DNA of 64,000 nucleotides from Marsupella aquatica (Eukaryota > Plantae > Marchantiophyta): positions 14,201,934-14,265,933 of the forward strand of contig OZ316899.1 in NCBI GenBank assembly GCA_973895155.1. The letters run 5' to 3'. Below the pieces are notes generated by a model. The model ran no database searches, was not told the DNA's origin, and saw nothing but the letters and a program-made list of their open reading frames with translations. Position 1 is the stretch's first letter. Each line of letters begins with the position of its first letter. Positions 1 to 64,000 of this stretch are shown here, piece after piece. A program made the position numbers and the translations under genes.

Positions 1-2538
1 TTTCCCTAAGCCGACGGATGACCTCGTCCTTCTTGCTTCTTTCCAAGGCCACCGCTTCTTCCAATTGGCGCTTCTCCAACATCTCCCTCTGGAAAAAGGG
101 TCCCTGCTCCAACTCCTCCCCAAATATGCTGAGCGCCAGTTCTCCACACATCTCCCCGTACTCCATGGCTCTGTCTTTAGCATAGTTGGAGGAAGTAGAA
201 GTCATCGGCATCATCCACCGCGGCCTCTGCTCCCAAGCCGTCTTGCGAATCTCTTCAATCGTGGCTAGAGGGTTTGCTTCCTTTTTTGGCTAGCCGCTTG
301 ATGTCCTCCGGCCAATCTCCTCCTGGAAAATCCTTTTCTCTAGCCAGGGCTGCCTCCTCTTCCTGCCTGATTCGCTCCTGAAATTCCTGCGCCGTCTATT
401 TTATGCCGTCAAAGCTCGGGGGAGCAACATCTGGTGGGGGAGACTCAGGGCTACTCTGCTGGTTGGGGTCCCCTCGTACTACCCTTGGAAGTGTGGGGAT
501 AAACCGGCCACAGGTCCTTACTCATGGAACGTGATGGTCCGACCCATAGCCGGAGTTATCATGGCTGCAATCCTCCACTGCCTCCTCTACTTCTTGGACT
601 TCCGGCTTCTCCCTCTCCTCTTTGGCCGTAGGAGCTTCAGGCAATTCTGCCTCAGATTCAGAGCTTGAGACTCCCACGTACATTCGAACACCCGGCTTGG
701 ATTCTGGCCTGATTCTCTCCTTGTCTCCAGTAAAGGGGTTTTCCCTTGTAAGCCGGTGTAGGCCTACCTCTGGAGCAGTGTCCTGCATTGTTGCCGTTGC
801 CATTGTCGTTGCCAATGCCGATCTCTTTTCTTTCTCCAGTAGTTTCAGCAGATTCTGCATGCCTGGTTGCTGCATCGGCAAGTCCTCCGTCCTTGGCCTA
901 AACACCTGCTCGATCGTAGGGCTAACAGGTGGTTGAGGCTTCTCTGCTACCGGCCTCGGTGCTGGAGCTTCCTCGGGTGCCCTTACCTGCAGGGGAAGTA
1001 CTAGGGCAAAGGTCTGACCTCTGGCATACCGGCACAACAGCGGCATGTGATAGCCAAGCCGCGACACGCTCCCCATGCCGATTACCTGTTGCTCCTCCTT
1101 TAAGATCTTCTTCAATTGGTTGAGGAGGTACCCGTTGTAGTCCCGGCTTGGGTCTGGCCTCTCTGCCAGATAGACCTGTGCCTTGCCGATCTCTGCCCTC
1201 GGCAAGTTACAGTGCATGGTCACCCGCAAGAAGTCGATCATCTCTCCTATGTGTGGGTTGGTGCAGGTGTTCCGGAAGAAGCCATTCTTCGTTGATGGCC
1301 CGGGGAACGACCGGAACTCCTTGTCAGGCAAGGTCTTCCTGGTATCAACTTTGGTCTTATTGCCTATCGGCAAGCCAAACACTTCGGCAATCACCTTGGG
1401 AGTAAGATAGAAATCCTTCCCATATATCCTCGTGCAATTGGTCTCGGGTTCCCATGACCCCACGAATTCTAATAGGTCTGAATCCGGCACCTCTGGCTTC
1501 AGCCATGGTAATCTTACAAAGGCCTCTAAGCCGGATCCGGCCATGAAGCCTTGGTACTTCTTGGTCTGCATGGCCGTATAACATGCATCCTCCTCCCGTG
1601 CAAAATGTAGTTGCACCTCCACCGGTAGGGTTGCCGCCCAGCCTTTCCAGGTGTCATCCCTGGTTGGAATGGCATTGATGGGATCGACCTCCTCCTCTTC
1701 GGCTTCTCCCTGCCTCTTGCTCTGCTGCTCGGCTGGCTTCCTTGGTGCCACCGACCTCGTTCTTTTTGCCGGGGTGGCTTCATCGTTGACGGCTCCCTTC
1801 CTCTTCATCTCTGCTGCCGTGGAGGTTTCTCCTAGCACCGTTGCCGGGGTCCACCTTTCCGTGCTACCCTTCAATTCCCAGTGTATGTCGTTGCAGTTCT
1901 TGATGGCCTCTCGAATGCCGATGATTCTGTCTTCATAAAACAGAAGATCGTCGAGCTGATTGGAAGTAGGAGTCCACAAGAACTCGGCGTTGATGAGTTT
2001 GCCTCCTAAGAAAGCCGTCTTCTGCAGCTCCCACAATCGAGCGAGCTCCTGCCATTCTCGAGCTGCCCTTTCTGATTCCTCGTCCTCGTAAGTCTTGATG
2101 TACTGAGTTGCCTGTTCGAACAGGCATCCCCAGAAATGTGCCGCTTGATTGACGTTGCTCATACCCTCCTTAGGTCGATCGTTGGTATTTACTCTCTCCC
2201 CGAGTGCTTGCCTAAGCAGCTGACAGTAGTTGGCCTCCCGTAGTCGTTTGCCTAGTTCATGCTCGCAAATGAGCCACCATCTCCTGCAAGCACTCCTTAC
2301 CCCTCTCCTCTTCCGGTCCTTCCTCCCATTGATCCTTCCTAGCCGCCGACGCTTAACGCGCCCTAACCCTAATCGAGTTTTCACCCCCAGCGTCCTTACC
2401 TCCGGCCTCGGCCCGGGTTCCATGGTCGCCCCTAATTGTTTATATTTTCCTTGTTTTGTCCCTATACTAAGGTGTTTCTAGGGTGCATTCATGCTTTATC
2501 CACTTAACTGGCCGAGTGATTCCTGGCTAGGCATCACA
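1..2538 (-). mobile_element. Terminal part (probable LTR) of a second retroelement, 'family B', inserted into the family A 5' LTR; runs off the window
   Basis: Family A LTR homology starts abruptly at 2539 (=12661 minus the 10122 offset). It is immediately preceded by ...GCATCACA, i.e. a TGTGATGC terminus on the minus strand. The other end and TSD (predicted GGGTA) are outside the window. Confidence 0.75.
522..2423 (-). CDS. Family B accessory protein (Transposase_32/PMD-like domain plus Pro-rich linker), homologue of the family A LTR ORF; probable true start 2162
   Basis: 633-aa ORF. LPW..EFVGSWEPETNCTRIYGKDFYLTPKVIAEVFGLPIG aligns with family A LPW..EFVKNYDDTRQHTRLRGRNMSLTEERLRMIFGLPEG. 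Broken coiled-coil coding sequence continues in 1-521. TATAAA at 2444-2439 is too close to ATG 2423, favouring MSNVNQ at 2162. Confidence 0.7.
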   Translation of the reverse strand: MEPGPRPEVRTLGVKTRLGLGRVKRRRLGRINGRKDRKRRGVRSACRRWWLICEHELGKRLREANYCQLLRQALGERVNTNDRPKEGMSNVNQAAHFWGCLFEQATQYIKTYEDEESERAAREWQELARLWELQKTAFLGGKLINAEFLWTPTSNQLDDLLFYEDRIIGIREAIKNCNDIHWELKGSTERWTPATVLGETSTAAEMKRKGAVNDEATPAKRTRSVAPRKPAEQQSKRQGEAEEEEVDPINAIPTRDDTWKGWAATLPVEVQLHFAREEDACYTAMQTKKYQGFMAGSGLEAFVRLPWLKPEVPDSDLLEFVGSWEPETNCTRIYGKDFYLTPKVIAEVFGLPIGNKTKVDTRKTLPDKEFRSFPGPSTKNGFFRNTCTNPHIGEMIDFLRVTMHCNLPRAEIGKAQVYLAERPDPSRDYNGYLLNQLKKILKEEQQVIGMGSVSRLGYHMPLLCRYARGQTFALVLPLQVRAPEEAPAPRPVAEKPQPPVSPTIEQVFRPRTEDLPMQQPGMQNLLKLLEKEKRSALATTMATATMQDTAPEVGLHRLTRENPFTGDKERIRPESKPGVRMYVGVSSSESEAELPEAPTAKEEREKPEVQEVEEAVEDCSHDNSGYGSDHHVP

Positions 2539-2763
2539 GGGTACTTCTTCAACGGAGACAAATATATCGGTTTCTGGGAAGCATTGCTTCGGCTTCCGGA
2601 CAAGGTCTTCAATATCTCGGGTACGATCAACTTGCAATGACATCACTTCGACCACATCCCTACTCAGGTTCGGGCTATCATCAACAACAAGTCCACCACT
2701 ACCCATTCAACAAGGTCGTTCGCACTTGCTTCAGAGAACTTCTACCAGCACCTGCAGAGCTTC

Positions 2764-4890
2764 ATGGGAACTAGACCCGCAACCACCGGCGCCAACCCAG
2801 TGGACCCCATACCCGTACCCGTACCAATGCAGACTCAGGCTCAGGCTCAGCTTCAGGCTCAGCTTCAGTCTCAGCCTCAGCCTAGCCAACCCCCACCGCC
2901 GATCGCCCCGCCAGCAGTACAAGTACGCTCCATCATCAACGCTGTGGACCTTAGCGACGACGACGAGGCTACCCCACCCTTGCTCAGGCGGCTCAGAGGA
3001 GTAAACACTCAGGGGGCCGACACTACATCGTCCCCTCCCCATGCTCGGACCCAAGGAGCGGCTCCAGCAGACAACACGGTGACCGTGGCCGCCCCGGGAC
3101 CAATACTAACGGCGGTAGTACTACCTATGCCCGATCGAGAGGATGGGGAGGTGTCACCTTCCCCGAGCCAGTCACGGGGGAAGAAGAGGAAGGAACCCGC
3201 CACTGCATCCGGGTTACCATTGGCCACGGTAGCCGTGGCCAAGGTAACAATGCACCGCATGGGGGAAAACATGCATAAGAACATCCTCCATCCCAAGCAT
3301 GCGGTGTACCTGAAGACTCAGGGATTCGAGCACCTCGCCGCTCTGCCTTGGAACACTTGCAGGTACTACGGGGAGGACATGACAGAATTTGTCAAGAATT
3401 ATGATGATACACGTCAGCATACTCGGCTGCGGGGAAGGAATATGTCCCTCACGGAAGAACGCCTCAGGATGATCTTCGGATTACCCGAAGGTGACCATCG
3501 AGTCGAATCACGGGCTCCCGGGGGCAAGGGAGCCAAGTACCAATCCTCAAGTTTTCCCTCGGAAGGAGCAGTGGACAACTGGTTTGTGATGAGGACCTGC
3601 CTCATCCCCGAGATAGCTGAGCGACTGGAGTTCCAGAGGTACGCCCTCCACATGATGGAACCCTGGGGGGAGATCTCCGCCGCCCAGGTTATCCAGGTCG
3701 AGAACTATCGACCTAGGAAGTGGGCGTCGTACTTCGCTAAGAAATTCCATGAAGAGATGGAGCGGCGAAGGAAGACGCTGTACATTGGCGGGAAGGCGTA
3801 TTTCGCTAGCCACATCGAGATCATTCTTGAGTGGTATGCTCGGTTTGATCGACGAACCCTTCCCCGTGTCAACGTTACAAAGCTGGTCCCAGCTAGGTGG
3901 GTTTTTCCGGCCTTGGAGAGACGGCCCCAACCCGAGGCCCGAAGTCCAGCGGACACGCCAGCTTCACCCACCCCACCTCCACAAGTAGCTGTAGTCGTAA
4001 CCGAGGAGGTACCGGATGGGTCGGTTGTCGCAACCATTGATGCGATCCAACAGGCCGGGCTAAGTACAAAAGTCGGTACGACGGAGGTCTTACCCGAGCC
4101 CGGGTCTCCCAAAGACCCACCGGTGGCTATTCTGGAGAACCGAACATTGCTGCAGGAGGACACTCCAGCCCCTTCCAACATTACATCCCCAGGGCTGGAC
4201 GTCACTGCCCCGGCCCCCGCGCGTGTTGACGTCTGCCCGTGCCCAACTCCGGACAGGCACAACCTGGACCACCCGGAACTCTTCGTACCGGGTACATTTC
4301 TGAACGGGCTTCTGGGAGATTTCTCTCATCAAATTGCCCGGGATACCGGGGAGTTCATGGCCCGGAAGGTAGCATGTTTCTTCAATCAGGAGTTAGTTGC
4401 CGCAGTAAAGGCAGGTCGGTCCCAGTCAGAGGCCCTTCAGAGGATAGAGCGGTACCGGGTGGAGTCCGTCTACTTAAAGAATGAAGTTGCAGCTCAAGAG
4501 GCTGAGCTTCTGCAACTACGACCCAAGGTTGCAGCCGCCGATGATTTGTTAGCAAAGGCGCACGCCCTTACCGCCCTAGCCGAGCAGGCCAAAGCTGGGA
4601 ACGAGGCCGAGATTGCACGACTCCGGAACCAGATTGACAGTTTGAAGAATCAAACTGTCATCTGGCAGAAGGACCTGGAGGAGGCCGAAGAACGGGCCCA
4701 GCGGGACACTACGGAGATAGCCACGCTGCAGGCCGAGGTGGCGCGGCTCCAAACCGAGGCCGAGAAGCAGGACCAGCTGGCGGGTAAACTGACGAGCGAC
4801 GCCCAGCAGCTAGAGGAGGCATGTCAGGAGGCAGCAGAGGAGACGGATGCGGCGAGGCGAGAGAACGAATCTCTGCTGGACCAGGTCTAG
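2764..4890 (+). CDS. LTR-encoded accessory protein, longest open stretch (708 aa): Pro/Gln-rich region, Transposase_32/PMD-like domain, C-terminal coiled coil
   Basis: ORF lies wholly inside the LTR. The ancestral frame extends to TAG at 4977; the stop at 4888 is CAG>TAG relative to the solo LTR copy. Confidence 0.8.
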   Translation: MGTRPATTGANPVDPIPVPVPMQTQAQAQLQAQLQSQPQPSQPPPPIAPPAVQVRSIINAVDLSDDDEATPPLLRRLRGVNTQGADTTSSPPHARTQGAAPADNTVTVAAPGPILTAVVLPMPDREDGEVSPSPSQSRGKKRKEPATASGLPLATVAVAKVTMHRMGENMHKNILHPKHAVYLKTQGFEHLAALPWNTCRYYGEDMTEFVKNYDDTRQHTRLRGRNMSLTEERLRMIFGLPEGDHRVESRAPGGKGAKYQSSSFPSEGAVDNWFVMRTCLIPEIAERLEFQRYALHMMEPWGEISAAQVIQVENYRPRKWASYFAKKFHEEMERRRKTLYIGGKAYFASHIEIILEWYARFDRRTLPRVNVTKLVPARWVFPALERRPQPEARSPADTPASPTPPPQVAVVVTEEVPDGSVVATIDAIQQAGLSTKVGTTEVLPEPGSPKDPPVAILENRTLLQEDTPAPSNITSPGLDVTAPAPARVDVCPCPTPDRHNLDHPELFVPGTFLNGLLGDFSHQIARDTGEFMARKVACFFNQELVAAVKAGRSQSEALQRIERYRVESVYLKNEVAAQEAELLQLRPKVAAADDLLAKAHALTALAEQAKAGNEAEIARLRNQIDSLKNQTVIWQKDLEEAEERAQRDTTEIATLQAEVARLQTEAEKQDQLAGKLTSDAQQLEEACQEAAEETDAARRENESLLDQV

Positions 4891-5192
4891 CTCCTCAAGG
4901 CGGACAATGACAGGCTTCGAAGGCAGCGGGATGGCCGCTCCCATTCGGGCGGCTCTGGCAAGCGTGCCAGGCATTAGCAGCGGAGCAGGAATAGATTAGG
5001 ATTAGGACTAGCTTAGTCAGGCTCTTGGGACAGGCACCTGCCTTAGGTACAGCAGCGCTGCCATGCTGTCCAGCCTGCGTAGATTAGGATCTTCTAATAA
5101 GACACAGCCGTTTTCCGGCCTGACTGTCAGCTTAGTTAGGACCTTAGTCAGCGAATCTTCGGCGAGAGGACACCCCGTCCCTCGGCCCTTAG

Positions 5193-5199
5193 TATTTAG
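5193..5199 (+). promoter_or_regulatory. Putative TATA-like box for genomic RNA (TATTTAG); second copy at 15315-15321
   Basis: Followed by GCACCCCTCGGTAGAGGCAGGGGG; a very similar motif follows TATATAGAG in the different LTR at 45115-45078 (minus). Confidence 0.5.
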
Positions 5200-5884
5200 T
5201 GCACCCCTCGGTAGAGGCAGGGGGTTTTTTAGTCTCAGAGTTGGACATCCGTGGTATGTGCGGGGAGTCCCGGCCTCTGGGAGTGAAAGAGTACCAAGGG
5301 GAGGGGGTAGGACTAAGCTCACCGGGCGAGTGCGGAGCCGGGCTCCATTGTAGTATACTCTCTCGGCCTTGAACCTGTTCATTCCGGAGCTATCAGGTCA
5401 ACCAAGTGTACGCACATGTCCCCTATGTAGTAAAATCCTTTCCCATTATTTCCTTCGTGTAAATCGAGATTGTATGCTTGTGCGTGTGTATGTGTGTGTG
5501 AATCTCGTGTATAGGTGACAACGCCGGGCCGAACGCACTATCCGAATCATGCACGAGGTGCAGCTTGCGGGGATGTGGTTGCGAGCACAGGTTGAGGACC
5601 TGTATCATGGAATCCGGATCAAAGGCGGACAACACGAAGGCTTAGAAGTTCTTAAGCCGGGGTCGATCCTGTTATCGACTAAGGTACGTTCCGGCGGCGG
5701 AACACAAACCATACCTAGGAGATGTCTGTATCTAACAGTAGGCGCACTTAGCGCTAGTTTACGTGAATTAGGTGCATTACGCGCTTCCCTCCCTGCCCGA
5801 ACCCTCAGATTTACGAGGGATGTGCCCGTCTAAGCTGAAGTCTGAGTTAAGGCCGAAGCCGACGATGTGACATAGCCTTTGTTT

Positions 5885-5902
5885 TGGCGCTAGATGGAGG
5901 GG
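5885..5902 (+). promoter_or_regulatory. Primer-binding site, tRNA-Asn(GUU)-like
   Basis: TGGCGCTAGATGGAGGGG is one mismatch from the complement of the plant tRNA-Asn 3' end as recalled (TGGCGCTAGAAGGAGGGG); it starts 12 nt after the LTR CA. Confidence 0.8.
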
Positions 5903-5995
5903 GCACTCTACATATCATAGAGGGGAGACATGTGCGTATTCACCTAGGCAGGATACATCAGGACGTAGTACTAACCATCGCATTTATATGAGTAA

Positions 5996-8692
5996 ATGCC
6001 CGTCACTCGTTCTCAAGCAGCTTACTTGAGGAGATTGACCAGCGAACGAGAAAGTGCAACCATGACAAGTTCCGATTCTTCGGGCTCGGAGGACTCGCAC
6101 TCGCCCCGACGTATGAACATACCCCCGGGACCTTCAGGGTCCTGTTCGACCGCACCTGCTGCGGTTCCTCTGCCACCACCACCACCACCGCCACCTCCAC
6201 CACCACCTATGGCAGCCGCTCCACCGATGGCCCGCGCTGCTCAAGCTCCTCCACAAATATCGCAACGATCGCGATTTCATTATCGACCTTTCAAGGGGCG
6301 TCATGGGGATGATCCAGATGAATGGTTGGATGAGTTTGAAGCCACTGCTAAAGCTAATGGGGAAGACGCCATTAAGCTAACCGTCCTCCCGGGAGTGATG
6401 CGGGGAGAAGCTCGTCCATGGTACAACTCGTTGCCACCCGGGACTACATGGGCACAATTCCAAGCTGCATTGCTGCAGGAGTTTTGTGCCATTGGATCAG
6501 AACAGCGTTCTCTATTAAAGATTGGCCAGCTTCGCATGGGAAAGAAGGAGTCCCTGCGGAAGTTGATTCATAAGTTTCAGAAACTTGCGACCAAGATCTG
6601 GCCCAGGCCGGGAGACGCGCTCCAGCTTACATGGTTCCTTCATGGTTTGCCCACGAATATGCAATTCTGGGTACGCCAGAATAATCCAATTTCAATGCAG
6701 GCGGCCATAGCGTGCGCCGAAACTTACCGGGAGTCCACCTATAACTCCCGGCGGAGCCAGCGAGCACGCCGCAAGAAGGGTAAGTACGAGACCTTCAGTG
6801 ACAATGACTTTGAATCGGACGACGAGAGGAAGAAGAAAGGCAAGAAGAAGAAACATCGTTCGACCTCGTCCAGCTCGGAGACGGAATCCAGTTCGGATTC
6901 AGCTTCAAGCATCGGATCCTCTACCTCCAGTTCATCAGGAAGTGACTCGGAGAGCGAAAGCCGGAGCAAAAAGAAGAAGAGACGAGTGAAGAAGGAGGGG
7001 AAGATCAAACCCCGGGCGCGAAGAACGATACCAGATCCAAAGGCTGCCGAAGCAGACAAGCTGAACGAAATCACGGATCGACTCAAAGCACTGTCAGTAC
7101 ATCTTGCGGAAAAGCCGGTGGAGAAGAAGAAGCCATCTGAGATTCGAGCCCATGCGTGGTGTTCAAAGTGCTTCCAATCCGGCCATGTGGTGCAGGAATG
7201 CCCAAGGTGGAAGAACCGAGTTCACCAAGTAGAGCTGGATGATGTTGACAACCCGGGTCCCGAATCGGAGTCCACGGAGTATTTCTTTGAGGACCCTCCT
7301 GATTCCGTGTACCAGATTTCAACGGTAGGTCCGCGTAATTTAGCGGGTAGAACTGCGTACCCCTACCCAAACAATGGCCGGAGTTTCCAGGTTATCAGTA
7401 ACCCGAGCATCCCTCCTAAGCCAGGGATTTGGCGATCCCCGGTTTGTTATAACTGTGAAAAGCCAGGACACTTTGCGAGGGAATGCACCAAACCAAGACG
7501 CCAGGGGGATGGCCGTGGCACGCCACTTTGTCAAGTCTGCAAAACGGAAGCTCATTCCACGGCCAACTGTCCATTGGTCATGGCCGCTCGAACAAATGCA
7601 GCAAGACCAGCCCAGGGCGGACCGACCACGAGTGATGCGGTCATCCAAATGATTGCGGTGGAATGGCAGGATGACAATACCGAGTGGGTGAATCTGGTGG
7701 ACGTGGCGGAACACCCTAATCCATCTGACGAGGCTGAGTGCTATCGTGTGTCAACAAGAGCTGAACGGAAGGAAGAGAAGCAGGAGGAGAAACGCAGGAA
7801 AAAGCAAGATACTACTCCGATGCAGCCAGTGATAGATATACCCCCGGAGAAGGACGATGACTACCGACGGGACGACTCGAAGCTATTTTTCCCCCGCATC
7901 GAAGAATTGGTAAAGAAACAGTTGGAGGCCTACGAAGCTCGGGAATACCAGAAGGCAATCGATAAGGACATCAAAGCAACCGAGATAGCCCGGCGACAGG
8001 AGCAAGAAAAGCAAGATAAGCAAGAGGAAGCCAAGCAGCAGCCGAAGGAAGAAAAGAAGGAGGACTATGATATTAAGGAGGACGTGAAGAGTTGCCCGGT
8101 TACAGCAACGGTAGGACAACTACTGCAAAACAATCCACAGTACAGACGGCAACTGAGGGAGTTGCTTACGGGTCGACAACGGAGACGACTACCCCAAGTT
8201 GGGACCGCGGATTGCAACATGATATGCGAGGACCTGGGAGCGCCGGACATCTCGATTGAAATTAATAATTGTACCATCAGGATGGTTCTTGTAGACGGAG
8301 GAGCGGGAGTCAACATCATGACGGAAGAGACGTCAGTCAAGTTAGGATACCTCACGTATCAACCCACAGCCCGAGCTATCAGATTAGCAAACGGGGCAAG
8401 GGTACTTCCATTGGGCACGCTTACACGGGTACTCACTCTGGTAGGAGGGGTGGAGTTCTATCTCAACTTCCTAGTCATGAGGCCGGTTCGGCCCTCCTCT
8501 TATCTGATCCTCCTAGGCAGGCCGTGGCTGTACGGTGGCCGTGTGGTCACGGATTGGGGAAAGAAGGAGCTACGGTTTGGGACACCCACCGTATATGGGT
8601 ATCATGGGCAATGGACGATTATCAGGGAGAAACCCCACAAGGACCCGAGGAATATGATTTGGAGACCTTGGAGGAAGAGGAACTCAATATGA
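5996..8692 (+). CDS. gag: Gag (capsid, three CCHC knuckles) and aspartic protease
   Basis: PFKG..DPDEWLDEFE capsid start; CSKCFQSGHVVQEC, CYNCEKPGHFAREC, CQVCKTEAHSTANC; protease VLVDGGAGVNIM and ILLGRPWL; frameshift near 8590. Confidence 0.93.
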   Translation: MPVTRSQAAYLRRLTSERESATMTSSDSSGSEDSHSPRRMNIPPGPSGSCSTAPAAVPLPPPPPPPPPPPPMAAAPPMARAAQAPPQISQRSRFHYRPFKGRHGDDPDEWLDEFEATAKANGEDAIKLTVLPGVMRGEARPWYNSLPPGTTWAQFQAALLQEFCAIGSEQRSLLKIGQLRMGKKESLRKLIHKFQKLATKIWPRPGDALQLTWFLHGLPTNMQFWVRQNNPISMQAAIACAETYRESTYNSRRSQRARRKKGKYETFSDNDFESDDERKKKGKKKKHRSTSSSSETESSSDSASSIGSSTSSSSGSDSESESRSKKKKRRVKKEGKIKPRARRTIPDPKAAEADKLNEITDRLKALSVHLAEKPVEKKKPSEIRAHAWCSKCFQSGHVVQECPRWKNRVHQVELDDVDNPGPESESTEYFFEDPPDSVYQISTVGPRNLAGRTAYPYPNNGRSFQVISNPSIPPKPGIWRSPVCYNCEKPGHFARECTKPRRQGDGRGTPLCQVCKTEAHSTANCPLVMAARTNAARPAQGGPTTSDAVIQMIAVEWQDDNTEWVNLVDVAEHPNPSDEAECYRVSTRAERKEEKQEEKRRKKQDTTPMQPVIDIPPEKDDDYRRDDSKLFFPRIEELVKKQLEAYEAREYQKAIDKDIKATEIARRQEQEKQDKQEEAKQQPKEEKKEDYDIKEDVKSCPVTATVGQLLQNNPQYRRQLRELLTGRQRRRLPQVGTADCNMICEDLGAPDISIEINNCTIRMVLVDGGAGVNIMTEETSVKLGYLTYQPTARAIRLANGARVLPLGTLTRVLTLVGGVEFYLNFLVMRPVRPSSYLILLGRPWLYGGRVVTDWGKKELRFGTPTVYGYHGQWTIIREKPHKDPRNMIWRPWRKRNSI

Positions 8693-8997
8693 TTGAACTC
8701 ATCTCGTCCCTGTCCGAGGAAGATGTCTTCAGAGTTGAAGCAACCCGCGAAACACATCTCCTAAATTACCCGAGGGCTGCCATTGAGTCCACCCCAAGCA
8801 CATCTACTGCCGGGGATGAGGAAACGCACGAACAACTCGTCGAGACGGAGGACACGGCTCCAGCTAAGCAGGGAGCCGAGGCTGCTTCTACCGTTGCAGA
8901 GCCTCGTGACCACGAACCAGCCCAACAACCGCCCGAGGCCGAAAACTCGAGACCGAGACATAAGAAATGAGTCTCATGGGATCCGTCCATTCCACAA

Positions 8998-10104
8998 TTG
9001 GAGGAAGTAACTCCAATCCCGAGACCAATCCCGGTTCCACCCATGTACGGAGAAGTTCGGTTAGCTGAGCTTGATGCGAGCCTGGACCCGAGCCTGCGAA
9101 ACCAGGTTGAAGTCATCAGGAAGGAGCACTACCGGAAGTACACCATTGGGATGGACAAATCTTTTAACCTGGGCCACGCTCTGACAGGGGAGGCTGAAAA
9201 ATCCATCCAAGCTTTGCTCAAGGAATATAAAGATGTGTTTGCATGGAGCCATCATGATTTAACAGGAGTCTCCCCCGAGTTAGAAGAACACACGATCGAT
9301 TTGAATCTGGGGGCCCATGCAGTACGGCAGCGACAATGTCGCATGAACCCAAGGTACTCCATCTTAGTGAAGGAGGAAATTGATCGTCTCCTCGCCGCAG
9401 ATATCATCTACCCGGTAATGGCCAGCGACTGGGTCTCTCCCATCGTCATTGTACCGAAAAAAGGAGGAACGGACGGAAAACCTAAGATCCGGATTTGTCA
9501 GGACTATCGTAAGCTGAACGACGCAACCCAAAAAGACCATTACCCGTTACCATTCACGGATATGGTTCTAGATATGGTAGCCCGAAATGAAATTTATACA
9601 TTCCTTGACGGGTATTCGGGTTATAACCAAATCTGGATTCGCCTCTCGGATCAGCTCAAAACAACGTTCACTATGGAATGGGGGACTTTCGCATTTCGGA
9701 GAATGCCGTTCGGATTGTGTAACGCTCCGACCATGTTTCAACGACTCATGATGAATATCTTCCATGACTTCCTACGGGAATTTCTGGAGATATTTATCGA
9801 CGACTTCGCCATCTTTGGAACTGTCGCCATGCACCCCGAACACCTAAGATGTACGTTCCAACGATGCCGAGAGGTTAACCTCAAACTACATCCCGCTAAA
9901 TGTTTTTTCGGGGTAGAGGAGGGAGTATTACTCGGGCATCGTGTGTCCAAACGGGGTATCGAGGTGGACCAAGAGAAGGTCGCGGCCTGGATGGCGGTGG
10001 TGTTTCCCGTAGATCAAAAAGCGGTACGATCCTTCTTGGGCTGTGTAGGGTATTACCGTCGGTTTATTAAAGACTTTGCTAAAATAGCGCTGCCCCTTGA
10101 CTGA
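8998..10104 (+). pseudogene. pol: Pol reverse transcriptase segment (stop at 8968, frameshift near 10100)
   Basis: WVSPIVIVPKKGG, DYRKLNDATQKDHYPLP, FLDGYSGYNQI, MPFGLCNAP, FIDD. Confidence 0.95.
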
Positions 10105-12007
10105 GATGATGAAAAAGGACGCGGTGATCGAGGAGACACCCAGGAGACGGATTGCTTTCGAAGAACTCCGTAAAAGACTCACCACCGCACCTATCATGGT
10201 CACTCCAGACTGGAATAAGGAGTTCCACGTGTATGTCGATGTGTCAGGGTTCTGTATTGGATCCGTGCTCAGTCAGCTTGATGAGAACGGACGCGACCAC
10301 CCCATCTACTTCGCTAGCCGTCAATTATTCACAGCCAAAAAGAATTATTCCCCCACTAATCGAGAAGCTCTGGGAATAATCTACTCGTGTAAAAAGTTCC
10401 GATACTATCTGCTAGGCTACAAGGTCATATTCCACACGGATCATGATAGCCTGAAGTACATGGTCAACAAAGCGGACGTGACGGGATGGATAGCCCGGTG
10501 GGTGCTACTTCTCCAGGAATTTAACTACAAAGTTCGGGTTTGGCCCGAAAAGGCACACCTCAATGCCGACTTCTTTTCAAGGCTGGACGGCGTACCAGTC
10601 GATCAGCCAATTGATGATATTTTTCCGGATGAGGAGTTGTTCCACGTAGGGGCGGGGATGCCAACGTGGTACGGCTCAATTATCACCTTCCTCTTGACAG
10701 GCCGCATCCCTGACGGCATCAATCAGGAAGCCGCCGCTATGTTTCTACGGAAAGCCGGGCCTTACGTCATGGTACAGGGTCACCTACATAAGGAAGGAGT
10801 TAATGGGAAGTTACGACGCTGCTTGGAGTATAAGGAGACGCTTATCGTGATGCGGGCCTTGCATGAAGAAGAAGCTGGAGGTCATTTCGCAGCTATCACA
10901 ACAGCCCGAAAGATTCTGGACTCCGGATATTGGTGGCCTACGTTGCATCGGGATGTACAATGCTTCATCAAGGGCTGTGACCTGTGTCAGCGGGCTAGGG
11001 CCCCAAGACGAGCTCATCATCACCCTCTCACGTCCGTACTTCCATTAGCACCGTTCGAAAAGTGGGGTATTGATTATATCGGGCCATTTACTCCCGTTAC
11101 CCGAAGACGAAGATGCAGGTACATCCTGCTAGCTATTGATTACTCCACCAAGTGGGTCGAAGCACGGGCTACGGTGAAGGACGACGCCGCAACCAGCGCC
11201 AGGTTCTTATATGAACAAATTTTCACCCGGTTCGGCCCACCCTTAGAATTGGTAAGCGACCGTGGAACCCACTTCCTCAATGACACCGTAGCCCGGCTTA
11301 CGGAGCGTTACCTAGTCAAGCACCGCAAGACTACCCCGTATCATCCTAAGGCCAACGGGATGACAGAGAGAGCCAATGGTATCATTGGGAAAATCCTCAA
11401 CAAGACGGTAGCGGCGCACAAAATGGATTGGGATGATAAGTTGTATGCAGCGGTGTACTCGTATAATCTTGCTTACAAAACTACTACGAGTCACAGCCCG
11501 TACTTTCTCGTGTTCGGCCAACATTCGTTGGTACCCGTCAAGTTTGAAGTACACACTCCACGAGTCAGCATTCGGGATCGCTTACCTGAACCTGAAAGTT
11601 CGTCAGACCGAGCTTATCAGATTGAAGCCCTAGAAGAAGCACGGCTACTAGCAGCTCAACACGCCGTGAAGAAACAGGCAACTTCGAAGAAGCAGCACGA
11701 CAAAGGACTACGGAGGGTTGACGTCGTGGCAAGCGATCTAGTCCTTCTGTACGATAGTAGGTACATGCAGTTTCCAGGGAAGCTTCATACCCGGTGGTTA
11801 GGGCCCTTCCTTGTCAATCAGATCTACCGTAACGGATCTTTGGAGCTTGCGACATATGCCAGCGATTTACTCCCCACGCGAATCAGCTACGATCGTGTAA
11901 AAAAGTACCACCATCAAGATGACGACGCCGAGAGTGATGTTTGCGAGGACGCTTCACAATTAAGCAGGGAGCTATGTGACGCCGCTGGTACGGCGGTTAA
12001 TGAGTGA
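10097..12007 (+). pseudogene. pol: Pol RNase H and integrase segment; reads 33 nt into the 3' LTR
   Basis: VYVDVSGFCIGSVLSQ, NYSPTNREALG, TDHDSLKY; HHCC (H..GGH..C..C), GIDYIGP, SDRG, NGMTERAN, WLGPF. Confidence 0.95.
11962..11974 (+). promoter_or_regulatory. Short polypurine tract
   Basis: AAGCAGGGAGCTA directly before the LTR start TGTGAC at 11975. Confidence 0.55.
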
Positions 12008-12333
12008 TTCAGTCTAACTGCGCTCAGCACGCGCGTTAGGAGTGTCTTAGGCCGCTATTATTAGCATAACGACAGTATTTAGGTAATCATTATGGGTAGG
12101 ACATCATTAGGCAATAAGGGGGAATTCAGGTTCGGACTGGCGACGGATCGCTATTTGCACACCCGGGTTACGAGCGTGGAGGGGCCCCTCCCTCGGGTCC
12201 GTATAACGAACTTAAGGAAGCGGCCACTGACACGCGCTGACTCAGACCGGCGGAGTGGCCGGTACACCACAAGCGTGAGCGGTTCAGCCTATGGGCATCG
12301 AGGAGATGTCGGGGGATCGGCAAGCCCTCAAGG

Positions 12334-12340
12334 TATAAAA
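12334..12340 (+). promoter_or_regulatory. TATA box for the LTR-encoded ORF
   Basis: GGTATAAAAAGGG about 100 bp before ATG 12442; conserved in both minus-strand copies (near 20358 and 25373). Confidence 0.65.
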
Positions 12341-12441
12341 AGGGAGCCGACCCTTTGGAGTGCACCAGTCCATCAGTCCACGCGCCAGCTTCGACCCCAG
12401 CTCTCTCGTTCGCTCTAAGTCGCCACTACTATCTCCTCTGA

Positions 12442-15099
12442 ATGTCGCACACAATCCTCTCCAGCTCGGCCATTCGATTCTGGACGCAGTTCCTATCTAC
12501 CGAAAGGCACTTGGCCGACTCATTGAAACACGCCAACCCGCGCTGATACAAAATCAAACGCGAGTACGAGAGAGCCATCCGCCTAGCAGGACGACACCAC
12601 TACATCCTTAACTTTGACTACCTGTCTCAAAGCGAGCTTTACCGACCAGCAGAGGTATCTGGGTACTTCTTCAACGGAGACAAATATATCGGTTTCTGGG
12701 AAGCATTGCTTTGGCTTCCGGACGAGGTCTTCAATATCTTGGGTACGATCGACTTGCAATGACATCACTTCGACCACATCCCTGCTCAGGTTCGGGCTAT
12801 CATCAACAGCGAGTCCACCACTACCCGTTCGACAAGGTTGTCCGCACTTGCTTCGGAGAACTTCTACCAGCACCTGCAGAGCTTCATGGGAACTAGACCC
12901 GCAACCACCGGCGCCAGCCTAGTGGACCCCATACCCATACCCGTACCAACGCAGACTCAGGCTCAGGCTCAGCTTCAGGCCCAACTTCAGTCTCAGCCTC
13001 AGCCTAGCCAACCCCCACTGCCGATCGCCCCGCCAACAGTACAAGTACGCTCCGTCATCAACGCTGTGGACCTTAGCGACGATGACAAGGCTACCCCACC
13101 CTTGCTCAGGCGGCCCAGAGGAGTAAACACTCAGGGGGCCGACACTGCATCGTCCCCTCCCCATGCTCGGACCCAAGGAGCGGCTCCAGCAGACAACACG
13201 GTGATCGTGGCCACCCCGGGACCAATACTAACGGCGGTAGTACTACCTATGCCCGATCGAGAGGATGGGGAGGTGTCACCTTCCCCGAGCCAGTCACGGG
13301 GGAAGAAGAGGAAGGAACCCGCCACTGCATCCGGGTTACCATTGACCACGGTAGCCGTGGCCAAGGTAACAATGCACCGCATGGGGGAAAACGTGCATAA
13401 GAACATCCTCCATCCCAAGCATGCGGTGTACCTGAAGACTCAGGGATTCGAGCACCTCGCCGCTCTGCCCTGGAACACTTGCAGGTACTACGGGGAGGAC
13501 ATGACAGAATTTGTCAAGAATTATGATGATACACGTCAGCATACTCGGCTGCGGGGAAGGAATATGTCCCTCACGGAAGAACGCCTCAGGATGATCTTCG
13601 GATTACCCGAAGGTGACCATCGAGTCGAATCACGGGCTCCCGGGGGCAAGGGAGCCAAGTACCAATCCTCAAGTTTTCCCTCGGAAGGAACAGTGGACAA
13701 CTGGTTTGTGATGAGGACCTGCCTCATCCCCGAGATAGCTGAGCGACTGGAGTTCCAGAGGTACGCCCTCCACATGATGGAACCCCGGGGGGAGATCTCC
13801 GCCGCCCAGGTTATCCAGGTCGAGAACTATCGACCTAGGAAGTGGGCGTCGTACTTCGCTAAGAAATTCCATGAAGAGATGGAGCGGCGAAGGAAGACGC
13901 TGTACATTGGCGGGAAGGCGTATTTCGCTAGCCACATCGAGATCATTCTTGAGTGGTATGCTCGGTTTGATCGATGAACCCTTCCCCGTGTCAACGTTAC
14001 AAAGCTGGTCCCAGCTAGGTGGGTTTTTCCGGCCTTGGAGAGACGGCCCCAACCCGAGGCCCGAAGTCCAGCGGACACGCCAGCTTCACCCACCCCACCT
14101 CCACAAGTAGCTGTAGTCGTAACCGAGGAGGTACCGGATGGGTCGGTTGTCGCAACCATTGATGCGATCCAACAGGCCGGGCTAAGTACAAAAGTCGGTA
14201 CGACGGAGGTCTTACCCGAGCCCGGGTCTCCCAAAGACCCACCGGTGGCTATTCTGGAGAACCGAACATTGCTGTAGGAGGACACTCCAGCCCCTTCCAA
14301 CATTACGTCCCCAGGGCTGGACGTCACTGCCCCGGCCCCCCCGCGTGTTGACGTCTGCCCGTGCCCAACTCCGGACAGGCACAACCTGGACCACCCGGAA
14401 CTCTTTGTACCGGGTATATTTCTGAACGGGCTTCTGGGAGATTTCTCTCATCAAATTTCCCGGGATACCGGGGAGTTCATGGCCCGGAAGGTAGCATGTT
14501 TCTTCAATCAGGAGTTAGTTGCCGCAGTAAAGGCAGGTCGGGCCCAGTCAGAGGCCCTTTAGAGGATAGAGCGGTACCGGGTGGAGTCCGTCTACTTAAA
14601 GAATGAAGTTGCATCTCAAGAGGCTGAGCTTCTGCAACTACGACCCAAGGTTGCAGCCGCCGATGATTTGTTAGCAAAGGCGCACGCCCTTACCGCCCTA
14701 GCCGAGCAGGCCAAAGCTGGGAACGAGGCCGAGATTGCACGACTCCGGAACCAGATTGACAGTTTGAAGAATCAAACTGTCATCTGGCAGAAAGACCTGG
14801 ACGAGGCCGAAGAACGGGCCTAGCGGGACACTGCGGAGATAGCCACGCTGCAGGCCGAGGTGGCACGGCTCCAAACCAAGGCCGAGAAGCAGGACCAGCT
14901 GGCGGGTAAACTGACGAGCGACGCCCAGCAGCTGGAGGAGGCATGTCAGGAGGCAGCAGAGGAGACGGACGCGGCTAGGCGAGAGAACGAATCTCTACTG
15001 GACCAGGTCTAGCTCCTCAAGGCGGACAATGACAGGCTTCGAAGGCAGCGGGATGGCCGCTCCCATTCGGGCGGCTCTGGCAAGCGTGCCAGGCATTAG
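12442..15099 (+). pseudogene. Full-span LTR-encoded ORF (885 codons) with in-frame stops
   Basis: Single frame from MSHTIL to GKRARH*; stops at ~12544, 12760, 13975, 14275, 14560, 14821, 15010, all CGA>TGA or CAG>TAG. Confidence 0.85.
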
Positions 15100-15994
15100 C
15101 AGCGGAGCAGGAATAGATTAGGATTAGGACTAGCTTAGTCAGGCTCTTGGGATAGGCACCTGCCTTAGGTACAGCAGCGCTGCCATGCTGTCCAGCCTGC
15201 GTAGATTAGGATCTTCTAATAAGACACAGCCGTTTTCCGGCCTGACTGTCAGCTTAGTTAGGACCTTAGTCAGCAAATCTTCGGCGAGAGGACACCCCGT
15301 CCCTCGGCCCTTAGTATTTAGTGCACCCCTCGGTAGAGGCGAGGGGGTTTTTAGTCTCAGAGTTGGACATCCGTGGTATGTGCGGGGAGTCCCAGCCTCT
15401 GGGAGTGAAAGAGTACCAAGGGGAGGGGGTAGGACTAAGCTCACCGGGCGAGTGCGGAGCCGGGCTCTGTTGTAGTATACTCTCTCGGCCTTGAACCTGT
15501 TCATTCCGGAGCTATCGGGTCAACCAAGTATACGCACATGTCCCCTATGTAGTAAAATCCTTTCCCATTATTTCCTTCGTGTAAATCGAGATTGTATGCT
15601 TGTGCGCGTGTATGTGTGTGTGAATCTCGTGTATAGGTGACAACGCCGGGCCGAATGCACTACCCGAATCGTGCACGAGGTGCAGCTTGCGGGGATGTGG
15701 TTGCGAGCACGGGTTGAGGACCTGTATCATGGAATCCGGATCGACGGCGGACAACACGAAGGCTTAGAAGTCCTTAAGCCGGGGTCGATCCTGTTATTGA
15801 CTAAGGTACGTTCCGGCGGCGGAACACAAACCATACCTAGGAGATGTCTGTATCTAACAGTAGGCGCACTTAGCGCTACTTTACGTGAATTAGGTGCATT
15901 ACGCGCTTCCCTCCCTGCCCGAACCCTCAGATTTACGAGGGATGTGCCCGTCTAAGCTGAAGTCTGAGTTAAGGCCGAAGCCGACGACGTGACA

Positions 15995-16167
15995 TAGCCT
16001 TTGTTTTGGCGCTAGATGGAGGGGGCACTCTACATATCGTAGAGGGGAGACATGTGCGTATTCACCTAGGCAAGATACATCAGGACGTAGTACTAACCAT
16101 CGCATTTATATGAGTAAATGCCCATCACTCGTTCTCAAGCAGCTTACTTGAGGAGATTGACGTGACA
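15995..16167 (+). mobile_element. Second PBS, leader and gag start, fused to the last bases of an LTR
   Basis: 15995-16161 repeats 5873-6039 (PBS at 16007-16024), then GTGACA. Confidence 0.85.
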
Positions 16168-16874
16168 GGGGGTGCCATTGGTTCTCGTGGTTTGCGGGTG
16201 TTAGCTCGCCCGCTTGCCAAATCCTGCCAAACAGCAGCCGAGCCGCATTCAACCTCCCAAGGGAGCTTGCGTTGGGGAGGCAAGGCCAAGTAGGTATGGA
16301 GGCTGAGTCCCAAGGGCACTCGGTCCCTAGACCATCAGTGGGGCAAACCGGGAGCAGTTGTTAGAGTCGGGGCCGTTCTGGTCCCGGCGTGTTGAGACAA
16401 ACTTGGGACAAGCTTTAGGACAAGCTACGCTATTTGGGCCATGAGCATGTCCTAAGGTCAGGGCGGTCAGTTGGTGATGGATAGGTACGAGGGGAACCCG
16501 GGCCGCGCCCAAGGAAGGAGCTGTCCTGGACAGACAGTGGGCGTGGGTTCTGGTTCCGGCTTATGGCATCGGGAGGACCTATCGCTGACCTATTTACCAA
16601 CGTCTGTTGAGCTTGAGTTAGGATGCTAGACTGGGAAAGTCCTAGATCCGGAGGGGTTACTTACCAAGATGCTTGGTTGTTTGTGCAGACAATGAGGACC
16701 GTTGAGTAGCGGTCGTGTAGGTGAGCAAGTGCGGCTTCGTATGGGAGTGGCCGCAGGAGGTGCTAGAGGCACTTGGATGCTTGCTCGAGGTATTCCGTGG
16801 AGGCGTTCGGGCACCAAGGGCACTTAGTCGCAAGTGCTGGGATTGGTGAGGGCGCTGGGTGGCAAGGTCCACCA
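16168..16874 (-). mobile_element. Fragment of the 1.16-kb LTR family X, inserted in LTR A3 and interrupted by the family A element
   Basis: Reverse complement of 33169-33875; TGGTGGACC terminus at 16874. Confidence 0.85.
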
Positions 16875-19800
16875 TTGGGAGGCACGGAATGCACCTAACT
16901 CACATAAACTAGCGCTAAGTGCGCCTATTGTCATATACGGACACCTCTTAGGTATGGTTTGTGTTCCGCCGCCGGAACGTACCTCAGTCAATAGCAGGAT
17001 CAACCCCGGCTTATGGGCTTCTAAGCCTTTGTGTTGTCCGCCTTTGATCCGGATTTGATGGTATGGGTACTCAACCCGGGCTCGCAACCACTTACCCCGC
17101 AAGCTGCACCCCGTGCACGACTTGGGTAGTGCGTTCGGCCAAGCGTTGGCACCTATACACGAGATTCACACATATACATACGCACAAGCATACAATCTCA
17201 ATTTACACGAAGGAAATAATGGGAAAGGATTTTACTAGATAAGAGACATAAGCGTACACTTAGTTGACCCAAAAGCTCTAGAATGAACAGGTCCGAGGCC
17301 AAGGGTGTACACTACAACGGAGCCCGGCTCCGCACTTGCCCAGCAAGCTTAGTCCTACACCCTCCCCTTGGTACTCTTTCACTCCCAGAGGTCGGGACTC
17401 CCCGCACATACCACGGATGTCCAACACTGAGACTAAAAATCCCCCTGCCTCTACCAAGGGGTGCACTAAATACTAAGGGCCGAGGAACAGAGTGCCCTCA
17501 CGCCCGAAGATTTGCTAACTAAGATCCTAACTAAGGTGGCTGTCAGGCCGGAAAACGGCTTGTCTTATTAGAAGATCCTAATGTACGCAGGTTGTACAGC
17601 ATGGCAGTGCTACTTTAACTAGGGCAGGTGCTTGTCCCTATAGCCTAATTTAACTACTCCTACTCTATTTTAATCATACTCTGCCGCTAATGTCTAGCAC
17701 GCTTGCCAGAGCCGCCTGAGTGGGAGCGGCTATCCCGCTGCCTTCTGAGCCTGTCGGCGTCCTGCTTGAGTAGCTGGACCTGGTCCAGCAGAGATTTGTT
17801 CTCCCGCTTTGCCGCATCTGCCTCTTTCGCGGCCTCCTGGCATGCCTCCTCCAATTGTTGGGTGTCGTTCGTCAGCTTATCCACCAACTAGGCCTGTTTC
17901 GTGACTTCTCCTTGAAGCCGCGCCACCTCTGCCTTCAGGGTGTCAATCTGGGCTGTGTCCCACTAAGACCTGGAGTCAGCTTCCTCCAGATCCTTTTGCC
18001 AACTGACAGCTTGCCCCTTCAAACCATCAATCTTGGTCCGGAGCCGCGCGATCTCGACGTCCTTTCCGAGCCCGGCCTGTATTGCTAATGCTGCTTGGGC
18101 CCTAGCCTCGACAATCTGGTCCTCCGTGGCCGTTACCTGAGGCCGTAGTTGGTGGAGTTCAGCCTCCAGGGTTGCCACTTTGTCCTTCAAGTAGGCAGAC
18201 TCAACCCGATATCGCTCTATTCTCTGCGTTGTCTCTGCCTGTGCATGTCCTGCCCTTACTACCGCAACCAACTCCTGGTTGAAGAAGTAGGCCACCCTCC
18301 GGGCCATGTATTCCCCGGTGTCCCAAGAGATCTGTTGAAAGAAATCTCCCAACAACCCGTTCAAAAATGTGCCCGACACAAAGAGTTCCGGATGGTCTAG
18401 ACTGTGACCTTCTGGATTCGGGCACAAGCAGACTCCAACCCGTGCGGGTGTAGGAGTGGACACATCCAGCCCTTGAGGTAAGTTGGTCAAAGGGGCTGGT
18501 TCCACTGGAGGTGGGCGGTTTTCCTGCACCACCGCGGGGGGTGGCGGAATCCCCTTGGCTACCGTGGCATCTGCTTTGGGTACAGCTTCATCCGGCCCGA
18601 CTTTGATTGCATTATCCCGATTGATCGCGTGTAAGGTCGCGATAACGTCAATGGGTATGCCTGGCGGGGTGGCAGAGGCTGGTTGCGGTAGCAGGACTTG
18701 CAGCCGCCAGACTTTGGTCCTCGGGCTGCGGTCGCCTCACCTGGGCTGGGAACACCCATTTTGGCGGGGTCAGCTCGGGCTCGTTGAGATGCGGGAGGCT
18801 CTGGCGGTCGAAACGAGCATACAGCTCGATGATGATTTTGATGTGGCTAGCGAAGTACGCCCTTCCGCCAATGTACAAAGTCTTCCTTCTCCGCTCCATC
18901 TCCTCGTGGAACTTCTTGACGAAGAAGGACGCCCACTTCCTGGGCCGATATTTCTCCTCTGGGTTCCATCATGTGGAGGGCATACTGCTGGAACTCCAGG
19001 CGTTCTGCTACCTCCGGGATGAGGCACGTCCTCATTAAGAACCCATTGTCCACTACCCCCTCGGCCGTGAAGCTAGATGACTGGTATTTAGCTCCCTTGT
19101 CCCCAAGAGCCCGCGATTCTACCCAGTTTATCCCCTCGGGTAAGCCCAAAATCATCTTCAGACGTGCCTCATTGAGAAAAATCACTCTCCCATGCGCTCT
19201 GGTTTGTTGACGGGCCTTGTCGAAGTTCTAAATGAACTCCGTCATATCCTGCCCGTAGTACCTACTTCCATTCCAAGGGAGAGAGGCAAGGTGCTCAAAC
19301 CCTTGGGTCTTCATATAGCATGTATGCTTGGGGTGGAGGATGTTCTTGTGAACGTTGTCCCCCATGCGATGCATGGTCAGCTTGGCTACCGCAACCGTGG
19401 CCAAAGGCAACCCGGATACGGCTGCGGGCTCCTTCATCTTCCTACCCCAAGACTGATTCCCGGGGTGACTAGAAGAGGGGGGCATCTCTCCATCCTCTCG
19501 GTCAGGTGGTGGTAGCGCGACTGCCGTGAGTATTGGTGCCGAGGCCGCTAGAGTTACTATGTTATCCCCTCGGGCTTGCTGGAGTGGTGCTGGGTTGTTC
19601 AGCGCTTGTTGAGTCGTACCCCGTGGCCGTCAATTCAGAGGAGGGTGAGCCTCCTCATCTTCGGAACTAATATTTACTGCATTCACCACGGATCGTACTC
19701 GGAGAGGCGGTGGGACCAGTGGTGGGGACCGGCTCGGCTGAGGCCGAGGAGGTGTAGGCGCGGGTACGGGCACGAGTTGGCCGGCGCTGGTCGTTGATGG

Positions 19801-20748
19801 TAGAGTTGCCATGAAGTTCTGCAGGTGCCGGTGGAGGTTCTCCGAAGCAAGTGAAGACGGCCTGGTTGACCGGGCAGTGTTGAACTCGCTATTGATGATA
19901 GCCCGGACCCAAGTGGGGATGTGGTCAAAGTGGTGCCGATGCAAGTCAATCGTGCCCGGGATATTGAAGACCTCGTCCAAAAGCCAAAGCAATGCCTCCC
20001 AGAAGCCGATGTATTTGCCTCTGTCGAAGAAGTACCCTGATACTTCTTCGGGTCGGTAAAGCTTGCTTTGGGACGGGTAATCAAAGTTAAGGAGATAGTG
20101 GAGTCGTCCTGCTAGGCAGATGGCTCTCTTGTATTTGCGTTCGATCTTGTATTGGCGCGGGTTGGCGTGTTTCAATGAGTCGGCCAAGTGCCCTCCGATA
20201 GACAGGAACCGAGTCCAGAATTGTATGGCCGAACTGGAAAGATCGTGTGCAACATTCAGAGGAGATAGCAGGTGACTAAGGAAAAGCGAGAGAGCCGGGG
20301 TTGAAGCTGGCGCGTGGACTAAAGAACTGGTGCACTGCAAAGGATCAACCCCCTTTTATACCCTGAGAGCTTGTCAACCGCCCGACGCCTCCTCGTCGCT
20401 TATAGGCCGAGCCTTTCACGCTCGCAGTGTACCAGCCCCTTTGCCGGTCCAGGTCAGCTTGTGTCAATGGCCGCCTCCCGGAGTTTGTTATACGGACCCG
20501 AGGGAGGGGGAAAGGGGGCCCATTACACGCTCGCAACCCGGGCGTGCAAATGGCAACCAGGGCGTGCAAATGGCAACCCGCCGCCAGCCCGAACATGAAT
20601 TCCCCTTATTGACTAATGATTTCCTACTCATAATAGCTACCTAAATACTGTCGTTATGCTAATAATAACGGCCTGAGATACCCCTAATGCGCGTGCTAAG
20701 CGCAGTTAGACAAAATCACTCATTACCCGCCGTACCGGCGGTGTCACA
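16875..20748 (-). mobile_element. Older diverged family A LTR (A3) with decayed ORF (17687-20255)
   Basis: Colinear with 11975-15910; starts TGTGACACCG at 20748; no pol or PPT adjoining; ORF fragments e.g. HKNILHPKH, HPELFVSGTFLNGLLGDF. Confidence 0.92.
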
Positions 20749-21701
20749 CCAGATCTTTCCCCACACAAACGTCCATCTGAATGCTCCTTGTCATCAGACG
20801 ACCCGATCTCCACATGCTTGCACACATCTCCCTCCGTGATGCTCTGGCCCCGCATCTCTGCTTCACTAGCACTCTGCCTACTGCGCGTCTCACTTTCGTT
20901 TGCACTCCTGGGTTTTTGAAGTAGATCCCTCATGGAATACCCACTGTGAAGGAGCAATCGCGTTACAGCCGTGCCACAGTAACAGGGATAACGTTTCATT
21001 CTTGGAAGCTTATCATCTGACAAATGCTTCCTCAACGCCACTATCTCACCCTTCAAGCAGTCCCAGACAAAATGAGCCCAGTCTGGCTTCAAAGTTGGAC
21101 ATTCAACATCTTGGGCCCGAACCTCTCCCGGGATTGTACTCCACCAGGAAGCCCAATACACCCACATGTCCTTTCTGGTTACTTGGGTGGGCTTTGTTTT
21201 CCCAAGAAGTAGCTTGTTTACAACCTTCACAGGCTCCTGCCAAAGCTTGAACACATCCGATAGGGTATCCAAATTCCAAGGGTTTGTGTGGTTCTGAGGC
21301 ACAATAAACATGGCATCCAGTTGGTCGGACACCCATGAATTTCAAAAATGTCCAAATTGCCCATTGGGCAGATGGAATGCAGCTTGCACTATTTCTTTGT
21401 CAAATTTCAGCAATGCACCCCGGAACATGCAACTGTCAGTGTCTAGGTCAAATGCTTGGACAAATTCGGTAACTCCAACAATCGCCACCCGTGGCCATTC
21501 CAACTGAAATGCCTCGACCAGATTTCCTGCCACCAACAAATTGTGCGTTCCAGGCTCACATTGCAGGCTGGAACGTATTTTCCTTGGAGTCATCGATTTC
21601 CATATGGTGCGGGTGACCCCTGCAAAAAGATTCCCCGTTCCTTCAAATACAGCTCCAATCCAATGTACATAACTCATAAAGTACAAACACAGGCGGCTTA
21701 C
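20749..21701 (-). pseudogene. Degenerate gene with the same Transposase_32/PMD-like domain; upstream exon probably at 25742-25900
   Basis: LEWP..VTEFVQAFDLDTDSCMFRGALLKFDKEIVQAAFHLPNG and KPDWAHFVWDCLKGEI..CYCGTAVTRLL; removing the solo LTR restores a phase-consistent GTGAGT...GAAG intron. Confidence 0.6.
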
Positions 21702-24700
21702 TGTCACGTCGTAGGCTTCGGCCTTAACTCAGACTTCAGCTTAGACGGGCACATCCCTCGTAAATCTGAGGGTTCGGGCAGGAAGGGAAGCACGTAATGC
21801 ACCTTATTCTCGTAAACTAGCGCTAAGTGCGCATACTGCTAAATACGAACACCTCCTAGGTATGGTTTGTGTTCCGCCGCCGGAACGTACCTTAGTCGAT
21901 AGCAGGATCGACCCCGGCTTAAGGGCTTCTAAGCCTTCGTGCTGTCCGCCTTCGATCCGGATTCGATGATACAGGTCCTCAACCCGTGCTCGCAACCACT
22001 TACCCGCAGGCTGCACCCTGTGCACGTCTCGGGTAGTGCGTTCGGCCTGGCGCTGCCACCCATATACGAGAAACCCACACACATATGCACACACATGCAT
22101 ACAATCTCAATTTACATGAAGGAAAATGATGGGAAAGGATTTTACTACAAAGGGAACATATGCGTACACTTAGTTGACACGACAGCCCTGGAATGCACAG
22201 GTTCAAGGCCGAGGGTGCATACTACAACGGAGCCCGGCTCCGCACTCGCCCGGCGAGCTTAGTCCTACCCCCTCCCCTTGGTACTCTGTCATTCCCAGAG
22301 GTCGGGACTCCCCGCATGTCCCGCGGATGTCCGACTCTGGAACTAAAAACCCCCCCTGCCTCTACCGAGGGGTGCACTAAATACTAAGAGCCGAGGAACG
22401 GGGTGTCCTCTCGCCGAAGATTCGCTGACTAAGGTCCTAACTAAGCTGACAGTCAGGCCGGAAAAAGGCTGTGTCTTATTAGAAGATCCTAATCTACGCA
22501 GGCTGGACAGCAGGGCAGCGCTGCTGTACCTAAGGCAGGTGCCTGTACCTAAGGCAGGTGCCTGTCCCAAGAGCCTGACTAAGCCAATCCTAATCCTAAT
22601 CTATTCCTACTCCGCTGCTAATGCCTGGCACGCTTGCCAGAGCCGCCCGAATGGGAACGGCCATCCCGCTGCCTTCGAAGCCTGTCATTGTCCGCTTTGA
22701 GGAGCTGGACCTGGTCCAGCAGAGATTCATTCTCTCGCCTCGCCGCGTCCGTCTCCTCTGCTGCCTCCTGACATGCCTCCTCCAGCTGCTGGGCGTCGCT
22801 CGTCAGTTTACTCGCCAGCTGGTCCTGCTTCTCGGCCTCGGTTTGGAGCCGCGCCATCTCGGCCTGCAGCGTGGCTATCTCCGTCGCGTCCCGCTGGGCT
22901 CGCTCCTCGGCCTCCTCCAGGTCTTTCTGCCAGGTGACAGCTTGTTTCTTCAAACTGTCAATCTGGTTCCGGAGTCGTGTAATCTCGGCCTCATTCCCAG
23001 CTTTGGCCTGTTCGGCTAGGGCGGTAAGAGCGTACGCCTTTGCTAACAACTCATCGGCGGCTGCAACCTTGGGTCGTAGTTGCAGAAGCTCAGCCTCTTG
23101 AGCCGCCACTTCGTTCTTTAGGTACACGGACTCCACCCGGTACCGCTCTATCCTCTGAAGGGCCTCCGACTAGGCCCGACCTGCCTTTACGGCGGCAACC
23201 AACTCCTGATTGAAGAAACAGGCTACCTTCCGGGCCATGAACTCCCCGGTATCCCGGGCAATTTGATGAGAGAAATCTCCCAGAAGCCCGTTCAGAAACG
23301 TACCCTGTACGAAGAGTTCCGGGTGGTCCAAGTTGTGCCTGTCCGGATTTGGGCACGGGCAGACATCAACACGCGCAGGGGCCGGGGCAGTGACGTCCAG
23401 CCCTGGGGACATAACGTTGGAAGGGGCTGGAGTGTCCTCCTGCAACGATGTCCGGTTCTCCGGAATTGCCACCGGCGGGTCCTTGGGAGACCCGGGTTCG
23501 GGTAAGACCTCTGCCGTACCAACTTCTGTACTTAGCCCGGCTAGTTGGGTTGCATCAACGGTTGCGACGACCGACCCCTCCGGCGCCTCCTCGGTTACGA
23601 TTACAACTATTTGTGGAGGTGGGGTGGGTGAAGCTGGCGTGTCCACTGGACTTCGGGCCTCGGGTTGGGGCCGTCTCTCCAATGCCGGAAAAACCCACCT
23701 AGCTGGGACCAGCCTTGTAACGTTGATGCGGGGAAGGGTTCATCGATCAAACCGGGCGTACCACTCAAGAATGATTTCGATATGGCTAGCGAAATACGCC
23801 TTCCCGCCAATGTACAGCGTCTTCCTTCGCCGCTCCATCTCTTCATGGAATTTCTTAGCGAAGTACGACGCCCATTTCCTAGGTCGATAGTTCTCGACCT
23901 GGATAACCTGGGCGGCGGAGATCTCCCCCCGGGGTTCCATCATGTGGAGAGCGTACCTCTGGAACTCCAGCCGCTCAGCTATCTCGGGCATGAGGCAGGT
24001 CCTCATCACGAACCCGTTGTCTACTGATCCCTCTGAGGGAAAACTTGAAGATTGGTACTTGGCCCCCTTGCCCCCGGGAGCCCGTGATTCGACTCGATGG
24101 TCACCTTCGGGTAACCCGAAGATCATCTTGAGCCGTTCTTCTGTGAGGGACATATTCCTTCCCTGCAGCCGAGTCTGTTGACGTACGTCGTCATAATTCT
24201 TGATGAATTCTGTCATGTCCTCCCCGTAGTACCTGCAAGTGTTCCAGGGGAGAGAGGTGAGGTGCTCAAATCCCTGAGTCTTCAGGTACACCGCATGCTT
24301 GGGATGGAGGATGTTGCTATGAACGTTTTCCCCCATGCGGTGCATCGTCACCTTGGCTACGGCTACCGTGGCCAACGGTAACCCGGATGCAGTGGCGGAT
24401 TCCTTCCTCTTCTTTCCCCGTGACTGACTCGGGGAAGGTGATACTTCCCCATCCTCCCGATCGGGCCTGGGGAGTGCCACTGCGGTTGGTAACGGGCCCG
24501 GGGCGGCCACGGTCACTATGTTGTCTGCTGGGGCCGCTCCTGGGGTCAGAGCAGGGGGTGGGGACGATATAGTGTCGGCCCCCCGAGCGCTTGTTCCTCT
24601 GGGCCGCCTGGTCAAGGGTGGGGTAGCCTCGTCGTCATCGCTAAGATCCACAGCGTTGATGACGGAGCGTACCTGTGCTGGCTGGGTGATAGGTGGTGGG

Positions 24701-25732
24701 GTTTGGCTAGGCTGAGGCTGAAGCTGAAGCTGAGGTTGAGGCTGAAGCTGAGGTTGCATGGGCACGGGTACGGGTACGGGCCCGGCTGAGTTGGTCATGT
24801 TGGTTGATGGCCGAGTTCCCATGAAGCTCTGCAGGTGCTGGTAGAAGTTCTCCGAAGCGAGTGCGGACGCCCTTGTCGAACGGTTGGTACTGGACTCGCC
24901 GTTAATGACAGCCCGAACCTGGGCAGGGATGTGGTCGAAGTGATGTCGCTGCAGGTCGATTGTACCGGGGATATTGAAGACCTCGTCCGGAAGCCGAAGC
25001 AATGCTTCCCAGAACCCGATATATTTGTCTCCGTTGAAGAAGTACCCAGATACCTCAGCTGGTCGGTAAAGCTCGCTCTGAGATGGGTAGTCAAAGTTAA
25101 GGACGTAGTGGTGTCGTCCTGCTAGGTGGATGGCTCTCTCGTATTCGCGTTCGATCTCGTATCGGCGCGGGTTGGCGTGTTTCAATGAATCGGCCAAGTG
25201 CCTTCCGGTAGATAGGAACTGCGTCCATAATCGAATGGCCGAGCTGGAGAGGATCGTGTGTGACATTCAGAGGAGATAGTAGTGGCGACCTAGAGAGAAC
25301 GAGAGAGCTGGGGTCGAAGCTGGCGCGCGGACTGATGGACTGGTGCACTACAAAGGGTTGGCTCCCCTTTTATACTTTGAGGGCTTGTCGATCCCCGACG
25401 TCTCCTCGACGCCCATAGGTTGAACCGCTCACGCTTGTGGTGTACCGGCCACTTCGCCGGTCTGAGTCAGCGTGCGTCAGTGGCCGCTTCCTTAAGTTCG
25501 TTATACGGACCCGAGGGAGGGGCCCCTCCACGCTCGTAACCCGGGTGTGCGAATAGCGACCCGCCGCCAGCCCGAACCTGAAGTCCCCCTTATTGCCTAA
25601 TGATGTCCTACCCCTAATGATTACCTAAATACTGTCGTTATGCTAATAATAGCGGCCTAAGACCCACCTAACGCGCGTGCCGAGCGCAGTTAGACTGAAT
25701 CACTCATTAACCGCCGTACCGGCGGTGTCACA
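21702..25732 (-). mobile_element. Family A solo LTR (4031 bp) with 5-bp TSD CTTAC
   Basis: CTTAC at 21697-21701 and 25733-25737 flanks TG...CA ends; no internal region. Confidence 0.97.
22618..25266 (-). pseudogene. LTR-encoded ORF in the solo LTR, nearly intact
   Basis: In-frame pieces of 508, 170 and 172 aa, separated by stops at 23740 and 23170. Confidence 0.85.
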
Positions 25733-26027
25733 CTTACTCACCGTCACTGATATCCTCATCCTCTTGCGCGAGATCGATATTTGATCCTGGCGTCAAGGTA
25801 GTCATCCCTCCACAATGATGGTCGACTCCTTGCATGACAACGTCGATGGTCCCTCGACATGCCCCTCCTCAGTCCACAGCGTTCATCATTTGCATAGGGT
25901 GGTGAATCGATTGCCTCACGGCACCCCAACCCTAAAGTACCCCAAACATCCAAGCCAAAATACCCCGGTATCGACTCCTGGCTGCAGCAAATCTCAACAC
26001 CAAAATACCCCAATCATCAAAGGACTT

Positions 26028-26160
26028 GAGGAGAGAAAATATGTCGAGAGGACAGTAAAAAAATTTAGGGTGAGAAAAAAATGTCGTGGTGAGTTAAAGA
26101 TGTCAAGGTAAGAAAAAGATGGCGAGAAGAGAAAAAGATGTGGAGGGTGGAGGCACAGAT
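26028..26160. repeat. Degenerate ~18-bp minisatellite (GGTGAGAAAAAGATGTC-like)
   Basis: Same unit as 38506-38750. Confidence 0.55.
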
Positions 26161-28239
26161 GGTGAGCCAAGGTGTATCGGGCATGCAATTAGAAGGGTGG
26201 GGAGGAGCGGATTTACGGATTTTGTGGTGGATCAAACTGTTTGGAAAAAGGTAGTTGGATTTTGACAAATGGTCATCAATCATTCTTGCTCTTTTATTGT
26301 GAATATTGTTGTCATTGCGCATATCTTGTTCAAATTGCACATAACTTTATGTAATCAAATGATGCAATTCAAGTTAACACAAAGTACGGGACAAAAGACT
26401 TTGATGGGTATTTAGAGTAGGGGGCAAGAGTTGGGCAAGAGCTGTTCAGTGTCAAAGTTACGAAAGATGGAACAAATGTGGGTGGCAAAAGGCACAAACG
26501 GGAAAGACGGCTAGGGAAAGAATTGGTCCAAAAGCCAGAGCAAGTGACCAATCGAGATGCCAAGGCACGTCAAAGCAAGCCAGTTCTTGGGGATAAGATT
26601 TGTTTTGTTTGGAGCTTGGTCTCATTGGCCTTCATTGAGAAAGTCTTGTTTAAATAGTTGGAAGTTTAATTGGAATAACAAAACTGGGATCTCTAATAAA
26701 GATAAAACAAATAAAAATGAAAATGAACCCAACAATTGTAAAAATGGTCTGTCTAATTTTGCAGTTTATTTCAATTTGGATATAGGGGTTGATGTTGTTG
26801 CAAAAATGATCAATGTTGTTTGGGAGGGCGAGGGCCCGGGAGGGCAGGATGGAGCACAAGAGAGACAATGGTCTGTGGGGATTTGCAAGTGCAAGGTGTG
26901 CTACGAGGTTTATGTGTTATGCGCGTCAAAAAAATGTATCTATGCAGAAATCTGTCATTGCACAAAATATGTGTATTGATATGTTGTAGACAAAGACAAA
27001 CACTTGAGAGGGTGCATGGTGCGCAAATAGGTAGAGAGAATTAGGCACTTAGTGCTACAGCTTTGGCAAAACTTTGCCAAGATTGGCTTAGAATTTATTT
27101 ATGGCAATAAGTAAATATTAACCTAGCCATTTTTTTATTAGATCAAAGCCATTTTCTCATTTTATTCCCCTCCCTCCTCTCTTTCCCTCAAGGGCCCTCC
27201 TTCCCCTGCGTAGTACTACTAACCATTTCTCTCTTGGGAAGGCAGGTAATATTTTAAAGTCTTTTGTACCTCCTTGCAAACTATACAGATCATCTGACAT
27301 GTAAATACACTCTGGTACCTATATTTCCATAACACGGGAGGATGGTACCATTGTACAGAGGATAGCAACATCTAGGGTACGGCAAGAAAGTACAATGTCT
27401 CTGACAAACTGTGGAATATAGTTAGGACCTAAATACTACCGTAGGGGTATATATTCAATGCAGTCCAAACTGGAGAGCCAAGGGAGGCAGGGCAAGTACT
27501 TTTGGTTTGATCCAAGGGCGAGAATAAATTGTGATTATAATAATGGATGGTCAGAATTTACTCCTGCTCTTTCTGCTTTTCATAAGCAGACGATGAGGCA
27601 ATGGTGTCGGGATTGCATACTATAGATGACATAGAATAGAATAACAGATTTGCCTCCACGACATCTCAAGCCCAGAGATGGGAGCCAAAACAGCACTGCC
27701 AACTGCACAAGGGTACACGTATAGACCTGTGCAGTTTATTAGGGTTTAGGTTGAATACCGAGTAGCAAGCGTTCGGGCGGTTGTTGGGACCCAGCACCGG
27801 TACGATTGAGACAACGAGATTATATGAGGGGAAGCGCCCTTCACAACTACTCCATACCGTTTTGTAGAAAGGACAACAGCCGATTCATCATGACATATCT
27901 CCATAATTAAGATACCAGGTTGTCGGACTACACTGCTATGGTAGCGCGGTTGGACAAGTACGGGAGGCTCAGGAGTGTGAGTAGGCCACGCGGGAACAAC
28001 GGGTCAATAAATAATAATTATAATATTGAAGACCCATCAACCGCCGCCGCTTTGGAAGATTCCATTTGTAGTCCCGAACTGCTCGACGATCAAAAGTATA
28101 ATGATGCTAGAGGCAGCAGGGACGAGGAATACCGGTGCATGAGCACGTCATTCGATCATTCAAACTTTGAATAGTTTTGAATAGTTTTTGATTGAAACAC
28201 GGTCGTTCATAGCCACGTTTTTCCCAGTTAGACAGAAAC

Positions 28240-31173
28240 ATGTGGGAAGGGAAAAGATCCCGTCGGGGAGGTTGTGGAAGCACAAGCGCAATGGCCAAGG
28301 ATAGCACGGCAACGTCGGAGCATACAATGCCCAACAGCACGGCGGAATCACGATACATTGGGCAATACGAGGGAATGTTCCGTAAGGCAAGATGCCTGGG
28401 AATGGTTCGAGTGAGCGATGATCTAACCTTGGCCAAGGCTCGGTTCTATCACAAGGGGATTCGCGCAGTGTACGGGGACAATGTGACAATGATGATCCAG
28501 TACCAGGAGAGGTTTATACAAGTGTCCAACGATGAGCTAGGCACTCTGTTTGGAATTGAAGGGACAGTGGGGGCACTTCCAACCACAGTAGCCGTGACCC
28601 ACTACAGTTAGGAAGAAGCAATGAAGTTCTTGGGCTCCGACAGAGATTTCATAGCAGGGATTTGGACGGGGAAGGTCCATTACTGGACAATGTCCAATAA
28701 TGAAGAGGTGTTGAAGTATGTCGAGTTCTTTACAAAGTGGGTGATGCTTGAGAGTGTCTATGACCATAGCACCGTGGAGCAGATCACAATAGCGGCCAAG
28801 GTGCTGAAGGGAGAGCTACATCCGCTGCAAGTATGGAAGGCAAGAGTACTTGAGAAGACTAAGGTGACGGTCATTCTTGCATACCCTTGGCTGGTAGCGT
28901 ATGGGCTCTCTTGGGTAACAAAGCAAATGATTTATATGCATTTTAGCCTGGCAAGGGGTCAGCAGCAAGTAGCCGCTGGAGATATGGCGCAAGCCAGCAG
29001 TGGTAGCCATGTCGAAGAGGCCCAAGCCCAGGATGAGTGCGCGGTGGGTGCCCCCGGAGAGAGCAGTGTTGTCCAAGGAGATGGGTCCGACGGAGAAGAG
29101 ACCAAAGAGGTTCATGGAGGGAAAATGGGAAGAATTCCCTGACAGAATAAAGCCGCAGGATGCATATTGCTGACGGCGAGAACATCCCGGTTAGGGGAAG
29201 AAGCGACGGTAGCAAGTGAAAGATTGAGTGTTTTAGAGAAGCAAATGGAAGAGATTTGAATGGAGAAGGAAGCGCTCCAACAACAGCTGGATAAGAAGCA
29301 GCAACAAAAGCTTAGGAGGGAAGAGGAGGAAGAGATGGATAGAAAGCAAGAGGGAGTCGTGTTGCACATTCTGGAGGAACAGTTGCAGGAAAAAACGGAT
29401 CACTCCTCCCGAAGCCGGGAGTCGGGCGAGGAGTTCAAGTTAGATTTTGTAAAGAACGGGGAAGACGGAATGGTGAAAAGTATAACAGACACTGAGGTGG
29501 CCAGGGACGTGAATAATTTACGAACCCAAGTAGAGAAGGCGGTTCAGACGATGGAGCACCTAGCAAACGAGAACCAACAACTCCGAGCAGTAGGTGATGC
29601 CAATCTAGAACAACGGCTACATGAGATACGTAACTTTTCCATTCGGAAATGGGAATGCTGCAACGGGTTCAATAAAACATGTAAAGAACCCATAGAGATG
29701 GATGAGATGATTGGCCTTCTGACCTATAAAACCATAATCAATACCCGAACAAATAGCCGGGAGTCGGGGCCGACAATCGTGACCCCCAGGGAACTGGATA
29801 CGCTGTGGGCGGACGTACCAATGAGGATCCGATATATGCTACCTTTCCTTGTATGGTCCGAATCCATCCTATTCTCGGACTATGAGGCCTTATACTTTTG
29901 ACTAGGAGGGAGAGCCAATAGCCGAGTGATGGGTATCCTTCTCTCTGAATTGGACCGAGAGTTTGACAATGCCGATGGGATCTGGGCCCTTCCGGAGATC
30001 ACAGACCCGGAACTTCTACCACGCAAAAGATAGCGGGCTCATAGTTTATCGTTAATGGAAGCCATCTTCCCGATCATTCCGGCTATAATGAGAAAATGGG
30101 CCGCGAGGGAAGTAAGAGTTAGCAAAGGCGCATACACCTTACCACGTCTAGCCACATTTTTATATTTAGCCGAGTGGAGGGAGCCTTTTTGGCCTTTACG
30201 TTTGGAATCAGTTTGCGTGTCGCATGAATGGATGAGTTTTGTAGGTCTTACCGTCCTGCCTCAGGTGGCTCATGAGGCAATGTCCCATTTTTACAGTATG
30301 AAGAAGGAGCCTCTTGTTTTAGCTAGTGAGCTGGACAACCTACAACGGTTAGACGAGTTCCCATTTCCCGCGGCGGACTTGGAGCACCGTGCTCTGTCAC
30401 AGACGAGTTGGTGGGAAGATCTGATGCCCATGGAAGATGTGATGAGGTGGATGGAAAGATCTGTTCAGTCTAGAGAATTAGGAGCGTATTTCGGCCCATA
30501 CGTGGGGTGGGCACCAAGAGAACCGCCAGCAGGGTTTTTAAGAGAGGAAGCAGGACCAGGTCGCCGCGGAGTATGGGGGGTGTACATCAAGGGGACCACA
30601 CGACAGATCTACTACTCGATCTGGCATCATCACCCTGCCGTAAGAATTAGTATGTCGGGAGCAAAAACGGTAGGCGATGAAGCGCATCACGTACCAATGA
30701 TGAAGTGGGTGAGCGATATTCACAAAAGGAAGATCAATCAACGAGTGCTACTCGATCCCCGGATCTTTAAATGGTATTGCCTAGCGCAGAGTCTGAAACA
30801 ATTGTTGATAGGAAACAGTAGAGCTGCAGAGGTCAAGATTGGGCGAGATGGAACTATGGGATGTGGCGGCCAAGTTATTTGGGCCATATTTGCCCAAGTA
30901 GGGCCGTCGCTTGTTAGGATGTATAATCTATGTATTGCTTCCCAGTTCTTCAGAGGGGAAGATCCGATACTCAGAATAGGAGCCATTGATGGAGTGACCA
31001 TATTATATATTATAGTCCAAGATCCGGAAGCCAAAGATCCTCAAGGAGATTTTGAAAGTACATTTGCCAAACACGAGTTGGAGGTCATGTATCTTTCTGA
31101 TGTCATTGCAGGAGAGACTCCGAGAATGAGAGAAATCTGGAGGCATCAACATAGAAATTGGCTCCACCAATAG
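28240..31173 (+). pseudogene. ~980-codon gene broken by in-frame stops: Transposase_32-like N-domain, coiled coil, unknown C-terminal domain
   Basis: ORFs at 28240, 28621, 29260 and 30055 share one frame; the N-domain is clearly homologous to 58544-59542 (CLGMVR, SDRD, KYxEFFTxWVM, ITIAAxVLxGxLHPLQV). Confidence 0.75.
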
Positions 31174-33168
31174 AGAAGAATGGAGCTGGCCTACATGAGA
31201 CAGGCGGCCTCTGAATATATCGAGTGATTGGGCCGACAAAGATTTTTGTCTTGCATGTGTACTAGGGTATGACGAGGAGTGAGTAAACTTGATAGAAACT
31301 TCAGGGCTTGATGCAGCACAACCCTTGGAATTTGTGTAATTGTGTGTCAGAATGTCTACATACAATCATGTCATGTCATGTCATGTCGCGCAATGCTTAT
31401 GCACATCCCCAAATATATGCTTTCCCCCGTATGTTTGACCCGCGCAGTCTTGGATTAAGGCCTCAACAATAGCGTGGGACGAACGACCGCGAGTTGATGT
31501 TTACTATTTCATTCAATGAGTGCGATAGTAGCATGAAAAGAAGCACGCACGCACTGTAGGATTAGCAGTGAGTGGCGACCGTAATGAGAGAGCAATAATG
31601 AAGAAGCAGTGGCCATTTTTCCCCGGAAGCTCCCCCAAACCAAGCTACGCAGCAAGGAATCATTGTTATTGTTTACTGAAACTTGATTCCCTCATATTAT
31701 AAGGATGCCAACCAATCCCCATCAACCTAAACAACAATCGTGTCATTCATGTCCAACCAACATTGGATTCGTGCTTTCTAGCACGAAATTAGGATGTTGG
31801 TTGGAAAGCAGTTCACGCATGGCAGGCCTTTCCTCCCTGCTGGTAATCACACATCCAAATGTGGCTGCACTCATTGATTGAAAGGAAAAAACTAGGATTA
31901 TCACGGTATGCAGGGGTGTCGTACATGTCATATTTTGATGTGCAGTTACCAAGACTTGCCTTTCTTGCTTCACCCGGGAGTTGGCAACAATTTGAGGGGA
32001 TGTCCTGAGATTTGAAAATGCTCCGGAAATCATTCATTTCACACGCATTCGGGCACATAAATGAACACCATTTGGGCAAGCTTTCTACATTTTAAAAACA
32101 ACATGCGGGAACCCGATTGCATGCATTAATTCCTTCGTGTCTTCCAGAGACTCGGACTTTAATTTATGGGCAATTTTGCCCAACAAACATCCGCAGCCAC
32201 CCGTGATGTAGAGCGTCAGAGGCTAATCAATTTGTCCCCTCCCTTGCGGGGCCAGACCCGACACCTGCTGCCTCTACAAAACTACACCAAAGATCCGCAG
32301 GCTTTGCAAGCCCCTCCGACTATGTAACATCTCATTGAAGGTCGTCCCCTGCACAGGCTACTTCCCGGCCAAATCTTGCATAGCAGGGGCGTACATGGAG
32401 ATGTCAGGTTATTTAGGAAGAACATTTTCATACAACAGATGATCAAAACTTGAGATATATGGAAATCTCGAGAAGTTGGACGCAAGGGAGAGAAACCGGA
32501 TTCAGAGAAAGTATGAGTAGAAGATGGGCCCGATATTTTGGAGTAACCAATTGACGCTACTCAAAGCTCAACAGTCAGCAACACTCTTAACCAAGCTCCT
32601 GAGGAAAAGATTACTTTGAGGCAGTTGATTCCGGCTGTACACTCGCCCACAAAAATGTCGAGCGTTGAAATTCCATTGGGCACGGACTACCTCATGAAGA
32701 GACAAAGAGGTTGTCGACTCGCAATAGGTTAAGGAGCATTGGATGCAAAGTACATGTAGAGCAGCCCACAAGGTTGCCAATTATGCACTTCCCGAAGATG
32801 CGCTCGCCAAATTTACCTTGCGCACCGGTGGTGTCCGTGAAATAACCTGCAATACATCTTCAACTGTGAATGATCCAGTGCATTGAATTGACACATGGTT
32901 GCTCATTACATATCGGTTGCATGTTATTCTACAAAGTCATGCAACCTGCAATACAGGAAAATTACAGACGAAAGCAACTCCTGCCCATAGCTGATCTCGG
33001 GCGCTGAAAAAATAAAAACATGTGCTGGCCGCAAGCATGCTTTTCGATCAGCTCCTATGTGACTTCACCATCTTCACTTATTATAAACATACGAAGAGGT
33101 TTTCATGCAATCAAATACGCCAATGTGTGGGATGGATAGGTTACGGAACTGACATCATTGCGCATAAG

Positions 33169-34329
33169 TGATGGACCTCGCCACCCAACGCCCTCACCAA
33201 TCCCAGCACTTGCGCCTAAGTGCCCTTGGTGCCCGAACGCCTCCATGGAATACCTCGAGCAAGCATCCAAGTGCCTCTAGCACCTCCTGCGGCCACTCCC
33301 ATATGAAGTCACACTTGCTCACCTACACGACCGCCACTCAACGGTCCTCACTGTCTGCACAAACAACCAAGCATCTTGATAAGTAACCCCTCCGGATCTA
33401 GAACTCGCCCAGTCTAGCATCCTAACTCAAGCTCAACAAACGTTGGTAAATAGGTCAGCGATAGGTCCTCCCGATGCCATAAGCCGGAACCAAAACCCAC
33501 GCCCACTGTCCGTCCAGGACAGCTCCTTCCTTGGGCGCGGCCCGGGTTCCCCCTCGTACTTATCCATCACCAACTGACCGCCCTGACCTCAGGACATGCT
33601 CATGGCCCAAATAGCGTAGCTTGTCCTAAAGCTTGTCCCAAGCTTGTCTCAACATGCCGGGACCAGAACGGCCCCGACTCTAACAACCGCTCCCGGTTTG
33701 CCCCACTGATGGTCTAGGGACCGAGTGCCCTTGGGACGCAGCATCCATACTACTTGGCCTTGCCTCCCCAACGCAAGCTCCCTAGGGAGGCTGAACGCGG
33801 CTTGGCTGCTATTCGACAGGATTTGGCAAACGGGCGAGCTAACACCCACAAACCATGAGAACCCATGGCACCCCCAGACCCATCTAAGCTCAGGAGGGTG
33901 AGCCCTCCTCAAGAGCTTTCCAACGCACCCAAGAAGTCCTCCAATGGACTTCCTGTTGGGAAGATATCGCCATTTCCGTTTGGCGGTTTCCCTTAGTGTC
34001 ACGACTTCGGCACGGACCCCCGACCGGCCCAACCTGGATCGGGCCACAACTTGTGCCCCAAGCGTCCATTGCCAATGGCGTCAACTCCATTGGCCTTGGG
34101 CCCAAGCGGAGCTCACTCCCAAGCCCTCAGAACTCAAAGCCCATCCGAAGGTCCGGACGGCCATCCTTGAGCCCGGCCCATTTTCCCTTGACCCGACCAG
34201 CCATAGGCTAGTCCAAGTCCTTTGTGTGTGTCCCCAGCTTGGCCCCTCGCCTCGCTAGTGCCACGTCTCATTGCCCACAAGTCTCCCCGTGCTAAGTCCT
34301 CCCCGGATGGCCTATCCGGGCCTGGACCA
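33169..34329 (+). mobile_element. Family X solo LTR, 1161 bp
   Basis: TGATGGACC...CTGGACCA flanked by TAAG on both sides; second copy at 16168-16874 shares the same start. Orientation is arbitrary. Confidence 0.75.
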
Positions 34330-34679
34330 TAAGGGAGCTCGGCGTTGGAGTCAGCGACGTCGGAGTCAGCAATGTCGGAGTCAGCAACGTCGGAGTCAGC
34401 AACGTCGGAGTCAGCAACGCTGGAGCTAAGTGTTAAGGTAGTCGAGTTCCGCAACTCCGGCCCATTTCCCCTTGACCCAACCAGCCATAGGCTAGTCCAA
34501 GTCCTTAGTTTGTGTCCCTAGCTTGGCCCCTTGCCTCGCCAGTGCCAGTCTCATTGCCCACAAGTCTCCCCATGCTAAGTCCTCCCCGGATGGCCTATCC
34601 GGGCCTGGACCATAAGGGAGCTAGGTGTCGAAGTCAGCGACGCCAGAGCTAAGTGTTAAGGTAGTCGAGTTCCGCGACT
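34173..34679. repeat. Tandem duplication (34173-34456 / 34457-34679) with a 15-bp unit expanded about five times in the first copy
   Basis: Direct comparison; GGAGTCAGCAACGTC repeats at ~34343-34425. Confidence 0.9.
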
Positions 34680-36245
34680 TCATACATGTTTCACGAAGCT
34701 GGCGCTCACAATTCATGGAAGGGCCACACAAAATTGTTTTGAATGACAAAGTCCATAGTTGCACAGCACAGGAATCCATACCATTCAGAGAAAATGGGTT
34801 GAAGACTTCATTTAATGCCGCATCCTCTAGTATCATTGCACAGCAAAAGCACAAATTCTTACCAAATGTCAAAACTTGGACTGTACCATTCCATTCAAAA
34901 CTGGAACCATCCTAAACTCCATCCTGACAGAAGCCTTGTTTAGGGTAGTCCCACTATCTCTGCACCCCGGACTTGAAGACATCAAATATTTCCGACACCT
35001 CGACAAAAGCGTGATTACAAACTGATATCTGACATTGCCGCCTAAATCCTGCTCATCGCAGCAGCGAGGGAAGACCTCCACTATATTGAGTTGGACTTCT
35101 TCGTGTCCACAAAACAGAGCAATGCCTTTGCCCTAAGAGCTTATCCCAATCCCTCCTTCATTCTGCATAGATCACAGGCCAAAAACCCTCCCGAGTTGTG
35201 ACCCTGCTACAAGCAGAGTTTGCAGAACCAGATGTGATAACCGAGTCGCCTGAGTTGCAGCTAATTGCCAACTTCAATCAGACTCGATCGGTCTTGTTTG
35301 AAGACTTTTGTTGAGGTTGGAACTTTTGTAGACTTTCCAAGGAACGAAAGCAAACAAACCAAAGTAGTGCCGTTTGCAAACTTGTGGCAACCGTCACATT
35401 CCCAGCCAATGGAGAGTGCGAGTAATAATCTTAGTACAGTCAATCATGTCACTGACATATCCAATACACAGAACTGAACCAAGCAAGAAAAAGCTAGGTA
35501 ATTGCTTGCATCGTTTAATAGGAAATTAATTGCTTTGCATCATTTGATAGGGAAATTAAATTCGCACCAAAGTTTACAAATATCAGTCAACACAACACAT
35601 CAAGTGCCAAAATTTACAAACATCTTTACAAAATTGGGAGTAACATCCTCCTTACACTCTACCAAAAAATGCTACATGTGTCCCATGACAAAGTGCTCTT
35701 GTCACTACAGCTGCGAAGGAATACCGTATGCCCAAAAATAACTCATCAGTCACAAAATCTTGTGTGATGTACGAGCCACCACACTCACTGGGGGTCGCGG
35801 GTTCCGCATGACTGATTCTCACTAATGACAATTGATCACGTGCAGTGTGAAGCATTTATAGGAGTAGCTTTTCCGAAGGCAAGGCAAGGAATACTTTGAA
35901 CCCAGGTGCAATGTCCACAGGAAGCAATCAATGCCCACCTCAGGTGTGTCATCTCAATGCCTTCAACGCGAGGGCATGTTGCACGACACTCGCAAGCAGT
36001 GCATTACCTGTCATCACAATGCTGTTGGTAGAAGCAGATGTTGTACTTGCTACATGAGGTGTCTGTCATGCCTCCCCTACAAGTAGCTGAGAATCGACGG
36101 TAGGGCAGACAGACCTAACATCAACGGTACCTCAGACAGACAGATAGCAGTGGGGGCCGGGGAGAAAGTGGAGTGGAGGCGTTGAACTGGATGACCGTTG
36201 AGGCCGGCCTTGTTATAGCCTAAACACCCCCTCTTGACTAAGTGA

Positions 36246-36848
36246 GTGAAGCAAATGGTCTACTTTGATTCGGCTTTCAAGGCAAACACAACATCAAATT
36301 TGTCCGAAGGTTTGAAGTGGGAGATGTCAATTCGAGAAGCGTTGTTGATGCTGGCAAGTGGATTTGTGAAAGTGTTGGTGCAGTTGCTCCGTGCACTGTT
36401 TGTTGGTTGCAGTAAGTTTGCGCAATGGATCCGGGAGCAAGGTGCCAAGCTGAAGGAGAATAGACCAAAAAAGGTAGAGATCCGGGGAGAGGAGGTTGCT
36501 GCTGAGGTGGGGTCACCACAATTGTTGCATCCGGTGATGTCATCGATGAGCGATGTACTGCAACTGTCATCGAAGAGCGATGTAGTGCAGCGGCCAAGTG
36601 CCCTTCAAGCAAACATGGAAGCGCTGATGAAGCAATGGCGATTTGGCAAAGCAATGGAGGAGCCTGGAATGTCCCATCGTCAATTTTATGCAGTTGCAGT
36701 GGGAAGAAGGCCAGGAATTTACATGACTCCGACAGAGGCGAACAATGAAGTGAGCGGATATCCAGGGAATTGCCATCAGAGTTTTCGGACGTTGGCAGAG
36801 GCAGAGTTCTTCCTGATGAGGAAAGGTGTAATGCTTAAGGAGGACTGA
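36246..36848 (+). CDS. Protein ending in an RNase H1 N-terminal hybrid-binding (Cauli_VI-type) domain
   Basis: FYAVAVGRRPGIYMTPTEANNEVSGYPGNCHQSFRTLAEAEFFL; no RNase H catalytic domain follows. Confidence 0.75.
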   Translation: MKQMVYFDSAFKANTTSNLSEGLKWEMSIREALLMLASGFVKVLVQLLRALFVGCSKFAQWIREQGAKLKENRPKKVEIRGEEVAAEVGSPQLLHPVMSSMSDVLQLSSKSDVVQRPSALQANMEALMKQWRFGKAMEEPGMSHRQFYAVAVGRRPGIYMTPTEANNEVSGYPGNCHQSFRTLAEAEFFLMRKGVMLKED

Positions 36849-37055
36849 ACTAGGTTTTAGTAGCTATGGAGTTTTTTAAGCCCCATGCATGATCGGTGTT
36901 TTTCAAATTATCATCTAGAGGCTCAGTAAGGATATCGGCAGGGTTTTTTGTTTGTATTGATGTGTAGGGCAATGATGTTTCCCCCTCTTACTCCCTAATA
37001 AAGTGGTGTTTGGTTACCGTCGAAGTGGTGATTGGCCAATTTGATTGAACCCTGG

Positions 37056-38505
37056 TTAGACAATGAAGATGAATGTCGGGCAGTTGTTGGGGTGCACGCG
37101 TGTTGCTAAATCCGAGTGAATAGGTGACTGAGTGGCTGTAGAACCAATCTCAGCAAGAAGTCGCCAGATGTGAACTGCTTCTTTGGCAAATTTGACGGAT
37201 GTGAAGTGCTTCTTTGGCGGCCTCCGAGAGTGCTTTGTACTCAGGTTCAGTAGTACTATCGGAAACAGTTGATTGTAATTTACTAGACCAGTATAGAATA
37301 TAGGGCCATTCGCCAGTCGGAGGAGATTGGCACCCCAAAAGCGTTGAGTTTCAGTGCACCCAAGGAAGCCTGCATCGGTAAGTCCTTGAAGGGAGGTTGT
37401 TGAAAGAGCAAAGAAATGAGATGCCATGGTCGGAAGTTTGCATGTAGATACCGTAGAATATGTTGAACCGAATCCTAGTGAGTTTCTGAGGAGAGCTCAT
37501 GTACCGTACCCAATGATGGGTACTGCGTAAGACATGTCTGGTCTAGTGTGAGTGAGGAAGATATATATAAGCTTGCCAACTGCGTGACAATGATTATGTA
37601 GTCGTATCAAAAGGAGCAGTGCGTGTTTCTGTAGTCAAGACATGTCATTCTTGTAGTGGATTTTTCAAGTGAGTCTCTGGATCACTACCAGCAATCAATC
37701 AGAAGGTCATCAACATATAACATAAGAATGATAAGGTCACCATTTGAGTGAAAGAAATATAGGTGCATATAGATCTCGTCAGTTAGTGTCCCATTGAGGG
37801 CGGCGGTTACGACATCCATGTGATGTAAATCCCATCCATTTGATACAGTAAGGGCGATGACTGCACGTAAGGTTGGCCACATAAAGCATGGGCGAAAGTC
37901 TCATTATAGTCGATGCCAAATTTTTGTTGAAATCCGCGTGCAATGAGGCGAGCTTCCACATGGGAGTCAGGCTTAGCCCGAAATATCCATTTTGCAGTGA
38001 GAGCTCCTCGTCTTGCGGGAAGGTACACAAGTTCCCAAGTTCCCATGTATAGTAGTACAAAATGATTTCATTTCAGCCTGCATGGCTTCTTTCCATCCTG
38101 GGTCCTTGAAGGCCATCTCGACTAAGAGATTTGTGTAATCAGGGTTTACTAGGAGTTTCGATTAGATTGGTACTCATCTCATAATTGTGCAGTGCCATGA
38201 TGGAGCCCGACTAGGTCGAAGCGAATGCATGGGAGCTTGGGCTGGTTCTACATGAAGGCGATTGTAATCAGGAATTTATTCGATTGAAGGGCCCGTCTCG
38301 ATGATTGTCCTGCCTTGTCCGTCTCTGCGTTGTCCCGCTCTGCGTCGTGAGCAGGACCACCCCCCTCTAGCGCGGCGTTTAGGGTGAGAGATTTGTTGCA
38401 GAGGTAGTCGTCTATGAGAAGGGATGAAAACAGGTCGATGGCAGCTGAGTGGTCGGTTTGTGGAGTGTCGATGGTGCTCTCATCAAATGTGACGCCATTC
38501 ATTCG
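37056..38505 (-). pseudogene. Ty1/Copia pol remnant (INT tail, RT, RNase H)
   Basis: VTFDES; TWELVYLP..KWIFRAK; ARLIARGFQQKFGIDYNETFA; HMDVVTAALNG; LYVDDLLI; WSSKLQSTVSDSTTEPEYKAL. Confidence 0.92.
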
Positions 38506-38750
38506 GAGGAGAGAAAAGATGGTGAGATGAGAAAAAGATATCAATATGAGGAAAAAATGTTGAGGGTGAAGAAAGATGTTGTGGTGAGATAAAGATGACC
38601 AGGTGAGAAAAATATGGCAAAATGAGACAAATATAATATATATGTTGAGGTGAGAAAAGATCTCAAGGTGAGTAAAATATGTCAAGATGAGCAAAGATCT
38701 TGAGGTGAGAAGATCTTAATATGAAGAAAAGATGTCAAGATGAGAAAATA
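38506..38750. repeat. Degenerate ~18-bp minisatellite
   Basis: GGTGAGAAAAGATGTCAA-like units; abuts the Copia remnant. Confidence 0.6.
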
Positions 38751-40115
38751 TTTTATCTGTATTTTATTTAGATTTGAAATTATTTCAAAAAAATTCTAAT
38801 TTTTAATTTATTAATAAAAAAATTCAATTGTGACAGGTATGGGAAGGTTAAAGGGTAGCTTGTGCAGGAACTTATTTTTAGAAGGGATGTATGGATAGAT
38901 CTTAAAGTGTGGAAAAAATTATGTTTTAATAAACATTCAAAATTGATTGTCACTTTTTTTAGTTTATAAAGGGTCCGTATCATGATTATAGTGGTACATG
39001 GTAAAGGGAGGTCTCCTTCATACTCTTGCATTGCTAGAGACCCTCCTTATTTTCTTTGTACTATTAAATTCATTTGGTGCTTGGAACATTGGTCTCCAAT
39101 TTCATTCACAAAAGAAATCATTCTTTCATGTTTTTCATTTTGGGGATATTGCAAATTTGAATGACTACTATAATAAAAACAAGTAACATTTTATTATAGC
39201 TTTTGATATGGTCTTTGTAATCTAACCTATTTTTAATTATCCTATTTTAATTAAATTACTATCATTATTATATTTTGCAATATTGTAATACTTATAATAA
39301 TATATAGTATCATATATATTATGTACTTTTGTATTTCATGTGTATACCTCCTTGGTACTCATGCGTGTACATTCACTCTCTTGTTTTGTGTGCCCCATTG
39401 GTTCTAGCATTGGCTCCCTACTTTTGTCTCCCATTTGATTCCCCGTTTGTTTGGAATGTATTTATTATTTTTTGGTGCACACTAAATTTAATATAACCTT
39501 TATTCCTTCTCTTTGACATTATTAATGCTTTTTGGACACTTCAAATTTGAATGACGACCACTTCATAAAAAGCGCAACCTTGTATTATAGTTAGGATTAT
39601 AAAATCTCTACAAAAATAAGACTATGGCTTTTTATTGATTAGTAACACATACATTTGGAAAAAAGAAAACCAAATGTTTCTCCTCTCATGAAGGTGGTCT
39701 ATATTAAGGCAGTCTCTTTTGAGCATGATTATTATGACTCTACACTTATGGGTTTTTTCCTGGTTTCCATTTGCCGTTAAAATTGATGAGAATTCTTTGT
39801 CAAGGGAAAAGATGTGTCCAAAAGTTATGTGAGTCTACTTAGATTTTCTTAATAGACCCACCTACCCATTATAGCCACATGTCAACTCACCTTGAATTTC
39901 CAGTCACCTTGATATTAGAATTCTTTTATGGATGTTAGTGCCATAGTCTAGGTGTGGGTGGAAGCGCATCCGTGTCCCAAGCTACAGGAGAGTCTTTATT
40001 CTTCCTTGCACCCAGTCTCATGGACATGAATATTTAGGCCTTAAATCCAAGGGTCATAATGAGTTCCCTCCAAAACTGCATTTTGTAAGCAGACAATAAG
40101 GAAAAAAGGGCGGGA

Positions 40116-40157
40116 TTTAGGGTTTAGGGATTTAGGGTTTAGGGTTTAGGGTTTAGG
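40116..40157 (+). repeat. Interstitial telomeric repeat (TTTAGGG)~6
   Basis: Direct reading; AAAAAAGGGCGGGAT occurs on both sides. Confidence 0.9.
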
Positions 40158-40579
40158 ATAAAAAATTAAAATTAAAAAAAGAAAAGAAAAAAGGGCGGGA
40201 TAGTATATTATAGTGAGTAGATTTGTAATCAGTATGACTCTTCTTATGACACCGATGATCATGTGGGTACTTGATATAATGATATCTATGTCTAGGCATG
40301 GAGAGGAGTATTTCTTATGCATGGATTACTTCCTAGGGATGGATGGTACTATGCATAGATGGTCTAGGAAGTACTTCATTATTGTGCATTGGTATTCTGC
40401 AGTACTCTTTATTTCTTACTTGGAAAACGTGTCACCCTTTCCCTCACACTAAATATAATTCTATTTATGTTTATTCCTTCTCTTTGGTCCATTCATTACT
40501 TTTTGGACACTGCAAATTCAAAAGACGACCACTGCATAAAAAGGCGGAACATTGTATTATAGTTCTTGATGATTGATGA

Positions 40580-43150
40580 TTCGAATTGGTTACAGGAGTT
40601 GGGTTTGCGAGTGGAGGAGTTTGTTGAGGGCAAATGAACGATTGCAGTGTGACAATTAAGTAGAGGGCTGGCGCCTGGGCGTCTTTAAGGTTTAGAATTT
40701 GGGTTGGATGATCCTTTGAAGCCTTTACAGTGTCATTTTTGCTTCATTTGTTTGGTGTTGTTCTCTTCAAGAGCGGAGGCGGGTTGAGGAGCTGGCCATA
40801 GTGGACAATCTTGTGGTAGGCATTCAAGCGGCTCTCCACCCGGCACCAGCATTGGAAGCTATGAGGCTGCACCAAAGCTTGGACAATTTAGGTGAATGAT
40901 GGAAGGACGTCGTGATGAAGTGCAAGGTAGGATCAGGGTGTGCGGCTCTGAGGCCAGCAAAGATTGCTCGATCCGCTGAGTCTAGTGGTTGAAACTCATT
41001 TTGCTATGAACTCATTATTAAACCACCCCGTCGACCCTGCGCGACACTCGCCCGAAAAGCCCGTGGCTCCCCCCACGTTATACTACTTAAGTAGGATAGG
41101 ATAAGGCATCCCCAAAGGGTTGTGAGCTGGAGGGGTGTTTTGCAGCCCATCATCCACGGGAGGGTTTGGTTTTTAAGAAACATTTGCCTCACTACTATAT
41201 ATGGACTTTACTGTCTTGTAAGGATGGGCCTGGCAAATTTCTGCCTATAAATTCCATACCAACATCTTATTGCTAATCTGAGCACTGTACCCGAGTTGGA
41301 TTCAGATAGAGAGATGGATATATGGTTTGCATCGATGATATATGATTTGCACGGTTGGGGTGGGGGGGGGGCGGTGTGGAGAGCCCAATTGGGGGTTTAG
41401 GGTGATGGGAAGGTGTGGTGTTGTTGTAACTTGGGTCGAAATTAGGACCTTGACCTTGTGTGTTTACAACAGAACCCTAAAATGAACACATTCCCCCAAT
41501 AAATGCCAAAACTTTTGCAATGGCCAAGTACAAGTTTTGAAATTGCAAATGGTCTACAAAGAAAATGCTCAAATGCTCGGCAAATAGTACTCTTTCTTGA
41601 GATGAAAAGTCGTAGCCCTATGTGAACCGTCTGACCACGACGACGACCCTTCGACAGCGACCACATGCAACTTTTAATGTAGAAAACAACCTATTGTTGT
41701 AGGCATTTGTGATGAGATTAGCTCCGTGAGGGTTTCATTCCAGGAGCCGCGTTCCCAGGTTCCTACTAAACCCTCATGTTCAGTTCGTGCAAATTTTCAC
41801 TGAACGAGTGTACTTGACCTGTAGACTTCATCTGCCGCAGATTTGACCTCCAAACCTTTCTCATCACGCGAGCCGGTAATTGGGCTATCATGCACAGCCC
41901 TGTTTTTGAGAAGGGCTTGATGAGATCAATTTCCCAACGTACACGCTCATATCTCGCTGGCCCTAAACTGAATGATTCCTTCTACTGTAGCTCGATCTCT
42001 TGTACACACGTGGATGAATGTCTGCGGTACGGTTGTTCAGCCCCTTGTAGTCTCTGGAAAATGTCACAAATAGGATGCAGACAGAGTTTGTGGATAACGG
42101 AGGAGGTCATTCTCCCCCCTTTTGCTTTGATCCGCTCCCTGTTTTCCCGTTTATTTTTCTCCCCTTCTTTTGGTCCTGATTTCTTCATTGCCTCAAATTT
42201 GCAAATGACCTACTGACTAAATCTCCTTTATTGTGCTTGTCTCCAAATTTGCAAGGGGATTGATTGATGTTGAGGGCCGAAAAACAATGCCACTTAGCCA
42301 GGTGCGTGGATGGTTTGAACCGTCTGTACTATGGATCTTGGCTTGACCCTGGCAGAGTTATTTTAGAACTCGTCGAGAAATGAGGTCAGTTCCGGCTTAC
42401 CGTTTTTTTCTCAAGACAGGGTGCGCTACCTTTGACATTCCGGAAGAAGCCCCGCCCACTTTCATCCGGCCAAGATATAGGTCACGCCTATTGTGACGAG
42501 GCTTGATTCAAAGGAGATGTGAACAAAGTTAAGATACTCCGGAGGTATCGATGACAAAGATGAATATGGAACCAGCAAAGGCGGTTGTTGGAGTGTAGTA
42601 GAAGAAGAACATTCAGAAGCAGTGCCATGGCGTTTAGGGTAGAGGATACCGCCGATGACCTGAGAAGTACAAATTTGGAGATTGATTGACCTACCTGGAG
42701 ACTCGGAAGACAATAGCTCTGAAGCAGTCTGTATCAGAGACGTTTTCATATGGTTGAGGGGCAGGCATTTAGGGTACCCCTCAAAACCGAAGGTGGATGA
42801 TCCAGTTGCCTTCAGACTCACGGGAAGGTGGTTCGGAAGTGGGAACGAAAACCTTTAATTTTACATCAGTGGGAGGAAACGGAGACCAAACTGCCCCGAA
42901 ACAGTATGTACAGAGAGAGTAACTTTCACCGAGCAACCTCTTCCCTTGTCTAGGTTGTTGAGTGACTGGAGGTATGAGCTGAACATGACAAAAACTTCGG
43001 CCCGCATCATAGCAGCATAAGCCCAGGAGTGTAAGAGGACAAACAATGAGGGAGTTGGAATCAGAAGGGAGGCTGGTACAGGAAATTACTTGTCCGGGTA
43101 AGGTAGGATGGAGCAAAGGAAGAGGTACAGATGTTGGAAAAAAGTTTTAG
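40580..43150 (-). pseudogene. Possible highly decayed LINE (ORF1 plus endonuclease)
   Basis: Fragmentary minus-strand coding-like sequence, a degenerate knuckle (HCFSALNINQ) and an AQGRRGGLI endonuclease-like motif; weak. Confidence 0.3.
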
Positions 43151-43695
43151 GGTCTAGGGTGCAAAACTTTCAAATTTGCAAGGGAGAAACAGAGGGGTTT
43201 GAGAGAGGAGAGGCAATGGGCGTTATGTAATTATAGCATCAAAGGATGTACACGGTATGGTCAATGAAGACGACCCGAGTAGGAGAAGAAGTAGCTAGGG
43301 AGCTGAGTGTTGGAATGCAAAATGAAAATGAAGATTGAATTGCGACGAACGCGCATTTTAGGCGAGGGGAAAAAACAGATTTGTGTCTAGCTAGGCTACA
43401 TATTCCAAACGTTATCCCAAAAAGAACATGGTATGTCGACCCAACCCCGAAACCCTATGAGAAAATGCAGCAGTGCAATAATGTGGGATGTGAGCGGACT
43501 ACGCCGTGACTAGGGTAGATTATATACACTACGCCCGTGAGTGGGTTTAGGGTATACACACATGTTGCTATAGAGGACCGGTCCCAATTTTAGACTTGCC
43601 TGTTCATGGTATGCATCTGGGTATACTCAGGTTGTTCCAGTTTTGGTGACAGGTTGGATGTGTCGAACGTACCGCCGGACGCTTGAAGGCACTTG

Positions 43696-45917
43696 TGTCA
43701 CGCGATTGACATGGGTCTTAACACCAAAAACGTCACTATGGGTGCCAAAACCATCTCCTTGTACCTGAGGATCACGAAGGGATGTTGTGAAGGCCGGTAA
43801 ACACCAGTTTATGCCCTTAACACCAGATTATCATAGCAAGACTCCGTCACACATCACCCAAGCTTAATCCCTAAGAACCAAGGTTGGGAATCAGATCCAG
43901 TGCTCATGATAGTTCTGGTGAGAAGGGGTCTTCATATCGGGCCCGTACACACAGGGCCTAGCGCTATGGTGCGCATATGTCTATACGTATGCTTACTGTC
44001 ATAGATATATTTCTATTCCGCCACCAGAATGTACCCATAAACCAGTGACTCCTGACTGATTCCCGGCTTAGGAACTTCTAAGCCATTGCCCCACCACTCT
44101 GCCATTCCACTCTCAGCAATCAGAGCTGTGACAGCCCTCACCCAACCCACTTCAATGCACCCGGTACACCTCTCAGTGGCGTTGCTAGTCGCATCATACA
44201 CTCAGATTGCCTCACACACACACACACACATCCATGAGAGAAATGAGGCCTGAGAGGAAAACTCAATTAGATTCAAAGATGTGCACAATAGTTCACTGAG
44301 AACACTTGATCAAAAAATAGGCCCCAAGGCTGTCTCCTCCAGATTGCGATGTGCTTGCCCCGCAAGCCCCGTGCTTGCCATGCAAGCTCAATCCTGAACC
44401 TGAGCCTGGCTCACTCCAGATTGCGACGATAGATTGGACTCGAACCAATCCCGTACTTGCCTTGCAAACTCAATCCTGAACTCAACCTCCTTCACTGCAC
44501 TTCATTCTTGGGGGCACGTACAGATCTCACACCTCCATTCAGAACGTCAAGTTACGCATGCACAGTTGACTTGACTTCAAAGCTGGTACCAGGCCTAACG
44601 ACGATCTATCCCAGACTGCAATGAGGCCCGGCCTCACGCTTGCCCTGCAAGCTCAGCTCTGGCCATAAATCCCTTAGTGGTCTCTACCAGACAAAGGCCG
44701 GGACTCCCCATGGATCACGTAGCCTTGCCAGACTGAACTGTAAATGCTCCTCCTGCTGCCCCTCAATCAGTGTCTCAGCCTTCCTAATGTGCTCACCGCA
44801 AATCACATTGACATCCTCCCCACAATTTACAATCACCAACACATCACCTATCACCAAGGCTCTGTATCGGGGGAAAAGAACCCAGTTGTGTTGCCTACTA
44901 GAACGAGCCACAATCCAGCTTGCAAACCTGGCTAACTGTTGCTGTGAAGCGTGGCTGATTACTCCCTGAGTAATAGCACAACCAAGCTCTCCCCAACACA
45001 CAGCTTCCAAGCCCAGCCTTCCTTGCATAGAGCTCCTCCCTGCTGCTCAATCCACGTGAGATCACACAACTGAAGTTCCCCCCCCCTTGCCTCTACCGGG
45101 GGGCTGCTCTATATACTCTCATACTGAACCCAAACGGGTGGATACTACGCTGCTGGAGCCCCATCCCAGCCCTAACAGAGCCGCCACTATCTCTAACTAC
45201 TTAACCCTAACTTGCAACTTTATTTCTATCTCGAATTGGCTATGTACTTCGGATTTGGCCCTCCTCCATGGTTTTCGTGAGCTTGTGCCTCCTCTCCCAA
45301 TTTCTCTATTCAACCATTTGCTGCGTGGATAGCAGCGTTGGAAGTGGCTTGAGCTCCTCTTTCCAACGAGGTCAATTCTAGCCGATTTGGTCAAATACAC
45401 AGAGAGTTATGCCCGGCAACCGAGAGAGGGTACTCACTGCTGCGCTAACCCGAGTTACATAGCTAACCTAGCTATCCTATCTAACCCGAGTAGAGCTAAC
45501 CCGTGGTCTTGGGTTAGGCCGCTACCCGCTATCCGCTAACCTAGGCTAAGCTGAGCCCAAACCCGAACTTACTTATGCTAACCCAAGCCCGAGTTCAGTC
45601 TAACCCGGGATCAATCTAATCCGAACCCGGGTTAAGCCTAAGCTGAAGCTGTTCTTACTTGAGTTAAGCTGAAGCCGTGCTCACCTGAGCTAAGCCGTGG
45701 TCGAGCTTAGGTTAACCCGAAACCGAAGCCGAATCCGCTAATTCCGGTCACAAGTTAACCCGTCACACTAATCAGGCCGTATCTTCCTTAATACACCTCC
45801 GTTTCCCAAGTGTTTTATATCGATTTTACTCGCCTTGACCAGATCTTTCCAATGCTCTTTACAGATCCGGATTTGGTGACATATTGAAAGAGATATGGTC
45901 GCCGACCACCCGTGACA
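43696..45917 (-). mobile_element. Probable LTR remnant(s): outer TGTCACG...CGTGACA with a nested ~1.8-kb LTR (about 43997-45767)
   Basis: 7-bp terminal inverted repeat; inner TGTCA...GTCACA; TATA plus GGTAGAGGCAAGGGGG motif shared with family A. No clean TSDs. Confidence 0.5.
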
Positions 45918-47639
45918 TAGCTTTTATTTCCCTACTCTTAACGCCATGATTGCCCTTATTCTTGCCATCTTGCTAATTGTTATGCAATATCAATAACTAC
46001 TCCTTGCATACAACAACCTAGTTACTCAGATTATAGAATAAGGACCATGTCATCGGCGTCACAACTTGCAATTTAAAGAGTTGAGCCTCGGAGACAATCA
46101 AAAGATGGAAGATGTACAATAGGGGTGTAAGTCGTAAGCTGTACCAAGCTCCATGACTTGAATGTTGAATGAACCAATTCGTGTTGTGAAGGGATTTGCA
46201 TGAATAATTGTTGGAGAGTGAGTGGTGGGAAGGTTTTTTTAATGGTGCGTGCGAAATGCTTGTAGTGAATGGCTAAAATTGAGTAGATCATGGGCTGCTT
46301 ATGGGCTGCTTTGTAGACAACGTCATGTACCTCATACGTACAAGCAACAAATACAAAAGACATTTAGTGTTATTTTTCCTGTTCATACCTGCCCCACTCT
46401 TAACTTACACTACTACATATTTGCCGTTTTTGCAAAGGTCATTTACAAGGGGATAAACAAACCGCGAAGCGCCGTTCACCGTTCATCTTGCGATGCAAAC
46501 CGCGACACTGACACCATCGCAACCACTATTTGCGAAACCCAAATCTTCGCAAATATTTGCGAAACCAAATATCTCCCAAAATGTTTCTTAACCTTTGAGC
46601 ATTCTACTTAGTAGCGATGTTTACCGTTTCGCAAACAACTTGCGACGCCGAATGCATCGATAACGTTGCGATACTTCTGTAATCAGAAAACGGCTTGCGA
46701 TGCAAAATTGATCGCAATACTGCAAAACTTAGAGAATTGCTACTTTGCGATATGGTATGGCTCGCAAAATCAAGGCGCCTCAGTGGTTCTCTTTAGAGAA
46801 GGCTTGAGTTTTGGAAAGTTGAGATACGCATTGCTTCGGAATGTAGCGGTGGTGTTGAGATGGGATCTAGCGATGAGATGGGGATCGCTAATGTAGCCAT
46901 GAGGTTAAGATGGGTGGGGGTTTGCAAAATGGTTTGGAAAATTGGTTTTGGGGTTTGTCAGATTTAGAAAGGGCATGGGACAAGGAATGGAGGAAGGAGG
47001 GTCAAGGAGAGAGGAGGGAGGAGGTACAAACAGTTTTAGGGAGGTACACTTTAGGAAGAAAAGGAGGAGGAAGGGTTGACTTAAGGGGGGACAAGGAACA
47101 AAGGGAGGAGGGCGGTTTAGGGTGCACAAGGAAATGAGGGAGAAGGGAGCGTACCTACCTACAGTTTAGGGAGGGAAAAGGAAAGGAGGGAGGAGGGAGG
47201 GAGGGTGGAAGGTATAGGTTTAGGAGGGGGACAAGCCAAGGAGAGAGGAGCATAGGTTGAGGACAATGAAAGGTGGAAAAAATTGAGGGCATGTATAGGT
47301 TTTAAAAAGGAAGGGGTTGAGACAAGGGGAGGAGGGAGGTGGGTACAAGTACTAGAGAGAAAGGCTAGGGGGTGGGAGAAGGAAAGCTACGAGGAGGAAT
47401 GACTACAAGCAACATGAGTTTTCTTTTCATAAAGTGTACCAAAAGGTGTGGGAGTGTACATAGGACTTTGGGGATGGAAGATGTAAAAAAGCCACATTTA
47501 AAATTGATATACTTACAAGATTGATTTGGGCAAACATAAATTTATTAATAATTTAGAAACAGATATTTCTCCAACCAAGAAGAGAGATCCTCATATGTTC
47601 AAATCTAACTATATATCCACATAACATATATCCCTCAAA

Positions 47640-50600
47640 CTTGGTCTTCATCCTCTTCAGGTTGGGACACAACCAAAATATTTGGCTTTTCCCCAACAAC
47701 TGAACGAGATCGTGGCACATATGTGATGACAAGTGACCATTCCTCTGGGTTTGGGGGGTATGGAATATAGAAACATTGTTCCACATGACTTGGAAAAGTG
47801 AACGGCTATGATGTTTGCCAATGAGATGGCTGGAAACTAGTGGAGATGTCTTTAGCCGTGTAAATCCACACTCATCTTGAAGCACGGTGGGATTGTTACC
47901 TGCAAGGTTCACTTTGAACCACTTGCACTTGAAGACATACTCTTCAAACTTTGATTGTGCATCATAAGAGATCACTAGGATCTCCTCTATCTTTCCATAA
48001 TGTGGCACAACATCTCGAATAATATTTGTGTCATGGCGACTGCTGCGGGAATCTTGAGAGAATTGTCCTTGAACTCCACAATCAAAGGTACGACCCCTCT
48101 TCTCATCAAGGGAAGAAACCCTAAAATCCATCAAACCATAAGGACATGTTACAAAAATAGGCATAAACATATAACAATTAATATCACATGCCAAAAAAAT
48201 GTCTTTTCAATATATGTGGGTGCATTACACATAAATTACAATCATCATAGATGAAAGGTTACTAAGGTACTTGGAAATAACCTGAAATGTCTCCCTTGTG
48301 TCCACATTACCATCCTTGTTCTAACCATTCTCAAGGGACCATGAACAATGGTACGGACGTCATCTGTGATAGCTGGAAAATGTAATACATTCTTTCCCCT
48401 CGCTACCATGTCATCCACCTCAACCAACTTCTCCTTCATGTAGTCATGGTACTTTGGAAAGATCCTTGGTCTTCTACTGGTACTTTTGGCATCCTCATAG
48501 AAATCCCTCCATTCTTCCATGATAGTGCTGTTACTCAACATGAATGTGGTTAGTTGTTTCAACTCCATTGGTGTCAACATGCGGGTTTTGATAGCACCTG
48601 TTAAACGATCCTCCTCATCTTCCCTCTCCTCTACCCAAGTACGGGGAGAGGTACGATCAATTGTGGCCAATATGTTACTGCAATAGAACATACTCTCTGC
48701 TGCCAAGTATCTTGTAGCCATGCTTCCCTCAACCCGTGCCCGGTTACGTACATAACCCTTTAATACTGCCATGTACCGTTCCAACCAATACATCCACCGA
48801 CAATGCACAGGACCAGCAATGGCCACCTCATGAACAAGTAAATGCACTTGGCAATCAAAAAAGGAAGGAGGAAGGGCCTTTTCTAACTTGCATACCACCT
48901 CTGCTGCCAGTACCTCCATTCCCGGGATCTCTTCACAATATATCTCCTTAGAACATACCCATCTCAATAGTTTTCCCAATGACCAAATGGCATCTTGCAC
49001 TTCTGAACTTGCCAAACCTATTATGGCCACGGGCAATATATGCTGCAATAACCGATGATAGTCATGCGTCTTGAGATACATTGGCCACTTATAATTGTCC
49101 TCCATCCCAAAGGCTTTCCGGAGATTGGCACCATAACCAGTAGGAAACCGCATGCCTCCTATACGATTCCTAAACTCCCTTCTCTGGCCAACAGGAAGCA
49201 CCCATGGGGTTGAAGGTCGATGTTCTATCCCTGTGATAGGATCAATTGTGACCCATACATCTGGATGCATCTCAAGATCCTCACAAGCCTCCCTGAAGTT
49301 AGTGTCCTTTTCTCCATAGAAAGCCTTTATCAAAGCCTTTCTCACATTTCCCTCAATGTGCATGGGGTCTAATAGATGGCGGATCTTCAACTCTCCCCAA
49401 TAAGGCAAAGTGGTTAATATACTCCATCTAGTCAACCCACTACCCTCAAATTGCATGGGATCCTCCGGTTTTGCCACTCTATCAGCCAAGTCTTTCCAAT
49501 GTGCAAAAGTTGTTGGCTCTGGTATATCACGTTCATCACCAAAGGACATATCAATGGAGGAAAATAGTAGTGGGTCAAACCTCATCTGATGGCCCATTGG
49601 CAGAAACTTTGTATGCCCAAGATAAACAATCTTGTGAAGGTGTGATGAGTACTTGGCTATATCACCAAGACTTGGGCCACAAGTGGAGCAGCCTTGTAGC
49701 CTTGGGTTTACAACCCACTCACAAAGCCAAATCCTGGTCATATAGACACACATAATGTACAATTAGCACATGGAAATGAGGGGATAACATGCATTATCAT
49801 ATCATGCTGGATGTAAACAAAAAAAAGTGTTGTAGTTTCATAGTTCTTACCTGGGTAGTCATGCATGGTCCACATACAAACCCCTTTTAGTTTAAAAACC
49901 CGTGGGGTACCCCCTGTAGTCTTTCAACCGTCATATGCCCATATTCCGTCCCATAATTTTTGGAGTTCCTCAACCACTAATGCCAAATAGGTGTCCATGT
50001 TCTTCACCTTCTTTGGCCCTGGGATAATCAAAGATAGCAATCAAAAGCCCTTTTTCATGGACAACCATGGTGGAAGGTTGTAATTCATGAGAACCACCGG
50101 CCAAACTGATGTAGGTCTCCCCTTCCCTCCAAGTGAATGAGGGCTAACCCCATCTGATGCCAACCCAAGTCGCACATGCCGAGGGTCACGCTCAAAATCT
50201 GGCCATGTTGACTCCACATGTTTATGAGCAAGAGAGTCAACTGGTAATCGCATCACACCGGGCTCCGAACGATGCTTCTTGTGCCATACCATCAACTCGG
50301 CCAAGTCAGAACATCTATACATGTGCAACAAGCGAGGAATAATGGGGAACCAACGAACTGCTTTTCTTGGCACCTTCCCGGTTAGCATGTTTGGGTCATA
50401 CCGTGGCTCATGACATACTGTGCATTCTGTCATATGGGCTTTGTCCCCATGAAATAATATGCAATCATTCACACAGGCATGAATGATATGGTAATCCATG
50501 CCAATGGATGAGAGAATCTTCTTTGCATCCTTCCAAGTTCCATGCAACACATTCTCCAAGGGTAACATCAAGTCATGACAATATTCAAATATGTCTGATA

Positions 50601-52490
50601 ACATAGAATTGTTTGCCTTATGTTTGGCCTGAATGTTCAACAACCCCAAGATGGTTGACAAACGACTCAACCGAGCACCCTCAAAGATAGGTGTCCGGGC
50701 ATGTTCCTCAGCCTCCTTCCATTGTTGTTGTCCCTCTGGAGTATGTTGTGGTCGTGGGTCATTTTGGGGGGCAGCTCATTCAACACTAATGTCAGGGACA
50801 CCATCTTCAACATCAGCACCAAACCAATCAACCATGAAGTTATCCATGGCTCTGTCCTGATCATGCATGACCTGGTCATCAGTCTGAGGTGTTGCTTCCT
50901 CATCACCATGATCACTTACATCATTACTTGATGAGGAATCATCCTCTGATGGTTCTCCCTCTTCTAGCATGCCCATCTCCCGATATGCTGCTCTCAACCT
51001 TCGTGGTAACATTTGTTGAGATGGTTGCACATTCTACGCACATCACAACCAAAAAACCTCTTGATGTACATTTCACCAGGTACAACAAAAACAAACTTCA
51101 GACCATTCATTCAAGACAAATTAACAATCAGTTTTAAGGATTGATTGCATGCATTCACATTAAGAACTTAAGTGAAGGGCCACACCAAAATTATACTACT
51201 CCAAAATGAGGCCAGAGGACATGTATATAATGATAAGTGTGAAGTACACACAAGGTACAAGAGGATGTATGACATGGCTCCCTAATCCCACTCATAGTGT
51301 GTGAATAACTCATCTCCAGCTCTAATAGTCCTAGTGGCAAGAACTAAGCAATGGTCCTTATGATATGTCATTCCATATGGTGCCGACATTGGGCCATCAG
51401 TAAAAACCCACTCACAATTGGCCCTACGCTTGGGTCGAGTCCCCACAGTACTATTTATAAAGCCAGCAATATTCCCATTACTCCCAATCTTCCCTAAACT
51501 CTTTGATGATAGAGGCAATCCGTAATATTCCCTAAGACTCCCAATCTTTGATGATAGAGGCACACTTGCCAGTGAATGAACAAATGCCCCACCTACCCTC
51601 AACTAGTGTTCTTGATGGGTCATTGGGTGCTCGTGGCCTCCTCTTGGACTGGGGCCTGGACCGGGGTCTTCGTGTCTTAGTGGGCACATGAGACTGTTCC
51701 TCTTCAGTCCCATGATTTGTACTGATCCCTACACCCAAGGCTTGTGAAAGTGCATTGCCTATAGCATCTAAAACTCCTTGTGATGGGACATAGGGTGGTG
51801 GTGTCACCGATCTACGCATACTGGATCCCTATTCCATGCAAAAACCCACAAAAAACCATATGTGTAAACATTGATTCACTTATGAAAATATGAGGGAAAA
51901 AAGGCAAACAATTGAAATCCACATACCATATGGATGAAGAAGCCCCCGGAGTAAGACCCCTATGACGTCCGGAGGTCTTATTATGAGCACACACATAAGA
52001 TTTTTGAGAAACTTGGCCCCCACATGGGGTATTTACAAACGACAGGAAACAGGAAACAGGAAAGTGGGTGGTAATTTTTTGGATTTTTTTTTGGATTTTT
52101 TTTGGAAAATTTTTTTTGGGGGAAAAAAAGTTTTTTTTGTTTTGGTTTGTCATCATCATATTGCTAGCGCCCGGAGCTAACAATAGCAGCACTTGGCGCT
52201 CGCAAAAAAAACCCATGATTTTAATTATTTTGAAAAATAAGACTTTAAATGGTACATTTTTAGATCATGTTTTTACTGGTAACAGGAAAATTTTTGCTGG
52301 TACCAATAATCATGTTTTCCTGTTTCTTGCCTCGGTGGTGATGCCCCCCACACATCTGGTGCACTCACAAAGTCTCCGGGGAGGACCACGAGGACCGGTA
52401 ACCTCAGGTTGAGGAGGAGGGGGTACATCATCGGAGGAGGAGTACTCACTACTGGATAGTTCAGAGGAGGAGGACATATCCACTGCCACA
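47640..52490 (-). pseudogene. TnpD/Tnp2-like CACTA transposase, multi-exon, with lesions
   Basis: CECTRC; RHVRLGLASDG..WPVVLMNYNLPPWL; IIPGPK; MHDYP; LDPMHIEGNV; LKTHDYH; PPSFFD..HLLVH; WMYWLERYM..LKGYVRNRARVEGS; YGKIEEI..FKCKW. Confidence 0.93.
51282..51819 (-). pseudogene. SET-domain (lysine methyltransferase-like) cargo, internally rearranged
   Basis: GNIAGFINST..ANC..LVLATRTIRAGDELFTHY matches the SET C-terminal motifs GNxARFINHS/NC and ATRxIxxGEELxxxY; upstream EGRWGI may be the SET-N glycine motif. Confidence 0.8.
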
Positions 52491-53059
52491 TTACATTGCA
52501 TGTAGGGCATGATTAGAATCCCTCTCGGCCAAAAAATATCCTAAAACTAAACTACAAAAACCCTTTTTTGTTTAGCATGAAACCCAAAGGAGAGTATCAT
52601 GCACAAAAATATCACATTGTCACCCTTGGGAAAATTGTAATGGTCTAGGCCCTGAATTAGGTTAGTGAATTACCTGAATGAGACCCGGGCTCAACAGTGC
52701 CTATAGGTCGTGTGGCTCAATGAACATGAGCCAAATCTAGAAGTAGGAGGAAAATATTGGAAACAAAATGTAAGTTTTGGATAGTCATTAGCATCTCTCA
52801 AGTTGTGGAACCCCAAACATAAGTTACACATATATATTCTTGCAAAACAAAAAATGGCAAGGTTTATGAAAAATCTCCACTAACAACACTACATACATGT
52901 TATACCTTTTAGATGCCCGGGTTCCCACAATGCATATGCATTAGACAAAAGTTGAGGAAGTAGTGATGTCCCTGGGCTGTATCATGATGACATGGGTTTT
53001 CCCCTCAATTGTTAGCATAAAAACCTCTTAGAACTTGCCCTCATAAGTTACCATAAAAT

Positions 53060-53510
53060 TAACCCAAGTGTCCATGAAAATAGAACCTGTCTTTCCCTCC
53101 TAAGTTGGCCTAAACCCCAAAAGCCAAAACATAAACACCTCCTCTTATTCCAATACATATAAGCCAAACATTCATAAAATGAAATCCCCCTGGCCAAACC
53201 CAAAACATAAAACACCTCATATATATTACCCTCCAATCTAAGCCCAACGTACCTTCATAAAATAAACCCTCCCCCAACCAAACCAAACGTCAAACATAAA
53301 ATCCCTCCATTTACCCTCCAATACACATAACCCCAACCTTCATAAAATAAAAACCCTCCCAACCAGGCAAAACCCAAAAGCCAAAATATAAATCCCCGTC
53401 TCTTTCCTTCCAATATAACCCCCTCCCCCCCAACCAGGCCAAACCCAAAAGCCGTAACATAAGACCCCTCCTCTTACCCTCCAATGTCAGCACTTTTAAA
53501 CCCCCCAACC
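53060..53510. repeat. Degenerate ~80-bp tandem repeat inside the CACTA
   Basis: Recurring CCAAACCCAAAAGCCAAAACATAA / CTTCATAAAATAAA units, about five copies. Confidence 0.75.
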
Positions 53511-53765
53511 CTTATATGATCACATGCAATGAATTACTTGTACCAAATTTAATGTTTATGACCCCTCTTAGTATCCCTGCTCACAGAAAATACACATGCG
53601 AGATGGGGGTCTTCGCAAACCCAATAGCGAACACGTTTGCAAAGTTGTATTCTTCGCAAAGATACCGTTTGTGAAGCTGGTTGAGAAGGTAGAACCATCG
53701 CAAACTGGGATGCGAATGACTTCACAAACCCTAACTCTACTGTCCTTATCATTTGCCAAGCGCAG

Positions 53766-55977
53766 ATGAGGCGGATCCATTTCTTTTGGGCCCTGGGAGA
53801 GAGCAGCGTAGGCAAGGGAGGAGCGATGGCAAGCGGAGGGGGAACTGCAGGTGATGGAGGAGCTTCTGCCAGCAGCGGAGGCAACCACTTAGAGGAGGAG
53901 GATCGACTTCAAAAGATTGTGGATGACCATTTCTCGGTTGCGCAGTTGAGTAAGATTGATTTCACCTCTCCAACAGGGCTTGCATCGTTGAGTGCATTAT
54001 TGGGCCAGGCCTTGCAATCTGGTCTCAGTGCAGGGAAAGCAGCAAGAGAGGAGGAAGAAAGGAGGACAGCCAAGCAGAAGGCCGCTGAGAAGAAGCGAAA
54101 GAGGGATGAGAGAGCTCAGGCTGGAGTACCCTCCCCTCAAGCCTTGGAAAAGAAGAGGAGGAAAGATGAGAGAGACTTGATAAGGAAACAGAGGGAGGAG
54201 CAGAGAAAGAAGGAGGAGGCAAGGAGGAAGTTGCCTCTGATTACATTAGAGGATGAGGGAATTCCCACAGAGCTTGCTTACAATGGGGCCAAGAGCACAA
54301 TCAGACACATTGTGTCCACAAATTTTGCAAGAGGAGTCGAGTGCGCACTCTCTCCAAGGCAGAGCAGAAGCGAGTGATCAATCAGGTGAAAGATGCATTC
54401 CAAAATGGAGGAGAGATGGATTCACAATGGCTTGCTGATAAAATCTCAAATTCCATGTCACAAGCATGATACCATGACAAGATGAAGATCAGGGCTCACC
54501 TGAGAGATTTGGAGGAGTACAAGAATTTGGGGAGGCCGCTGCAGTTCTCATAAGATATCTGGCAGGCCTTCTACGCCACAGAGGTGAAGTTGAAAGCAGC
54601 CAGGGTCCTCAATGAATTTATAGAGAAGTTGACAAATGCCCGGAAGGCAAAGGAGGCTGGGAAGTCTGACCGTGACCTGAAGATGATGGAGCAGAAGGTG
54701 GCCCAGTTGCAACAGGTTGTAGCAGAGGTGGGAGATCCGCCCAACAAGTTCTTGAAGGCAGTTGAGAGAGTTCGAGAAAAGCTCAACATCACCCATAGGC
54801 TTGGTCAAGGTGGCCTCCCCGGCCTCAAAGCAGCATTTGTGAGTGCACCGCCCTCTCCTCTCTTGACTTCTTACTCCAATTTCTATTCCAACACACCTGC
54901 AATGCCCCAACTCTTTTCTGCTGTGGCACCAAGTACTTCCAATTGGAGTTGTTGTGTCAGATTAGGTCACGAACATTTACTTCCCTTTCAACTTTTCGTC
55001 ATAACAGAGTTTGCAAAGCATTTGCGATGCGCGTCGCTTTGCAACTGCTTTGCAAACCTTGTTATTCACTTTTTTGGAAATAAATTTGCAATGCCCTTGC
55101 AAAGCCACGCGCATCTCAATCAATTTTGCAACCTAGTTTTCCCTTATGTTTGCAAAGCCGGAGACTTCGCAAATTCAAAAAATTTGAATTTTTGAATATT
55201 TCAAAACGTTCAAGTGTTGTTTGAGGGTCGTAAGCCCCCATGCCACCCTTGTAAAACCACCCCCAACCTAAGCCCCAACCCCACCAGCACCTAATTAACC
55301 CCTCTACTTGATTTAAGGCATTTTGGCTTGCCGTTATTGCTTGGTTTTGACCAATTGTGCCGGTTTTTATTTTGGTTAGTACAAGAGGTACAAGAGGAAG
55401 ATCACAATGGCTAAGATGGAGGTGGGCCAGAAACATGGGAAGGAGCATCTCTTTCGGCAAGTTGATCAATTATTGGTGAGCTTTCATTTTCAGGTTAATG
55501 TGTTGATTGCATTTATGAAAAATTCCCTCTTATGGATGTCATTCACTTAATTGTAAGGTTCTATATGACTAATGCATGGCTGGTTTGCTAATGTAACAGA
55601 GACCGGATGATGATGGTGACTCCCATACCGAGGGTGATAGTAGCGATGAGGATGAGGAGGGGACAGGGGAGGGGAGTACTGCTCCTGGTAGTCGAGTCAG
55701 GCCAACTAGCACTGGAGAGCAATCATTTGCATCAGCACCTCCACTGGTGCTGCGAGTGGTAGTGCGGTAGGGGATGGGGATGGGGATGGGGATGGGGATG
55801 GTGATGGTGACGGGGATGGTGGCGGTGATGGGGATGAGGATGAGGATGAGGATGAGGAGGGAGACCAAGAGGAGGAGGAGGCCCCGGTCCCCCCCCCAAG
55901 AGCACGCAAGGGCAAGGAGAAGGCCAAGGGGAAGAAGTCAAGGAGGGGCAGGAACTCTCCTTTCTAGCTCTATCTAG
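53766..55977 (+). pseudogene. TnpA-like (Ptta/Transposase_24-like) second CACTA gene, frameshifted, with an acidic last exon
   Basis: Basic coiled coil, LPLITLEDEGIP, REKLNITHRLGQGG motif; probable intron from GTGAG near 54839; Asp/Gly-rich exon 55600-55980. Confidence 0.6.
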
Positions 55978-57334
55978 ATAGGTGCCTAGATTACCCTAGA
56001 GACTTAGGTAGTTCACATGTATAGGGGGATTAGCATGGACATGCAACTTTTAGCTAAGGGTTCTTACCCTTCCATTTTGTAACTTTTGTACTTTTTGAGT
56101 AATGCCATTTTAATTGCGGCATTCCGGTCTACCTACATCCCTTTTCTCCCTCCTTCAACTATATGAATTGTTTCCCTAAACCACTAAACCCTATTATACC
56201 CTAATACTTCAAAAATACCTTTTGCGAAACCCTTGAGAACCAGCTGTCATATCAAATAGCCAAGACAAAACCATCACAAAACATTCTAAACGCTCATCCT
56301 CGCAAATTTTGCGATATTTTTTGCATCACAAATATGCGAACACACAATTTCTGCAAGTTTAGAAATGTGTTCAATTTCGCAAATGTAGCGAATATAAATG
56401 TATCACAGTGTTGAGAGGAAGAATGGCTCGCAATCTACCGATGTGTCCTAAATCGCAATCTAGCGATGATTTTAGCATTGCTACGTTAGCGTTTCTTTGC
56501 GAATCGCAAACGCGCCCATAGTTCCCGATTCGCAAATATTGCGGTAGGTATGGCATCACAATTGTGCAATGTTAAAAGAGTCGCAAAGTGCAAAGCTCTT
56601 GCGAAGGTCCAGTTGCGAAGGTGTGGGCATGGAAAAGAGCAAAGATGTTGAGATGTGCGGCATTTCGCAACAAGGAGTTGACCGACATTGTTTCCTTTGT
56701 TGCATGCAAGGGAGGGTGTTTTGCAAAAGAGGGTCATTGTGTTGTAGTGTTAGGATTTACCAACATTAATTCCGAGATGAGACCAATTAGTGGTGGTGTA
56801 GAGTAAGAAACCTCCGGGCTTGTTGTCAGTCGATTCTTTAGCAGGGGAAAAGCGCGGCTTCAGGGTTTAGACATTCGGATAGAATATTTCTTGGACAGTG
56901 CAGGGGGGAAGACGCAACTTAATTTTAGCATTCTCAATTTTAATTCTGCAATAGGCCCGATGAGTTGTTTGTGTGGAATTGCATATCTGGTTCTTTGGTT
57001 CAGAATTCTGTGACTCGATGTAAAAGAATTCACTATAAATTTGCTTACTGGTAATTAGCATTGACATGTAACGGTCACTTTATTGAAGGCAAATTGGAAA
57101 TGAATGTTGAGGGAGGAATAAATTTTGTTCTGAACTAATGTAACGAGGTCATTATATTGAAGTTGAATCCTCTGCTTGTGCTTGTAGGATTTCAAAAACA
57201 ACACAATTCGAGCGGGAACGCGATTATTGTAGGCCATACTGCTTTCTATGGAGCACCGCTTGGTTGTGTATTAGTGTCACAGCACTTCTGATATGGCATA
57301 TTGGAAGATACCACCCAATCCCCAATTCTAAATT

Positions 57335-57414
57335 GTCAGCAGTAGCACCTGGCTATTGAATTATTTATCATCGCGTCAGCAGTAGCACCTGGCTGTTGAA
57401 TTATTTATCATCGC
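57335..57414. repeat. 40-bp tandem duplication
   Basis: GTCAGCAGTAGCACCTGGCT(A/G)TTGAATTATTTATCATCGC twice. Confidence 0.9.
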
Positions 57415-57931
57415 GGATGAGTACTCCCCTCCTTTGGATATTCAACAGTCGCAAGACATCCCTAAGTCGTCACCTATGTTGAGTTGTGGCGTGGCGCGGC
57501 GTGGGTGTTTCGATTCAATACCTGCATCATTAGGGCAATTGACACTCAGTTTTGCATCTGGGAATGGAGGGTCCATACTCACTTGGATGCACACTATTGA
57601 ATCTCGGAGCGGATTTGAATTTTCTTTGTTTATCCTGAAAGAAAGCTGTGTCTTACCATACATACAAACATTGGTAATGTAAACCTCGGCCGCATAGGGA
57701 AGTCATGCCATGATCGTATATCCAATTTCCGTGGGCGCTGCTGATTCCCCCTCCCTCTCTGCTTTGCGAGAGGTGGGTGGACAATATAGCCCCGAAAACT
57801 GAAAAAGTCACATCAGTTACGCCATGTCTATAGTGGTTGTTTTTAGGGTTCAGTTTTATGGTAATTGAATTGATGATGCATACAGGTCTCACCTGATCCA
57901 AACGGTAACGGAGATTGGTCTCATTTGCCAG

Positions 57932-59542
57932 TCAATGTTGTTGATTTTCCTGCCCCATATATTGTATTAGCTTGGCAGCTTTTTTGGTTTCTTCTTGAAA
58001 CAGGGCCATCTTTACTCGATAAGCTGCTCTTGAAAATGGATTTAATGTGGACAAGTCAAATCCAGCAATGTTGTGCAGTGCCTCGTGAAGATAAAATTCC
58101 ATGGCTTTTTCCCTTTCCTTTGAAGCTTCTATGATTAAGGACTCCTTGGCCTCAAATTTGGGATTCCCTGCCTCTTGCAAACATCGGGTGAGGTCGTCAA
58201 GGAGTTGTAAATCCGTGTCGAGCTGCTTCTTCAGTCCCTGTACTTCTTCTTCTACTTTTTGGCATTGGCTCCGTTTGTCTTGTATCTCTCGCTGGAGCCT
58301 AGCATTTTCCTCTTTCAGTACGTCTAGTTGCTTACATATTCTAGACTCACACGACCCCAATTTGTCTGACCTCTGTTCCAAAGCCGTGCCGTCGATTGTC
58401 AAGCTCTATACCGTTCCCTTGTGTAATAATGTATCTTCAGATAATTTGTGCAATGACCCTGTGGGGTCCTGATGAAATCCTATGTTCCGGCTGGGGCTCT
58501 CTGCAAACTCTGTTCCCTTGTTTAATGAAGTGACGACTACCCTCTATTTGAAACCTTTCAATCGAGATGCATCTACTGATTCCAATTTTTGTACATGCAC
58601 GTCCAACCGTCCGTCCTCCGAACCGCCTTCCACCGTGGAGGATTGCAAGGCGTGGTTGCTGGCCCTGAAGTTGTGCAAAATGTATGCTCCCAGTAGAGTG
58701 GCTTCCTCTCCACGATCTTCTTTGCCTTCTGAACTGTCAGCGCGTGCTTCTTCCTGTTCTGGATTAGCTGCAGTCCCATGTGGTAAGGTGGATTCACTGG
58801 TTCCCCGGTTTTCCCCGACCGCGTGACTGTAAGCAACATTTTGTCGGTGACTCCTATGCAATTGGCGATTTTGCGGTGCAACATCAGGGATGGCGGTGGC
58901 ATCCCTGATCGGGTTCACCAATCTTTTCTTTAGCACCCAACAAATGATGTAAGCAAGAAGTGAGGGATAAGGCGGAACCAATTTGGACCAGAGTTTTTGA
59001 AGCAACTCCGCCTTCCGCACTTGCAATGGGTGGAGCTTGCCTTCAAGCACTCGAGCGGCGATCGTGATATGGTCAATGGTCCCATGATGGTAACCAGATT
59101 TTATCATCACCCATTCGGTGAAAAACTCTATATACTTGCGGACCTCCAGATTTGTCACCGTCCCGTATTGGATCTTCTCGACATGGATCGAGGATCTCAA
59201 GTCACGGTCTGACCTCAAAAAGCCGATAATCTGCCGTGGAGTGTAAGGTGTGCACTTCACTCTTGTCGGGAGCTGCGATGGAACTAAACCTAGAATCCCA
59301 AACATGTTGGCCAATTCTTGGTTGAGCACCCTAATAAGCGGTGTCCTATCGTACTCGATGCACAGTGACGCCGCATCGCCATAGACTGATCGTATATTCC
59401 AATGATAATATGCAGCCTCTGCCAAGGTCAGATCGCAACCCATTCGGACCATACCCAGGCATTTGGCATGCCGGAAGATGCTCTCAAATTGAGTAATGTA
59501 AGCTGTGTCCGTCCGCGAGTTCTGAATGTTGGCCTCTGCCAC
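57932..59542 (-). pseudogene. Paralogue of the 28240 gene (Transposase_32-like domain plus coiled coil)
   Basis: 332-aa and 156-aa ORFs in the same frame; alignable with 28240-29142 over ~200 aa. Confidence 0.75.
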
Positions 59543-61036
59543 TATTGTAACAGTTTTTGAGCCATTGATAACTGCAATGTTTCAAGTAGTCTCCGCGCGA
59601 GACCTCTTTCTGCTCGACATGAAACAAACGGAAGGACACCTTTGCAAAACCACAGTTAATTTCCAGAACTCGTATCATTCATTCGGGTGCCGGAACAATT
59701 TTGGCAAATTGCTCGAATCACTTTTTATCCAACTATGTTTGCCCCATTATTGTGTATTGCTCATCTCGAGGTGGCGGACATTTTTAGGGCTGACTTCCGC
59801 TAAAGCCAAACATCGCGTGCGGCAAATTAGAGGGTCATATTTGAAAGCAATGTGTCTTTTAAGTTTTTTTGTATTTCTTCCGAGACTTATGAGAGAAGCT
59901 TTGATCTGACACTATTTGTGAGATTTTAGGGTGTACATTACCGTTGTCCTCTAGATACACTCAGCGGGTTACGGTGACGTTCCTCATATTTACGAGAGGC
60001 CGAGCATTCCCAAAATTGGGTTTCGGTCAAACAAAATGAGATGTATCATTATTATCATTGACTTTATGGTTGGTTGGTTGAAGACACTCTTCAGCTCAAA
60101 TTGAATATTCAATAGAGGTCCCCTTGTTTATCATGCTTAGGGAAATGGAAGGAAGGTTGCCACGGTGTGTGGTCACAATGAATATATGTCATTATTTTGC
60201 TGGTTTGTTTAGGGTTTGAGAGGTGGCCAAATTGAAACTGGGTCTTCAATGGCCAATTTGGTGAAGCTCCAATTTGAGCTCTATGTTATCCCTTTCAGGA
60301 TTTATAGTTTAGGGTTGTATGGTAAATGTGTTTTTTGGATCATATACTGGTGGTGTGGGTAAAATGGCAGCGGCTAGGGCAATTCTAGATTGTTGTGTCG
60401 AGTTTCGATAAAACAATGGAGGGTAGCTCTGGACCGTGGATGGAACAGAGTGAGTTCAGGTTTGTTTGATTGGTATCCATCTGTAGTGCCAAGCTGACTA
60501 CACAAAACTGGTCCAACACAACAGTACTTAACCGGCTGAGACTCGAGCTAACTTTGGCCGCAAGTTATTTCACTTACCACATTGGTGAATGAATTCAGTT
60601 ACCTTCTGAAGCAGTTGCAGTGCTAGTACGGGCTCTGCTGACTCAACGGAACCCAATCCGGTGTATTCTTGTCGTCAGGTTTGGAATGGCTATAAGACAT
60701 CCAATGAGAAGGCTTTGCATTGAACAAAACAGAGGCTTAGTTCCGCTGTCATACATAGATTGTAAAAACCAACTCGATAGTCGGGAAAAGCACGCCCTAT
60801 AAGCCAACTCCCTCCATTCTTTCCTAAACCCTAAATCCTAAAGCTTTACAGTGTAGCGCATATTGCGCCAATGCTACCTACTACAAAACCAATCTATCAA
60901 AAATAGAGCCCGCTATACTCTGGGGTCGTGCTCATACATAGCTAGTTTGAAAGGAAGAATTTTTGGAATATATACATTGTGTGACCGCGTTTTGAATGTG
61001 TAATAAAATATGTACGTGTATGTGGGGTCAATGGCT

Positions 61037-62015
61037 TCAGCTTGTCATACTTAATTTGTTGGACCTCATCTCCAAATTGCGCCACTTGTCTTTCAGATCA
61101 ACCTGTTGCACAAGGCACGAAAGAGGAAATATATTGAGAAATTCCTCAGATCCATTCCATGGATTTATAGGAGGTGGTGCAAATTATTCTGACCTGATCA
61201 ACGTACCTACGATTGGTCTCGCAATGTTGTCCGCTTTCTCGACGGATTGCACTCCAACTGCCTTTCCCAATCCCGTGGCACAGAATCTTTGCATGCTCTG
61301 AGAATTGAACTCAACCGAAATGAATGTTCCTAGATTGGCCGGTACACGCTGTACGAATGGGAACCGCGAAAAGGACTTATGTGTGGAACGCAAACCATTA
61401 ATTCATACGGAGCGTTGACATGACACGAGTCCCCAAACTCACCTGCTTACTCCATTTATGAGGCACAATTCCTCTTCTTTGGTCCACCTTCTAAATTGCC
61501 TGCGCATAGATTTTGATGAGTCGTAGCTCATTCTGCTGATGGTGGAGACAGATTGTGATTGTTGTGTTACGACATTATCAGGTTCATCCAGTCGCATCCC
61601 CTCCCACCGGGTATGCCCCGCTCCCACCTGCACAAAGAGATTCAAAACATGTCAGGTTGCTGTGAATCAGATTTATCCTGATTCCATGCAGCCCCCAGCT
61701 CGGAACAGCCGATGATACCATCTTACCCGTGCCAAAGGTTGAAGAGGACTGGGCGCGGCGGGTGCATCGAATATACGTTTCCTCTGCAGATTCTGCCCTG
61801 ACATCGTGGGCGTATCACATTTAGTTTGGCTTCCTTCCGTGGTGGGAGGAGTATGGGAACATTGCCAAGGCCGAGCGCCAACAGAGTATCTGTGAACAAG
61901 TGATCGAGTATCTCTTAACTATCTTGTCGTACGTTCTTGTCATGGCTGATGAGACAGTCTTACATTGCGTGGAACTCATATTAAATATCCAGGGGCGCAA
62001 ATGCCAGTATTTCAT
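61037..62015 (-). CDS. 3' exons of a telobox Myb (TRF-like) DNA-binding protein
   Basis: RRWTKEEELCLINGVSR | GIGKGSWSAIRR | VDLKDKWRNL (last exon 61102-61037) with GT/AG junctions; 5' extent uncertain. Confidence 0.8.
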
Positions 62016-62278
62016 GGCTTGGGGGCGGCTGATGGTAGTTTAAAGTTTCCATGACTCAGTCTTTACATTCATGGAATTTTATACGTCTGTTACCCGAAGC
62101 ATAAGGTTATGGAACACGTAATGCTTATGCAAATGATCGGGACTTTCCAAATGTGAGACCCACAGGATTTGAGGCAAACAAAACGCTCCCCGTTTTGGGA
62201 AAGAGCAATGCTCGATCTCCGATCATAAGCAGATGCATTCACTAAATAGGCAGATACTTGATGCATGTACTCCCCCTA

Positions 62279-62356
62279 TGTAGTGTAGTGTAGTGTAGTG
62301 TAGTGTAGTGTAGTGTAGTGTAGTGTAGTGCAGTGTAGTGTAGTGTAGTGTAGTGT
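62279..62356. repeat. (TAGTG)n microsatellite
   Basis: About 15 units, direct reading. Confidence 0.97.
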
Positions 62357-62983
62357 AACCAAATGATCCCGACACCCTCCACCTTGGGCGCACTCCGACG
62401 AACCAGTGGCAGTCCTCCATGTGTACCCCACAGGTTTTAGGTGTGGGTGGCCTGGGGTTCCTTTGACTGGGCCGTGCCATTAGTCTACTGTACCGGTCCT
62501 GTGCTAGATTTATTTAATAAGCAGTCCGTTGACAGACTCGGCCTTCATGTCGGCCATGTTGAGCCTTCCCCGTGTACCTACGTTTGATGCCAGGACTTAC
62601 CGTTGTCCGATGCCGATGCCGATGCTGGCCGGCTATGATTGGGCGTTGATTGTCCTGGTGCCGTCGATAGGGGTGGCTTTACAGGACGTTCCTTCTGTGC
62701 TTGAGACATCTCCAAGAGCCGATGGATCTCCGTCAACTGCCTTTTTGTTTGGGCCTTTAGAAGTTTGTTGTCACCTTGTAATTGTTCCCCGCGGAATCCC
62801 GCTATTGTCAGGCTTCCTCCAAGTCTGCCGCCATCCCGTGCTTCTTTGCTGTCAGAGCTGTGATCTCTGATCTAAACCCTGCCACCTTCCGATGGTGAAA
62901 TTCGGTTTTCTCTTTCTTGGCCGCCAGTTCCTTTGCTTTAGCCCGGATGTCATCCAACCTCTGAACTGACACGGACTACTATG

Positions 62984-62984
<1 letters not shown>

Positions 62985-63024
<40 letters not shown>
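62985..63024. repeat. (CTA)n microsatellite
   Basis: Direct reading. Confidence 0.95.
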
Positions 63025-64000
63025 ATTATTATTGTAGCCGTTGGTGATAGACGACTTAATCCGGGACTCACCGCCCGTGACCCTGGAAGGTTGTTATGAT
63101 TGAGAGTACAAACATATCATTTGTGAAATGCCGATAGCCATTCCTTATAAATGTGTATATGCAAGGGAGGCATTTGGTTTCTGTACCCTAACCCTTTTTC
63201 CCCTATTTTCCTTTTGCACATCATGATTGCCTTTTCATATGTAAACCCTAAACCCTAAACCCTTCTTTTTCATTCACATTTCATGTTAGGTTTGTTTGTT
63301 AGTGTTTAGCATTGAGGGGCGGGGGGGAAATCAATCCTCTCCCTTTGTCTTTGTTGTCTCACTCTCCTGTGCCATTAGTGCTTTCCTTTCCCTTCGTGCC
63401 TAACCTAAATCTACCTGTTCCAATGGCAAATGTGAGGTCACGATTTATTTTATGTCTCACAAATATTGAAAGAATATAAAAAATAGCTTCCTTATTAGTC
63501 TGATATAGATAAGCTCAGCAATTTGAACTCCAAAAGTGCTCCCAACCCACTTTTGATGTTGTCTTGAAGGCCGCTACTTTGTATAGATCCTTGCGGGGAC
63601 GCTTTTTTCCATCCAAAGGCTTGGCAGAAAACTTATCTAGACGACCTAGAGCATATTAGATAATCATCATCTAAACAGTTGTTTAGGGTCTACCTCTACA
63701 CCGAGCTTATGGAGTTTGCAGTACTGTAGTATAACTTGGGAGTTTGAGTATGTATTGGCCCTAAACCCATTTCGAATGGCTCCTCTCCTCTCATCTATGG
63801 ATGAAACCTCTGGTATGTTTGGAAAAAAATAGACAATTTACATTGTGAGGTACCATCAAATATGAAAGATATCATTCACCAAATTTCTGAATGGTGCCAA
63901 CCAAAACAAATTTCAAGTTTCTCCCTGTTCCTTTGATGAACACATTTTATGTTTAGACGTGTGAACCATTCTGGAAAGGTACATCCAATTCAATAATGTC

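Follow-up and report, generated by a model that had tools for sequence, protein, structure and literature searches.

Accessory genes in plant LTR retrotransposons

Protein-coding sequence within the U3 of an LTR is familiar from sag of MMTV and nef of HIV, both vertebrate retroviruses, the proteins of which are unrelated to those described below and much shorter. The extra ORFs of plant retrotransposons are common and mostly unexplained, and have been described from the internal region, where reviews place them (PMC7264820, PMC6317226); for the OTA elements, both such ORFs and LTRs of up to 5 kb are on record (PMC6317226, PMC7264820, PMC11963269, PMC3485330, PMC12844716). Athila elements carry a sense accessory gene between pol and the 3' LTR, with a Transposase_32-related core (Transposase_32, PF20167; ATHILA ORF-1, PF03078). 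A match to Transposase_32 has been reported for an Athila ORF of sunflower (PMC11728184), as has an extra PPT in Athila4 and Calypso (PMC2829016). Retrosat2/RIRE3 combines an LTR of over 3.2 kb with an extra ORF (ORF0), which is set apart by its description as upstream of gag-pol and not in the LTR (PMC3485330). From liverworts, the published passages report aRH-less Tat Z lineages (PMC10508981, PMC13468544).

A second line of comparison comes from DNA transposons. VANC21 is the accessory protein of VANDAL21, a Mutator-like transposon of Arabidopsis, and VANC is predicted to oligomerise through a coiled coil (PMC13547354). VANC proteins are reported to bring about sequence-specific methylation loss over their own transposons, the targets often being tandem repeats (PMC5735166). 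The VANC and PMD domains are described as structurally alike (PMC13547354, 10.1101/2024.09.27.615353), and the PMD and DUF1985 domains are tied to silencing control (10.1101/2024.09.27.615353). While VANC and certain PMDs are products of Mutator-like elements (PMC5418596, PMC5735166), PMD-A, which is placed with MAIN/MAIL1 in the reported fold group of VANC, is an extra ORF borne by Gypsy (Ogre) retrotransposons, described from angiosperms and left open as to its ancestry in the cited passages (PMC5418596). Within the literature covered (titles, the starts of abstracts and selected passages), no plant element with an LTR-internal gene was met, nor any VANC-like retrotransposon protein in liverworts; the VANC21 structure paper may discuss retrotransposon homologues.

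The locus considered here lies at the left edge of the window, i.e. the whole stretch of 64,000 nucleotides of Marsupella aquatica DNA that was analysed. Its first 2538 bases are a repeat (element B) seated in the LTR gene of another retrotransposon (family A). With a probability of roughly 0.6, B makes up the initial 2.5 kb of an LTR that carries a gene and belongs to a second family, and it encodes a predicted VANC21-like regulator; that second family would likely be a non-chromovirus Ty3/gypsy one. Features of both elements are collected in Table 1.

Table 1. Coordinates within the window of the features of element B and family A.
Feature	Position	Strand	Basis or remark
Element B	1-2538	minus	high-copy repeat; other end outside the window
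B gene, broken 3' continuation	1..521	minus	two stops, one shift of frame
B ORF from first ATG (2423)	522..2423	minus	second candidate start 2162
B Pro-rich linker after core	753..977	minus	16% Pro
B core domain, predicted VANC21-like (DUF1985/PMD/Transposase_32 superfamily)	987..1670	minus	model, pLDDT 87
B N-terminal domain, common to A gene and liverwort homologues	1857..2156	minus	profile match
TATAAA, candidate promoter, starting 95 bp inside B	2439..2444	minus	sequence
B outer terminus TGTGATG, inferred 5' LTR end	2532..2538	minus	sequence and contig ends
GGGTA, candidate right copy of B target-site duplication	2539..2543	plus	equals 12661-12665
A 5' LTR, holding rest of A ORF	2539..5872	plus	interrupted by B; junction at LTR position 687
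A internal region	5873..11974	plus	
A PBS-like TGGCGCTAGA	5885	plus	12 bases past LTR
A gag-protease	5996-8692	plus	Pfam
A RT	8971-10104	plus	Pfam
A RNase H-integrase	10088-12007	plus	Pfam
A PPT	before 11975	plus	
A LTR2, 4.02 kb	11975..15994	plus	TATA at +360; ~0.9 kb non-coding tail
A LTR2 ORF	12442-15099	plus	7 internal stops in LTR2 copy
Diverged A LTR copy	16877..20749	minus	3' end cut
A solo LTR, whole ORF inside	21702..25733	minus	CTTAC on both sides

Family A as the reference element

Family A displays paired TG..CA LTRs, a PBS, a PPT, the order gag-PR-RT-RH-INT and a solo LTR with its duplication. Pfam gives it one RNase H region and no additional RNase H domain, a Ty3/gypsy order that it shares with Athila. 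The two LTRs of the interrupted element are 97.8% identical (K2P 0.022). Over the core of the LTR gene, comparison with the diverged copy gives a dN/dS of 0.06-0.07 and comparison with the solo copy one of 0.14-0.16; over the whole ORF, the value between the two youngest LTRs is 0.81, as expected after insertion. Because the whole ORF (~885 codons) lies within a solo LTR of 4.0 kb bounded by the 5-bp duplication CTTAC, and because of the dN/dS of its core, family A carries its gene in the LTR. A large selected gene in that position is present in two copies per element and is kept when recombination leaves a solo LTR; tools for LTR annotation would misread such elements.

The comparison with described systems is accordingly one of partial likeness. 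Like its Athila counterpart, the accessory gene runs in sense and has a core related to Transposase_32; in contrast to Athila, the A ORF is found inside a 4 kb LTR (as that of B likely is too), survives in solo LTRs and carries an extra N-terminal domain. The long LTR with an extra ORF recalls Retrosat2/RIRE3. The A protein and its relatives possess a long coiled coil, as does VANC21, although the latter is encoded by a Mutator-like transposon and the A gene by a retrotransposon.

The closest named RTs to that of A belong to Calypogeia fissa (67-69%) and Riccia sorocarpa (58-60%). In an RT tree of 36 rows, which holds no labelled references, A and two Calypogeia rows are among the six members of one group (91/88), and 12 angiosperm rows lie outside it; A may belong to Athila or to an aRH-less Tat Z lineage. 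A search of viral contigs with the A RT found no locus.

Two side observations concern the LTR itself. The A pol frame (10088-12007) reads on across the PPT and takes in the initial 33 bases of LTR2. Between A subfamilies, the non-coding LTR parts (11975-12441 and 15011-15994) differ by 12-19%, whereas over most of the ORF the divergence at third codon positions is 43-63%; the lower divergence of the non-coding parts points to strong constraint on them.

Element B and its insertion site

The original prediction held that a second element, unrelated to A at the nucleotide level, ends in TGTGATG at 2538, has a TATA about 95 bp inside that end followed by a long ORF, and interrupts the 5' part of the A ORF. 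Each of these points was borne out, the element lying on the minus strand. A nucleotide comparison of B with the rest of the window (word size 7) gave a best E of 0.13 and no match at 1e-5, and the junction falls at codon 74 of the A ORF. B is a repeat in its own right: it is covered end to end, in all bins, in the four sequencing runs compared (49 to 15,388 contigs), and some of its words occur in 12 of 13 runs, half or more of all its words in two. In all four runs, contigs stop at position 2538 or pass there into mixed flanks (agreement 0.43-0.65), so that the end of B is real. The TATAAA is also retained in the loose-end lines of two other runs.

The first bases of B resemble the start of A LTR2 (eight of nine identical), and the B gene has the same orientation relative to the TG end as the A gene. 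The GGGTA to the right of the junction is identical to the empty site preserved in LTR2; B would have been placed by an integrase, with duplication of GGGTA. In one run (X5), a contig with a depth of 72.8, among neighbours with depths of 9-15, extends 18 letters beyond the end of B; the flank line of that run, read on the B strand, has a G-rich tract that by eye equals seven of the eight last bases before A LTR2. This hint of a PPT occurs in one mixed line of four contigs in one of the four runs, and four other lines at 2538-2539 lack it. The A/C-rich flank lines of two further runs (X2, X6) were discounted as PPT evidence because such letters may reflect tied counts where a line is mixed.

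With these features and the protein homology described below, B is quite likely a gene-bearing LTR. Were B instead an LTR element with its gene outside the LTR, the ORF would be either an upstream extra one preceded by a short 5' LTR (the type of Retrosat2 ORF0 and Ogre) or an antisense one within a plus-strand element ending in CATCACA (the type of Retand and Grande). Since LTR ends are inverted repeats, the single end of B gives no orientation, which would suit either form. Antisense ORFs of Retand often have Smc coiled coils, as described in PMC11963269, and the gene of one relative discussed below (L005) is internal. Against both forms, the minus strand of B has no CA-plus-PBS pattern, the distance from the outer end to the B ORF is 116 or 377 bp, comparable to that in A (468 bp), and the flank hint sets a PPT-like tract before the TG. 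A search with one pattern likewise found no PBS-like site in the 2538 bases of B, in which a plus-strand PPT and LTR start were sought by eye. Taken together, the two forms are improbable.

The B gene and its product

Returning to B as a gene-bearing LTR, its gene begins in a stop-free frame of 651 codons (2477-522, minus strand). Of the two candidate starts, the ATG at 2423 stands only 21 bases past the start of the TATA, and that at 2162 aligns with the starts of A and its relatives. The latter was dropped as the certain start, because indels at 2390-2393 in other B copies sum to three bases and leave the frame intact as far as the ATG at 2423, and because three of the four listed differences above 2162 are synonymous. 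Selection on the ORF is not evident, 11 of 23 differences in 525-2423 and eight of 19 below 2162 being synonymous, counts that rest on 40 of 469 differences listed. The region 2163-2423 (minus strand) would encode an N-terminal extension of 87 residues, very rich in Arg and Lys, with three Cys and one His within a short span and with no counterpart in A.

The B protein matches that of A at 27% over 246 aa by blastp (E 6e-18), its 75 bits comparing with 28 bits for the best among 1000 shuffles. The motifs LPW, EFV, FGLPxG and H...P..EI..AQV, by which the homology had been predicted, are present in both proteins, and TC..P.I.E was found in both by alignment. An N-terminal profile made without B matches residues 108-207 of B over nearly its full length (17.1 bits, E 5e-4), as against 9.3 bits for the best of 2000 shuffles. 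The model of this domain has a pLDDT of 66 and yielded only generic helical matches in a fold search (best Z 5.5).

A similar Pro-rich and coiled-coil architecture had also been proposed. Its Pro-rich part stands, the stretch after the core of A having 19% Pro. The 3' part of B has stops at 524-522 and 398-396 and a frame shift near 270-290, and what remains at the window edge is a short stretch rich in Glu, Arg and Leu. As this part is broken and cut by the edge, and as a C-terminal profile from seven relatives found no match in B 1-600, homology of the coiled coils did not emerge.

Predicted likeness of the core to VANC21

The core was modelled with good confidence and compared with 48,161 chains, among which only DNA-bound VANC21 scored above Z 2.0 (9lnk: Z 8.4, rmsd 4.2, 214 residues aligned; 9lnj: Z 8.7), the next chain scoring 2.0. 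The predicted likeness to VANC21 thus stands alone and covers the domain, though it is borderline in absolute score: Z 8.4-8.7 barely exceeds the best score that models lacking a clear match usually attain, the rmsd exceeds 4 and identity is 8%. With the B core as query, Foldseek reported nothing at E<=0.001 from the PDB or the viral library, and a sequence search of the PDB returned only weak coiled-coil rows. In Pfam, the B and A proteins belong to no informative family and match none of the DUF1985/PMD/Transposase_32 group, so that they differ from VANC21 in lacking a DUF1985 match. As for targets, no motif array was found in A non-coding DNA or in the first 376 bp of B (in the best case, the count was reached by 10 of 200 shuffles). 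In the LTR part of one metagenome relative (L002:1-1395), 35 copies of ATCCGG occur, a count reached by none of 200 shuffles, and these may constitute a target array.

By its predicted fold, the B protein would bind DNA and regulate its own element, most likely by countering silencing. An alternative that retains the gene-bearing LTR has the protein serve particle assembly, movement or integration targeting, comparable to the env-like proposals for Athila. The long coiled coil of A and its relatives would fit such roles, the more so as Athila-domain proteins are themselves predicted to form pentamers via coiled coils (PMC13547354); the missing motif arrays and an N-terminal domain that has neither an explanation nor a clear fold match are also in its favour. 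It is nonetheless rather unlikely, because VANC itself is predicted to oligomerise by a coiled coil in the same source, the PMD and DUF1985 domains, alike in structure, are connected with silencing control (10.1101/2024.09.27.615353), and no clear structural match was obtained other than that to a DNA-bound anti-silencing factor. A VANC21-like fold would give the class of extra ORFs a concrete, testable function.

Relatives and the position of the gene

A profile search with the gene family retrieved 74 representatives at E<=0.001 (26 at 1e-10). Among 20 clusters looked up, five were Calypogeia fissa, 14 were Logan proteins and one was a metagenome hypothetical protein; the nearest relative of B is P0122 (40%). 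Transposase_32 is matched by six of the 74 alignment rows at E<=0.1 (best 1.6e-7), and DUF1985 by P0192, the second-weakest family match (8e-5). PF10536 is matched by none of the 74 rows at E<=0.1 among the 25 families listed, which sets the family apart from the angiosperm PMD-A (PMC5418596), a retrotransposon-borne extra ORF as here. Searched with the B protein, viral contigs gave no locus and metagenome contigs 35 pattern matches, none of them confirmed. Word searches for B homologues gave none from 6030 candidates, and one from 7992 with the family alignment. One candidate locus (L001), which the family profile does not match, was taken as chance.

Two family members (P0171, P0177) adjoin pieces of DDE_Tnp_4 transposase, so the domain is no marker of LTR elements, and B might be a DNA transposon or other repeat sharing the domain superfamily. 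Such an origin would accord with the encoding of VANC and some PMDs by Mutator-like elements (PMC5418596, PMC5735166), and no RT is linked to B within the window; no transposase is seen within visible B either. The DNA-transposon reading is nevertheless very improbable: the end of B reads TG as does that of A; the N-terminal domain common to B and A is unmatched in the transposase-linked rows; and the core tree, a quick one with long branches that holds 46 of 67 rows (those under 140 core residues being dropped), puts B in a 40-row group separate from the transposase-linked rows and L005 (SH-aLRT 95). In the same tree, the path between B and A amounts to 4.07 changes per column.

The preferred reading of B as part of a gene-bearing LTR gains from relatives in which the gene and pol are on one contig. 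An RT scan of metagenome contigs gave 11 loci, seven of them (1.0-5.0 kb) without a family match. In L002, L003 and L006, the motif found ahead of the A LTR (pre-LTR motif) directly follows pol, then comes TG and, 500-660 bp farther along, an ORF. The TG start of L002 and that of L003 are inverted copies (seven and eight of eight) of the end of the respective element's 5' LTR. Agreement of the L003 ORF with the family is moderate by hhalign (79.5%, E 1.5e-5; with another profile 11%, E 0.003), those of L002 and L006 are short with weak scores, and all three contigs end within the ORF. L005 runs in the order pol, purine tract, TATA, homologous ORF (E 2e-19) and pre-LTR motif, its ORF being devoid of the N-terminal domain; it has an internal, Athila-like layout, with the gene before the apparent 3' LTR start. 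The pre-LTR motif pattern was composed after viewing the five sites that it finds.

The gene is likely to lie inside the LTR in B and in the metagenome elements L002, L003 and L006, while its place is not fixed for the lineage. The original prediction had regarded the gene-in-LTR design as an old trait of the lineage, conserved at protein level. For the gene this holds, given the 74 representatives, the long B-A path and the strong purifying selection among A subfamilies; the place in the LTR varies, as L005 illustrates.

Proposed mechanism and wider reading

The ancestral state is likely to have been an Athila-type sense accessory cassette with a TATA and an ORF of its own, placed, like that of L005, between pol and the 3' LTR. 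If plus-strand priming then shifted to a purine tract just after pol, the cassette would have been taken into the LTR, and the gene would therefore lie in U3 or a long R. The direction of this move, from internal to LTR, is suggested by one internal-type locus, L005. Each LTR would transcribe the gene from its own TATA; the core might bind short motifs in the non-coding DNA of the element, the coiled coil oligomerising the protein, and the bound protein could counter silencing or boost transcription of its own family. On this view, even a solo LTR would, like any other, form a complete cassette for expressing the regulator.

A broader and tentative proposal, which we hold to be possible rather than probable, is that a widespread bryophyte Ty3/gypsy lineage has turned its LTR into an anti-silencing module, an LTR-encoded VANC-fold protein binding the LTR motifs of its own family and solo LTRs supplying it in trans, far earlier than the VANC of dicots. 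The subject bears on the origin of PMD/VANC-type proteins, whether in Gypsy elements or in host genes.

Other features of the window

LTR2 is part of a tandem arrangement: a further PBS with 167 bp of internal sequence comes after it (15995-16161), cut by another repeat. A 0.7 kb repeat pair (16163-16874 and 33169-33875) is 95% identical; its first copy, at which no duplication is visible, connects two broken A pieces and is perhaps a recombination remnant. Between two A LTRs lies a broken remote member of the superfamily (20750-21696, minus strand; profile E 2e-7), which is closest to DDE_Tnp_4-linked proteins. The ORFs at 58544-59581 (minus) and 28612-29142 (plus) are alike by eye and match neither Pfam nor the family profile. 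Fragments of a CACTA-type transposase (Transposase_21, DUF4218) occupy 47553-50775 (minus), and an ORF with an RNase H1 N-terminal domain is located at 36246-36848 (plus).

Follow-up and report, generated by a model that had tools for sequence, protein, structure and literature searches.

The window, a stretch of 64,000 nt from Marsupella aquatica, contains a 4,020-bp long terminal repeat (LTR) of a Ty3/gypsy retrotransposon that encloses a protein-coding gene of its own. The features of the locus are the following:

522–2538, minus strand: element B, with a TG terminus at 2538 and the first ATG 115 nt inside
2539–5872, plus strand: 5´ LTR, 97.8% identical to the LTR at 11975–15994, lacking the first 686 bp, which element B has removed
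2641–4890, plus strand: open stretch of 749 codons in the 5´ LTR
5996–12007, plus strand: gag (zinc knuckle), protease, RT, RNase H and integrase
11962–11974, plus strand: polypurine-tract-like sequence, inside the end of pol
11975–15994, plus strand: the LTR of 4,020 bp, TG...CA, Ty3/gypsy
12036–12110, plus strand: five same-strand TTAG sites in the LTR leader
12334–12339, plus strand: sole TATAAA of the LTR, 360 nt into it, with the ATG 108 nt further on
12442–15099, plus strand: accessory gene of 885 codons
12442–12831, plus strand: N-terminal domain of ~130 residues, common to P0126/P0200, P0207, P0208, P0160 and P0149
13297–13314, plus strand: basic patch RGKKRK, a possible nuclear localisation signal, picked out by eye
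13354–14007, plus strand: core domain of ~218 aa
14362–15096, plus strand: conserved segment of ~60 residues, then a coiled-coil-like region of ~170 residues, ending in GKRARH
15118–15354, plus strand: eleven same-strand TTAG sites directly behind the gene, a candidate binding array
16007–16025, plus strand: PBS-like TGGCGCTAG..., identical behind the 5´ LTR
16877–20748, minus strand: diverged copy A3, 70–80% identical, its 3´ end cut by another element
20255–17687, minus strand: gene of A3
21702–25732, minus strand: solo LTR, its gene at 25266–22618

The LTR at 11975–15994 begins with TGTGAC and ends with GTGACA, and it aligns over its full length with the solo copy at 90.9% identity. The sequence-only reading had fixed the LTR ends from that solo copy, which is confirmed by a 5-bp target site duplication (TSD), CTTAC, on either flank of 21702–25732. 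The ends, the direct repeat, the PBS, the polypurine tract and the TSD of the solo copy are all those of a Ty3/gypsy LTR, with a PBS-like site that lies 12 nt past the LTR end, farther than usual. What follows this LTR, a PBS and 167 bp of internal sequence, is the same as behind the 5´ LTR, which indicates that it serves two units: it is the 3´ LTR of unit 1 and also the 5´ LTR of another unit, most of which is deleted. With its 686 bp the 5´ LTR has lost the TATA box and ~73 codons from the start of the gene. An open frame of 651 codons in element B includes a core domain paralogous to that of the gene (28% identity, E 3e-16); the flanks of element B were not seen among the matches listed for contigs aligned to its end. 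In total, 26 kb hold four nested copies of the LTR and two other carriers of the core domain.

The internal region has the domain order protease-RT-RNase H-integrase of Ty3/gypsy elements, and the pol frame extends 33 nt into the LTR, to a stop at 12007. No chromodomain was matched in gag-pol (5996–12007). The pol frame gave no match to a second RNase H, the additional (archaeal-type) RNase H (aRH) of Tat/Ogre/Retand elements; liverwort Tat Z2 is also without this domain, and liverwort Tat Z clades without aRH exist, as does Phygy. With regard to the Athila clade (OTA), a tree taken without REXdb references and without a tested root puts the RT in one group with proteins of Calypogeia, Marchantia and Riccia (100/99), away from the seed-plant rows. 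By these sequence comparisons, the element is a non-chromovirus Ty3/gypsy retrotransposon, closest to the Calypogeia elements.

The accessory gene fills 66% of the LTR in the sense orientation, and its frame holds 7 internal stops compared with 22–39 in the other five frames. The ATG is common to all three copies that reach it, the terminal TAG is common to 4/4 copies, and TATAAA is retained in the solo copy and in A3. A sense frame over two thirds of the LTR, with a TATA box and recognisable in four copies including the diverged A3, had been claimed at the outset and is borne out; the architecture of an accessory gene that lies within an LTR and is retained in a solo LTR is likewise upheld. 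None of the four copies in the window is intact: the gene has 7 internal stops in the LTR at 11975–15994, 2 in the solo copy (where it is in frame throughout), 2 in the truncated 5´ LTR, and 4, together with 3 frameshifts, in A3.

Such breakage in 4/4 copies would be expected of a passenger, a host gene once captured or an insertion nested in some of the LTRs and decaying there without selection, and one contig of run X1 skips 13338–15342, which indicates that LTRs without most of the gene exist. The sequence-only reading had itself named two findings that would speak against its own claim, a dN/dS near 1 between subfamilies with no intact copy and a nested insertion absent from most LTRs of the family; neither was obtained. 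The dN/dS between subfamilies is far below 1 (0.17–0.29), at 0.19 against A3 (95% bootstrap 0.16–0.24) and 0.29 against the solo copy (0.22–0.38), and that of the core domain against A3 is 0.07 (0.03–0.12). The gene segment is present in 4/4 copies in the window, no internal TSD or termini were seen, and the contigs of the 4/4 sequencing runs compared cover every bin of the gene. In the frame, 11/14 indels are multiples of 3, compared with 0/17 in the flanks (A3 junction apart), and the loci L001 and L007 appear to have the same layout. The two LTRs of one insertion give a dN/dS of 0.81 (0.44–1.68), as expected from decay after insertion. The gene evolved under past purifying selection, and the passenger reading, to which we leave a very small probability, is largely refuted.

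The core domain has 76 homologues at E ≤ 0.001, among which one is intact and full-length; P0200 (906 aa, stop-free) can be aligned to the gene in all three parts, N-terminal, core and C-terminal. Two word-index searches, one of proteins with the 749-aa frame and one of 750–2140-aa proteins with domain alignment, returned nothing and were of low sensitivity, each missing P0200 although it falls in the size range. A metagenome scan with the core domain matched 142 stretches, none confirmed, and the N-terminal domain had no usable match in the Atlas. At L001 and L007, the homologue appears to lie within the LTR, about 500 nt in, on contigs that stop before the LTR end; the links to L001, L004 and L022 are profile matches with a probability of 79–89% only. 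Single-sequence HMM matches in L001 and L049–L051 were dropped as no better than the reversed control, and profile comparisons were used instead. Among 13 loci showing both LTRs, 10 carry the homologue upstream of a 3´ LTR of ~600 bp, and in three (L045, L059 and L077) it is absent at E ≤ 1e-4.

Because the more distant elements carry the homologue between pol and a 600-bp LTR, the gene probably moved into the LTR from that position, a direction drawn by parsimony from an RT tree without a tested root. In its first form, the gene would have been an extra ORF at the 3´ end, driven by a promoter of its own and placed between pol and the 3´ LTR; it would have entered the LTR when plus-strand priming shifted upstream to the end of pol. 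As a consequence, it would be copied twice per replication round.

To characterize the core domain, we modelled it from the stop-free copy in the 5´ LTR (3232–3903; pLDDT 91.5, pTM 0.87); a model from a 4-sequence alignment was unusable (pLDDT 39). Foldseek placed the VANC21-DNA structure 9LNJ on top (probability 0.93, TMq 0.53, E 0.048), with the next row at probability 0.02. VIA-align against 48,161 solved chains also returned VANC21 (Z 8.0–8.1, rmsd 4.1–4.2, 204–205 aligned), with the next at Z 2.6. The match covers VANC21 residues 294–558 and is middling, with 10% identity, the above rmsd and a Foldseek E above 0.001. Residues W40, F53, R94, N116, C123, R131, F134, W164 and H194 (model numbering) are conserved in the core. 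The model shares the fold of the solved VANC21 domain, and the core is predicted to adopt a VANC/DUF1985/PMD-type fold; a shared fold alone shows no function.

Neither the core nor its homologues match Pfam DUF1985 (PF09331). The core has no match to PMD (PF10536) or Transposase_32 (PF20167) at E ≤ 10. PMD matched 0/76 homologues at E ≤ 0.01, and Transposase_32 gave weak matches to 4/76 at that threshold (best 30.3 bits, E 4.6e-7, below the curated cut-off of 45 bits) and to 6/57 at E ≤ 1. Atlas rows with 82% DUF1985 (score 0.83) and 14% PMD (score 0.82) are leads only, and PDB sequence searches returned coiled-coil or chance rows only. The domain had earlier been labelled PMD/Transposase_32-like; this does not stand as Pfam membership, but kinship is supported by the weak Transposase_32 matches of some homologues and by the predicted VANC21 fold.

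An env-like membrane or movement protein, as formerly proposed for Athila 3´ ORFs, would also lie in sense orientation downstream of pol, as env-like ORFs do (PMC7264820), and a sunflower Athila ORF described in passages of PMC11728184 joins Transposase_32 similarity with a transmembrane helix. In the present gene, a 19-residue Kyte-Doolittle scan detected no hydrophobic stretch above 1.6 (maxima of 1.1–1.6 in three sequences), so that, by hydropathy alone, the transmembrane helix of an env-like ORF is not seen. Basic patches are present, the predicted fold matches a DNA-binding protein, and no model in a viral fold library matched at E ≤ 0.001, all of which makes an env-like protein highly improbable.

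The 1,362 non-coding nt of the LTR contain TTAG 19 times on the plus strand, compared with 7.0 in shuffles (z 4.6; the 95th percentile of the best 4-mer in the shuffles is 3.5), and 7 times on the minus strand. Only 1/76 letters of these sites differs from the solo copy, compared with 70/718 letter-matched positions outside, a conservation that ranks 4th of 42 frequent 4-mers. TTAG has four letters only and was chosen on the 11975–15994 copy; it also occurs in the leaders of element B and L001, and 2–7 times in unrelated AT-rich 600-bp LTRs. The clusters may be the target of the gene product, for which they are a weak candidate. TTAG also resembles the telomere repeat and can arise through deamination of TCAG. 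TCCGGA was rejected as a family-specific motif of L001 and L007, since it is rich all along both elements.

We propose that this conserved gene, with its predicted VANC21 fold, encodes a sequence-specific self-recognition factor that acts against the silencing of its own family, a function to which we give about an even chance. The gene would be transcribed from the TATA box at +360, in solo LTRs included; the protein would enter the nucleus, oligomerise via its coiled coil and bind arrayed short motifs in the LTRs of the family, with the TTAG clusters as the candidate. Once bound, it would oppose DNA-methylation or Polycomb silencing. According to passages of PMC5735166, VANC21 removes methylation and binds a short motif that is arrayed in one orientation where its own element is non-coding. 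The DUF1985 domain of VANC21 is reportedly similar to the PMD found in MAIN/MAIL1, and VANC is reported to have a coiled coil, in parts of PMC13547354 and 10.1101/2024.09.27.615353. Against the proposal, the same fold also serves the host MAIN/MAIL genes, whose loss releases transposons in the account given in part of PMC5418596. The anti-silencing role, which we still infer, is better founded than in the sequence-only reading because of the predicted VANC21 fold and the likeness of DUF1985 to the MAIN/MAIL1 PMD.

The gene, the promoter and the motif clusters lie together in one unit, as would also suit a protein that simply activates the LTR promoter in trans, or represses it by feedback, and does not directly affect silencing marks; a repressor would limit copy number. 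In the passages that describe them, host proteins of the fold favour the expression of certain genes, and when these proteins are lost, transposons are released. However, the fold has two characterised branches, both acting on silencing marks as far as these passages go, and the family appears abundant in several sequencing runs, a poorer fit to a repressor; we consider such a regulator unlikely.

A role in replication, in which the protein, bound to the LTR, anchors the cDNA or integration complex on chromatin, with effects on site choice and nuclear entry, or uses its coiled coil as a scaffold for particles, would agree with the nesting of LTR copies and domain carriers within 26 kb, with an integrase without a chromodomain match, and with like functions proposed for plant extra ORFs (PMC7264820). 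The sole structural neighbour, however, is the anti-silencer VANC21, and the Riccia homologues are annotated beside a DDE transposase fragment, pointing to a function of use across several classes of transposon. Nesting is also common in heterochromatin without targeting. We assign this role a low probability.

Recombination between LTRs to a solo LTR is the usual plant route for disarming retrotransposons. The solo LTR here retains an entire transcription unit, whose protein is likely to act on chromatin, and if the anti-silencing reading is true, the lone LTRs would probably go on carrying a gene that aids the escape of the family from silencing. The VANC/PMD fold appears to be carried by several bryophyte transposon families. 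As a more tentative proposal, a bryophyte Ty3/gypsy lineage may have packed a promoter, a VANC-fold gene and target motifs into its LTR, with solo LTRs, otherwise an element's dead end, as trans-acting helpers that would relieve the whole family of silencing, and the fold may have served retrotransposons in early land plants before either the MAIN/MAIL genes of angiosperms or the VANC genes of dicots arose. The LTR gene bears on the direction in which the PMD/VANC fold passed between host and transposon, for which two scenarios appear in passages of PMC5418596 and a capture of VANC from MAIN is proposed in part of PMC13547354. Sequence-specific anti-silencers have been characterised in plant DNA transposons (VANC), and the LTR gene is a testable candidate in an LTR retrotransposon, from a bryophyte lineage that offers a tractable model, Marchantia. 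Annotation that seeks extra ORFs only beside gag-pol, or takes solo LTRs as non-coding, would overlook such genes.

Among known systems, MMTV sag and other retroviral genes sit in or overlap U3, and sag encodes a membrane superantigen of ~320 aa in the ~1.3-kb LTR of an infectious virus. The present gene resembles sag as a protein gene in an LTR that is doubled at each replication, whereas its product is a likely nuclear protein of 885 aa from a plant retrotransposon, with no homology to sag. Phrase searches of open-access text found no plant LTR-resident gene in print. Plant extra ORFs, as described in passages of PMC6317226, PMC7264820, PMC3485330 and PMC11728184, comprise PMD (PF10536) in Ogre, Athila ORF1/Transposase_32, Grande gene23 and Retrosat2 ORF0. 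Those of Athila/Tat/Ogre are likewise family-wide accessory genes of non-chromovirus Ty3/gypsy elements, in sense orientation after pol, and the weak link of the LTR gene to Transposase_32 joins them in sequence. However, the position described for them is internal, either upstream of gag or else after pol and ahead of the 3´ LTR, whereas the internal region here is almost all gag-pol and the gene lies in the LTR, two per element, and in solo LTRs.

MAIN, MAIL1 and MAIL2 belong to the same fold superfamily via VANC and, in the passages of PMC5418596 and 10.1101/2024.09.27.615353 that treat them, act at promoter motifs against Polycomb silencing; they are angiosperm host genes, unlike the LTR gene, which is mobile and has no PF10536 match. 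VANC21/VANC6 of the VANDAL (Mutator-like) DNA transposons (PMC5735166, in part; PDB 9LNJ/9LNK) are alike in predicted core fold (Z 8.0). The LTR gene differs from VANC in adjoining the gag-pol of a retrotransposon rather than lying in a VANDAL DNA transposon, in its bryophyte-type host (VANC is described as dicot-specific in part of PMC13547354), in its intronless frame within a terminal repeat, in the 10% identity, and in motifs that are not in tandem repeats. As far as VANC is described in these passages, the two share a conserved domain between variable low-complexity regions and a coiled coil, and the short same-strand motifs clustered in non-coding parts of the VANC element may have a counterpart in the TTAG clusters, the candidate here.

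The LTR under study (11975–15994, plus strand) begins with TGTGAC and ends with GTGACA. A BLAST search finds three further copies in the window, which agrees with the four, including the diverged A3, recognized from the sequence alone:

2539–5872, plus strand: 5´ LTR, 97.8% identity, first 686 bp missing
21702–25732, minus strand: solo LTR, 90.9% identity, full length
16877–20748, minus strand: A3, 70–80% identity

CTTAC flanks the full-length minus copy at both sides, which identifies it as a solo LTR and fixes both LTR ends, as the sequence-only reading had proposed. The gag, protease, RT, RNase H and integrase domains are located between the two plus copies, and the pol frame crosses the purine tract and extends 33 nt into the LTR, leaving no space for an internal 3´ ORF. 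The sequence 3´ of the LTR (15995–16167) contains the PBS and 167 bp of internal sequence, the same as after the 5´ LTR. After this internal sequence, a GAC microhomology marks the junction with the final 9 nt of an LTR; GGGGG comes next, and a foreign element begins after this 9-nt match. We infer that 11975–15994 stood in the middle of a tandem, between the first unit and a second one that deletion has removed. The elements lie nested in one another. Element B interrupts the 5´ LTR, another TG-ended element interrupts A3, and a further coding stretch has received both A3 and the solo copy. Two 707-bp copies of another element's end starting with TG (16168–16874 and 33169–33875; 94.8%) lie on opposite strands, and at 16874 the contigs continue with variable flanks. 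Between the LTRs of the one insertion, 27 of 600 positions differ at 12661–13260 versus 2539–3138 and about 1–3% farther on; the elevated difference may reflect a chimeric or converted LTR.

The gene within the LTR (12442–15099, ATG to TAG) spans 885 codons and 66% of the LTR, and the sole TATAAA of the LTR stands 108 nt upstream of its ATG, in accordance with the frame and TATA box described earlier. Seven internal stops interrupt the gene frame, compared with 22–39 in the other five frames. None of the four copies is intact, and the lesions mostly differ in position. At every stop of the three closer copies, CAG or CGA stands in another copy, a pattern that fits methylation-driven decay after insertion. 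The dN/dS comparison between subfamilies, previously put forward as a check, supports the gene: the Nei-Gojobori ratio (bootstrap range) is 0.29 (0.22–0.38) against the solo copy and 0.19 (0.16–0.24) against A3, where the ~218-aa core domain alone gives 0.07 (0.03–0.12), versus 0.81 (0.44–1.68) for the LTR pair of a single insertion. In the solo and A3 comparisons, four of the five control frames give 0.88–1.66, while the antisense frame sharing third positions gives 0.31–0.35, as expected. In each of the four sequencing runs compared with the gene (four organisms), contigs span all of its bins, and one contig omits 2,005 nt of it. In run X1, the sense letter accounts for 99% of the summed depth, which is not copy number, at two stop positions. 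We are all but certain that the gene is real and LTR-resident.

The protein consists of a ~130-aa N-terminal domain, a proline-rich linker with RGKKRK, the core, a second linker, a conserved 60-aa segment, a ~170-aa coiled-coil-like region and a basic C-terminus, with no transmembrane-like stretch. A profile built from the four window cores retrieved 76 of 1.84 billion proteins at E≤0.001; seven of 20 names checked are Calypogeia fissa and two Riccia sorocarpa. One homologue, P0200, is stop-free over 906 aa and can be aligned at the N-terminus, core and C-terminus. The core has no Pfam match at E≤10; Transposase_32 is matched by four of the 76 homologues at E≤0.01, all below the cut-off, and PMD by none of the 76. 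Family scores place the protein in none of VANC, PMD and Transposase_32. Of the PMD/Transposase_32-like domain claimed earlier, these scores retain a sub-threshold likeness to Transposase_32 in some homologues.

The AlphaFold2 model of the core, predicted from 57 rows, has a pLDDT of 91.5. The top Foldseek match in the PDB is VANC21, the anti-silencing protein of VANDAL DNA transposons, with its target DNA (probability 0.93, TMq 0.53, E 0.048; next probability 0.02). An independent structural alignment over 48,161 chains also selected VANC21 (Z 8.0, rmsd 4.2, 204 residues; runner-up Z 2.6). For the predicted model, this Z is middling, yet isolated from the others and spanning the whole domain, and the core very probably adopts a VANC/PMD-type fold. 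VANC21 is reported to bind a 9-nt motif in one-orientation arrays in the non-coding parts of its element and to bring about the loss of methylation (PMC5735166). The DUF1985 domain of VANC21 is described as resembling the PMD of the host proteins MAIN/MAIL1, which counteract Polycomb silencing at promoter motifs (10.1101/2024.09.27.615353; PMC13547354), and oligomers of VANC and Athila-domain proteins are modelled via coiled coils (PMC13547354). By analogy, we infer that the LTR-encoded protein would work like VANC. That it is a self-recognising anti-silencer is about an even chance; solo LTRs acting as helpers is rather unlikely.

The most overrepresented 4-mer of the non-coding LTR is TTAG, with 19 sites on the plus strand and 7 on the minus strand (expected 7.0; z 4.6, compared with 3.5 for the top 4-mer of shuffled sequences), and TTAGG occurs 10 times versus 2.0 expected. 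The leader holds five TTAG sites, and another 11 fall within 261 nt after the gene's stop. They vary less between copies than letter-matched positions (1/76 versus 70/718; 5/75 versus 101/714). Weighing against TTAG, it is a short word, was selected on this LTR, ranks fourth in conservation among 42 frequent 4-mers and is found also in other leaders and LTRs; its clusters are a candidate target, as no more than a lead.

The nearest named RT relatives are Calypogeia fissa proteins (64–70% identity). In an unrooted RT tree of 33 rows, the element joins two Calypogeia rows (99/99) within a clade (100/99) of Calypogeia, Marchantia, Riccia and the metagenome loci L001 and L007, separate from the seed-plant rows. 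Neither an additional RNase H nor a chromodomain is matched in the element. A liverwort host is likely, and so is a lineage of Athila-like or basal Tat-like type.

Metagenome contigs were scanned for RT, and the best 79 of 291 confirmed loci were retained. L001 and L007 (RT identity 67% and 65%) share with the element the sequence immediately 5´ of the LTR (TTyGCGrGGAC, purines, then TG). In L001, the TG start is an inverted copy of the 5´-LTR end preceding the PBS, the next 1,370 nt do not reach the 5´-LTR tail, and an ORF begins 515 nt inside; L007 shows a TATA box and the beginning of a related ORF ~500 nt inside. These ORFs match the core profile with 79% probability (reversed control 0.05%). 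Both loci also show a TCCGGA excess along the entire element (7–18 per kb, peaking in the LTR leader). In L004, L002 and L008 (RT 50–51%), a homologue (80%) lies ~430 nt 3´ of pol; no LTR start was found between them on these contigs, which end early. An AT-rich clade carries a decayed homologue (89%, control 0.06%) 1.4–2.2 kb 5´ of a ~600-bp 3´ LTR in 10 of 13 loci showing both LTRs (~7 distinct elements, among the best 79 of 291). In seed-plant Athila, a Transposase_32-like ORF adjoins gag-pol (PMC11728184). With these internal homologues, parsimony on the unrooted tree favours an ancestral internal 3´ gene that the LTR captured when plus-strand priming shifted upstream, a route that predicts the gene in U3 and a second promoter downstream. 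Should the genomic RNA instead be initiated at the +360 TATA box, R would contain the gene, as the first cistron. Separately, L013 (5900–7375), L014 and L012 contain, as judged by eye, a second aspartic-protease-like segment 3´ of integrase in the polyprotein.

The window holds other carriers. Element B (522–2538, minus strand, continuing to position 1) contains a paralogous gene with a 28% identical core, starting 115 nt from the TG terminus, and a coiled-coil-like tail beyond stops; contigs of all four runs cover it throughout, and it probably represents another family whose LTR harbours a gene. Family D (20749–21701 and 25733–~26030, minus strand), which the solo LTR divides in two and A3 truncates, carries a distant core domain as well, the third such case (profile probability 95.6%). 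By eye it resembles Riccia homologues annotated with a DDE_Tnp_4 fragment and may belong to a DNA transposon. An unnamed coding family without a Pfam match is present in two copies (28294–28932, plus strand; 58544–59581, minus strand; ~50% amino-acid identity), followed by coiled-coil-like frames (29260–29901, 30034–31173 and 57932–58405). A decayed CACTA transposase (Transposase_21, DUF4218) lies at 47553–50775 (minus strand); another frame, at 36246–36848 (plus strand), encodes an RNase H1 N-terminal (Cauli_VI) domain.

Retroviruses have LTR-resident genes, such as MMTV sag. Searches of open-access text turned up no plant element whose LTR contains a gene. Reviews describe the extra ORFs of plant elements as internal (PMC7264820; PMC6317226), and PMDs carried by gypsy elements are known from angiosperms (PMC5418596). 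Retrosat2 likewise has long LTRs (3.2 kb), but its ORF0 is reported to precede gag-pol (PMC3485330).
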